Shown piece after piece: positions 1 to 64,000 of a stretch of 64,000 bases of DNA. The notes below the pieces were generated by a model. It searched no databases and had not been told where the DNA came from. It was given only the letters and a program-made list of their open reading frames with translations. Made by a program: the position numbers and the translations under genes. The stretch covers positions 620,001-684,000 of the forward strand of contig JASTWF010000070.1 of NCBI GenBank assembly GCA_030390025.1. The letters run 5' to 3'. Positions within the stretch are counted from its first letter, which is position 1, and each line of letters starts with the position of its first letter. Source of the stretch: Squalus acanthias (taxonomy: Eukaryota).

Positions 1-61
1 TGAACCGCGGAGACTGGATTCGATATTGGGGACTGATTGAGAACGGGAGCCGCCAGGACAC
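1..61 (-). CDS. Ig light chain (sigma-cart/type I) copy 1, 5' part of V exon (truncated by window edge)
   Basis: AG acceptor at 62-63. Reads (G)VLAAPVLNQSPISNPVSAV.., nearly identical to the V starts at 46989 and 59611. Confidence 0.85.
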   Translation of the reverse strand, partial: MSWRLPFSISPQYRIQSPRF

Positions 62-213
62 CTTCAATAAAAGAAAAAAATCAACCCATTCAGAGACTTG
101 GAACAAATAGGATATTAATGCTTCAATAAACATCGATAGAAAACCGCCCGATTCTCGGTATTGAACCGATTTAGTTGCGGATAAACCCGTGACTAAAACC
201 ATCCGTCTCTCAC

Positions 214-262
214 CTGCTAAATGGATCAGCAGAGCCCACAGGAGATGCATCGCTGGAGCCAT
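214..262 (-). CDS. IgL copy 1 leader exon
   Basis: ATG at 262, MAPAMHLLWALLIHLA+G, GTGAGA donor, phase 1, 49 bp. Confidence 0.9.
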
Positions 263-378
263 TTCCTCCGGAGAAGCGCCAACAGCAACCGCCCAAATTT
301 CCGACTGAACCGTGCGCTGTTCCTGTAAATTCCGGGACCCGGTCCGGTTACAATGTCTGCAAACCCGAGACTCCGGGT

Positions 379-402
379 CTATTTATTACCCGGTATGCAA
401 AT
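379..402 (-). promoter_or_regulatory. IgL copy 1 promoter: octamer ATTTGCAT (395-402) plus TATA-like TAATAAATAG
   Basis: ATGCAAAT on + is ATTTGCAT on the gene strand, the canonical light-chain orientation. It lies ~135 bp upstream of the ATG and is conserved in all three copies. Confidence 0.85.
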
Positions 403-1719
403 GGCTGGGAGGGGCCAGGAAAAGGAAGGAGGCAGATTTTTAATTCGGGATTTTTAAAATCTATTTGGGGCTGATTAAATTATTAAAATCTTAAACGTTT
501 AATACACAAATGTTTAATCTCCAATTGGCCGTTCTGTTCAATGAATGTTCCAAGATTCCGAAGATTTTTGCGTTTAATGAATATTAAGTCTGTGTTCTAA
601 CCCAGAAAAATGAGGGGCGGTTGTAGAGATACGGATCAGCTGATGCACTTCAGCCGGAATCGTTCTAATAACGCGCTGTTACTCTCTGATATACTGCAAC
701 AGATTTTAAAATAATCTTTTCCCCCTAAAATTCATATTTCATAATAGACTAACGGCCCTTTCTCAAATCAGCAGCAAGACAACCCTGGATTTGTAAATCC
801 CTTTAAAATTGGGGTTTCGATTGACAAATATGATTTGGGCTTCAGTCTGTAAATACATTTCTGATGAGAATATTCCTGAGGCGGAGTGAAGAGCGAATTA
901 GATGAATGAGAAAGAGGGGAAGAAAGCGGCATTTTACACACTGCCCCCGATTAACGAGAAGTTGTTCAATTATACTCTGAGTCATCCCCTTTAAAACTCA
1001 GGAGGACAAATAAAACTCGGCACAATATTAATAAAATTACACCTTGCCTTTAATTTGCTGCGGGTCCGATTAATGCGCGCAGTTCCCGTTTTTAACCCTG
1101 TTCCAGTTGAATTATTAAGCGGCGGGGTCAGTTGTTTCTGGGGCTCTGTGATGTTGAACATTTCCCCTGTTTGGAGTCAATCCCTAACTCCCCACACTGA
1201 GTCTTGGTTAATGTTTTTAAAAATCAGATTGAAACTGGTTAGTGTCAGTTACTTAAAGGCGAAAGAACAACACAGCACATTATTAATAAATGGGTTGTCT
1301 CGAGATATTTGAGTCAAAGGATTCATATTTTTTGTTTAATAAATATTTGAATTGTGTAACTGTGAAGTTAGATATTCCCCTGTTCCTTAGTAAAACACAC
1401 AGAGGGGCCGGAGGGATTCTCGCCTCCTGGAGTAGCCGGCACTGAATTCGGGCAGCGATTGGTTCTCACCTGGACAAGGGGCTTTTCGGTGAACCCCAGG
1501 TGCTTGGTTCTGTTTCTGCGCTTGAACTGATCACTGATTCCTCTGGTCTGTTAAAATTATTAAAGGGGCTTTGGCGCTGTGACTGGAGCTGCTCTCTCAA
1601 CCTTGCACAGGTCCCAAGAGCTTTGTCACTGTTGACAGTGACACGGCTGACTGGAGAACCAATCATCGCAGAGCACGGGCCGCACCGCGCACTGCACCTT
1701 GGGAACTGTAGTTCCACAT

Positions 1720-3812
1720 AGACAGTAACACATTCCATTCTGACGCAAAAACACAAAAGGGAAAGCGGCCCAACCTTGGCTAACAAAAGAAATTTAGTAT
1801 AGTATTAGGACCAAAGAGGAATCATATCAAGTTGCCAGAAGAATTAGCAAGCCTGAGGATGGGGAACAGGTTAGAATTCAGCAAAAAAAGGACCAAGAGA
1901 TTGATTGAGAGGGGAAAAATAGAATATGAGAGGAAACTTTCAAGGAACATAAAAGCGGACTGTAAAAGCTTCTACAATTATGTAAAAAGAAAAAAGATTA
2001 GTGAAGACAAATATAGGTCCCTTACAGTCAGAAACGGCAGAAGTTATAATGGGGATCAAGGGAATGGCAGAGTAATTAAACAAATACTTTGGTTCTGTCT
2101 TCATGGAAGAGGAAACAAATAACTTCCCAGAAATGGTAGGGAACCAAGGGTCCATTGAGAAGGGGGAATTAAAGGAAATTAGTATTCGTAAAAAACTAAT
2201 GCTGGAGAAATTAATGGGACTGAAAGCTGATAAATCCCCAGGGCCTGATACTCTGTATCCCAGAGTACTAAAAGAGCTAGCCATGGAATTAGTGGATGCA
2301 TTGGTTGTTATCTTACAAAATTCTATAGATTATAGAACAGTTCCTGCAGATTGGAGGGTGGCAAATGTAACCCCACTACTTAAAAAAGGAGCGAGAGTGA
2401 AAACAGGCAACTGCAGACCAGTTCGCCGAACATCAGTAGTAGGGAAAATGCCAGAGTCTATTATTAAGGAAGTGATTACAGGACACTTAGAAAATATCAA
2501 CGGGATTAGACAAAGTCGACATGGATTTATGAAAGGGAAATCGTGTTTGACAAACCTACTGGAGTTTTTGAGGATGTAACTGGTAGAATAGCTAAGGGAG
2601 AACCAGCGGAAGTGGTGTATTTGGATTTTCAGAAGGTCTTTGATAAAGTCCCACTTAAGAGGTTAATGTGCAAAATTAAAGCACATGAGATTTGGGATAA
2701 TATACAGGCATGGATTGTAAATTGTTTAAGAAACAGGAAACAGAGAGTAGGAATAAATGGGTCTTTTTCGGGGTGGCAGGTGGTGACTAGTGGGGTACCG
2801 CACGGATCAGTGCTTGGGCCCCAGCTATTCACAATATATATCAGTGATTTGGATGAGGGAACCAAATTAATATTTCCAAGTTTGCTGACGACACGAACTA
2901 GGTGGGGCTGTGAGTTGTGAGGTGAATGCAAAGAGGCTTCAAGGCGATTTAGACAAGTTGAGTGAGTGGGCAAATACATGGCAGGTGCAGTATAACGTGG
3001 ATAAATGTGAAGTTATCCACTTCGGCAGGAAAAACAGAAAGGCAGAGTATTATTTAAATGGTGATAGATTGGGAAATGTTGATGTACAGAGGGACTTGGG
3101 TGTCCTTGTACACCAGCCACTGAAAGCAAACATGCAGGTTCAGCAAGCAGTTAGGAAGGCAAATAGTATGTTGGCCTTCATTGCAAGAGGATTTAATACA
3201 GGAGCAAGGATGTCTTTCTGCAGTTATAGAGGGCCTTGGTGAGACCATACCTGGAGTACTGTGTGCAGTTTTGGTCTTCTTGTCTAAGAAAGGATATATT
3301 TCCATAGAGGGAGTGCAGCGAAGGTTCACCAGACTGATTCCTGGGATGGCAGGACTGTCGTATGAGGAGAGATTGGGTTGACTAGGCCTGTATTAACTAG
3401 AGTTTAGAAGAATGAGTAGGGATCTCGGGGAAACGTATAAAATTCTGACAGGGCTAGACAGACTGAATGCAGGGAGGATGTTTCCCCTGGCTGGGGGGTC
3501 TAGAACGAGGGGTCACAGTCTCAGGATACGGGGTAGGACATTTAGGACTGAGATGAGGAGAAATTTCTTCACTCAGAGGGTAGTGAAGCTGTGGAATTCT
3601 CTACCACAGATGGCTGTGGAGGCCAAGTCACTGAATATATTTAAGAAGGAGATAGATAGATTTCTAGACACAAAAGGCATCAAGGGGTATGGGGAGAGAG
3701 CGGGAATATGGTAGATAGAGGATCAGCCATGATCATATTGAATGGCGGAGCAGGCTCGAAGGGCCGAATGGCCTACTCCTGCTACTATTTTTCTATGTTT
3801 CTATGTTTCTAT
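1720..3812 (+). mobile_element. 5'-truncated, frameshifted CR1-clade LINE (RT ORF2 fragments)
   Basis: ORF fragments [55 protein letters not shown]. Ends in a ..gcctactcctgct..(tctatgtt)n tail. Confidence 0.92.
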
Positions 3813-3859
3813 GGCCAATAGCCAAGTCAGCGCGTCTATTGACACCACTGTGTCAGATT

Positions 3860-4787
3860 TCGCTCACCACCACCTCTCTCGACCCATCCACTGTCTCTAA
3901 ATTGTCACACTGTTTGTCCAACATCCAGCACTGGATGAGCAGAAATTTACTCCAACTAAATATTGGGATGACCGAAGCATATGGATTTGGTCCCCGCCAG
4001 GAATTCCATTCCCTCGCCATGGACTCCATCCCTCTCCCTGGCAGAACCAGACTGTTCACAATCGTGTTGTCATATCTGACCCTAAGATGATCTTCCGACC
4101 ACATATCTGCACCATAACTAAGACTGCCTATTTCCACCTCCGTAAAATCGCTCATCTCCGCCCTTGCCTCAGCTCATCTCCTGCTGAAACCCTCATCCGT
4201 GCCTTTGTGACCTCTACACTTGAATATTCCAAATCACTTCTGGCCGGCCAACACTTTCTACACTCCGTAAACTTGAGGTCATCCAAAACGTGGCTGCCCG
4301 TCTCCTAATTCGCACCAACACCTGTTCAATGATCACCCTGTGCTCCCTGACCTACATTGGCTCCCATTTAAGCAACACCTCGATTTTAAATTTCTCATCC
4401 TTCTTTTCAAATTCCCCCATGGCCTCAGTATCCCTACGTCTGTAATTTCCTCCAGCCCCACAGCCCTCCGAGATATCTGTGCTCCTCTAATTCTGGCCTA
4501 TCGAAAATCCCCAATATAATCTCTCAACCAGTGCCGGCTGTGCTTTGAGCTGCCTGTGCTCTAAGCTCAGGAATTCCCTCCCTAAACCTCTCCACCTCCC
4601 GACCTCTCTCTAGTCCTCTAACACGCTCCTTCAAACCTACATCTTTGACCAAGCTTTTGCTTATCTGCCCTAATATATCGTTAGTTCTTATGTGGATTGG
4701 AGTCCATTTTTGTGACATACTCTTGCGAAGCACCTTGCGACATTTACTACTTTAAGAGCACTACGTAAGTAACAGTTGTTGTTGTTG
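3860..4787 (+). mobile_element. Old L2/CR1-like LINE 3' fragment
   Basis: Fragments WMSRNLLQLN, TAYFHLRKIAHLRP, ETLIRAFVTSTLEYS; ends in (TTG)n. Confidence 0.75.
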
Positions 4788-4973
4788 GAGTTGGGTCGTG
4801 ACTTAAGGCAGGACTCACAGCAAAAAGCCTATTTTACAGCAAACAAACTCTATTTGCTGAGCAAACAGAGTCTATTTAAACAGCGCAGTGCAGCAAACAG
4901 TCTGCAGAGTCTATTTAAAGTGAGCCTGTCCGAACTACAGCCAACAGAACTCATGACCCAAACTATAGCAACT

Positions 4974-5025
4974 CTCTTTCTCTCTCTCTGTCTCTCTCTC
5001 TCTCTCTCTCTTTCTCTTTCTCTCT
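4974..5025. repeat. (CT)n microsatellite
   Basis: Direct inspection. Confidence 0.9.
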
Positions 5026-5774
5026 GATAGCTCAGCGAACATGCGCAGGAAGTACAATGAGACACAGTTTACAATTTTGCTTTGATATTGTGATTCACAC
5101 ATATCTAAAAACTTCATCACGATTCCAGAAACAAAAATTGGGGAATAAGCATCATTCAATCAAGAATATTCGCGACAACAAATTTTTCAATTAAATGCAA
5201 GCAATGATTGCACACAAAACCATCATGAATTAATAGAAAGGTGTGGTTCGGCCCTCAGGTAATGAATGCTAACCATATCCATTGGATGTAAACCTCACCT
5301 TACAACCGTCAGTGATGCTAAACTAATGAATTCCAGAAGAAAAGATCTCGGGAATTTTCTCCTCAACTCCCTCACACCATCAAGCAAGCTCCAGCAGAAC
5401 ATGGTTACCAACAATTCCAGTCATGCTTAAAATATTTTCGAATTACTGCAATGTGTCATTGCTGGATATTTCTCAAATTGTGGAATAGAATAGATTTCTG
5501 CAACACTTTCTATTGCACAAGGTGCACGTTGTCTTTAAACACACGTGTACAGATACCGATAGGCATTCATTTATTGTGGATTGCATTTTATTCACAAGAA
5601 CAATTTTTAGAAAACTTCTCCCAGGTATTATCGGAGGGGTTCACGCCTTCCCAAGTATGGCCAGGTGTTGTTCGATTCAGTAGTGGATCTTCTGTCCTCA
5701 AATGACATTGTGGTTGATATCTCTGTTCGGAGAGCGATCAATTCAACAGTTACAGAATATAACTACCTTCCCTG

Positions 5775-6160
5775 TTCGCCTCTGAGTCAGAAGGTAGTGG
5801 GTTCAAGTCCCACTCCAGAGGTTTGAGCACATAATCCAGGCTGATAACCCAGTGCCGGTACTGAGGGAGCGCCGCACTGTCGGAGGTGCCGCCTTTCGGA
5901 TGAGATGTTAAACCGAGGCCCCGTCTGCTTTCTCGTGTGGCCGTAAAATATGCCACGGCACTATTTCGAAGAAGAGCTGGGGTTCACCTGGTAAATATTT
6001 ATCCCTCAACCAATATCACTGAAACAGATTATCTGGAAACTAAAACGTTGCTGTTTGGGAGCTTGCTGTGCGCAATATGGCTGCAGCTTTTCCTACATTA
6101 CGACAGTGACTACACTTTAAAAGTATTGCCTTGTCTCTAAACGTTTTGGGACATCCTGAA
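5775..6160 (+). mobile_element. tRNA-derived shark SINE (Deu-domain/SacSINE-like)
   Basis: Head tcgcctctgagtcagaaggt..ggttcaagtcccactccagag, then cagtactgagggagcgccgcactgtcggagg and a Deu-like core gggagcttgctgtgcgcaa. Recurs at 8755, 18690, 36958, 49598. Confidence 0.75.
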
Positions 6161-6684
6161 ATCTGGACTGGGAGTTGGACCCACAAACTTCCAAGTCAAG
6201 AGGCGAGAGTGCTAGCAACTGCACCACTGCTAACACCTGAACATGCAGTGGTTTACTTATCCTACTTCAGTGTGAATCACGACTGTACTGTGGGGAAGAA
6301 CACGGTTCCCCAACCTTTTATTTCAGAAATATAACGGGCGTGAACAAAACCTCTCAAGAAATAAGCAAAATTAATATCCCGTTAATCAATCAGTCCCGCT
6401 AACTTAATTAGCCTAAGGTAAGTTGGTCAAAATGCAAAGTACTCCGAATGGTGGGGCTTGGTTTTAATATACACTGAATGGAAACTCGCGACACAGCGCC
6501 CCTAGCGACCAACATAAATATCTACTAAAATCAAGAAATTATTTGAGGGACTTAATGGCCTATCAGGTGGCAGGATGTTTGGACACATATTTATCATACC
6601 CAGCATCTCGCTGGGATAAATTCTCTTCTCATTCCTAAAAATCATGACAGAATCTAATTACAAAATAACAATTCATCAATTTCA

Positions 6685-7140
6685 GTGATGAGGGACTTCA
6701 GTTCCATGGATAGACTGGAGAAGCTGGGCTTGTTCTCCTTAGAGCAGAGAAAGTTGAGAGGAGATTTGATAGAGGTGTTCGAAATCGTGAGGGGTTTAGA
6801 CAGAGTACATAGAGAGAAACTGTTCCCATTGGCAGAAGGGCCGAGAACCAGAGGACACGGATTTAAGGTGATTGGCAAAAAACAGAGGCGACATGAGGAA
6901 AAACCTCTTTACGCAGCGAGTGGTTAGGATCTGGAATGCAATGCCTGAAAGGGTGGTGGAGGCAGACCCAATCGTGGCTTTCAAAGGGGAATTGGAAAAG
7001 TATCTGAAGGAAAGAAATTTGCAGGGCTATGGGGAAAGGGCGCGGGGAGTGGGACTAGCAGAAGTGCTCTTGTGGAGAGCCGGCACGGGCTCGACGGGCC
7101 GAATGGCCACCTTCTGTGCTGTAACCATTCTATGATTTTA
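6685..7140 (+). mobile_element. CR1-type LINE 3' fragment
   Basis: RLEKLGLFSLEQRKLRGDLIEVF..FTQRVVRIWN and 3' tail. Confidence 0.85.
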
Positions 7141-7879
7141 GACTTCTAGTGCATTGTTCTATTTTAGGAAAACTTTTATTAATTTGCTTGCGGGAAATTT
7201 CCAAAAAACTGGTCACTAACTTGCTACAGTGGCACCAGTCAAGGCAAAAAGTGCAGAAAAATGCGAGACCTCAAAGTCCTCGTTGTTTAAAGTTAGTTGC
7301 ACACCGCCATCGTACTGATACACTGGATTATCTTTAGAATACGCTAAACGGTGTTTGAAAAAGCAATACATTCTACGTAAATCCTGGCGAGTACACAGAG
7401 ATAGTAACATAGGAACAGGACGAGGCCATTCAGCTCCTCCAGCCTGTTCCGCCATTCAATGAGATCACGGCTGATCTGTATCTTAACTCCATCTACCCGC
7501 CCTGGTTCCGTAACCCTTAATACCCTTAAGCAACAAAAATCTATCAATCTCAGAGTTGAAATTATCAATTGAGCCCCAACCTCATGGCTTTTGCAGGGAG
7601 AGAGTTCCAGATTTCCACGGCACTTTGTGTGAAGAAGTGCCTCCTGCCATCACCCCTGAACGGTCTGTCTCTAATTTTAAGGTCAGGATCCTGTTCTGGA
7701 CTCCCCCCACCAGAGGAAATATTTTTTCTCTATCCAAAGGAGAGACGTCTGAGTCAGACAGTGGTGGGATCAAGTTTCGCTCCAGAGACTTGAGCACACA
7801 AATCTAGGCGGACAATCCCAGTGCAGTATTGAGGGAGCGCTGCACTGTCAGATCTGCCGACTTTCAGATCAACCACTAA

Positions 7880-8445
7880 ACTGTGCACAATTTTGGTCTG
7901 CTGTGCTAAGTTTTGGTCTCCTTGTCTAAGGAAGGATATACTGGCCTTGGAAGCGGTGCAACGAAGGTTCACTAGATTGATTCCTGGGATGAGAGGGCAG
8001 TCCTATGATGAGAGATTGTGTAGAATGGGCCTATACTCTCTGGAGTTTAGATGAATGAGAGGGGATCTCATTGAAACATACAAGATTCTGAAGTGGATTA
8101 ACAGGGTAGATGCTGAGAGTTTCCCCTGGCTAGAGTGTTAAGAACTAGGGGGCATAGTCCCAGGATAAGGGGTCGGCCATTTAAGACCGAGATGAGGAGG
8201 AATTTCTTCACTCAGAGGGTTGTGAATCTTTGGAATTCTCTACCCCAGAGGGCTGTGGATGATCAGTCTTTGGGTATATTCAAGGCTGAGATAGATATAT
8301 TTTTGGACTCTAGGAGAATCAAAGGATATGGTTGACGTCGGGAAAGTAGAGTTGAGGTCGATGATCAGACATGATCTTATTGAATGGAGGAGCAGGCTCG
8401 AGGAGCCGTATGGCCGACGCCTGCTCTATTTCTTATGTTCATATG
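7880..8445 (+). mobile_element. CR1-type LINE 3' fragment, nested among other LINE/SINE pieces spanning 7400-9200
   Basis: RTRGHSPRIRGRPFKTEMRRNFFTQRVVNLWNSLP and tail. Confidence 0.85.
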
Positions 8446-9339
8446 AGGCCCAGGAGGAGGCCAATCAATGAGATCACGGCTGATCTGTACCTTAACTCCA
8501 TCTACCCGCCCTGGTTCCTTAACCCTTAATACCCTTACCCAACAAAAATCTATCAATCTCAGTTTTGAAATTTTCAATTCATCCCCAGCCTCAACGCTTT
8601 TTGGGAGAGAGAGTTCCAGATTTCCAATGACCATTGTGTGAAGAGCTGCTTCCTGATATCACCCCTGAACGGCCTGGCTCTAATTTTAAGGTTATGCCCC
8701 CTTTTTCTGGACTCCTCCCACCAGAGGAATGTTTTTCTCTCTATTTAAAGGAGTTGGTAGCACCTTCGCCTTTGAGTCAGAAGTTTGTGTACTCAAGTCT
8801 CATTCTGGAGACTTGAGCACAAAAATCTAGGCCGACGCTTCCAGTGCAGTATTGAGGGAGCGCTGCACTGTCAGAGCTGCCGTCTTTCAGATGAGGCATT
8901 AAACTGAGGCCCTGTCTGTCCTCTCAAGTTGACTTAAAAGATGCAATGGCAATATTTCAAGGAAACGCAGGGGAGTTCACCCTGGTGTCCTGGCCAATAG
9001 TTATCCCTCAAACAGCATCACTAGAAAACAAATGATCTGGTCATTATCACATTGGTCTTTGTGGGAGCTTGCTGTGTGCAAATTGGCCTCTGCGTTTCCT
9101 ACACTACATCAGTGACCTCACCTCAGAAAATACATCATTGGTGTAAAGCGCATTGGGAAGTCCGGTGGTGGTGAAAGGCGCTATAGAAATGCAAGTCTCT
9201 CTATTTTCTATCAACTTTAATCATCTTAAGCTCCTTAGTTTGAGATTGTTTAGGAGTTTGTTGAGAGTCTCTGTGGCTTTACATTGCAAGTTAAGTTACA
9301 GTTTCCACCTGCTGTGGATTCTTTCGTAAATCTGATAGA

Positions 9340-11350
9340 ACCCATTCGAGTTCGCGTCTCTTTCCCGCCTTCTTTTTTGATGATATTTTCAGTGCAGCAA
9401 AATCCAACGATGTGTCGAGTCTTGTCACGCGGGCCGCCCCGAGCCTGGAAAACATGTTAAAACAGGGAAATATATTGATATTTAAATCATGTTTATATCA
9501 GCTTACTCGTTCTCCATAAGACACGGGACTGGCTTCCTGTTTATAGGCAACAGTAGACGGATATTACTCATAAATAATCTCAAATTAGAAACCAACAAGA
9601 TTATTTTTTAAATCAAAGTATCCATTCAGACAACTGCACAGTTTGATTGGTTGACACGTCGAACCAATCCAATCAGCCGTTTCGTCATGCGCCATCTGCT
9701 AGGAGAAGTGTTTCCAGGGTCAAGCGGCATAGTTCCGAATAATGGCCCCAGGTCATTGTTTTAAGAGAATGGATACCGCTGCTATGGCGTCCCTACCGGC
9801 AAGCGAAGAGTCTGCCTGGGACCTCAATGAAAAAACTGTTTGCCTGTTAGGAGGGCCGAGCTCGCTGCTTAGTGGTGTAGACAGATAGCAGCAGCGTCTC
9901 GTTATAGCACACAGAAAAGTACAGATACAAAAACACATGCACACACACATACACACTTACATACACAAAAACACATGCACGCACTTACATACACACATAC
10001 TTACAAACACATACACACAAATACATACACACATAAACATACGCCTAGAAGGACAAGGGCAGCAGGCGCATGGAAACACCATCACCTCCAAGTTCCCCTC
10101 CAAGTCACGCATCATCCTGACTTGGAAATATATCGGCCGTTCCTTCATCGTCGTTGGGTAAAAATCCTGGAACTCCCTCCCTAACAGCACCGTGGGAGCA
10201 CCTTCACCACACGGGACAGCCGCGGTTCAAGAAGGCGGCTCACCACCACCTTCTCAAGGGCAACTAGGGATGGACAATAAATGCTGGCCTTGCCAGCGAT
10301 GCCCACATCCCGTGAATAAAGATAAATACATTCACACACACACACACACATATACACATCGGCACATATACACACACATATATACACACAGACAGACACA
10401 CACACACAGACACGCACAAATATAAACACAGACTCACCCACATATAAACACAGCCATACACACGCACATAAATGCATTCTTAAGCCTTGTATATCGACTT
10501 AGCATGTAAGCCATTTAGCAACATAGTTTGAGTTATCTTCACAATTATCCAGGAATGTCGTCGCATTTCTGCATCTCTATAATAATTGCTGTGGCCAAAG
10601 TATTAAAATCAGTCACCCCACCGGGGCGGGAGTGGGGGCGACCTCGACTCCCTGTAAAAATAATAAATCTGTTATCTGAAATACAAACTAAAACTGCTGG
10701 AATGACACTGCGGATGAGTATCTGTCGAGGGCATTATGCCCGAAACATTAACTGATCATTCCTGTCAGTAGATACCACTGCAGTTGATGGATTCGCTCTA
10801 TTTCCATTCTGAGCGATAATGGGGATTGGATGGAAATTAAGATGCTCTCTGTTCACGGGGCGAAACATTCCATTGAAGCTAAAACTGTACGCGAGCAAAA
10901 TATGAAACAAGCATTAATTCTGGTAAATCCTTGGTCACGTGCCATAAATAGATTTGTGGGATGGACTTTGAATCAATCTTAAAAGAACGTGGAAAATATA
11001 CCATTGAAGTCGGAGTTGGGGGTTGACTGATTTTGGCACAGTGTTAAATACTGTTACTGATGAAAAATGATTCAGTTACTTACTTTTCCTTGTGGGTCTC
11101 TTGACTCGTTCTTCTGAAACAATTAACTGTAATTCGCATTGAAAGCTGCGAGAAGGGAATCACATTAAACAAACATTTATTAAAATAGTCCCGATCAACA
11201 TCAATTCTCTTCTGATCTGCCGCTGTTATAATTCCAAAATGGAAATGAGGATCAATACTCGAACCAGGATCACCGTGACAGTTATTGCAATGGGAAGGGT
11301 CGGTATGCACCACCCTACAGAGAGAAACACTTAGAAAATGCTGCTGGGTC
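9340..11350 (-). pseudogene. Inverted decayed copy of the 3' half of receptor gene A (TM exon 11314-11212, cytoplasmic exon 11113-11084, ITIM exon ~9438-9340)
   Basis: The reverse complement aligns with 17010-17500, 18200-18510, 23570-23640 and 24880-25030. The TM exon has a +1 frameshift and donor GT->AA. The ITIM exon has acceptor AG->GG, a 2-bp deletion and Tyr TAC->GAC. Confidence 0.8.
9930..10470. repeat. CA-rich low-complexity tract interrupted by a LINE 3' fragment (~10042-10320)
   Basis: Direct inspection. The interrupting element recurs at 13160-13555. Confidence 0.75.
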
Positions 11351-11689
11351 AAGCCATTATTTTCTGGGGTTCTCTGATGAGAAACTTCACCCAGTCACAA
11401 TGGGGGAGCATCAAACCCGGGGTGTGAAAGGAGAAACCAGCCATTGCGATTAATATTGGACGAATAAAAACACATAATGGAATATATTGTGCTATGTTTG
11501 GTGTTTGGGACAAGTTGAAAGACAGGACTCAACAAATATAATTCAGCCAAGAGATGCACTTACAGCGGAGAGTTGCTATCAACAGTATATTACGCGTAAA
11601 CTGCTAGGCTCCATGTAAACACCCTGACAAAATTGTGTTTCAAAAATTAACAAATGAAGTAATTAGCATTAACATGTCAGACTTAGACG

Positions 11690-11930
11690 TCTCTCTCTAT
11701 CTAGCTGTCTCCTTACCTATCTATCTATCTTTATCTTTCTATCTCTAACTCTATCTATATGTATCACCATCTCTATCTCTGTCTCTAATTCAATCTCTAT
11801 CTCCACTTCATCTCTATCTTTATATCTGTCTCAATCTCAATCGCTATCTCCAGGCCTTTATCTCCATCTATCACTATCTCTACATCTCGCTATTTTCATG
11901 ATCTCTGTCTACATCTCTATCGCTATATCT
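11690..11930. repeat. TCTA/TCTC-rich simple repeat
   Basis: Direct inspection. Confidence 0.8.
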
Positions 11931-12705
11931 TACCTCGAAGAGTTTGCAATAACCCAATCTTTGTGAAGCCTCATAAACAGAGCGTGATGTTGCAGCCAAT
12001 TGGTGATCTCAACAATACAAACTGATTCAAATGAAAATAGCTCTCTTGAGCAAACTGAGCGGGGTTATAGTTTTACAACAGGAAAATTAAAGAAAGCGGG
12101 TGTAGTTGGGCCTCCTCCCATGCCAGTAGTCCCACACTATCGATCAAGTCGAAGCATTTCCGAGCATTAACTCATTTCTGATCAGAAAATCAGTAAACTT
12201 ATTTTTTATGACAAACTTAAAATTAAGAAATCCAACTGGGAATTCAGGAGAAACTTCTTTACCCAGAGAGTGGTGAAAAGGTGGAACTCGCTACCACAGG
12301 GAGTGGTTGAGGCGAATAGTATGGATGGATTTAAGAGGAAGCTAGATAAGCACATGAGGGAGAAAGGAATAAAGGAATATGCTGATGGGGTGAGATGAAG
12401 AGGGGTGGGAGGAGGCTGGTGAGGAGCATAAACACCGGCACGGACCAGTTGGGCCGAATGGCCTGTGTCTGTGCTGCACATTCTGTGTAATTCTATGGAA
12501 GGCGCCTATGTCAACTGTTGCCATCTTCAGAAGAATGAAGCGGTATGGAAACTGGCAGATAAGAGAAAGTTACATCAATTTAAATTTTATGATGAATTTC
12601 TGGTAGAACTGGTTTTGAGTAGAGCAGACCACTTAGTACCTTACTGAATTTCTGAACAGTGATGCGGAAATGCCTGACCTCAACTGACAAAGAAGCGAGT
12701 CTGAC

Positions 12706-12945
12706 CTTGAAGCAGAGAGGGGGCAGCTCGTTGACAGCGAAGAGGCGCTTTGGCTGTGACCGCGCCTATCGCTCTGACTACCACAGATCACGCTGCTCGG
12801 GCCGCTTGCGAAGAGATGTGCAAAGTGCAGCGAGTTGTGGAAACGGCTGGCCGAGATTGTGACTTGAGCTGGAAAATAATGGCCGAGCTAGAAGCTCTCT
12901 GTGGTTTTCCTGTTTCTGCAGATTAGCCGCCCACACACAGAAAGG
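12706..12945 (-). pseudogene. Decayed leader exon (12750-12706, ATG->AAG) and promoter of a gene-B-type receptor
   Basis: ccaAAGCGCCTCTTC..CTCTGCTTCAAG|GTCAGACT aligns with gene B leader acaATGAGCTTCTTA..CTCTTTCCAG|GTCAGTCT. 12795-12945 aligns with 36320-36465. Confidence 0.6.
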
Positions 12946-13913
12946 TCAAACAGTGAGGCACCATGTTCAACCGCACACAGAAGACAGTTGTCACCCAGGG
13001 TAGATTCAACTGAACAGAGAGCAGACTCGAGTACATTGACCACATTTACAGCCTCCCCTTCCATGTGACATCGCGTCCTGTTTATCTGCATTGCCCAGTG
13101 TTTGCACAGGAGTAATTGATCCTATTCTGACCCTCAATATCATTCATTAAATATGCACTCCCTCCACCACCGGCGCACCGTGGCTGCAGTGTGTACTTTC
13201 TCCATACAAGATGCACTGCAGCAACTCACCAAGGCTTCTCCGACAGCAACTCCCAAACCCGCGACCTCTACCGCCTAGAAGGACAAGAACAGCAGGCGCA
13301 TGGTAACACCATCACCTTCAATTTCCCCGCTCCAGGTCACACACACCATCCTGACTTGGACAAATATCGGCCATTCCTTCATCGTCGCTGGGTCAAAATA
13401 CTGGAACGCCCTCCGTAACAGCACTGTGGGAGCAGCTTCACCTCACGGACTGCAGTGGTTCAAGTAGGAAGTCCATCACCACATTCTCAAGGGCAACTAG
13501 GGATGGGCAATAAATGCCGACCTTGCCAGCGCCGCCTACATCCAGTGAATGAATTAAATACAATTCTCAACTTTAACTGCCAAAATTAAAATTCAGAACA
13601 ATGACAAATGCACACATCCATACCATAACCTTTCTGTCACCCTCTCCGAACTATAATCGAAAGCTCTTTATAGCCACTCTGCTTTTTGCATTAGACTGAC
13701 CGCTATGACGCACAGACGCTGCCCACATGTAAAATGCACCAGGCGTGGGATCCAAAAAGATGCTGCATCTAAAGGCTTAGCGCTGAATAGTTTCCACCGT
13801 ATCTGAAGCGGGTGTAACCAACTGTGTGTGCGCTCGGGTCACTCGGCGCCCACTCCGAATGCAGAATGTTGAGAGCGAGCACGGGAATAACTGAGCGCGG
13901 TTCCGGCCTCAAG

Positions 13914-13968
13914 ATGTTCAAGGCAGCTTTTTCCCTGATCCTCATTGTCCACGTGTTCTGGCCTTACG
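13914..13968 (+). CDS. Gene A leader exon
   Basis: MFKAAFSLILIVHVFWPY+G, GTGAGT donor, phase 1. Confidence 0.85.
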
Positions 13969-16900
13969 GTGAGTGAGACACGGTTCCAATCTCCTAAATG
14001 GAATCAGCCAAAAACTGGAAACAATGGACTGTGTTTACTAAGTTGAAAATGTGACCGAGCTAACAACCTTTGGGCTGATATTTTCTCCCCCTCCCTATCT
14101 CTGTAACCTCCTCCTGCCCTGCAACCCTCCGAGATCTCGGCGCTCCTCCAATTCTGCCCTCTTGCGCATCCCCCGATTTCCATCGCTCCACCATTGGCGG
14201 CCGTGCCTTCAGCTGCCTGGACCCTAAGCTCTGAAATTCCCTCCTTAAAGCTCTCCGCCTCTCTCTCCTCCTTTAAGGCGATCCTTAGCACTTAGCTCTT
14301 TGACCAAGCTTTTGGTCACCTGTCCTAATATCTCTTTCTGTGGCTCGGTGTCAAATTTGTGTAAAGCGCCTGGGGTCCTTTAATTACGTTAAAGGCGCTG
14401 TATCAAAGAAAGTTGTTGTTGATAATGTTGGTTTACTTTCTGGTCCTTCTATAAGGCGAAGTAAAGGCAAACTAGAGAATGGATATAACAAGCAATAACT
14501 GAAGGCAATAATGATGCTGTTCTTAAATTACAGGCGAGGTGTTTCAACGCGGCTTCTTTCTATCGCTCAATAATCAGTTCTAATGTAACAATAATCCCTC
14601 TAGTTGCAGAATCCCAGCCCATCCTGTCTCGAAGCCCCTTCACAGTGACAGCCGGAGTCGGCCAGTCGGTCAAATTGGAATGTCACGAGATTTATGAAGT
14701 GAATGTGGTGAATAGCTATTTCTGGTACAAGCAGCGTGTGGGTGAAGCCCCGAGACTAATCGATATCCCATCCTGTAATCGGACCGATTGCAAGTTTACT
14801 TCTAGAAAAGGACACACCAAATATATACTGATCCTGGAAATCCGCAATGTGCAGGTGGCTGACACCGGCTCCTATTACTGTGCTGCTAGCGGTAGCTATG
14901 CACCGCTCGGGAATGGATCCACACTGCTGGTTGGAGGTAAGAGCAAAACCAAATGGAATTCAGATCATGCACAGCAATATCATTCGGTGTAAAGTAAGAG
15001 TTAACTGTGTCCCAATCCCTGTCCAGACAGTTCCACACCCAAGACGGCTGTGCTGGTGTTTGCTCCGCCGGGGGAGCCGCATTTAAAGGACACCGTCCCC
15101 TTGGTGTGTTTGGTCACTGGCGTCTCCTCGAACCAGACCGCTATTTACTGGAACGTTACCGGACAGTTGACCGAGGGACGGAGCGATTCCGGTACACTGG
15201 GCCCGGACGGGACCTACAGCATCAGAAGCCATGTGATGGTCTCGAGGGAAGCCTGGAGAAGCGGCGGGGTCTGCACCTGTATTATTGAGCTGGGTTCCAA
15301 GGGCAAATCTTGGGCCAAGAGCGTGTCGCGCCCCAAAACAGTGGCAGGTGAGTCGGTGATCTGTACAGCGAAGGTCAGTATTCAGCTTTAGCGTCAGTTG
15401 GAGTATTTCACTCGCTCCTAAGCGCCTGAAGTCTGTAAATAAAGCAACACCACGGGATGAACATGAATATCTATATATCAGGAGAATAGTGCTGTCAGTT
15501 TGTTATAAAACACATTGAAATAAGCTACGGTCACCCACCGTCCAAGGTCTTGTAAATACTTCCTCCGCTCTTGGCTGACTTTATATTTCTGCGGGTCATT
15601 TTAGAATCATAGAATGATGCAGCACAGAAGGAGGCCATTCGGCCCATCGTGCCTGTGCCGGCTCTTTGAAAGAGCTATCCAAATAATCCCACTCTCCCCT
15701 GCTCTTTCCCCACAGTCCTTGCAAAATTTTCGCCTTCAAGTATTTATCCGATTCCCTTTTGAAAATTATTAGTGAATCAGCTTCCACCGCCCTTTCAGGC
15801 AGCGCATCCTGGAAAGGATTGGAGTGAACGCACTTTCTGACCTGAAACTGGTCAAGAGATGCGGTGAAATAGTTGGCTGAACGCGTCCGCTGGCATCAGA
15901 CGCTCGCTCATTTCCACCCGTTTATTTTCTCGTTTCCTGTTTTAAAGACCCGAACCCCCTTTATCAATCCCCACTCTCCCCGTGAGATATAATTTAATAT
16001 ACTCGAGTTATGAAGCTTCACTGAAATTGGGTAATCGTTCCAGTTTATCACTCATAAAACATGTGGGGTGTTTGTGCACAAATCTTTGAAGGTGGCAGGA
16101 GAAGTCGAGAAGACTGCTAAAAATACATATGGGGTGCTTGGTTTATTAATAGAGGAATAGAGTACAGAAGCAAGGAAGTTATGCTAAACATTTATAAAGC
16201 AATGGTTGGGCCACAGCTGGAGTATAGTGTCTAATTCTGATCATAACACTTTAGGAAGGATGTCAATTCCTTGGAGAGGGTAGAGAGGAGATTTCCTAGA
16301 ATCGTATCAGGGATGAGGGACTTCAGTTATGTGGAGAGACTGGAGAAGCTGGGATTGATTGTTCTCCTTAGATTAGAGAAGGTTAAGAGGAGATTTCATA
16401 GAGGTGTTCAATCATGAATCATGAATGGTTCTGATAGAATAAATAAGGAGAAACTTTTCCCATTGGCAGAAGGGTCGGTAACCAGATGACATGGATTTAA
16501 GGTGATTGGCAAAAGTACCAGAGACGACATGAGGCGACATTTTTTTATGCAGCGATTTGTTGTGATCTGGAACGCGCTGCCTGAAAGGGCGGTGGAGGCA
16601 GATTCAATAGTAACCTTCAAAAGAGAATTGGATAAATACTTGAAGGGGTAACATTAACAGGGCTATGGGGAAAGAGAAGGGGGAGTGGTATTAATTGGGT
16701 AGCTCCACCAATGATCCGGCACAGCCACGATGGGTTGAATGGTCTCCTTCTGTGCTGTAATCACTCTATGATTCAATTTTCAAATAGGATGTTTTGAATG
16801 TGCGTTATTAAAATTATGGGGCAATACTGAGATTAGCGTTTGTCAATTTACCAAAACCACCAAACTAGTGCAATTTATTCCATTTTGAGCTTTCACTTGA

Positions 16901-19900
16901 CCATTATTAGTCGCATTGGCTGGTTTGTCCTTTCACACACCGGCTTTGATGCTCCTAAATTGTAACTGGTTCAGGTTTCTCATCAGAGAATCCCAGAAAG
17001 TAATGAGTTGACCCAGCAGCATTTTCTAAGTGTTTCTCTCTGTAGGGTGGTGCATTCCGACCCTTCCCGTTGCAATAACTGTCTCGTTGAGCCTGGTTCT
17101 GGTATTGATCCTCATTTTCATTTGGAATCGTAAAAGCGGCAGATCAGGTGAGAATTTACGTTTATCAGGAATATTTTAATAAATGTTTGTTTAATGTGAC
17201 TCCCTTCTCGAAGATTTCAATACTAATTACAGTTAACTGTTTCAGAAGAACGAGTCAAAAGACCCCACAAGGAAAGGTGAGTAACTGGTCCATTTACAAA
17301 CTTCCTCAGTAACAGTCTCACTCTAATTAATACTGTGTCAGAACCAGTCAACCCCAACTCCAATTTCAATATTTTCCACGTTCTTTTAAGATTGATTCAA
17401 AGTCCATTCCACAATTCTGTTCTCGATATTTATGGCACGTGACCAAGGACTTACAAGAAGTAATGCTTGTTTCATATTTTTGTTCGCATACAGTTTTAGT
17501 TTGAGAGAGAGAACGCTAAGAACAGGAATAAATGAGCGACACTCTGGTGAGTTGGACTGAAATGTTGCTGCAGATAGAACATCAATTGTGGGATATTTTA
17601 AAGATCAATCAGTGCATTTCCCGCCATGCAAAAGTCCTGCCATCGTGCTCATGTCTGCCGGACCTACAGAAATCCTAATTATTGGTTATTAATGCTGACA
17701 ATTATGTATCAGATCTACAATAGACGCCAGGCACCGGGGGTGTATCATCCATGTCCATCCATTGGCGTATTGGGATACCATTGGCATATTGGGGTATCAT
17801 TAGCATATTGCTGGACCATTGGCATATTGGTGGACCATGGGAATATTAGGGGGCCATTGGCGCATGGTGCCTCTATAATTAATTATACATTAGTCAGAAT
17901 TGATAATATTTAAATTCATATTCTTAACTGTTAATACACAGATGACACCCGTCAAATGGAGGCGAAGCGGACACATCAGGGTGCAATACATGTAAGTAAG
18001 TTCATTGAACCTGTTGCAATAATATACAGGAACTTGGTGATTTCTGGGATGGGTGCAAAATGCGGGATATTTCACGCGGTTGGCATTGAGCAGGTCATTG
18101 TGCAGATCATCTTAATTTGCAGCGAATCCCACTGGTTACTCCAACTGGAAACAGAACATATCCCGCAGCCCTCTTCCCATCTGATAATAGAAAGGATGGG
18201 TTAATGTTCCGGGTAGAATGCCTTCACCAGACTTTACTGCGGATTTTCAGCAGTTTCTGTTTCTATTTCAGATTTCCAGCTTTTTGTTATTTTCTATTAT
18301 TTTTTTTTCTACATTGAGTCCATGTCCACTCACCCCACAAACCCCAGTTCCCCCCCACCCTCGCCCCCCGCACACCCCCACCTCGCCAATCCGGTGGAGA
18401 TACTGTTTTTAATATATTAGCACAGTAATTATTATGAAGATTCAGAAATAAGACGACACTCAGGATAGTTTCACAGTTAAATCAAAATATGTTTCTATGG
18501 TAAGTCGGCAAAGAAGGAAACAGTTTGGATAGAATGTGATTGTGTGTGTGTGCGTATGAGAGTGCGTGTGACTGTGTCACTGTGAGTGGGTGTGTGTGCG
18601 TGTGACTGTGTGTGTACATGTGAGAGTGCATGAGTGTGTAAGTGTCTGTGAGTGTGAGCGTGTAAGTGAGTGTGCGTGCGTGAGATTGTCAGCCTGGCTC
18701 ATTGGGTAGCACTCTCGCCTCTGGGTCCGTAGGTCATGGGTTCAAGTCCCACTCCAAGAGACTTGCGCAAAAAAATCTAGGTTCATGCTCCCAGTGCGGT
18801 ACTGAGAGAGTGCCGCACTGTCGGAGGGGCAGTACTGAGGGAGCGCCGCACTGTCGGAGGGGCAGTACTGAGGGAGCGCCGCACTGTCGGAGGGGCAGTA
18901 CTGAGGGAGCGCCGCACTGTCGGAGGGGCAGTACTGAGGGAGCGCTGCACTGTCGCAGGTGCCGTCTTTCAGATGAGATGTTCAATTGAGGCCGGAATGT
19001 GGGCGGAAAAGAACTCACGCCACTATCTCGAAGAAGAGCAGAGAGTTCTCCCTGGTGTCCTGGGCCTATATTTATCCCTCAACCAACATCACTAAAAAAC
19101 AGATGATCTGGTCATTATCCCATGGCTGTTTGAGCGAGCTTGCTGTGCGCAGATTGGCTGCCACGTGTCCTACAGTGACTACACTTCAAAAGTATTTATT
19201 TGGCTGTAAAGCGCTTTGGGCGGTGCTAAGGTCATGAAAGGTGCTGTAGAAATGAAAGTATTTCTTTCTTTATGATGTGTGATGGCGTGTGTGTGTGCTA
19301 CTGTATGGGTATGATTGATTGTGTGTGTGTCATTGAGTGTGAGTGTATTTGAGTGTGTGTAATTAAGTGTGTGTGTGTGATTCTGTGTGGGTATGATTGA
19401 TTGTGCGTGTGTCTATGAGTGTGAGTGTGAGTGTATTTGAGTGTGTGTATCTGTATGTAATTGAGTGTGTGTGTGTGATTCTGCCTGGGCATGATTGATT
19501 TTGTGTGTGTGTGAATTTGTCTGGGTGTGATTGATTGTGTATGTGTGTGTGTGTGTGATTGAGTGTCTGTGTGTATGTGATTATGTCTGGGTATGAATGA
19601 TTGTGTGTGCGTATGTGTGTGTGAGTGATTGAGTGTCTGTGTGTGTGTTATTAAGAACATAAGAACATAGGAAATAGAAGCAGGAGTAGGCCAATTGGCC
19701 TCTCGAGCCTGCTCCGCCATTCAATAAGATCATGGCTGATCTGATCCCAACCGCCAATCTACTATCACAGAACCATCTCCTGAACCCAACAGAATTGGAC
19801 ACACGAAATAGGAGCAGGATCAGGCTACACGGCCCCTGGGCCCGCCACGCCACCCACAGGGCCATGACCGATCCGAACCCAGACTCATGTCCAAATTCCT

Positions 19901-22900
19901 ACCCGCTCCCCGTAAACCTTAATTCCCTTTACTTCTAGGAAACTGTCTATTTCTGTTTTAAATGTATGTAATGATGTAGCTTCTTCAGATTTTTGGGGCA
20001 GCATATTCCATGGACCTACCACCCTCTGAGTGAAGTAGTTCCTTCTCATCTCAGTTTTGAAAGAGCAGCCCCTTATTCTAAGACTATGCCCCCTAGTTCT
20101 AGTTTCACCCATCATCGGGAACAAACTCCCCGCATCCACCCGATCCAACCCCTTCACAATCTTATATGTTTCAATAAGATCGCCTCTCATTCTTCTGAAC
20201 TCCAATGAGTAGAGTCCCAATCTACCGAAACTCTCCTCATATGTCCATCCCCTCATCCCCGGGATTAACCGAGTGAACCATCTTTGTACTGATTCGAGAG
20301 CAAGTATGTCTTTTCTTAAGTATGGACACCAAAACTGTATGCAGTATTCCAGGTGCGGTCTAACCAATACCCTGTACAACTGAAGCAATACCTCCCTATT
20401 TTTATATTCTATCCCCCTAGCAATGAAAGCCAACATTCCATTGGCCTTCTTAATCACTTGCTGCACCTGCATACTAACCTTTTGAGTTTCGTGCACCAGG
20501 ACCCCCAGATCCCTTTGTCCAAAAATGTGCGGGTTAGGTGATTTGGCTATGATAAATTGACCCTTAGTGTTAGGGGGGGATTAAATATGTGGGGTTACAG
20601 GGATAGGATGGGATATGTTAGGGGGAATTAAATACGTGGGGTTACGGGGATAGGGTGGGATATGTGTCGGTGCAGGCTCGATGGGGATTCTGTGTGAGAG
20701 GGCAGGGACAGGGTACTGGATTTGGATGATCAACCATGATCGTATTGAATGGTGGAGCAGGCTCGACGGGCCGAATGGCCTACTCCTGCTCCTAGTTTCT
20801 ATGTTTCTACTTCAGTACTTTCCAGTTTCTTGCCATTAAGATAATAACTTGCTCTACTATTTTTCCTACCAAAGTGCATAACCTCACACTTTCCAGTATT
20901 GTATTCCATCTGCCAAATCGCTGCCCACTTACTTAGCCTGTCTATGTCCCCTTGCAGATTTTTTATGGCCTCCTCACTCACTACTTTCCCTCCCATCTTA
21001 GTATCATCTGCAAACTTTGATATGTTACACTCGGTCCCCTCCTCCAAATCGTTAATATAGATTGTAAAGAGTTGGGGACCCAGCACTGACCCCTGCAGAA
21101 CACCACTAGTTACTGATTGCCAGTCTGAGAATGAACCATTTATCCCAACTCTCTGCCTTCTGTTAGATAGCCAATCCTCTATCCATGCCAGAATATTACC
21201 CCCAATCCTGTGATTTTTTATCTTAAGCAATAATCTTTTGTGTGGCACCTTGTCAAATGCCTTTTGGAAGTCTAAATACGCCACATCCACTGGTTCCCCT
21301 TTATCCACCCTGTATGTTACTTCCTCAAAGAACTCCAGCAAATTTGTCAAACATGACTTCCCCTTCATAAAACCATGCTGACTTTGTCCTATTAAATTAT
21401 GATTATCCAAATGTCCCGTTACTGTCTCCTTAATAATGGACTCCAAAATTTTACCTACCACAGATGTTAGGCTAACCGGTCTATAGTTTCCAGCCTTCTG
21501 TCTACTGCCTTTTTTAAATAAGGGTGTTACATTAGCAGTTTTCCAGTCTGCCGGGATCTTTGCTGAGTCCAGGGAGTTTTGGAAAATTTTTACCAATGCA
21601 TCCACAATCCCTACCGCCACTTCCCTCAAGACCCTAGGATGTAAGCCATCAGGTCCAGGTGATTTATCCGCCTTGAGTCCCATTATTTTACCGAATACCA
21701 CTTCCTTAGTGACTTTGATCGTGTTTAGCTCCTCCCCCCCCCCTATAGCCCCCTGTTTGTCCAGTGTTGGGATATTCTTAGTGTCCTCTACTGTAAAGAC
21801 TGATACAAAATATCCATTCAGTGTATTCGCCATCTCCATATTTCCCACCATTAATTTCCCGGTCTCATCCTCTAAGGGACCAACATTTACTTTGGACACC
21901 CTTTTTCTTTTTAAATAACTATAAAAACTCTTACTATCTGTTTTTATATTTTTTGCTAATTTACTTTCATAATCTATCTTCCCTTTCTTAATCAATCTTT
22001 CTGTTATTTTTTGCTGTCTTTTAAAGTTTTCCCAATCCTCCAACCTCCCACTAGATTTGGCTACTTTATAGACCCTTGTTTTTAGTCGAATACTATCCTT
22101 AATTTCTTTACTTAGCCACGGATGACTGTCATTTCTTTTACACCCTTTTCTTCTCAGTGGAATATATATTTTTTGGAAGTTGTAAAACAACTCCTTAAAT
22201 GTACACCACTGATCATGTATCGTCTTACCCTTTAATCTATTTTCCCAATCCACTCTGCTCAATACCACTCGCATACCTTCTTAGTCTCCTTTATTCAAGC
22301 TTAGCACGCTTGTTTGAGATCCAACCTTCTCACCCTCTAATTGAATAAGGAATTCAACCATGTTATGGTCACTCATTCCAAGGGGATCCTTTACTAGGAC
22401 ATTTTTTCTTAATCCTGTCTCGTTACCTAGGACCAGATCTAAGGTTGCTTGCCCCCTGGTCGGTTCAGTTACATACTGCTCAAGAAACCCATCCCTAATA
22501 CACTCAATGAACTCATCCTCAATGCAGCCCTGCCCAATTTGATTTGTCCAATTAATATGATAGTTAAAATCCCCCATAATTAAAGATGTTCCCTTATTAC
22601 AAGCCTCAACTATTTCCTGATTGATACTCCATCCAACAGAGTTGCAACTGTTCGGAGGCCTATAGACTACGCCCACTAGTGTTTTTTCCCCTTATTATTC
22701 CTTATCTCCAACCAAACTGTTTCATTATCCTGATCTTTTCACCCAATATCATTGCTCTGTTTTACAATTATTGCTTCCTTTATTAACATAGCCACCCCAC
22801 CTCCCCTTCCTTCCTGCCTGTCCTTCCTGATCGCTAAATAACCTGGTATGTTTAATTCCCAGGCATTGTCACCCTGCAGCCATGTTTCCGTAATGGCCCA

Positions 22901-23368
22901 CAAGATCATACCCATATGTAATCATTTGTGCCATTAACTCGTCTATTTTGTTACGAATGCTACGTGCATTCAGACAGAGAACTTTCAAATATGTTTTGTG
23001 ACACTTAGTTCCTGCTTTTGCCCTTTTTATTACTTTACCTTTTACTCCATATCTTCTGCCCCTTCCTGACAGACTCTGGTTTTAATTTCCCCACTGCTAC
23101 CTAAGTCTATGACCTTCTCTGTTGTCATTTTTATTATTTGCTCTCTAGGAACCTCTCCCCCACTAGTTAGTTTAAAGCCATCTCTACAGCCTTAGTTATA
23201 TGATCCGCCAGGACTCTAGTCCCAGCACTGGGCAAGTGAAGCCCGTCCCAACGGAACAGCTCCCTCCTGCCCCAGTACTGGTGCCAGTGTCCCAGGAAGC
23301 AAAACCCGTTTCTCCCACACCAGTCTTTGAGCCACTCATTTAACTCTCTATTCTGTCTGGGTGTGATT

Positions 23369-23451
<83 letters not shown>

Positions 23452-24987
23452 TGTTATTCTGTCTGGGTATTATTGATTGTGTGTGTGTGAGTGATTGAGT
23501 GTCTGTGTGTGTGTGATTCTGTCTGGGTATGATTGATTGTGTGTGAGTGATTGTGATTTATGTAACCCTGTAGATGGCGCATGGCAAAACATGACCGTCT
23601 GATTGGATTGTTTTTGATGTGTCTATCCTATCAAACAGATAGACTCATCATCCCAGTTTCCTGATTAAATGTGGTGATTTCTGGGTTCACTGCTTTAAGA
23701 GTTGTGCTCCTCTGTGTGTTAAAACATTAATTCAGACAGTTCTTGTGTGGACATATTAAGCAAATTCTCAAATTTAGAAAGCGGGTGATGGAAGTAGATT
23801 CAATGCTTAATTTCAAAAGCGAATTGGAAAAATACTCGAAGGATAAAAATGTGCAAGTCTGTGGGGAAAAGCAGGGAGAGTGGGACTAATTGGATAGAGT
23901 GGGCAGTAAGGTGGCAGATGAAGTATAATGTAGGGAAATGTGAGGTTATTCACTTTGGTAGGAAGAATCGAAAAACAGTATATTTTTTAAATGGTGAGAA
24001 ACTTTTAAATGTTTGTGTTGAGAGAGAATTGGATGTCCTCGTGCAAGAAACACAGAAAGCTAGCATGCAGGTATAGCATGTAATAAGAAAGGCAAATGGC
24101 ATATTGACCTTTACTGCAAGGGAGTAGGAGTATAAGAGTAAGGAGGTCTTGCTACAATAATACAGGGCCTTCGTAAGACAACACCTGGAGTACTGTGCAC
24201 AGTTTTGGTCTCCTTACCTTAGGAAAGATGTACTTGCCTTGGAGGCGGTGCAACAAAGGTTCACTAGATTGATTCCTGGGATGAGAGGGCTGTATTATGA
24301 TGAGAGATTGTGTAGATTGGGCCTATTCTCTCTGGAGTTTAGAAGAATGAGAGGTGATCTCATCGAAACATACAAGATACTGGAGGGGGTTGAAAGGGTA
24401 GATGCTGAGAAGCTGTTTTCCCTGGCTGGCATGTCTGGAACTAGGGGACATAATCTCAGGATAAGGGGTAGGCCATTTAAGACGAAGATTAGGAGGAATT
24501 TCTTCACTCAGAGGGTTGAGAATCTTTGGAATTTTCTGGCCCAGAGGCCTGTGGATGCTCAGTCTTTGAGTATATTCAAGACTGAGATAGATAGATTTTT
24601 GGACTCTAGGGGAATCAAGGAATATGGAGATCGAGTAGGAAAGAGGAGTTGAAGTCGATGATCAGCCATGATCTTATTGAATGGCGGAGCAGGCTCGAGG
24701 GGCCGGATGGCCTACTCCTGCTCCTAATTCCTATGTTCTTATGATCTTTCAAAGAGCCAGCACAGGCACGATGGACCGAACAGCCTGCTTCTGTGCTGCA
24801 TCGTTCTCTGATTCCATGAAACGCGACTGCAGGACGAGATAGTTTGAACTACCTTTAAATATCTAGAAATGTCAATGTTTAATATATTTTCCTGTCTCAG
24901 GGCGGCCCTCGAGACCAGATACTTTACGCCTCTCTGCAATTTGCTGCCTCGGAAAAGTCATCAAAAAAGAAGGCGGGTCGCGGATGA
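13914..24987 (+). CDS. Gene A: non-rearranging VJ-C1-TM inhibitory (ITIM) Ig-superfamily receptor, whole gene, ~343 aa. Exons 13914-13968, 14604-14936, 15027-15347, 17046-17147, 17246-17276, 17494-17546, 17942-17991, 24901-24987
   Basis: All junctions are GT-AG and phases chain to 1032 bp with no stop. Signal peptide, V-set and C1-set domains, hydrophobic TM, ILYASL ITIM. The small cytoplasmic exons are the least certain part. Confidence 0.8.
14085..14422 (+). mobile_element. L2-like LINE/SINE 3' tail in gene A intron 1
   Basis: ccattggcggccgtgccttcagctgcc..tttgaccaagcttttggtcacctgtcc..(ttg)n, the same family as 4400-4787. Confidence 0.7.
14604..14936 (+). CDS. Gene A V exon with built-in J-like strand
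   Basis: AESQPILSRSPFTVTAGVGQSVKLEC..YFWYKQRVGEAPRLI..LEIRNVQVADTGSYYCAASGSYAPLGNGSTLLVG. AG acceptor at 14602-3, GTAAGA donor, no RSS. Confidence 0.92.
15027..15347 (+). CDS. Gene A C1-set exon
   Basis: SSTPKTAVLVFAPP..VPLVCLVTGV..IYWNVTG..DGTYSIRSHVMVSREAWRSGGVCTCII..KTVA. Phase 1-1, GTGAGT donor, 90-bp intron from V. Confidence 0.92.
16050..16775 (+). mobile_element. Degenerate CR1-type LINE 3' fragment
   Basis: Similar to the other CR1 3' ends (ctggagaagctgggattg..ctccttag; ctggaacgcgctgcctgaaaggg). Confidence 0.75.
17046..17147 (+). CDS. Gene A transmembrane exon
   Basis: GWCIPTLPVAITVSLSLVLVLILIFIWNRKSGRS. Strong acceptor tttctctctgtag, GTGAGA donor, no charged TM residue. Confidence 0.88.
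17246..17991 (+). CDS. Gene A short cytoplasmic exons 17246-17276, 17494-17546, 17942-17991
   Basis: Donors GTGAGT, GTGAGT, GTAAGT. Phases 1>2>1>0 give EERVKRPHKES-FSLRERTLRTGINERHSD-DTRQMEAKRTHQGAIH. An alternative single exon 17233-17276 (phase 1>0) is also in frame. Confidence 0.6.
18690..19270 (+). mobile_element. tRNA-derived SINE with ~5 tandem copies of a 33-bp internal unit (18792-18960)
   Basis: Unit cagtactgagggagcgccgcactgtcggagggg. Confidence 0.8.
19280..19652. repeat. GT-rich minisatellite; continues at 23349-23560, including a pure (GT)n run at ~23374-23448
   Basis: Recurrent ctgtctgggtatgattgattgtgtgtg units on both sides of the LINE. Confidence 0.8.
19653..23348 (-). mobile_element. 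Near-full ORF2 CR1-clade LINE (end of ORF1 esterase, APE endonuclease, RT) in the last intron of gene A
   Basis: ORF1 C-terminus ..FRWDGLHLPSAGTRVLA..ALN* (23165-23348). EN motifs GVVYRPP, MGDFN, SDHNMV. RT ORF of 491 aa with SKFADDTK, C-terminal ORF of 203 aa. TATT at both junctions. Confidence 0.95.
20519..20808 (+). mobile_element. 5'-truncated HE1-type SINE inserted antisense into the LINE RT ORF
   Basis: tccaaaaatgtgcgggttaggtgatttggctatgataaattgacccttagtg body with a CR1-type tail (tctatgtt). Removing it rejoins the LINE frame ESTEV|QRDLGVLVHETQK. Confidence 0.75.
23770..24740 (+). mobile_element. CR1-type LINE 3' fragment
   Basis: WQMKYNVGKCEVIHFG..RRMRGDLIETYKIL..FFTQRV. Confidence 0.88.
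24901..24987 (+). CDS. Gene A terminal exon with ITIM
   Basis: ttttcctgtctcag|GGPRDQILYASLQFAASEKSSKKKAGRG*. ILYASL fits (I/V/L/S)xYxx(L/V). AATAAA at 25321. Confidence 0.82.
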   Translation, partial: GGPRDQILYASLQFAASEKSSKKKAGRG

Positions 24988-26219
24988 GAACCCGGAGGGT
25001 TTCTATCGGATGGATGCGGGAGGAGACAGGACTTCCAAAAGAACCCACAGCCGGCGGGAAAAAGAATGGAGCCACGGAGACTCCCGTCAAACATCCAAAC
25101 TATCTCCCTGCATTCGCCAGAGTTTGCAAAGACTCTTTCTATTCAATGTAAACGAACGTGCTTTGAGTATTGTAAAGATATTCCACTGCATTAGTGTAAT
25201 TCAAGTGTGAGACCAACATTAAGAGCAGGGACTTCTCGGTTTGGTCTTTCTCTGAACCTTTCCTGCTCATCCTGCAGCTCCAGTTAGTAACAACATTTTT
25301 TTTCCAAATGCTTGTGTATAAATAAAATAAATTATTCTTCGAATGTAACGATGCACGAGAGGTTCCTATCGATCAATACTTCACTTATAATTAAATGTGA
25401 TCAGGATAAAACTTCAATGACTATTGAGCTGACAATATCGGTCCTGAATTGAGATACTGTTAGTGGCGATATCCTCTGTCTGAGAAGCCAGAGGCTTAAT
25501 CATTTACAGACTAAGATCACAACAGGAGAGAATCGCGGGCAGAATGCGGGGAATTGTGTCTGGTTCCATTTTACCTTTGGGGTCGTGTGTTTTGCTGTGT
25601 GTAGTAATGTCAAAACTACATGTCAGAGATAGATGGTGAGTGCAGCGTGGCTTGGGAGGAATGGGTGACTTTGGACCTGTGGTTTCCTAAAGCTCTCCAC
25701 CACTGGAGGTTTGCTCACGTCAGATCTGGGTCTCTTGTGGACTCGTGGATAGGGATGGATTGCCATGACAACCGCATTATCATTGCATCATGCGATTACC
25801 AGGATGGTAGAAGTTATGGCAACTGGCATGTTGGCCTTTATTGCACGGGGGTTGGAGTATAAGAGTAAGGAAGGACCTTGGCCCCTTCTCGTCTAGCAAT
25901 TCCTATGTTCAAGATCCCAGGTTTGCACAATTTTGGGAGAAGATATTCAACCAGAGACAGGATTGCATCATAGGTGGTTATTTTGCTTTATCCATCAGAG
26001 TCAGATCAGTCTAAGTATTCCCCTTCTGATTAGTTTGGAATCAGCATGTACAACCGAATGAGATTCAGGAGCAACAAAAACAGTTCCTGACAAAGACCCT
26101 TTCAAATCCATCTCTCAGAAACTGTCCAATAAATTACCTGAGGATTTGAATAAATTCCTAACAACCGTGTTCTCATTAATGTTAATATATATTGTAGGGC
26201 TCTATAAAGCTGATCTAAG

Positions 26220-28275
26220 TTCACCAGGACGATACCGGGGCAAAAAGGGTGAAATTCTAAGGACAGGTTCCATAGACAAGCCTTATATTCTCCAGAGTTT
26301 AGAAGATTAAAGGGTGAGCTAATAGAGGTGTTTAAGATGATTAAAGGATTTGATAGGGTAGATAGAGAGCAACTATTTCCTCTGGTTGGGGGGAGTCCAG
26401 AACAAGGGGGCATCACCTTAAAAGTAGAGCCAGGCCGTTCAGGGGTGATGTCAGGAAGCACTTATTCACACAAAGGGTGGTGGAAATCTGGAACTCTCTC
26501 TCCATAAAAGGTGTAGAGGCTGGGGGTCAATTGAAATTTTCAAAACTGAGGTTGATAGATTTTTGCTGGACAAGGGTATTAAGGGTTATGGAACCAAGGC
26601 GGGTAGATGGAGTTAACCTACAGGTCAGCTATGATCTAATTGAATGGTGGAACAGGCTCGAGGGGCTGCATGGCCTCCTCCTGTTCCTATGTTCCTTTCG
26701 CTAGTAGGATAATTAGTTCGGATTACTAAAAGGCAAATTGAAGACTGATTTCACAGCAACGGCCTCATACCCAGCTTTTAAATGTATATGAAATCGAAGC
26801 TTCGCCGAAATATATCATAGCATCTCGGCGAAACAGCCTTTGAATTTTACTCTTATATTTGACCGATTTTGTAATGTGAAGAGCGAATTGTGTTGCCGCT
26901 GCGTATTATTAACGTCACCAGCAAACCGCTTTCAGTCACAGCCGAAGGGTTCTGCTTTACAAAGTTACAAAGTGTTCACAGCACAGAAACAGGCCATTCG
27001 GAACAACTGGTCCGTGTTGGTGTTTCTGCTCCACACGAGCATTCTCCCACTCCTCTTCATCTCACCCCATCAGCATATCCTTCTATCCCTTTCTCCCTCA
27101 TGTGTTTATCTAGCTTCCCCTTAAATTCATCTATACTATTCTCCTCAACCACTCCCTGTGATAGCGAGTTCCACATTCTCCCGAGTCTCTGGGTAAAGAA
27201 GTTTCTGCTGAATTCCTTATTGGATTTATTAGTGACTATCTTCTATTTATGGCCCCTAGTTCTGGTCTCTTCAAAAGTCAAAACAACTTCTCTTCCTGTC
27301 AAAACCTTTCATTATCTTAAAGGCCTCTATCAGGTCACCCCTCAGCCTTCTCTTTTTAAGACAAATGTGCCTCAGCCTGTTCAATCTTTCCAGATGTGTG
27401 TAACCTCTCAGTTCTGTATCATCCTTGTACATCTTTTTTGCACCTTCTCCAGTGCCTCTATATCCTTTTTATAATATGGAGACCAGAATTGTGCACAGTG
27501 CTCCAAGTGTGGTCTAACCAAGGTTCAATACAAGTTCAACACAACTTCGCTGCATTTCAATTCTATCCCTCCAGAAATTAACCCCAGTGCTTGTTTTGCT
27601 TGTTTTAATGGCCTTGTTAACCTGTGTCGCTAATTTTAGTGATTTGTGTACCTGCACCCAAGATCCTCTACCCCATTTGAAAACGTATTTTCTAAGAACT
27701 AACAGATACTAATAGTGGGCAAAAGCCACCATAAATTTGCTGAAGAAATCACTTAACTGCATTATTAAAAAAGAGCAGATGGATTTAAAATAATTTACTT
27801 TAAATGATAAATGTGACTGAGTTCACTCCCAGATCAGAAACAGATAAAGCTCGGGGTCCATTTACACAAGAACATAAGAAATAGGAGCAGGAGTCGGCCA
27901 TTTGGCCCCTCGAGCCTGCTCCGCCATTCAATAAGATCATGGCTGATCTTCTACCTCATCACCAATTTCCTGCACTATCCCCATATCCCTTGATTCCCTA
28001 GAGTACAAAAATCTATCGCTCTCTGTCTTGAATATACTCAACGACTGAGCCTCCACAGCCCTCTGGGGTAGAGAATTCCAAAGATTCATCACCCTCTGAG
28101 TGAAGAAGTTTCTCCTCATCTCAGTCCTAAAAGGCCGACCCCTTATTCTGAGACTGTGACCCCTGGTTCTAGACTGCCTAGCCAGGGGAAACATGCTCCC
28201 TGCATCGACCCTGTCAAGCCCTGCAAGAATTTTGTATGTTTCAATGAGATCACCTCTCAATCTTCTAAACTCCAG
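26220..28275. mobile_element. Three CR1-type LINE 3' fragments: 26220-26695 (+), 26960-27690 (-), 27868-28275 (-)
   Basis: Typical RT C-terminal peptides and tails. Confidence 0.8.
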
Positions 28276-29193
28276 CTTTAATATCAATGCAGCCTTAAGC
28301 CAGAGGCAGTTCCTGAGCTGCCCATTCGGTCCTGAGCACCACTTTTGAACCGCACACATTTACTCTATAAATGTGCATTGTAAATCGGCGGTAGAGATAC
28401 ACTGAGCACATCTGGACTGAACGATCAAAGGGCTGGAATCACAAACACAATGCTGGAGTTTGAAAACCTGTTTTATTGTATTTGTAACTTCAACACTGAT
28501 GCATTGTAAAGATTATTTGAATTATATCGTGCTCGCATACAAAGACGCGAAATGAATCTATAAACGTCAATACAGGACAGGAGAAACATGTCGAGATTGA
28601 ACCGAAACTGCAGGCGATGTGTCATCTTAAGATAAGCAGACGATGTGAAAGAGAAATTTAAATATGTTTAGAATTACCGCTTTGGTACAAATTTCCCATT
28701 TGCAAAATGCGCTTCAAATTGCTCCGGTTATGTTCGGCGTTAAGACTCTCCAGTAGGCGATACGCCGGTTCTGCATTGGTCAGTCTCTCTTCCGAGTGAG
28801 GGTTAATTATTGATAAATGCACATCAAGTCGGTAAGAGAAAGTGAGATCGCCGCAGTGAGACGTCAATGAAGATAGCAATTGAACACTTTAGCTGCACGC
28901 CACCGCTTCCAATAGTCGGATTTCTGCGGTGCTTTGGGACTTGAACCCGGCGTATCAAAGTCTCTCGGAAGGGTTCACACCTCAGGGCTCTACTGCGCCA
29001 GTTGGTCTTCTGAATGAGTTTGCCAATTTCCTGTCAATGGATCCCAAAAGCACGCGGAAGCGGCACACAATTGAGGAACATGAGGCTTGAATTGTTACTG
29101 AGCAGCGTGTCTTTCTGATCCCACAATGAGAGCAAAGCAGAGGGAACTTTCCACAACACGTCATATCCGGCAGGCGCTTGCTTTCCTTTCCCG

Positions 29194-29238
29194 TCAGAGG
29201 GTCGGAACCGCATTAAACGCCAGGTGGGCGTAAAGAGT
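29194..29238 (-). CDS. Gene B terminal exon
   Basis: tgttttctctcatag|TLYAHLAFNAVPTL*, homologous to gene A ILYASLQF. Confidence 0.78.
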   Translation of the reverse strand, partial: TLYAHLAFNAVPTL

Positions 29239-32200
29239 CTATGAGAGAAAACAGAAACATTATCATGGCCCACATCATCATCATAGGAACAGAGGGACAG
29301 GAGGAGGCTGTTCAGCCCCTCGAGACTGTTCCGACATTCAATCAGATCATGGCAGATCTGTATCTTAACTGCATCTACCCGCCTTGGTTGCCTAACCCTT
29401 AATACCCTTACCCAGCAGGAACATATCAAAAAATCTCTCAGTTTTGCAATTTCCAATTGACCCCCAGCCTCAGCAGCTTTTTGGGAGAGAGAGTTCCAGA
29501 TTTCCACCACCCTTTGTGTGAAGAAGTGCTTCCTGACATCACCCCTGAACGGCCTGGCTCTAATTTTAAGGTGATGCCCCCTTGTTCTGGACTCCCCCCA
29601 CCAGAGGAAATAGTTTCTCTCTATCTACCCCATCGAATCTTCAATCAGCTTAAACACCACAATTAAATCACCCCTTAATATTCTATATTTGAGGGAATAT
29701 AAGCCTAGTCTGTGCAACCTGTCCTCATAATTTAACCCATTTAGTCCCGGGTATCACTCTGGTGAATCATCATTCTGCAATTTCAAATATCCAGATCTAT
29801 ATTTTTTTAATCTACGTTCGCAGTTTTACATAAAAGGAAAACAGTGCTAGCCTGTAGTGCTCACTATGCAATGTTTTATAGACTCGTTGACTATGAATCT
29901 TAAACATTGGGTTAAAATAAGTGCAAGGTATCAAAATTTAAAGATCGCATGGATGAACTACAGAATTTGTTCATCCCTGTCTGGCATAAAAATAAAACAA
30001 AAAAGGTGGCACAACCGTGGCTACCAAGGAAAATTAGGGATAGCATAAGATCCAAGGAGAGGACATATAAATTGGCCAGAAAAAGCAGCAAACCTGAGGA
30101 TTGGGAGCAGTTTAGGATTCAGCAAAGGAGGACAAAAGGATTAATAAAGGGGGGGAAATAAAGTATGAGAGTAAGATTTCAGGGAACATAAACACTGACT
30201 GTAAAAGCTTCTATAGATATGTGAAGAGAAAAAGATTGGTGAAGTTAAGCGTAGGTCCCTTGCAGTCAGAATCAGGGGAATTTATAATGGGGAACAAGGA
30301 AATGGCTGATCAATTAAATACATACTTTGGTTCTGTCTTCACAAAGAAGGACACAAATAACCTCCCAGAGATGACGGGGGACATAGGATCTAATGAGAGC
30401 GAGGAACTGAATGAAATCAGTATTTGTAGGGAAATGGTGTTAGGGAAATTGACGGGATTAAAGGCCGATAAATCCCCAGGGTCTGATAATCTACATCCTA
30501 GGGTACTTAAGGAAGTGCCCCAAGAAATAGTAGATGCATTGCTAGTCATCTTCCAAAATTCTATAGACTCTGCCACAGTTCCCATGGATTCGAGGGTAGC
30601 AAATGTAACCCCACTATTTAAAAAAGGTGGCAGAGAGAAAACGTGGAATGGTAAGCCTGACATCAGTCGTGGGGAAAATGCTAGAGTCCATTATACAAGA
30701 TGTAATAGCAGAGCTTTAGAAAACAGTGACAGGATCGGACAAAGTCAACATGGATTTACAAGCGGTAAATCGTGCTTGACTAATCTACTGGAATTTTTTG
30801 AGGATGTAACTGGTAGAATAGATAAGGGAGAACCAGTGGATGTGGTGTATTTGGACTTTCAGAAGGCTTTCGATAAGGTCCCGCATAAGAGATTAGCGTG
30901 TAAAGGTAAAGCACATGGGATTGAGGGTAAGGTACTGACTTGGATAGAGAATTGGTTGGCAGACAGGAAGCAAAGAGTTGGAATAAACGGGTCTTTTTCC
31001 GAGTGGCAGGCAGTGACTAGTGGGGTACCGCAGGGATCGGTGCTGGGACCCCAGCTATTCACAATATCTATTAATGATCTAGACGAGGGAACTAGATGCA
31101 ATATCTCCAAGTTTGCAGACGACACAAAGCTGGGTGGGCGTGTGTGCTGTGAGGAGGATGCCGAGAAACTCCAGTATAATTTGGACAGGTTGGGTGATTG
31201 GGCAGATGCATGGCAGATGCAGTATAATGTGGATAAATGCGAGGTTATCAACTTTGGTGGCAAAAACAAGAAGGCAGATTAGTATCTGAACGGCAATAGA
31301 TTGGGAGAAGGGGAAGTGCAACGAGACCTGGGTGTCCTTGTGCACCAGTCGCTGAAGGTAAGCATGAATGTGCAGCAAGCAGTTAAGAAGGCAAATGGAA
31401 TGTTGGCCTTCATCGCGAGAGGATTCGAGTACAGGAGCAAGGATGTCTTGCTGCAGTTGTACAGGGCCTTGGTGAGACCACATCTTGAGTATTGTGTGCA
31501 GTTTTGGTCACCTTATCTGAGGAAGGATGTTCTTGCCATGGAGGGAGTGCAGCGACGATTCACCAGACTGATACCTGGGCTGGCAGGAATGACGTATGAA
31601 GAGAGATTGGGTCGATTGGGCTTATATTCGCTGGAGTTCAGAAGAATGAGAGGGGATCTCATTGAAACTTATAAAATTCTAACAGGACTAGACAGATTAG
31701 ATGCAGCAAGGATGTTCCCGGTGGCGTGGGAGTCCAGAACCAGGGGTCACAGCCTAAAGATAAGGGGTAAGCCTTTTAGGACAGAGATGAGGAGGAATTT
31801 CTTCAGCCAGAGAGTGGTGAACCTGTGGAATTCTCTACCACAAAAGGCAGTTGAGGCCAATTCATTAAATATATTCAAGAAGGAGTTAGATATATTTCTT
31901 AAGGCTAAAGGGATCGAGGGATATGGGGAGAAAGCAGGGACAGGGTACTGAATTTGGATGATCAGCGATGATCTCATTGAATGGTGGAGCAGGCTCGAGG
32001 GGCCGGTGGCCTACTCCTGCTATCTTCTATGTTTCTATGTTTCTATGTTGAGCAAAAACAATTCTTTTCATATCTACCTCCTTCTCTTGTGCACGTGGTC
32101 TCGAATCGGTCAATTTCTGATCGCTCTTCGTGTTGCCTGATATAAAGAGAAACTTAATCTAAGTCTAAATGCACACATTTCACACTGAACCGACCCACTA

Positions 32201-35200
32201 ACATGTAATGAGTCAATGACACAATAAATGGATTGATTGGGAGCGCCGTGGAGTTGGAGCGCCTCCCGACAACCGCTACCTGACCGCCGGTTCCTGCAGC
32301 TCCTTCCCGCGGCGACAATAACCATCAGCAGAAGCAGAAGCGCCGCCGCCGAACTCCCGTAAAGCAGTAATCTGCAGTTGGTTTGTTGCGGGGGCCCTGA
32401 AGAAAGAAAAAAAACAACCTTTTATTTTTTTTAAATCCCGTAACCCGAGCTTTCTGGTTCTCGCATAAGGTTCAAGTAGGCCCACCACCAACTTCTCAAC
32501 CGCTAGGGATGGACAATTAATGCCAGACTTACCAGCGTCACCCACATCACGAGAACAAATTAAAAATGTTGCTGAAAATCATTNNNNNNNNNNNNNNNNN
32601 NNNNNNNNNNNNNNNNNNNNNNNNNNNNNNNNNNNNNNNNNNNNNNNNNNNNNNNNNNNNNNNNNNNNNNNNNNNNNNNNNNNNNNNNNNNNNNNNNNNN
32701 NNNNNNNNNNNNNNNNNNNNNNNNNNNNNNNNNNNNNNNNNNNNNNNNNNNNNNNNNNNACAGGCAGACAAATAGACAGACAGAACTATATAACCATGAA
32801 TCTATCGAAGGGTGGGACAAAGAAGGAGACTGAAAGGCCCTCCATGTTTGTGCCGGCTCTTTGCTAGATGGATCCAAAACTAATCCCATTATCCGGCTCT
32901 CTCTCCATATTCCTGTATCAATCCAAAACGAATCCCAAAGCCCACTCTGTCCCCTGGGATGCACCACTTCCAATCCTTCGCCAATCCGAGGAATACCCAT
33001 TTACCCTATCTCCTTATGTTTTGAATGTCATCTAACTTTCCATCCATGCTGCCACATCTCCTTCACACCAAACCCCTAAATTGTTTCCTAACAGCCTTCT
33101 TGTGCGACACTTTATCAAACGCCTTCTGGAATTCCATACACGTTACATCTACTGCAATCCCTTTAACTATCCAATCGGTCCGTTCCACAAAAGCTCTTTT
33201 AAATTTGTTAAACACGACTCCACTTTCACAAATCGCTGCTGGTTGTCCTTAACTAGCCCAGCCATTTTTAAATGCTCACCACAGTCAGTTCAAATTACGG
33301 ATTCTAAGTGTTTGTCCGCAACTCATCTGATATATGGTAGCCCAAGTGACACCTTTCTCCTCTCTTAGATGAAACGTTAGACAGAAACCGTTTGGGTCGG
33401 AAGAATAAGGAGGTCACATACTCCTTGGAAAATAAGTGTCTAAATGGAGCAGAGGAGCAGTGGGATCTGGAGGTACAGATACACAAATCACTAAAAGTAG
33501 CGACGCAGGTTAATAAGGCCATAAAAGCAAACCAAGAACTGGGGTTCATTTCTAGAGGGATAGAATTGAAAAGCAGAGAAGTTATGTTAGATTTCTGTAG
33601 AACCTTGGTTGGACCACACTTGGAATACTGAGAACATTTCTGGGTTCCATATTATAAAAAGGATATAGAGACACTGGAGAAGATACAAAAAGATTTACTA
33701 GGATGATACCAGAATTGAGACGTTATGCCTATCAGGAAAGATTGAACAGGCTGGGCTCCTTTCTCGACAAAAGTGAAGACTGAGAGGTGACCTGATAGAG
33801 GACTTTAGATTATGAAAGGGTTTACATAGGATTACATAGGATATACGGCACAGAAACAGGCCATTCGGCCCAACCAATCCATTCCAGCGTTTATGCTCCA
33901 CTCGAGCCTCCTCCCGTCTTTCCTCATCTAAATCAATCAGCTTATCCCTCTATTCCCGACTCCCTCACATGCTTGTCCAGCCTCCCCCTTCAAATGCATC
34001 TATACTATTCGCTTCAACCACTCCCTGTGGTAGCGAGTTCCACATTCTCACCACTCTCCGGGTAAAAAGTTTTGTCCTGAATTCCCTAATGAATTTCTTG
34101 GTGACTATCTTATATTGATGGCCTCTAGTTATGCTCTACCCCACAAGTGGAAACATTCTCTCGCTATCTACTCTGTCAAAACCTTTGATAGGGTCGACGT
34201 AGAGAAGATCGTTCCATTTGTGGTGGGGGGTGGGGGCGCTTGGGATCAGAACTCGGCGCCACAAATAAAAGATAGTTACTATTAAAACCAATTGGGAATT
34301 CAGGAGAAACTTCTTTACCCAGAGAGCGGTGAGAATGTGGAACTCGCTACCACAGACAGTGGTTGAGACGAATAGCACAGATGCATTTAAGGGGAAGCTG
34401 GATAAATACATGAGGGAGAAATGAATAGATGGATATTGATGGGTTTATAATGAAGTGGGATGGGAGGGCACTCGTGTGGAGCATAAACACCGGCACGGAC
34501 CTGTTGGGCCGAATGGCCTGTCGCTGTGCTGTACATACTGTGTAATACAGATACCTACATACAGGCATCGAGAGAGAAAGTGATAAACTGGAAATGGCAA
34601 TTATATTTTCCAATTTTACGCATGGACAGCTCAGACAGATTCCTTCTCTCCCACCATATACGTATGGCCTAGCTAGACAGATGGACTTTATAATTCAGAA
34701 AGCTCAACACTGCAACATTGAGAGATGTAAATGATTGGGTAATTCTACATGGACACGCAGAAAGGGAGAGACTTTGAATGTATAAAGTGATATTGCGAAC
34801 AATTAACTCTTACATCAGCACGGAAGATATTAGTAAAGTGTCACTGCCAATAGTTACCTCTCTGAGATGAGACACTTTCACTGATCAGATCCCCAGTGGA
34901 GTTGATTGGAACGGCGCAAGTACAGACAGCGCCGCTGCTCCAAGTTTCCGCCGAGACGCTGATGTGACTCCTTACAGTGTAGGTCCCGTCCGGGTCTATT
35001 GTCCCAGAATCGCTCGGTTCCTCGGTAACCTGTCCGGAAACATTCCAGCGAACGGGAAGGGAACCGGGAGACATGCTTTTCACCAAACACATCAATGGGA
35101 CCCTTTCCAGCGAGGGAATTTCATCCGGCGGCGGAGCTAAGAGAAAGATTTCCGGAGACCCTGGCGAGTTTGGGGGGTTAAGGTACCATTAATATTCGAC

Positions 35201-36257
35201 GTAAATTGGTCGTTATTTATGATGAAATGAGTAAAACAATCGCAATTCTTACCTGCAATGAGCAATTTCGAGCCGTTTCCGAATATCAAGGGCATTAGGC
35301 TATATTTCTTAGCTGCGCAGTAATACACCCCCGAATCATTCCTCTGGACATCTTTCACAATCAGAGAGTAAATACTGGATTCGTTGTTAACTTCTCCGGA
35401 AAATCTTCCTTCAGGAGGCATGTACTTTCCCACGGTGTAAACTAGCTGTAGATGCTCTCGGTGCTGCCGCTTGTACCAGTGCACAGCTTCTACTGCTAAC
35501 CAACCCGTGTGACAATCCACCTTAAAGATACTTCCAACGGAGACAGCCTGAACCGGAGGATTCTGGCGGAAAACTTCCTGACAGACAATAACTGAGAGAA
35601 GAACATGTTCACAAGAGGGTCTGATACACGGCAGAAATAAACACCGCTTCCTAAAAAGAAACGGGTACGGCAGTAAACTGTGAATAGGAACATCCGATCA
35701 TTAATGACCATGGATACTAATATCTAAATGACTCAAATGATGGGGGTTAAAATTGAGTCTATAACAGGAGAAGGAATGAAAGGAAGAAAGAAAGGAAGTA
35801 CGATCTTTACAGCTAATGAATTACCTTTTGCTGTGTAGTCACTGTTGTAATATAGGAAACGCGGCAACCAAATTGCGCACAGCAAGCTCCCACAAACAGC
35901 AATATGGTAATGACCAGGTAATCTGTGATGTTGATTGAGGAATATAATATTGGCCCCAGGATACCGAGGAGAACTCCCCAGCTCTCCTTCCAATAGTGGC
36001 CGTGGGATCTTTTCGCTCCACCTGAGAGGGCAGACGGGACATCCAATAGATGGAAAATATTGACATTTGGTCTAATTTCATTCGCCTGAGATAATCCAGT
36101 CCTTCAACATGACAATAATATTAGAGAATACAGCGCGCTATCTTCTACTTGTCTGACTAGCTCAATGATCTTACGCTTGAATTCCGCCATGTATTAGAAG
36201 CACATAAGACTGACCTGGAAAGAGATGGAACAGCGCGCAGGGAGTTAAGAAGCTCAT
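29194..36257 (-). CDS. Gene B: non-rearranging VJ-C1-TM receptor with ITIM/ITSM-like motif, whole gene, 301 aa. Exons 36257-36215, 35591-35253, 35160-34858, 32396-32280, 32136-32078, 29238-29194
   Basis: GT-AG junctions, phases 1,1,1,1,0, 906 bp open frame. Terminal TLYAHL motif. AATAAA (-) at 28472-28477. Confidence 0.85.
29900..32047 (+). mobile_element. 5'-truncated CR1-clade LINE in the last intron of gene B
   Basis: RT ORFs of 353 and 216 aa (YLDFQKAFDKVPH, SKFADDTKLGG); (tctatgtt)n tail. Confidence 0.95.
32078..32136 (-). CDS. Gene B cytoplasmic exon
   Basis: tttctctttatatcag|GNTKSDQKLTDSRPRAQEKE|GTAGAT. Phase 1>0 bridges the TM and terminal exons. Confidence 0.75.
32280..32396 (-). 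CDS. Gene B transmembrane exon
   Basis: Long pyrimidine-tract acceptor; GPPQQTNCRLLLYGSSAAALLLLLMVIVAAGRSCRNRRS. Confidence 0.85.
32584..32759. other. Assembly gap (N run) in the gene B C1-TM intron
   Basis: Run of n. Confidence 1.
32785..34545. mobile_element. Nested degenerate CR1-type LINE fragments on both strands
   Basis: RT remnants (-) at 32785-33290; 3' fragments at 33390-33820 (+), 33825-34190 (-), 34180-34545 (+). Confidence 0.7.
34858..35160 (-). CDS. Gene B C1-set exon
   Basis: SPEIFLLAPPPDEIPSLERVPLMCLVKSMSPGSLPVRWNVSG..DGTYTVRSHISVSAETWSSGAVCTCAV..SSQR. 92-bp intron from V. Confidence 0.92.
35253..35591 (-). CDS. Gene B V exon with built-in J
   Basis: IVCQEVFRQNPPVQAVSVGSIFKVDC..VHWYKRQ..SLIVKDVQRNDSGVYYCAAKKYSLMPLIFGNGSKLLIA. 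FGxG motif, GTAAGA donor, no RSS. Confidence 0.92.
36215..36257 (-). CDS. Gene B leader exon
   Basis: MSFLTPCALFHLFP+G, CAG|GTCAGT donor, phase 1. Confidence 0.7.
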
Positions 36258-36957
36258 TGTCGGCGACCGAGGTGCTTGCTGTGAGCTGCACACTGAACAC
36301 TTTGCTGGGATGTCTTTGCGCTGGGCCCGGCTCGCAAGAGATGTGAAAGGCAGAGCTGCGGAAATTGCGTGCTTGCGTTTTAAAAATAGCAGGCTGGAAA
36401 ATACAGCGCAATGGCAAGGCTCGCTGCGGGTTTCCTGTTGACACATTAAACGCCCACGCACAGGTCTGCCTGCAAAGGGCAATGCATTCCAGCTCGTGTT
36501 AAACAGGCGTGAAAGGCGGCGTGCAGTGCAGGCTGATTAAACTATGAACTGAAGGCAGGCAGTGCTGAATTGCACACACCGGACTGCTTGTGTCATTCGT
36601 GTGGGCGCGAGGGCATGATCCTATTCCGAGTGTTGCTTTTTATTGGTCCAGAACCCATTCATTCATACACCCTTACTTGTACCAACAAAAATAGACCAGA
36701 TTGAAGAAAGGTGCAATCATCTGTTATTATACCAGCCGCGGCTCAGTGGGCAGCACTCTCGCCTCCGAGTCAGAAGGTCGTGGGTTCAGAGTTCCACTCC
36801 AGAGACTTGAGCACAAAAATCTATGCCGACACGCCAGTGCCAGTATTGGGACGTGCTATATGAGGTGACAGTCTTTCTTTCTTTAACTGTTTCACCCAGT
36901 ATCTGAATGCTGCCTGTCTCTTTGTTGCAGGATTTGATCCTGTTACTCATTCTGTGT

Positions 36958-37655
36958 CAGCCGTGGCTCAGTGGGTAGCACTCACGCTTCTGAGGCAGAA
37001 GGTCAGGGATTTGTTCAGGTCCCACTCCAGCGACTTGAGCCCATAATCCAGACCGACACTCCCAGTGCGGTACTGAGGAAGCACCGCACTGTCGGAGGGG
37101 CAGTACTGAGTGAGCGCCGCACTGTCGGCGGGGCAGGACTGAGGGAGCGCTGCACTCTCGGAGGGTCAGTACTGAGGGAGCGCCGCACTGTCGGAGGGGC
37201 TGTACTGAGGGAGCGCCGCACTATCAGAGGGGCAGTACTGGGGGAGTGCCGCACTGTCTGAGCGTCAGTCCTGAGAGAGCGCCGCACCATCGGAGGGGCA
37301 GTACTGACGGAGCGCCGCACTGTCAGAGGGGCAGTATTGAGAGAGCGCTGCACTGTTGGAGGGGCAGTACTGAGGGAGCGCCGCACTGTTGGAAGAGCAG
37401 TACTGAGGGAGCGCCGAACTGTCGGAGGAGCAGTACTGAGGGAGCGCTGCACTGTTGGAGGGACCGACTTTCGGACGCAACCTTAAGCCGAGGCCCCGTC
37501 TGCTCTCTCAGTTGGCTGTGAAAGATCCCAGGGCCACTATTTGAAGAAGAGCAGGGGTAGTTCTCCTCGGTGTCCTGGGCCAATATTTATACCTCAGTCA
37601 ACATCAATAAATGAGATGTCCTGATGATTATTACACTGCTGTTTGTGGGAGTTTG
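36958..37655 (+). mobile_element. tRNA-derived SINE with ~12 tandem 33-bp units (37063-37460)
   Basis: Same unit as 18792-18960. Confidence 0.8.
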
Positions 37656-38419
37656 ATTGCATTCAATGTTTTGCAACACATTCATGTTGTGTCAGATACT
37701 GTGTCTGAGCAATCAAACACTGCATTAATATAGAATACCTTGACTTTGATAAAGATTGCATCAAAGTTGCCTACATTACATTTGGTGTATCAAACAAAAA
37801 TGAGGTTTGACCCTTTGGTATTTTGCACATAGGTAGTTGGTGATCATCATCCTTCTAATGGGATGAATGGGAAAGGGTTTCGGCCCCTGGAATTATGCAA
37901 AATGAGAATTAACTGATAGGTTTTCCTGTTGCATTCAAAAGCAATCAATATAGAAGACTTTTGTCCATCGGAGTTCCGTGTAATGGCAGTGAATGCGGGG
38001 AAGGTTCACTCCCTTTGAATTCTGTACATGCAAAATGAGCAGCAAGAGGGTTTGTGTATTCAGGTTCCATATATTTACAACGAATGGACAGTTTGTTAAT
38101 TAAATTAGAGCCAGGCCGTTCAGGAAGCACTTCTTCACACAAAGGGTAGTGAAAATCTGGAACTCTCTCCCCCAAAAAGCTGTCGAGGCTGGGGATCAAT
38201 TGCAAATTTCAAAACTGAGATCGATAGATTTTTGTTGGGTGAGGGTATTAAGGGTCACAGAACCAAGGCGGGTAGATGGAGCTAAGATACAGATCAGCCA
38301 TAATCTAATTGAGTGTGGGACAGGCTCCAGGGGCTGAATGGCCTCCTCCTGTTCCGATGTTCATGGACTTTAATCTTTGTATCAAACCTGTACGGAGTCG
38401 GCACGAAAGTAACAAAAAA

Positions 38420-38720
38420 ACCATTCCTGCAAATTCAAAGTTTATTAGAAGGACAGTCTCCTTACCGTGTAGGGTCAGTGGTGCTTCCTCGAACCGGAAT
38501 GCTATTTTCTGGGATGTTTCCAGACGGGGTAACAGAGCGACGCACCGATTCCCGGTACAATAGACCCGGACGGGACCTACAGCAACAGAAGTCACATCAG
38601 TGTCTCGGTGCAAACTTGGAGCAGCGGCGCTCTCTGTACTTAGTGCTGTTCCACTAGACTTCTCCAGCTAAAATATGGAGAAGAGCGTGTCGGGGAAAAC
38701 TGTAGAGAAAGCCAGGAAAG
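38420..38720 (+). pseudogene. Frameshifted C1 exon relic of the A/B receptor family
   Basis: RTVSLPCRVSGASSNRNAIFWDVS / GTIDPDGTYSNRSHISVSVQTWSSGALCT / aagagcgtgtcg, in shifting frames. Confidence 0.8.
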
Positions 38721-40719
38721 AGTGAGAGATGTGCAAAAGACTCTTTCACTGCAATCCCTTCACTACATCGAATTACAGAGAATGTGCAGCACAGAAACAG
38801 GCCATTCGGCCCAACATGTCCATGCCGGTGTTTATGATTCACACGAGCCTCCTCCCATCCCTTTTCATCTCACCCGATCACCATATCCTTCTATTGCTTT
38901 CTGCCTCACGTGTTTATCTAACTTCTCCTTAAATGCATCTATGCTATTTACCTCAACCACTCCCTGTGGTAGCGAGTTGCACATTCTAACCACACTGTGT
39001 AAAAAAAAGTTTCTCCTCAATTCCCTATTGGATTTTTTAGTGACTATCTTATATTGATAGACCCTAGTTCTGGTCTCCCCCAGAAGTGGAAAATCTCCTA
39101 TATGTCTACCCTATCAAACCCTTTCATAATCTTAAAGTCCTCTGTCAGCTCACCCTTCAGACTTCTCCTTTCTAGAGAAAAGAACCCCAGCCTGTTCAAT
39201 CTTGCCTGATAGTTATAACCTATAAACAGGGATGGACAATTAATAGAGACTGAATAAACGGAGTTCAACTGGGTGCTGTCTACAATCCACATTTCTTAAT
39301 TCCCAGAATTATCCAGGTAACCAATTATTCACAGGAGTGAATCCAGGTAAATAAGATTAACTCGCAGCATAATTCACTGTAAAATCTAATGGCCATGTTT
39401 TAGGTAACTGATTGATAAACCTTTACATCTGAATAATATACTTTTTAAAATAACAGCTTATGCCAGAAAATAGCAGTAAGAGTGTATACCTCTTGGCTGG
39501 GGAATCTAGAACCAGGGGTCACAGTCCCAGAATAAGGGGTCGGCCATTTAGAACTGAGATGAGGGGAAATTTCTTCACTCAGTGGGTGGTGAATCTTTCG
39601 AATTCTCTACCCCAGAGGGCTGTAGAGGCTCGGTCGTTGCGTATGTTCAAGATAGAGAACGACAAATTTGTGACTATTAAGGGAATCAAGAGATATGGGG
39701 ATAGTTCAGGAAAGTGCAGATGAGGTCGAAGATTAGCCATGATCTTATTGAATGGCGGAGCAGGCTCAAAGGGCGGAATGGTCTACTCCTGCTCCTATTT
39801 CTTCTGTTCTTGTGTACCACGCTGTGATCCACAAACTCCCACCATCAAAGTACTTGAATATTTCATAATAACAATGCGAAACAACATTCATTTTATCGCT
39901 CTGACATCCCAACAACTCAATAATTATTTCCAGTCAATTAGTCTCAAAATAGATTAATGATTCAATTTTTATATAGCTGAAACTGAAATCTGAATGGGGT
40001 CGTTCATTTAACCAAACGCCCCCTGGAGGCAACATGTGATAAGGGTGAGTGTCTGATGGCGTTTCTCTGTCACCCCCTGGCGACTCCTTTTCACACTTCA
40101 GAGCTGAGGTTTGGAAGCAGAGTGAGGATCACTTCCTTCCGGTGACTCCCAGAAAAATTGCAATGTTCAATGGACAATGATACCCACAATGCACAATCAA
40201 TTCAGGACATCAGTGGAGCCCGTAGTGGTAGAGCGGTCGTTCGGAGTAAATTTGGTTCTGGGATGCTGGTATCCCAGTCTCTGTAAAGGAGAATAATCAG
40301 GGGTGTAAACTCTGCTGGCCTGTATCCTAACTCGCACCAAGTCCCATTCACCTATCACCCCCTGTGCTCGCTGACCTACATTGGCTCCCGGTCCGGCAAC
40401 ACAGCACTCCTCTCAGGGGTCTGGTTGGGCCAGAATTCCCGATTAGTATTACACGTTACTGCGAGATGGAAACTGATTCGTAGTCTGCCTAACTTTTGAG
40501 TACAGAAGCGCCCCATAACACGTGGGAGATATCCCAGCCCTCGGCCAGCTTCAGAGTAGAGTCAAAAACCTTCAGGAGCTGGAATTAGCATTAAAGACTG
40601 GAGAAATCTGGAGAGATTGGAGTAAAATCACTCACTGTTGAGCATATGGAAGCAAATACACTAAACGGCACAAGAGACCAAACCAAACGCTACTGCGGCC
40701 AAAAAGGGTGAGATTTGCA

Positions 40720-41265
40720 CAGACTAGGCTAGAATCCCCTTGAATATAGAAGATTAAGGGGCGATCTAATTGAGGTGCTTAAGATGATTAAAGGATTCGA
40801 TAGGGTAGAGAGAGAGAAACTATTTCATCTGGTGGGGGGGCGCGGGGGGAGTCTAGCACAAGGAGGCATCAACTTAAAATTAGAGCCAGGCCGTTCAGGG
40901 GTAATGCCAGGAAGCACTTCTTCACACAAAGGAAATCGGGAACTCTCTCGCACAAAAAGCTGTTGAGGCTGGGGGTCAATTGAAAATAGCAAAACTGAGA
41001 GAGATAGATTTTTGTTGGGAAAGGGTATTAAGGGTTATGGAACCAAGACAGGTAGATGGAGTTAAGATACAGATCAGCCATGATCTAACTGAATGGCGGA
41101 ACAGGCTCGAGGGGCTGAATGGCCTCCTCCTGTTGCTGTGTAATAGGCTCCAGGGGCTGAATGGCCTCCTCCTGTTCCTGTGTAACAGGCTCCAGGGACT
41201 GAATGGCCTCCTCCTGTTCCTGTGTAACAGGCTCCAGGGGCTGAATGGCCTCCTCCTGTTCCTGT
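40720..41265 (+). mobile_element. CR1-type LINE 3' fragment ending in four tandem 42-bp tail copies (41100-41265)
   Basis: Unit caggctccaggggctgaatggcctcctcctgttcctgtgtaa. Confidence 0.85.
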
Positions 41266-42736
41266 GATCCTAACTGGGAAAATAAGATGCACGTTTCTCG
41301 GCCTGAACTATGGGTTGTGTTGATTCTGAGGCAGTCGCTTATGTAGCACTGTTACCGTCTCTCATGCAGATTATCGCACTGACCATAACTGTACATGTAC
41401 CGGCGGGAGGGGTGAGGTGGGTCGGGGTACCGATTAGTAACGCCTATACTGAGCTCACCCCCAGACTGAATTAAAATAGCGCCAAACCGTGTGTAGCTGG
41501 GAAATGCCAGGATGACCCCTCTCTGCTGGCTCCAGATCACATCTGGCTGAAGCTGACAACATCTGAAAGCGAGGTGGCAGAGCTGGTCACCTGTACCTGA
41601 ATGTGCTCTCCATGTAGAGTTTTGGAACTTTATACTAGGGAATCTTTTCCCCAGGAAAGCACTCCTTCTCTCGCCACAGACTCGCCACCCTCGCCCATTG
41701 ATTCGCCCCCTTCCCGGTCTCAATCGACCCAGACTGTTCGCAATCTCAGGGACCTATTGCACCCATATCTGAGTTCCCCGGCCTATGACTTGTCCGTCTC
41801 AAAGGCCGCCTACTTTCAACTAGCTAACCTTTCCTGCCATCCCCGCTAACTCAGTCCACCTGCCGTTAAACCCTCATCCAAGCCTTTGTTACCTCCTAAC
41901 GTGACTTGTCCAATGTTCGCGGCAGCCCTACCTAAGACAATTGGTAATCTTGAGCTGATCCAGAACTTTTCCGCCCGTAGCCCATCCCCCAGAAGTCCCA
42001 CTCACTCACCATCCACGGTCTTGCTGAACTGCAGGGACTCCTCATCCCCCAAGGCCCCCTGTTTAAAATTGTCATCCCCTTGTTCAAATCCGTTCATGGC
42101 TTCGCCTCTCCCTATCTCTGTAACCCCATCCATCACTATCTACCCCGAGCTCTCTGTGCCCCCCGAATCTGGCACTAGAGAAGCCATAATAAAATATTTA
42201 CAAGGTTGAAACACAACTGAGAGGATATATCTTTCAGGAAAGATAGAACAGGCCTGAGCTCTTTTCTCTAGAAAAGAGAAGGCTGAGGGGTGACCTGATA
42301 GAGGTCTTTAAAATTATGAAAGGTTTTGATTGGGTAGACATAGAGAAGATGTATCACTTGTGGGGGAAGACCAGAACTAGGGGCCAATAAATATAATACA
42401 GTCACTAATAAATCCAATGTGGAATTCAGGAGAAACTTCTTTACCCAGAGAGTGGTGAGAATGTGGAACTCGCTAGCACAGGGAATAGCTGAGGCGAATA
42501 GTATCGATGCATTTAAGGGGAAGCTTGATAAACACATGAAGGAGAACGGAATAGAGGCTTATGCTGATAGTGTTAGATGAGGAAGCTGGCAGGAGGCTCG
42601 AGCGGAGTATAGACACAGGCATGGTCCAGTTGGGCTGAAAGTCCTGTGTGTGCTGTACATTCTATGTAATCCACTCAATGTCCCTTTAAGTGCTGATTAA
42701 AGACGGACCACTTTAAGCTCGTGGCAGCATTTCATG

Positions 42737-42742
42737 TTTATT
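42737..42742 (-). promoter_or_regulatory. Putative polyA signal of IgL copy 2
   Basis: AATAAA ~310 bp after the stop; conserved at 55804-55809 in copy 3. Confidence 0.55.
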
Positions 42743-43048
42743 AAGAGCTGTGTTACACAAGTTCCCAATCACAATATGATCACAGACTAAAGAGAAATCT
42801 GTCCCCATTCAACACACAGTGAAAGTTGACACACAAGATACTGGGGACAGTTGTACAGAAAGTTCCATCTCACAAAGCTGGACAATCATTTCAGTCACTT
42901 CAGTTATTAAACATTCGGATTGTTTGCCAAAAACTGAAATTGTTACAGCGATTACATTGCAAAAAAGGTGGATTGCACACATTGAATGATCTGTTTAATT
43001 ATATTAAACACGAGCTAGAATCAAACTCCGCCGACAACTTGCACCGCC

Positions 43049-43377
43049 TCAGTCGGAGCACGTGGAGGCGCTGATGGTCTTGAGAAGAGGCGAGCTCAGG
43101 GAGCCGTGGCTGACGCTGCAGGAATAGCTGGAGCCCTTGTTCCAGCCGGCGGCGGGGACTCTCAGGTAACTGCTCAGGCTGTAGGTTTGATCGCTGTCCG
43201 GGGACACGGCGCCTGTCGTCACCCCGCTGTCTGTCTCTTGGCCATCCACGCTCCAACGGAGCCGCACCAAGCCCGGCTTAAAGCGACTGACCAGGCAGGA
43301 CAGAGTGGCCGATCCCGAGCCGATTTCTTCCGAGGAGGGAGGGAGGAGAAGAACCGAGGGGCTTCGATCCTCGCTGC
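43049..43377 (-). CDS. IgL sigma-cart copy 2 constant exon
   Basis: cacacag|SEDRSPSVLLLPPSSEEIGSGSATLSCLVSRFKPGLVRLRWSVDG..TYSLSSYLRVPAAGWNKGSSYSCSVSHGSLSSPLLKTISASTCSD*. Terminal Cys for the H-L bond. Confidence 0.93.
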
Positions 43378-46300
43378 CTGTGTGTGGGGGGGAGAGAAAA
43401 TTAATTAGTTTTTGGAATGCGTCAGCAGTGGGACGCTCTGATCTGAAATCAAAGATGCCAAAGAACCCCGAACAACATTCACTTTAAAATAAATTACTGA
43501 TTAATACAGGAGATCCAATAAATTCTTAAATCTCTAATTCCTCTGCTCCTCTGCCAATTATTTTGCCTGCATTACAACAGTGACTTGGTTCAACTGTATT
43601 TCATTGGTTGTAAAGCGCCTTGGGGCGTCCTGAGGTCGTGAAAGGCGCTGGAGAAAGGCAAGTCTCCCTTTCTTTCTTGTAAAATAGCACAGAAAATGCA
43701 GAAATACAGACCGGGTCAGTCAGGATGTGAGTGGCGGAAAGATCAGTAACTGACCAGTTCAGGTGTAGGTTACACCCCCGGAACCGCACTAACCTGACTG
43801 TTCCCGTTACAGAAACTAACAGACCGGCCGTGTATTCCCAGTATTTTCAGTTTTTATTTAATTTCCTACAATTGCAGTTTTTTCCCTTTTTACTTGAAAA
43901 TAATAAAGCGTTTCATTGTCTTAAAATGCGGTCAGTGTTAACTTTAAAGAGATGAAATCACGGAACTGTAATCGGCTTTTCACCGAGAGTTCACATTATG
44001 TTCTGATATCTCAAACTAATGCAGCCCTTTCAAAGAGCCGCCACAGGCACGATGGGCCGAGTGACCTCCTTATATCATTGTATAGGATTCGGGAGTTTTT
44101 TTAACAATTCGTATTTTTTTTAGAATTGCGAGTTAGAAACTGATCGGCTTAAATGTTGCGGCGATGACAATTAAGCCGAGACTGTTATCGGGTATTGAAG
44201 AGCTCACTGAATAAAGAGAGGACATTGTACATGGGCTGGGAATTAATGTAGTGACTCTGCCTAACAATATTGTAAATGGTTTACACAGAATTACACAGAA
44301 TATACAGCACACAAACAGGCCATTCGGCCCAACAAGTCCATGCCGGCGTTTATGCTCCACTCGAGCCTCCTCCCATCCTTCCTTTTCTAACTCTATCAGC
44401 ATAACCCTCTATTCCCTTCTCCCTCATGCGCGTATCTAGCCTCCCCTTAAATGCATCTATACTATTCGTCTCAAACTCTCCCTGTGGTAGCGAGTTCCAC
44501 AGTCTCCCCACTCTCTGGGTAAAGAAGTTTCTCCTGAATTCCCCATTGGATTTCTTGGTGACTATCTTATATTGATGGCCTCTAGTCATCCTCTTCCCCA
44601 CAAGTGGAAAGATTCTCTCTGCAACTACTCCATCAAAACCTTTCATCATTTTAAAAACCTCTATTCGGTCCCCCCTCAGCCTTCTCTTTGATGAAGGGTT
44701 TTCACTGATTGATATTTCCAGTGAAATGGGGAACAAGGATTGTAAAAGATTCTCGCTACAGAGGCAAGTAAGGATTCCTCCCCGCGCGGGTAAATTGATT
44801 TCTCTCTCGGGATCAGGTCAGTCTCGCTGGTCCCGGAGCGATCCGTTCAACACTGGGCGGAAGCGGGACCCGACAGATCAACCCAGGAGAATCGGCGCTA
44901 TTTCCAGGAGGACACTGCACAGGGAGAGTCAGCAGACACAGCCTGGGGGAGGGGAGAGGGTCAGCAGCGAGAGAATGAGATGGAGAGAAAGTTCCCTTCA
45001 ACAAGCATCACCCAGTCTCAATCATACACACGGGACTGGTCAGTAATTGTCACTGCGCCGCTCCATGGTCATGCGGCGGTTCTGCTCTTTAAATAGCGAG
45101 GAGATTGCGAATAATGAGCTCAGACAGTTTAAATACCGCAGCACGAAATTCAGAATAAAAGCGGTCCCGTCAAACGAATACAATCCCGACTAGTCCCGGT
45201 GTTGCTGGCGACAGGGAGTCGATCCAACCGGTTGTGTGCTGGGACAGCGGGTTTCGGGAGGGTCCTCTCTCTCTCCCAGCCCAGAGCCGGACACCCGACG
45301 GCTGCGGTCAGGGGGACAATACGCCACAGGAATAAAACCAGCAGCAACTTTGAAAGTTGCAATTGACGGTAAATGGGTTGGGATTCCCCCGGGGTCTCTC
45401 CCGCCGGCTCCGGGCAATCTTTTTATAATCGGGCGGTGCCGACTCTGGACAATAGGAATAATTCTACATACACTAAGGGAATAAGTAAGGGATTGCAAAG
45501 AATCACACAGGACAGAAGGAGGCCATTGGGCCCATCGTGCTTGAGCCGTCTCTTTGAAAGAGCTCTCCAATTAGTCCCCTCCCCTGCTCTTTCCCCATAG
45601 CCCTGCAATTTTTCCCCTTCAAGTCTCAGTGTAACATAGTGACATATTCAGTGTCCACTGCCAGAACTTCACAGTGTCGCTCACAACTTTCCTCTCTCTC
45701 TCTCTCTATCTATGTCTCTTACTGCACCCGAATGATACCGGGGCTTGGCGGGTTAAATTACGTGGACGGGTTGCATAAACGTGGCTTGTATTCCCTTGAG
45801 TTTCGAAGATTCAGGGGCGATCTGATCGAGGAGTTACTCCCACTCCTCTTTTCCCGTGGCCATGCATTAATCCTTTTCAAGTATTTATCCAATTCCCTTT
45901 TAAAAGTTACTATTTAATCTGCTTCCACCGCCCTTACAGGCAGTGCGTTCCAGATCACAACAACTCGCTGGGCAAAGAATATTCTTCTCCTCTCCCCTCA
46001 AGGTTTTTGCCAATTATCTTAAATCTGTGTCCTCCGGTTACCGACCCTCCTGCAAGTGGAAACAGCTTCTCCTTATTTACTCTATCAAACCCTACATAAT
46101 TTTAAACACCTCTATCAAATCTCCCCTTAACCTTCTCTGCTCTAAGGAGATCAATCCCAGCTTCTCCAGTCTCTCCACATAACTGAATTCGCTCATCCCT
46201 GGTTCTATTACAGGTAATCTGCTCTGCAACCTCTCGAAGGATTTTAATACCTTCCTAAACCAATTTACTGTTTACATTAATTCATAACGTAAAGTATTTA

Positions 46301-46635
46301 TCCAATTCACTTTTGAAAGTTACTATTGAATCTGCTTCCACCGCCCTTTCAGGCAGCGCGTTCCAGATCACAACAACTCGCTGCGTAAAAAGAACACTTC
46401 TCCTCATCTCCCCTATTGAATGGGAGCAGGAAATGGTGTAAAACTTCATTTCAGCTCAGTATTATACCTCGAGGCGCTCCAACAATTCCAATTCTGAAAA
46501 GTTTCGCATTTTTTGTGCATAAATAGATCCAACAACAAAATTCACTGAATCGAGATTTCCCTGGCGCCCGGAATGAAAGCGAGTGTAAATTAAAAATTGC
46601 AACAATGTCAATTATAGAATGTGAGGGTAACTTAC

Positions 46636-46989
46636 TCTTTATACTCAGGGCGGTCCCCGGTCCGAAGATGTATCCCGGAGCCCACACAGCACAGTAATAG
46701 ACGGCGGAGTCACCGGGCATCAGGGTTCCGATGGTCAGAATGTAACTGTTACCGGAGGCGTCTCTGGAAGGTTGAAAACGATCTGTGAAGCCGGTGCCTC
46801 GGTATATATCATTATCTGTTTCATATGTTAGCACCCACACCGGAGCTTCCCCGGGTCGCTGTCGGAACCAGTACACGTAATTGCTGCCCACAGCCCCGTT
46901 CTGCATCGCACACTGTAACCGGACGGTCTGGCCCGCGGAGACAGGATCGGATATTGGGGACTGATTGAGGACAGGAGCCGCCAGAACAC
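46636..46989 (-). CDS. IgL sigma-cart (type I/NS5) copy 2 germline-joined VJ exon, in frame
   Basis: APVLNQSPISDPVSAGQTVRLQCAMQNGAVGSNYVYWFRQRPGEAPVWVL..YRGTGFTDRFQPSRD..DSAVYYCAVWAPGYIFGPGTALSIK. GTAAGT donor, no RSS between V and J. Full CDS is 243 aa. Confidence 0.93.
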
Positions 46990-47141
46990 CTTCAATAAAA
47001 GAAAAAAATCAACCCATTCAGAGACTTGGAGCAAATAGGACGTTAATGCCTCAATAAACACGGAGAGAAAACCGCCCGATTCTCGGTATTGAACCGATTT
47101 AGTTGCGGATAAACCCGTGTCTAAAACCATCCGTCTCTCAC

Positions 47142-47190
47142 CTGTTAAATGGATCAACAGAGCCCACAGGAGATGCATCGCTGGAGCCAT
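47142..47190 (-). CDS. IgL copy 2 leader exon
   Basis: MAPAMHLLWALLIHLT+G, GTGAGA donor. Confidence 0.92.
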
Positions 47191-47321
47191 TTCCTCCGGA
47201 GAAGCGCCAACAGCCGCCGCCCAAATTTCTGACTGAACCGTGCGCTGTTCCTGTAAACTCCGGGACCCGGTTCGGTTACAGTGTCTGCAAACCCGAGACT
47301 CCGGGTCTATTTATTACCGGT

Positions 47322-47329
47322 ATGCAAAT
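47322..47329 (-). promoter_or_regulatory. IgL copy 2 octamer
   Basis: ATTTGCAT on the gene strand, upstream of TAATAAATAG. Confidence 0.85.
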
Positions 47330-48699
47330 AGCTGGGAGGAGCCAGGAAAAGGAATGAGGCAGATTTTTAATTCGGGATTTTTATTTAAATCTATTTGTGC
47401 CTGATTAATTTATTACAAACTTAAACCTTTAATATACAAATGTTTAAACGCTAATTGGAGTTTCTGTTCAGGGAAGGTACCAAGATTCCGAAGATTTTTG
47501 CGATAATGAATATTTAGGCTGTGTTCTACCCCAGAAAAATGAGGGGTGGATTGTAGAGATACGGTTCAGCTGATGCACTTCGGCCGGAATCGTTCTGATA
47601 ACGCGCTGTTACTCTCCGATATACTGCATCAGATTTTAAAATAATCTTTTCCCCCTAAAATACATATTTCATAATAGACTGACGCCCACTTCTCTAAATC
47701 AGCAGCAAGACAACCCCGGATTTGTCAATCCCTTTAAAATTGAGGTTTCAATTGAGAAATATGATTTGGGATTCAGTCTGTAAATATATTTCTGATGAGA
47801 ATATTCCTGAGGCGCAGTAAAGAGCTAATTAGATGAATGAGAAAGAGGGGTAGAAAGCGGCATTTTGCACACTGCCCCGGATTAAAGAGAAGTTGTTCAA
47901 TTATAGTCTGAGTCATCCCCTTTAAAACTCAGGAGGGCAAATAAAACTCGGCACAATATTAATAAAATGACACCTCGCCTTTTATTTTCTGCGGGCCCAT
48001 TAATGCGCGCAGTTCCCGTTTTAAACTCTGTTCCAGTTGAATTATTAAGCGGCGCGGTCAGTTGTTTCTGGGGCTCTGAGATGTTGAACATTTCCCCTGT
48101 TTGGAGTCAATCCCTAACTCCCCACACTGAGTCTTGGTTCATGCTTTTAAAAGTCAGGTGAAACTGGTTGGTGTCAGTTCCTTGAGGGCGAAAGAAACAA
48201 GTAGCAATTTGTTAATAATTGGGTTGTCTCGAGATATTAGCGTCAAAGGAATAATATTTTTTGTTTATTAAATATCTGAATTGTATAACTGTGAAGTTAG
48301 GTATTCCTCTGTTTCTTAGAAAAACACACAGAGCGGCCGGAGGAATTCTCGCCCCCTGGAGTAGCCGGCACTGAATTCGGGCAGGGATTGGTTCTCACCT
48401 GGACAAGGGGCTTTTCGGTGAAGCCCAGGTGCCTGGTTCTGTTTCTGCGCTTGAACTGATCACTGATTCCTCTGGTCGGTTAATATTATTAAAGAGGCTT
48501 TGGTGCTGTGACTGGAGCTGCTCTCTCAACCTTGCACAGGTCCCCAGAGCATTGTCACTGCTGACACTGACACGGCTGACTGGAGAACCAATCATTACAG
48601 AGCATTGGCCACACCGCGCACTGCACCTTGGGAACTGTAGTTCCACATTGGGCAATAGCCAAGATCAGCGTGTCTATTGACACCACTGTGTCAGCTCTA

Positions 48700-49580
48700 T
48701 ATCACCACCACCTCCTCCACCCCTCCAATCTCTCTAAATTACCACACTGCTTGTCCAGCATCCAGCACTGGATGAGCAGAAATGTCCTCCAACTAAATAT
48801 TGGGATTACCAAAGCCATTGCCTTTGGTCTCCGCCACAAATTGCTGTCGCTCACCACTGACCCTATCCGTCTCCTTGGTAAATCTCTGAGGCTGAACCAG
48901 ACATTTCGCAATCTTGATGTCATATCTGAGCTGAGCTTCCGATCACATATCTGTGCCATCACTAAGACAGCATATTTCCACCTCCATAACATCGCCCGAC
49001 TCCGCCCCGCCTCAGCTCACCTGCTGCTGAAAGCCTCATCCGTGCTTTTGTTATCTCTAGACGTGACTATTCCAATGCACTCTAGGGACTCCTCCTACTT
49101 TCTTCACTCCGTAAACCTGAGGTCATTCAAAACTCTGCTGCCCGTGTCTGAACTCGTACCAACTCCCCTTCACCCATCACTCCTGTGCTCACTGACCTAC
49201 ATTGGCCCACCGATAAGCAACTTCTCGATTTTAAAAATCTGGTCTTTTTTTTCAAATCCCTCCATGATCTCGCCCCCCTCCCTAGCTCGGTAACCTCCTA
49301 CAGCCCTACAACCCTCAGAGATCTCTGCACTCCTCCAATTCTCCCTGATTTTAATTGCCCCACCATTGGCGGCCGAGCTTCCAGTTGCCAAGGCCCTAAG
49401 GTCTGGAATTACCTCCCTAAACGTCTCCCCCTCTCTACCTGCCTTTCCCCCTTTAAGACGCTCCTTAAAACCTTCCTCCTTGACCAAGCTTTTGTTCACC
49501 TGTCCTAATGTCTCCTTATGTGGTTTATTGTCCTATTAGATGACGTTCCTGTGAAGCACTTTGTGAGGTTATCTGGCGTT
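48700..49580 (+). mobile_element. Old L2/CR1-like LINE fragment, positional paralog of 3860-4787 and 63410-64000
   Basis: WMSRNVLQLNIG..KTAYFHLHNIARLRP. Confidence 0.75.
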
Positions 49581-49597
49581 AAAAGTGATCCGTTGAC

Positions 49598-50045
49598 GCT
49601 GTGGCTCAGAGGGTCGCACCCTCGCCTCTGAGTCAAGAGAGTTGGGAGTTCAATTCCTCACTCCGTGAGACTCGAGCACAAACATCTATGCTGACACTCC
49701 CGGTGCTGTACTGAGGGAGCGCTGCACTGTCGGAGGTGCCGTCTTTCAGATGAAACGTTAAACCGAGGTGCCGTGGATGTACAGGAACCCACAGCCACTT
49801 TTTCGAAGAAGAGCAGGGGAGCCCTTCCCGGTGTCCTGAGGCCAATATTTATCCCTCAATCAATATCATTAAAACAGATGATTTGGGCATTATCACATTG
49901 CTGTTTGAAGGAGCTTGCTCTGCGCAAATTGGCTACCGCAATTGCTGCATTGCAAAAGTGACTACACTTCAAAAAGTAATTAATTGGCTGTAAAGCCCGT
50001 TCGGATGTCCAGTGGTCGTTAAATGGGCTATATAAATACAAGTTG
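49598..50045 (+). mobile_element. tRNA-derived Deu-type SINE
   Basis: gctgtggctcagagggtcgcaccctcgcctctgagtcaag head plus core. Confidence 0.75.
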
Positions 50046-51589
50046 TTTTTTGCTCTTGCTGTAGGATACAGGACGCGGCTTTAGACAGGACTCACAACAA
50101 ACAGTCTATCTTACAGCAAACAAACTCTATTTACACAGCAAACAGATTCTCTTTAAACAGCGCATTACACCAAACAGTCTACAGAGTCTATTTAAAAAGA
50201 GTCGCTTAGAACTACAGCAAACAGAACTCATGACCGAAGCTATAGCAACCTCTCCCGGTAAAAACTGGGTCATTTCTCCAGCAAAATGCAGTGATAGTTA
50301 CACAATACAAATAATGTGCGTAAAAAAGGTTACTGTTACATATGTGTGTGTTACCCAGAGGAGCTATTAGATTTTTTTACAGTATTTAGCATGTTACCTA
50401 ATTCCATAATACAGCTGCACACATCGCATCTACTCACATAGAAGTAAATTATGCAGGAGAAATATAGCAAGGAGGAAGTGGGCATTTACTAAATCATCAC
50501 AACCGGAGATTAATATGGAAAGCAGGAAACGTGAAGAATTATTAATTATTACTCGGAAAGTGCGCCTTTCTGGAAACATGTTGACAGGGTTTATAGCTCC
50601 ATTTCAGTTAGTGAAGTGGGTGCAGGAGCAGAGAGACCTGGGGTTCAGGGACACAAATCTTTGAAGGTCACCGGACAAGTTGAGAAGACTCTTAAAATAG
50701 AGGCATAGGTAACAAAAGCAAGGACGTTATGCTAAATCTTTATAAACACTGGTTAGGCCTCAGCGGGAGTATTGTGGCCATTTCTGAGCAGCACACTTTA
50801 AGAAGGATGTCAAGACCTTGGGGAGGGTGCAAAGGAGATTTACTAGAATGGTACCAGAGATGCGTGACTTCACTTATGTGGAGAGACTGGAGAGGCTGGG
50901 ATTGTTCACCTTGGAGCATGGAAGGTTAAGGGAAGATTTCGATGCTGGATTTCCTGAGCTCCGGGAATCCCGGCTCGCAGACGTTAAACATAAGTCAGAC
51001 TCCCAACTGCACTGTGGGAAACTGATTTAAATATTATAATGAGGTTTCCCGCCTGAGAGCTTAAATATGGCGGCAGGAGCTTTTTACGGTGGGCTGGTGT
51101 GGCGTTACCCCATTTTTTATATTTAACCCCCCACTCTCTCCCGCCCATCTTATTCCCAGCCAATCCTCCAATACAGTTCCTAGGTCATCTAGGGTTCAGG
51201 AATGAATTGCTGGATCAATAACGTATTCTAAGAGCACTTTATCTAGGTTACATAGCATCAATAGCAAGTTGCATTTATATAGCGCATTTAACGTAGTAAA
51301 ACGCCCCAAGGTGCTTCACAGGAGCGCTTAACAAACAAAATTTGACACCGAGCCACATAAGGTGATATTAGGACAGGTGACCAAAAGCTTGCTCAGAGAG
51401 GTGGGTTTTAAGGAGGGTCTTAAAGGTGAAGAGTGAGGCGGAGAGGTTTAGAGAAGGGCGCGGGACAGATTGGGATCCACGCAGTTTCACTCCCAACAGT
51501 AAAAATTTGAAATGTTCAGAAATTTGCGGGGTAGTCGAAAAAGTGGAGCACTTTAAGTGACAGGAGTGTCATTTCGCTAAATTCACACC

Positions 51590-51995
51590 TCCAGGATTGT
51601 CCTTTCGCTTTGGAGTCAATGCCAGATCTTTGCTTAGCTGGGCGGGTCCGGTGTGAGCGGTGGCCAAGGCGGGTCGCGACGCCGCTGCTGGCTCCATCAA
51701 GCTGTGGATAATTAACTTACCTCAATGGAGCCTATTAAGCCCGCCCAGCGCATTACCAGGCCCAATGAGATGGAGCGGGTCTGGTGACGTCATTCATGAC
51801 GCGTTTTCAGCAAAGATCTTTAAAGGGACCATGGCCACATCACAGTTGAAGTTTAATCTCACATCGTGCTGTCGTTGCACTAAGGGGCATGGGCGCGAGA
51901 TGACGGCGGGATCCTGACACGCTGACAAAAATATCAACATCCCCACCCGATCCCCCATCGATCTGGCCCGCTATCACAACGGAAAACTCCGGCTC
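51590..51995. mobile_element. Short non-autonomous Harbinger-related fragment
   Basis: 51755-51835 is similar to the reverse complement of 53545-53625. Confidence 0.5.
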
Positions 51996-52046
51996 GGTCT
52001 GTACCGAGTACTAACCGACACCAACCTAAAGTCTAACTGCAATCTT

Positions 52047-53757
52047 CGGGGGGGATTTTCCATGTTTTCAGCGGGCGGGATCGGTGGCGGGTCAGGTGGG
52101 AAAGTATGTTTTTTACAGTGGTCGGGACCCCGCTGTCAACCCGCCACCACGCGCCTTTACCTGATGCCGGGTCTGTCAGCGCTGAACAGACCCGACACGC
52201 AGCGGCGGGGGAGGCAATTCAGGCCTTTATGACCTAGTTAACAGAGGAGTAACAACAATTTTGAGCTCACCTTTAGAATTTACCAGCTCGCCAACGGGGC
52301 CCAGGCTATTGGGGATTACATCTGATAAGCTGGGCGTGAGTTGAATGGTCATGGAATCATCTCATTACTTGACATCTGGAAATGTGCTTAAAAGCTCCCT
52401 TCTCACAGTTGTTCACTTTCCAAGCTCAAAAGCTATTGCTTACTGCATTTGGAAGCGAGATTGAGCTTTATGCAGTTTGCAAGTGTTTGGAGCAAACTCT
52501 CTGTCCTGCGTCACCTCATTGGAACGACCGCTGTCACCATTGACAGATTCCTTCTCTCAACTCAAGTTCACCTGCCATCTATTCCATCAGCATGGGTACA
52601 GTTTATATTCTCTCACCTTGGTCCTCAGAATGCGAGCACGTTCAGCCGCAACACCAGCATCACCAGGCACAACAGCAGCACCAACAACCACACCAACCTT
52701 CTCCGCAATCACCTGATGCTGCACAGGACAGAGGGAATCAGCACCCAACCACATTGCTGCCCGGGATGCCAGGGATGGGCTCATCGTGGCCAGGTTTACT
52801 TCACTTGACGCTCCACACCCTGGCTGCCACATGATGCTCCAGGTGGCACCACCCCACACCAACAACGTAAAGCATCCCTACAATGCCCAAGCCATTCCTT
52901 TCCCACTCATCAGCATTGCGGGGGTGGGGGTACGATTATGTTTTACCATTCACTGCAACTCACTAAGCCACTTCCAAAATTGCACACCAATCTGTCGATA
53001 GCACATTAGCAGAAATGTCAAATGAACATTGGCTAAAACACAAAACCCTGGTGTGTTGTTAGTTGGTATGATTGGACTAGCATTAGGGTGAGTGTGAGGG
53101 GTGGCTAGTGAGATGTGGAAGTGATAATGTAGATAGAGAGTGATGGGTAGAGGTGCAAGGTTAGTTGGTGTGAGTAAGCCTGTGCAGGAGTAGGACAGGG
53201 AAGACAGAGTCATGGGGATGTGATGAGTGGCACAGCAGGATGAGGTTGAGTGTGTCTTTGCATTACGTTTCGTGTTCTACTGAGATCATTGAAAGGTTTG
53301 CGCCACTGAAGCCTGGTCCTCTTGACGATATCCTTGCTTGTGTCCTCCTGTGCTATGTGCAACCAGGCTGCGTTGGTCTCCTGGGGACGTCTCTTTGGAA
53401 GGGAAAAGAGCCTCCCTACGTGCTCTGGAGGGAGTCATGGGAGAGCTTGGGTACGACCGTGCAACTCTGTGAAGTGCTTGTCAATGTTTGCCGCACTTCA
53501 ATTCTGCAGAACAGGAACAGCTCAAATGTCAAACTAAATTTGCGCATGGTACCTTTAATAAAACCGGCTGATGACGCGCCATGAAATGACGTCATCAGGC
53601 CCGCTTCCTTCTATTGGCCGGGAAACTCGATGCTGGGGCTCAACAAGTCCAATCAGAAGAAAGTCATGTCGGAGGCCGCGATGCAGCCAGCAGCGAGACC
53701 GGGACCCGCCAACGACCTCGCCCGCCACGGACTCGCCCAGTTAGGGGAAATCGCGGA
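52047..53757. mobile_element. Internally deleted PIF/Harbinger-type DNA transposon
   Basis: Imperfect TIRs (gattttcc..gcgggcgggatcggtggcgggtc versus its reverse complement at 53700-53755). Minus-strand Myb/SANT-like relic TNAAWLHIAQEDTSKDIVKRTRLQWRKPFNDLSR at ~53275-53390. Confidence 0.65.
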
Positions 53758-54524
53758 CTAAGTGTCTCCACAGGGAGTCTTTGACACCGATCTACGATAC
53801 TGTGTGGGAATTGTTCATTGTTCCTCTTTTGCTGCCCCGCGTGTAGTTCCTAAGCTATCCTCCAGTTCCTCGTTCACAGCCCATCCCAAAGACCCTGACC
53901 ATACGTTCATTATCTGTGCTTTTCCTACCTGGATGATGTCCCCTTTCAATACTTGATTGAGCAACGGAATCAGACTGAGTTTTAGCAATCTCTTTCGTAA
54001 TCGAATCCCGGAATGATGCGTGGCGCTATTTAATGAATGGCCTGCAATAGAATAATTTCACTTTTGAAGCTAGGGCGCCAAAGTGACACATGGGGTCTCA
54101 GCACCGATCTACAGAAGCTTAAGGTTTGGAAATCAAACAGCCACGAGATGTGTGGCGTCAGAATAATCCTTATCCTTCACTGTAATATATACTGGTGGGC
54201 TCAAGATACTGAGAGATTAATAATCTTTATTTATCAATACACTTATAGAAACATAGCACCTCCAGTGCTATGAGAATGATCTCAATTGTACTCACAAACG
54301 CAGCTATTTAGTTATGCAAGGTAAGCACGGTGCTCGGACGTCATCACGTTCATAGTACGTGTGATTCGTTACGTACGCACGCAGGATTAATAGGTAAACT
54401 CGCCTCCCCCACCAGCCTTGCACATGCTCATTGGCGACACTCTCTGTCCAGTGTTCTCTGGACATTTCACGTGTATGATTAACCATATTCAGAATCTTCA
54501 CTTGCTGATCTAGGAGCACAGGAA

Positions 54525-55735
54525 CAGGAGTAGGTCCACAGTGGATTACCTCACACTCCCCCACATTGAGCGACATCTGTCATATTTCACTCCACTCGCT
54601 GCCTGTACATATCCCCTTCCAAATTGTTGCTCCCATCTGCACAAGTTACTGTGCCTCCTAATTTAACACCACCTGCAAACTTGGATATACAACTTCCTAT
54701 TCCTTCATCCAACTCATTAATATATGCGGTGAAAAGATTGAGGCCCCAGAACAGATCCCTGGGGCACACCACTTGTCACATCCCGCCAATCTGAGTACCT
54801 ACCCTTTATCCCGACTCTCTCTCTCTTACTTCCCATCCAAACTCCAACCCAAATCAAAAGGCTCCCCCCAATTCCATGCGGTCTCAACTTGGCCAATAAT
54901 CTTTAACGTGGAACCTTCTTGAATGCCTTCTGGGAGTCAATATAGATAACATCCATAGACACTCCTTTGTCTATCTGATTATTGACCTCCTCAAGAAATG
55001 CAACTACATTAGTCAGACATGATTTACCTTTAAGAAAGCCATGTTGGCCCGCTCTGATCAGCTCATATTTGCAGAAGTGATCAGTCACTCTATCCTTAAT
55101 GACAGATTCTGTTAACTTCCCCACAACTGACGTTAAACTGACAGTCCGGTAGTGGCCTGGTTTCTCTCTCCCACCCTACTTAAATAATCCAGTATCTGGA
55201 GCACTGTGTACAGGTTCTGGATACACCATATCAGAAAGGATATACTGGAGGGAGTTCAGCGCAGATTCACCAGAATGATACCAGGGATCCAAAGTTTACA
55301 TTACGAGGAGAGATCAGATAAACTAGGCTTGTATTGGCTGGAATATGTAATGATAAGGGGTGATTTGATTGAGGTTTTTAGGATTTTGTGAGGGATTGAT
55401 AGGGTTGACAGAGATAAAACCACTCCTCCGGTGGGGGGACGTCCAGAACAAGGAAGCATAACCTTAAAATTAAGAAATCCAATGGGGAATACAGGAGCAA
55501 TCTTTTTACCCAGAGAGTGCTGAGAATGTGGAACACGCTACCATATGGAGTAGCTGAGTCGAATAGCAGAGAAGCATTTCAGGGGAAGCTCGATGAGTAC
55601 ATGAGGGAGAAAGGAATAGAAGGATATGTTGATGGAGTGAGATGAAATAGGGGTGGGAGGAGGCTCGTGTGGAGCATAAACACCGACATAGACTGATTGG
55701 ACTGAATAGTCTGTTTGTGCTGTACATTCTATGTA
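54525..55735. mobile_element. Degenerate CR1 RT fragment (-, 54525-55190) abutting CR1 3' fragments (+)
   Basis: [26 protein letters not shown]; GVQRRFTRMIPG. Confidence 0.8.
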
Positions 55736-56108
55736 ATCCACTCAATGTCCCTTTAAGTGCTGAGTAAAGACGGACCATTTTAGGCTCGTGGCAGCATTTC
55801 ATGTTTATTAATAGCTGTGATACACAAGTTGCCAATCACAATATGATCACAGACTAAATGGAAATCTGTCCCCATTCTACACACAGCGAAAGTTTACACA
55901 CAAGATATTGGGGACAATTGTACAGAAAGTTCCATCTCACAATCATTTTGTACTCTTCTGATATTATTAAACATTCAGCTTGTTTGCTAACATCTGAAAT
56001 TGCTACAGCGATTACATTGCAAAAAAGGTTGATTGCACACATCGAATGATCTGTTTCATTACATTAAACACGAGCAAAAATCAAACACCACTGCCAACTC
56101 GCACCGCC

Positions 56109-56437
56109 TCAGTCGGAACACGAGGAGGCGCTGATGGTCTTGAGAAGAGGCGAGCTCAGGGAGCCGTGGCTGACGCTGCAGGAATTGCTGGAGCCCTTGT
56201 TCCAGGCGGCGGCGGGGACTCTCAGGTAACTGCTCAGTCTGTAGGTTTGATCGCTGTCCGGCGACACTGAGCCTGTCGTCACCCCGCTGTCTGTCTCTTG
56301 GCCATTCACGCTCCAGCGGAGCCGCACCAAGCCCGGCTTAAAGCAACTGACCAGGCAGGACAGAGTGGCCGAGCCCGAGCCGATTTCGTCCGAGGAGGGA
56401 GGGAGGAGAAGAACCGAGGGGCTTCGATCCTCGCTGC
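56109..56437 (-). pseudogene. IgL copy 3 constant exon (open frame, part of a probable pseudogene)
   Basis: 8 aa differences from copy 2 C, including YSC->NSC and R->C. Confidence 0.85.
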
Positions 56438-59257
56438 CTGTGTGTGGGGGCAGTGAAAATTCATTAGTTTATGGGATTCGTCAGCAGTGGGACGCTCTGA
56501 TCTGAAATCAAAGACTCCAAAGAACCCCCGAACAACATTCACTTTAAAATAAATTACTGATTAATACAGGAGTTCCAATAAATTCTTAAACCTCTAATTC
56601 CTCTGCTCCTCTGCCAATTCATCTGCCTACATTACAAAAGTGAGTTGGTTCAAAAGTACTTCATTCCTTCTTTCTTTATTGCATTCTTCCTGAATTTTTT
56701 GAAAACTAAACACAGAAAATGCTAATAAATGCTGGAAATACAGACCGGGTCTGTCAGCATGTGTGAGGCGGAAAGATCAGAAACTGACCAGTTCAGGTGT
56801 AGGTTACACCCCCGGAACCGCACGAACCTATCTGTTCCCGTTACAGACACTGACCGACCGGCCGTGTATTCCCAGCATTTTCTGTTTTTATTTAATTTCC
56901 TGTAATTGCAGTTTTTTTAGCTTTTTACTTGAATATAATAAAGCGTTTGATTGTCTTAAAATCCGTTCAGTGTTAACATTAAAGTGGTGAAATCACGGAG
57001 CAGTGAATCGCTTTTCACCGAGACTCCACATTATGTTCTGATATCTCAAACTGATGCAGCCCTTTCAAAGAGCCGCCACAGGCACGATGGGCCGAATGGC
57101 CTCCTTCTGTGCTGTATCATTCCATAAGTGCCCGGAAGTTTTGTTTGCGAATCATATTGATGTGGAATTGCGAGTTAGAAACTGATCGGCTTTAAATGTT
57201 GCTGGGATGATAATTGAGCCGTGTCTGTTACCGGGTATTGAAGAGCTCACTGAATAAAGAGAGGACATTGTACACGGGCTGGGAATTAATGTAGTGACTC
57301 TGCCTAACAATATTGTAAATGCTTTACAAAGAATTACACAGAATATGCAGCACACAAACAGACAATCGTCCCAACCAATCCATGCCGGCGTTTATGCTCC
57401 ACTCCAGCCTCCTCCCATCCGTCCACATCTAACTCTATCAGCATAACCCTCTATTCCCTTCTCCCTCATGTGCTTATCTAGCTTCCCCTTAAATCTATAC
57501 TATTCTCCTCAATCAATCCGTGTTGTGGTGAGCACCACATTCTCACCACTCTCTGGGTAACAAAATCCCTATTTGATTTCTTGGTGTTATCTTATATTGA
57601 TGGCTCATAGTTTTCATCTTCCCCACCAGTGGAAACATTCTCTCTGTGTCTACTCTATCAAAACGTTTCATAATTTTAAAGACTTCGGCGCTATCCCCGG
57701 GGGAACACTGGACAGGGAGAGTCAGCAGACACAGCCTGGGGAGGGAGAGGGTCAGCAGCGAGAGAATGAGGTGGAGAGAAAGCTCCCTTCAACAAGCATC
57801 ACCCAGTCTCACTCACACACATGGGGCTGGTCAGTAATTGTCATTGCGCCGCTCCATGGTAAAGCGGCGGTTCTGCTCTATAAACATCGGGGAGATTGCA
57901 AATAATGACCTGAGGCAGATTAAATATCGCAGCAGGAAATTCGGGATGAAACCAGTCCCGGCAAACGAATAAAATCCCGACTATTCCCGGTGTTGCTGGC
58001 GACAAGGAGTCGATCCAACCGGTTGTGTGCTTGGACAGCGGGTCTCGGGAAGGTCCTCTCTCTCTCCCAGCCCAGATCCGGACACCCGACGGCTGCAGTC
58101 AGGGGGACAATACGCCACAGGTATAAAACCAGCAGCAACATTGAAAGTTGTAAATGACGGTAAATGGGTTGGCATTCCCCGGGAACTCTCCCGCCGGCTC
58201 CGAGCAATCTATTTAAAATCGGGCGGTGCCGACTCTGGATAATAGGAATAATTCCACATACACATAGAGACAGCATAGAATCATACAGCACAGAAGGAGG
58301 CCATTCGGCCCATTGTGCCAGTGCCGGCACTTTGAAAGAGCTCTCCAATCAGTCCCACTCCCCTGCTCTTTCCGCAGAGCCCTGCAATTTTCTCCTGTTC
58401 AAGTCTCAGTGTAACATAGTGACATATTCAGTGCCCACTGTCAGAACTACACAGTGTTGCTCAGAACTTTCCTCTCTCTCTCAGTCTCTCTTTTGCCGCA
58501 CCCGAATGATACCGCCGCTTAGAGGGTTAAATTACAAGGACGGGTTGCATAAACTTGGCCTGTATTCCCTTGAGGTTAGAAGATTCAGAGGTGATATAGA
58601 TCGAGGTGTTTAAAATGTGAAAAAGGATTCGATCGGGTCAACACAGTGAAACGATTTCCTCCGGTCGGGGAATCATGAACCAGGGGACATCAACTTAAAA
58701 TTAGAGCCCGGCCATTGAGGCGGGAAGGACTTTTTCACACAGGCTCGAATGGCTGAATGGCCTCCTCCTGTTCCTCTGTCACTATTTTATCAATCAGTTC
58801 TCCGATGAGGACATTCAGCCCATCGTGCTTGTGCCGGCTCTTTGAATAGAGCTATCCAATTATTCCCACTGCCCTGCTCTTTCCCTAAAGCTCTGCATTT
58901 ATCCTTTTCAAGTATTTGTCCAATTCCCTTTTGAAAGTTACTATTGAATCTGCTTCCACCGCCCTTTCAGGCAGCGCGTTCCAGATCACAACAACTCGCT
59001 GCGTAAAAAGAACACTTCTCCTCATCTGACCTATTGTCTGGGAGCAGGAAATGGTGTCAAACTTCATTTCAGCGCAGTATTATTCCCTGATGCGCCTCAA
59101 CAATTCCAATTCTGAACAGTTTAACATTTTTTCGGTATAAATAGATCCAACATCAAAATTCATTGAATCGAGATTTCTCTGGCGCCCGGGAATGAAAGCG
59201 ACTGTAAATTAATAATAATTGAAACAATGTAAATGATAGAATGAGAGAGTCACTTAC

Positions 59258-59611
59258 TCTTTACACTCAGGGCGGTCCCCGGTCCGAAGAAGTATCCAGT
59301 GTCCCAGACAGCACAGTAATAGACGGCGGAGTCACCGGGCACCAGGGTTCCGATGGTCAGAATGTAACTGTTACCGGAGGCGTCGCCTGAAGGTTGAAAA
59401 CGGTCTGTGAAGCCGGTACCTCGGTAGATGGTACCATCATGCTTGTGATATATCAAATACACCGGAGCTTCCCCGGGTCGCTGTCGGAACTATTCCACGC
59501 GTTTGCTGCCCACAACCCCGTTCTCCATCGCACACTGTAACCGGGCGGTCAGACCCGCGGAGACAGGATCGGATATTGGGGACTGATTGAGGACGGGAGC
59601 CGCCAGAACAC
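59258..59611 (-). pseudogene. IgL copy 3 germline-joined VJ exon with premature stop
   Basis: Conserved Trp codon TGG->TAG at 59490-59492. Otherwise full length, ..CAVWDTGYFFGPGTALSVK. Confidence 0.88.
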
Positions 59612-59763
59612 CTTCAATAAAAGAAAAAAATCAACCCATTCAGAGACTTGGAGCTAATAGGATGTTAATACGTCAATAAACACGGAGAGAAAACCGCTCG
59701 ATTCTCGGTATTGAACCGATTTAGTTGCGGATAAACCCGTGACTAAAACCATCCGTCTCTCAC

Positions 59764-59812
59764 CTGTTAAATGGATCAGCAGAGCCCACAGGAGATGCAT
59801 CGCTGGAGCCAT
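59764..59812 (-). pseudogene. IgL copy 3 leader exon
   Basis: MAPAMHLLWALLIHLT+G. Confidence 0.88.
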
Positions 59813-59944
59813 TTCCTCCGGAGAAGCGCCAAAAGCCACCGCTCAAATTTCCGACTGAATCGTGCGCTGTTCCTGTAAACTCCGGGACCCGGTCCAGTTA
59901 CAAAGTCTGCAAACCCGAGCCTCCGGGTCTATTTATTACCCGGT

Positions 59945-59952
59945 ATGCAAAT
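59945..59952 (-). promoter_or_regulatory. IgL copy 3 octamer
   Basis: ATTTGCAT on the gene strand. Confidence 0.85.
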
Positions 59953-61269
59953 GAATGGGAGGGGCCAGGAAAAGGAAGGAGGCAGATTTTTAATTCGGGT
60001 ATTTTTATTTAAATCAATTTGTGCCTGATTAAATTATTAGAATCTTAAACCTTTCATTTGAAAATGTTTAAAATCCAATTGGAGTATCTGCTAAGTGAAA
60101 GTTCCAAGATTTCGAAGATTTTGGCATTTAATGAATATTTAGTCTGTGTTCTACAATGAGGGGCGGATTGTCGAGATACGGATCAGCTGATGCACTTCGG
60201 CCGGAATCGTTCTGATAAAGCGCTGTTACTCTCTGATATACTGCATCAGATTTTAAAATAATCTTTTCCCCCTAAAATACATATTTCATAATACACTGAC
60301 GTCCCTTTCTCTAAATCAGCAGCAAGACAACCCTGAATTTGTCAATCCCTTTAGAATTGGTGTTTCAATTGATAAATATGATTTGGTCTTCAGTCTGAAA
60401 ATACATTTCTGATGAGAATATTCATGAGGTGGAGTAAAGAGCGAATTAGATGAATGAGAAAGAGGGGAAGAAAGCGGCATTTTACACACTGCCCCGGATT
60501 AAAGAGAAGTTGTTCTATTATAGTCTGAGTCATCCCCTTTAAAACTCAGGAGGGCAAATAAAACTCGGCACAATATTAATAAAATTGCACCTTGCCTTTA
60601 ATTTACTGCGAGTCCGATTAATGCGCGCAGCTCCCGTTTTAAACCCTGATGCAGTTGAATAATTAAGCGGCAGGGTCAGTTGTTTCTGGGGCTCTGTGAT
60701 GTTGAAATCTTCCCCTGTTTGGAGTCAATCCCTAACTCCCCGCACTGAGTCTTGGTTCATGTTTTTAAAAGTCAGATTGAAACTGATTGGTGTCAGTTAC
60801 TTGAGGGCGAAAGAATATGCATTAAATTGTTAATAATTGGGTTTGCTCGAGACATTAGCGTCAAAGGAACAATATTTTTTGTTTCATAAATAAATATCTG
60901 AATTGTGCATCTGTGAAGTTAGGTATTCCCCTGTTCCTTAGTAAAACACACAGAGCGGCCGCGGGATTCTCGCCCCCTGAAGCAGCCGGCACTGAATTCG
61001 CGCAGGAATTGGTTCTCACCTGGACAAGGGTCTTTTCGGTGAAGCCCAGGTGCTTGGTTCTGTTTCTGCGCTTGAACTGAGCACTGATTCCTCTGGTCTG
61101 TTAGAATTATTAAAGGGGCTTTGGTGCTGTGACTGGAGCTGCTCTCTCAAAATTGCGCAGGAAACAAGAGCTTTGTCACTGCTGACAATGACACGGCTGA
61201 CTGGAGAACCAATCATTGCAGAGCACTGGCCACACAGCGCACTGCACTTTGGGTACTGTAGTTCCACAT

Positions 61270-63362
61270 AGAATGCAACAGTTATACATTCCTTTCTGGC
61301 TCAAAAACAAAAAAGGAAAAGCGGCATAACCATGTCCAACAAAGAAATTAAGGATAGTATTTGATCTAAAGAGGAGTCATATAAAGTTGCCAGTAAAAGT
61401 AGCAAGGCTGAGGATTGGGAGCATTTTAGAATTCAGCAAAAAATGACCAAGAGATTGATTAAGAGGGGGAAAATAGAGTATGAGAGTAAAATTGCAAGGA
61501 ACATAAAAGCGGACTGTAAAAGCGTCTACAATTATGTAAAAATAAAAAATATTAGTGAAGACAAATTTACGTCCCTTACAGTCAGAAACGGGAGAATTTT
61601 TAATGAGTAACAAGGAAATGGAAAGCAATTAAACAAATACTTTTGTTCTGTCTTCACGGAAGAGGACACAAATAACTTCCCATAAATGCTAGAGAAAGAA
61701 GGGTCTCGTCAGAAGGAGGAATTAAAGGAAGTTAGTATTCGTAAAATAATGGGGAAATTAATGGGAGTGAAAACTGATAAATCCCCAGGGCCTGATAATT
61801 TGCATCCCAGAGTACTAAAAGAGGTAGCCATGGAAATAGTGGATGCATTGTTTGTCATCTTCCAAAATTCTATAGATTATGGAACAGTTCCTGCAGATTG
61901 GAGGGTGGCAAATGTAACCCCACTATTTAAAAAAGGAGGGAGAGAGAAAACAGGGAACTACAGACCGGTTAGCCTAACATCAGTAGTAGGGAAAATGCTA
62001 GAGTCTATTATAAAGGATGTGATAAAAGGACACTTAGAAAATATCAATGGGATTAGACTAAGTCAACATGGATTTATGAAAGGGAAATCGTGTTTGACAA
62101 ACCTACTGGAGATTTTTGAGGATGTAACTGGTAGAATAGATTAGGGAAAACCAGTGGATGTGGTGTATTTGGATTTTCAGAAGGCCTTTGATAAAGTCTC
62201 ACATAAGAGCTAATGTGTGCAGAATTAAACCTCGTGGAACTGGGGGTAATATACTGGCATGGATAGAAAATTGGTTAACAGAGCGGAATCAGAGAGTAGG
62301 AATAAATGGGTCTTTTTCGGCGAGGCAGGCAGTGACTAGTGGGGTACCACAGGGATCAGTGCTTGTGCTCCAGCTATTCACAATATATATCAATGATTTG
62401 GATGAGGGAATCAAATGTAATATTTCCAATATGCTGACGACACGAAACTAGGTAGGATTGTGAGTTGTGATGAGCATGCAATGAGGCTTCAAGGCGATTT
62501 AGACAAGTTGAGTGAGTGGGCAAATACATGGCAGATGCAGGTGGATAAATGTGAAGTTATCCACTTCGGTAGGAAAAACAGAAAGGCAGAGTATTATTTA
62601 AATGGTGATAGATTGGGAAATGTTGATGTACAAAGGGACCTGGATGTCCTTGTACACCAGTCACTGAAAGCAAACATGCAGGTGCAGCAAGCAGTTCGAA
62701 AGGGAAATGGTATGTTGGCCTTCATTGCAAGAGGATTTGAGTAAAGGAACAAGGATGTCTTACTACAGTTATACAGGGCCTTGGTGAGACCACACCTGGA
62801 GTACTGTGTGCAGTTTTGGTCTCCTTGTCTAAGAGAGGATATTCTTGCCATAGAGGGAGTGCAGCGAAGGTTCACCAGACTGATTCCTGGGCTGGCAGGA
62901 CTGTCGTATGAGAAGAGATTGGGTCGACTAGGCCTGTATTCACTAGAGTTTAGAAGAATGAGAGGGTATCTCATTGAAACGCATAAAATTCTGACAGGGC
63001 TTGACAGACTGGATGCAGGGAGGATGCTTCCCCTGGCTGGGGAGGTCTAGAACGAGGGGTCACAGTCTCAGGATACGGGGTAGGACATTCAGGACTGAGA
63101 TGAGGAGAAATTTCTTCACTCAGAGGGTGATGAACCTTTGGAATTCTCTACCACAGATAGCTGTGGAGGCCAAGTCACTGAATATACTTAAGAAGGAAGT
63201 AGATAGATTTCTAGACACAAAAGGCATCAAGGGGTATGGGGTGAGAGCGGAAATATGGTATTGAGATAGAGGATCAGCCATGATCATATTGAATGGCAGA
63301 GCAGGCTCGAGGGGCCGAATGGCCTACTCCTGCTCCTATTGTTCTATGTTCCTATTTTCTAT
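61270..63362 (+). mobile_element. CR1-clade LINE, duplicated copy of 1720-3812
   Basis: Same 5' truncation point, same flanks, RT fragments. Confidence 0.92.
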
Positions 63363-64000
63363 GGCCAATAGCCAAGTCAGCGCATCTATTGACACCACTG
63401 TGTCATATCTACCTCACCATCACCTCTCTCGACCCATCTACTGTCTCTAAATTGTCACACTGCTTGTCCAATATCCAGCACTGGATGAGCAGAAATTTAC
63501 ACCAACTAAATATTGGGAAGACCGAAGCCATGGTCTTTGGTCCCCGGCACAAATACCGCTTCCTCGCCATGGACTCCATCCCGCTCCCTGGCAGAACCAG
63601 ACTGTTCAGAACCTTGTTGTTATACCTGACCCTGAGATGATCTTCGGACCACATATCTGCACCATAACTAAGACTGCCTATTTCCACCTCTGTAACATCG
63701 CCCATCACCAGCCTTGCCTCAGCTCATCTGTGGCTGAAACCCTCATCCGTGCCTTTGTGACCTCTAGACTTGAATATTCCAAAGCACTTCTGGCCGGCCT
63801 CCCACATTCCATCCTACTTCAACTTGAGGTCATCAGAAACTCGGCTGCCCTTGTCCTAATTCTAACCAATACCTGTTCAATGATCACCCCTGTGCTCGCT
63901 GAATTACATTGGCTCCCGTTTAGGCAACACCTCGATTTTAAATGTCTCATCCTTCTTTTCAAATTCATCCACGGCCTCACTATCCCTTTCTCTATAATTT

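What the first reader, a model, noticed from the sequence alone, without database searches (positions are those of the whole stretch)
17046..24987. Hidden cytoplasmic tail of gene A: three micro-exons and a distant ITIM exon
None of these exons appears in frame in the ORF track. Exons of 31, 53 and 50 bp have consensus donors and chain in phase 1>2>1>0. Across a 6.9-kb repeat-filled intron they join GGPRDQILYASLQF.., a canonical ITIM, and ITIMs are known to recruit SHP-1/2. An upstream acceptor (17233) would allow a shorter in-frame isoform. A further possible 36-bp phase-0 exon (18464-18499, DSFTVKSKYVSM, GTAAGT donor) would add a second Tyr, but its acceptor is weak.
Basis: partly seen in the sequence, partly recalled or inferred. 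Interest (0 to 1): 0.72.

Follow-up and report, generated by a model that had tools for sequence, protein, structure and literature searches.

The report
Shark receptor's split ITIM tail
This shark-type gene for an antibody-shaped, non-shuffling cell-surface receptor has its inner tail split over three tiny exons and a last exon carrying a brake-type (ITIM) motif, a layout that other sharks' genes share, so it likely works as an ordinary immune brake, and the two extra splice forms that were proposed are probably not made.

Summary
Confirmed in the main. Exons 17246-17276, 17494-17546, 17942-17991 and 24901-24987 chain after the TM exon into an open 341-aa V-C1-TM receptor with one tail tyrosine, in ILYASL. 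Phase-chaining alone is chance-level (114 open chains, shuffled median 148), but homology to other sharks picks exactly this chain (score 94.8; shuffles at most 0.6). Spliced contigs from sister copies join C1>TM>E1>E2>E3 (2 of 3 runs, one study). The E3>24901 join was not seen in RNA; it rests on 12 of 19 homologous protein models. The 17233 acceptor and the 36-bp exon are unsupported: in 0 of 19 homologs, bypassed in 2 of 2 contigs (17233), donor lost in 7 of 21 copies (36-bp). The exon is 'distant' mainly because a 3.7-kb LINE entered one five-copy clade; other copies have 1.9-3.6-kb introns. YASL is conserved, but the canonical Y-2 residue is Pro in 11 of 12 homologs. Gene A is one of at least 23 copies and is paired with an intact convergent gene B (TLYAHL). 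Likely PRARP/VJC1-like; orthology unproven. The scan noted this family before, elsewhere in this genome. Ordinary; modest interest.

The parts
13914..13968 (+). Gene A leader exon (55 nt, phase 1)
   Evidence: ATG, GTGAGT donor; aligns with the leaders of shark homologs; found in 23 of 23 copies
14610..14936 (+). V-set exon that includes the J-like G strand (LGNG variant); non-rearranging
   Evidence: Pfam V-set E 1.3e-11; G strand inside the same exon
15027..15347 (+). C1-set exon
   Evidence: Pfam C1-set E 6.4e-09; 59-77% identity to 19 shark proteins
17046..17147 (+). TM exon: juxtamembrane Cys237, uncharged TM helix
   Evidence: C1>TM join in contig X1
17221..17227 (+). Branch-point-like TACTAAT (putative branch A at 17226): 6 nt before the 17233 AG, 19 nt before the used AG
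   Evidence: same heptamer in 18 of 21 copies; branch use inferred
17246..17276 (+). Tail micro-exon E1, 31 nt, phase 1>2 (NAGNAG, second AG gives a start at 17249)
   Evidence: joint skipping 98 nt GT..AG in X1 and X3; homology
17494..17546 (+). Tail micro-exon E2, 53 nt, phase 2>1 (in-frame second acceptor at 17500)
   Evidence: joint skipping 217 nt GT..AG in X3 and loose end in X1; homology
17942..17991 (+). Tail micro-exon E3, 50 nt, phase 1>0
   Evidence: X3 loose end after E2 reads the start of E3; homology
18464..18499 (+). Proposed 36-bp exon; probably a pseudo-exon
   Evidence: 0 of 19 homologs; donor in 14 of 21 copies, acceptor 5/17 pyrimidines, one of 4 open symmetric candidates in this intron
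19654..23349 (-). Antisense LINE (endonuclease + RT) in the last intron, limited to a five-copy clade
   Evidence: Pfam RVT_1 E 1.5e-29, Exo_endo_phos_2 E 1.3e-10; 3490-3696 nt covered in 5 of 21 copies, at most 169 in the other 16; clade support 100/99; ends approximate
24901..24987 (+). Terminal coding exon with ILYASL (Tyr322, the only tail tyrosine) and the stop
   Evidence: same acceptor in 22 of 22 copies that keep the exon; YASL in 12 of 19 homologs
25321..25326 (+). AATAAA, likely polyadenylation signal
   Evidence: 322-335 nt after the stop in 18 of 22 copies
29194..36257 (-). Convergent partner gene B: six exons, open 301-aa VJ-C1-TM protein with TLYAHL in its last exon (29194-29238)
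   Evidence: V-set and C1-set; homologs in 9 shark and ray proteins, several ending in TLYAHL/TLYARL
9330..11506 (-). Inverted decayed copy of the TM-to-terminal-exon module; keeps an AG two codons upstream of the position matching 24901
   Evidence: broken TM donor and frame

Best explanation
Gene A is an open eight-exon shark-type gene (leader, V with J-like strand, C1, TM, three micro-exons, terminal exon) whose tail likely splices TM>31>53>50>24901 and ends in a single ITIM, so the protein is predicted to be a germline-fixed inhibitory receptor that would recruit an SHP-type phosphatase once Tyr322 is phosphorylated. Shown: the exon chain is open; the first four joins occur in transcripts of sister copies; other sharks have the same tail. 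Inferred: the last join (from homologous models and the conserved acceptor), expression of this very copy, phosphorylation and SHP binding. Because the tail has only one tyrosine and SHP-1/2 carry two SH2 domains, the second phospho-motif would most likely come from a dimer partner (a second A chain, or the neighbouring gene B product with TLYAHL; both carry a juxtamembrane Cys), not from the 36-bp pseudo-exon. The 6.9-kb intron is a by-product of a recent LINE insertion and needs no functional explanation.
For: Open 341-aa frame. Tail matches 14 of the 19 gene-A homologs by BLASTP, 8 of them at 55-68% identity over its whole length, E 1e-19 to 1e-26. Top chain of 114 by homology. GT..AG joints TM>E1 (2 contigs) and E1>E2 (1 contig), plus loose ends for C1>TM, E1>E2 and E2>E3. 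12 of 19 homologous models run from the E3 equivalent straight into the YASL exon. Terminal acceptor kept in 22 of 22 copies, AATAAA at the same distance in 18 of 22. No charged TM residue. [quoted passage not shown] A ray homolog has ILYASL exactly (Mobula P0034), and related V-C1-TM proteins of paddlefish, sturgeon, gar, lungfish, caecilian, frog, turtle and lizards end in ITIM-type motifs.
Against: The E3>24901 join was not seen in any contig. The contigs differ from gene A at about 9% of letters, so they come from sister copies; the runs are only guessed to be RNA and are one study. Homologs are database gene models, 7 of the 12 from one species. Pro stands at Y-2 in 11 of 12 (non-canonical ITIM). 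Among this genome's copies, variants in the tail are about as often non-synonymous as neutral expectation (18 synonymous, 58 non-synonymous; expected synonymous share 0.27) and introns are as conserved as exons, so the paralogs give no sign of purifying selection. 11 of 23 copies are broken and one of the 12 open ones lacks the tyrosine. No binding or signalling data.
Confidence: 0.75

Rival explanations
1. The tail is regulated by alternative splicing: the 17233 acceptor gives a short isoform and the 36-bp exon adds a second tyrosine.
For: Both are formally open. The AG before 17233 and the AG before 18464 are each kept in 21 of 21 copies, and the 36-bp frame has no stop in the copies read.
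Against: 22 of 46 intronic AGs are also kept in 21 of 21, so that is background. 0 of 19 homologs show either form; 2 of 2 contigs use 17246. 17233 needs two further skips or it stops early. AGs closer than 12-15 nt to the branch point can be bypassed (PMC1431707, passages). The 36-bp donor is lost in 7 of 21 copies; adding the exon lowers the homology score from 94.8 to 73.8.
Confidence: 0.08
2. Gene A is a correctly built but functionally relaxed or silent copy in a recently expanded, decaying array; the LINE in its last intron may weaken the last splice or cause early termination.
For: 11 of 23 copies broken, neutral-looking variation; a 3.7-kb LINE specific to this clade; no contig matches gene A's tail at near 100%.
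Against: All eight exons are open with GT/AG sites; 4 of the 5 LINE-carrying copies keep an open frame; the LINE is antisense; a contig with 7 differences in 267 letters covers the V exon, so close copies are present in those runs.
Confidence: 0.12
3. The tyrosine motif is mainly a sorting or non-SHP docking signal (YxxL endocytosis motif, or SHIP/other SH2 site) rather than an SHP-recruiting ITIM.
For: Most shark homologs have Pro at Y-2 yet keep YASL, as do 2 of 12 open copies here; single tyrosine. That YxxL also serves endocytosis is recalled knowledge.
Against: Gene A, Heptranchias (V), Mobula (I), Narcine (S) and the bony-vertebrate relatives have a canonical Y-2 residue; aromatic +5 is conserved.
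Confidence: 0.15

Closest known systems
Shark database models named 'immunoglobulin kappa light chain-like' (Heterodontus P0002/P0003, Heptranchias P0017, Scyliorhinus P0018/P0019, Mustelus P0015, Stegostoma XP_048381739.1, Mobula XP_072139900.1)
   Same: One clade with gene A (99/98); V-C1-TM, same tail segments, terminal YASL.
   Different: Gene A's terminal exon starts two codons later and, like Heptranchias, has four more residues before the tyrosine, giving Ile at Y-2 where most sharks have Pro; rays have a shorter tail. The automatic names are wrong: these have a TM and tail.
PRARP1/PRARP2 (Fu et al. 2019) and Xenopus VJC1 genes (Ohta et al. 2019); texts not held, content recalled; PRARP named as a non-rearranging VJ gene in PMC10751288 (passage)
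   Same: Recalled features: a pair of non-rearranging VJ-C1 membrane genes with one ITIM or ITSM each, in fish, amphibians and reptiles. The A/B pair has that build, and its next relatives span that range.
   Different: No labelled PRARP sequence was available; the branch joining the A clade to bony-vertebrate relatives is weak (79/88). Gene A's J motif is LGNG, not FGxG. Here the pair is amplified to 20 or more units interleaved with Ig light-chain genes.
UrIg / UrIg2 (PMC12227049; abstract, introduction and results read)
   Same: Elasmobranch non-rearranging VJ exon, split leader, C1 domains, auto-annotated as IgL; UrIg2 is linked to Ig genes and has a TM.
   Different: UrIg has three C1 domains and is secreted; UrIg2 has nine or more. 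Gene A has one C1 and an ITIM tail.
SIRP-alpha and NITR inhibitory receptors (recalled)
   Same: V-type IgSF receptor with a multi-exon tail ending in an ITIM exon.
   Different: SIRP-alpha has V-C1-C1 and several tail tyrosines; NITRs have V plus an I-type domain. Gene A has V-C1 and one tyrosine.

Membership tests
ITIM-bearing inhibitory receptor | (S/I/V/L)xYxx(I/V/L) in the cytoplasmic tail | tested here: met
   ILYASL at Tyr322 after the TM; definition in PMC12151841
ITIM-bearing inhibitory receptor | Motif exon is spliced in frame to the TM exon in transcripts | tested here: inconclusive
   TM>E1>E2>E3 seen in sister-copy contigs; E3>24901 not seen; supported by 12 of 19 protein models
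ITIM-bearing inhibitory receptor | Canonical motif conserved in orthologs | tested here: inconclusive
   YASL in 12 of 12 full tails; canonical Y-2 in 1 of 12, plus Mobula and Narcine but not Stegostoma or Cetorhinus among four further hits
ITIM-bearing inhibitory receptor | No charged TM residue for an activating adaptor | tested here: met
ITIM-bearing inhibitory receptor | Phosphorylated motif recruits SHP-1/2 or SHIP and damps activation | not testable with these tools
   needs pull-down and cell assay
PRARP / VJC1 (features recalled) | Single unsplit exon for V with J-like strand | tested here: met
   G strand lies in exon 14610-14936; LGNG in 12, LRNG in 9 of 23 copies; gene B has FGNG
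PRARP / VJC1 (features recalled) | V-C1-TM with one ITIM/ITSM | tested here: met
PRARP / VJC1 (features recalled) | Occurs as a linked gene pair | tested here: met
   A and B convergent in the window; A- and B-type proteins share the longest-contig length in Scyliorhinus, Cetorhinus and Stegostoma, which suggests linkage
PRARP / VJC1 (features recalled) | Orthology to named chicken/turtle/Xenopus PRARP by tree or synteny | tested here: inconclusive
   no labelled sequence; A clade joins bony-vertebrate V-C1-ITIM proteins at 79/88 only
PRARP / VJC1 (features recalled) | Disulfide-linked homo- or heterodimer; B/T-cell expression | not testable with these tools
   juxtamembrane Cys present in A and B; nothing more
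Ig light chain (database name) | V-C without TM or tail; groups with IgL | tested here: not met
   TM and tail present; IgL rows form a separate branch, 99/97
UrIg / UrIg2 | Three or more C1 domains | tested here: not met
   one C1 exon between V and TM (C1>TM join); UrIg build from PMC12227049
SIRP-alpha / NITR (features recalled) | V-C1-C1 with several tail tyrosines (SIRP) or V plus I domain (NITR) | tested here: not met
   V-C1, one tail tyrosine

The most novel reading that the evidence does not exclude
Genes A and B encode the two chains of a germline-fixed, TCR/Fab-shaped inhibitory heterodimer in which chain A brings one ITIM (ILYASL) and chain B one switch-like motif (TLYAHL), together engaging both SH2 domains of an SHP phosphatase. 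The pair is amplified to 20 or more units beside Ig light-chain clusters, with the CDR3-like loop shuffled between copies and the ITIM kept, weakened or lost from copy to copy, as a tunable innate repertoire descended from the pre-RAG antigen-receptor precursor.
Probability: 0.3. Interest if true: 0.65.

Novelty: new member of a known kind. Interest (0 to 1): 0.3.

Why it matters
The finding itself is a correct gene annotation: multi-exon tails ending in an ITIM exon are usual for inhibitory Ig-family receptors (recalled), and other sharks' models already hold this tail. Its value is indirect. It fixes the signalling end of a non-rearranging V-C1 family that databases mislabel as light chains, shows that each chain has a single tyrosine (so a dimer is likely needed), and gives a natural series of ITIM variants (Ile, Pro, His at Y-2, tyrosine lost) to test SH2 selectivity in the oldest living lineage with Ig/TCR immunity. 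It bears on what non-rearranging relatives of antigen receptors do.

Tried and rejected
Phase-chaining as evidence: chance-level. Paralog conservation and synonymous/non-synonymous counts as evidence of selection: uninformative, introns as conserved as exons. My first idea that gene A alone had lost the ancestral terminal acceptor: rejected, none of the 22 copies has AG two codons upstream; only homologous proteins and the inverted decayed copy point to the older site. RNA: no run on record as RNA was listed; three runs guessed to be RNA, one study. Laying them on 13500-25600 was swamped by repeats and hid the low-depth joints; a trace of cover lies over 24812-25215 in X3 but no joint was listed. 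The narrow lay (16800-18180) could not reach the last intron, and X2 gave nothing. A structure prediction of the A-B ectodomain pair was not available, so dimer formation is untested. PDB sequence search gave only generic antibody chains among the 60 shown of 5917. Papers: Fu 2019 and Ohta 2019 not held; searches found no paper describing this shark family, but the library lacks most subscription journals, so this is no proof that it is unpublished; no supplements were read. Rows dropped: two copies without a full tail (p462k, p868k) from the 21-copy counts, C185 also from the codon counts; the C3349 fragment was not fetched; the family tree used 33 hand-picked proteins of those found.
Full report
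1. Observation. TM exon 17046-17147 is followed by E1 17246-17276 (31 nt), E2 17494-17546 (53 nt), E3 17942-17991 (50 nt) and a terminal exon from 24901 with a stop ending at 24987. With leader 13914-13968, V 14610-14936 and C1 15027-15347 they give an open 341-aa protein. The domains are V-set and C1-set. The TM has no charged residue, there is a juxtamembrane Cys237, and Tyr322 is the only tail tyrosine. The last intron is 6909 nt.

2. Is it more than chance? The phase argument is not. The region between the TM donor and 24901 holds 75 candidate YAG..GTRAG exons and 114 open chains of one to three of them that would reach the ITIM in frame; 40 of 40 block shuffles also give chains (median 148).

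3. Transcript evidence. Three runs, guessed to be RNA and from one study, were offered. On 16800-18180 two contigs were laid. X1 reads the end of C1, the TM exon, E1 and then the start of an E2 like that of the sister copy at 972 kb (compare). X3 reads TM, E1, E2 and the start of E3. Both skip 98 nt (GT..AG), so they use 17246 and not 17233; X3 skips 217 nt to 17494. They differ from gene A at 12 of about 134 letters, so they are sister-copy transcripts. The join E3>24901 was not seen.

4. Homologs. All 19 hits of the C1 search are shark proteins, 59-77% identical. 12 of 19 end in a YASL motif, and in all 12 the E3 equivalent runs straight into it; a thirteenth reads the same junction in a shifted frame; six end otherwise. 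None shows the 36-bp exon or the 17233 frame. These are database models, 7 of the 12 from Heterodontus. The residue at Y-2 is Pro in 11 of 12 and Val in Heptranchias. A wider search added Mobula with ILYASL, Narcine with SIYTSL, Stegostoma and Cetorhinus with Pro, and V-C1-TM proteins with ITIM-type ends in paddlefish, sturgeon, gar, lungfish, coelacanth, caecilian, frog, turtle and lizards. Homologs have two more residues at the start of the terminal exon; the six bases before 24901 encode them, and the inverted decayed copy at 9330-11506 keeps an AG there. So the array's acceptor likely moved 6 nt downstream before the expansion (0 of 22 copies have the upstream AG).

5. The two extra isoforms. 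17233: in frame only if E2 and E3 are skipped as well; otherwise it stops 97 nt before the last junction. Its AG is 6 nt behind a branch-like TACTAAT, against 19 nt for 17246 (heptamer in 18 of 21 copies), and AGs within 12-15 nt of the branch point can be bypassed (PMC1431707, passages). Its conservation in 21 of 21 copies is background, as 22 of 46 intronic AGs are equally kept. The 36-bp exon: acceptor with 5 of 17 pyrimidines, donor kept in 14 of 21 copies (real donors 21 of 21; intronic GT median 19), one of four such open candidates in this intron. More plausible variants are the 17249 and 17500 acceptors and TM skipping, all in frame in gene A and all mirrored in homologous models.

6. 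Why the exon is far away. The window lies in a tandem array on contig C3553. I fetched 22 further copies; 21 of 23 have a full tail, 12 of 23 are open with GT/AG sites. The last intron is 1.9-3.6 kb in 16 copies and 6.5-10.2 kb in five, which form one clade (100/99) and share a 3.7-kb antisense LINE at about 19654-23349. Among the 12 open copies the motif is ILYASL in 9, PLYASL in 2 and lacks the tyrosine in 1. Against my reading: variation among copies looks neutral in the tail, TM, V and C alike, and introns are as conserved as exons. Some copies are near-identical pairs (1174 of 1174, 1171 of 1175 letters) and may be assembly duplicates.

7. How it likely works. Shown: build, frame, four of five tail-side joins in sister copies, conserved YASL. 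Inferred: ligand binding by V, phosphorylation of Tyr322, docking of an SH2 phosphatase. [quoted passage not shown] With one tyrosine per chain, a dimer is the simplest source of the second motif. The convergent gene B (36257-29194) is open, 301 aa, VJ-C1-TM, with a juxtamembrane Cys and TLYAHL in its last exon, a motif its shark homologs share. Binding of A to B is untested.

8. Comparison. It works like an ITIM receptor. It belongs to a shark-and-ray clade (99/98) distinct from the B clade and from IgL. It resembles the PRARP/VJC1 pair (recalled; texts not held; named in PMC10751288), but orthology is unproven. It is not UrIg/UrIg2 (PMC12227049), IgL, SIRP-alpha or NITR by domain build. Earlier notes of this scan on other windows of the same genome reached the same family label; they are not independent evidence. 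I had written PRARP as my reading before seeing them.

9. Verdict. Observation confirmed; main interpretation supported; both extra isoforms unlikely. New member of a known kind; interest 0.3.

Noticed in passing
window 29194-36257 (-): Gene B: open six-exon VJ-C1-TM gene, tail to tail with gene A, ending in TLYAHL (switch-motif-like); homologs in sharks and rays.
   Followed up: partly
window 9330-11506 (-): Inverted decayed copy of the TM-to-terminal-exon module with no V or C beside it; like copies recur at 16 listed places of the array and keep the older terminal acceptor.
   Followed up: partly
window 46640-46981, 43070-43357, 59262-59603, 56130-56417 (-): Two Ig light-chain-like sets with V and J already joined and a separate C exon; the second V has a stop. 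The first groups with IgL in the tree; isotype not tested.
   Followed up: partly
G000:C3553, copies at 10 kb to 1316 kb: The CDR3-like loop comes in a few types; gene A's type recurs in copies of other clades (1316 kb, 10/233 kb), which suggests gene conversion or shuffling.
   Followed up: no
L010 (462 kb copy) and L018 (868 kb copy): One copy lost E1-E3 so that TM meets the terminal exon out of frame; the other lost the terminal exon.
   Followed up: partly
L024 (1316 kb copy), L026, L033: Open copies with the tyrosine lost (1316 kb) or Pro at Y-2 (148 kb, C24): natural signalling variants.
   Followed up: no
window 15027-15347 to 17246: Skipping the TM exon keeps the frame; two Heterodontus models (P0001, P0007) have that TM-less form, so a soluble isoform is possible.
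   Followed up: partly
window 38426-38640 (+): Orphan, frame-broken C1 fragment related to genes A and B.
   Followed up: no
G000:C3553 10 kb/233 kb, 291 kb/window, 148 kb/C24: Near-identical copy pairs (0, 4 and 8 mismatches in about 1175 letters): very recent duplication or assembly redundancy.
   Followed up: no
window 20518-20804: About 286 nt inside the LINE are present only in gene A and the 291-kb copy, not in the other three LINE-bearing copies.
   Followed up: no
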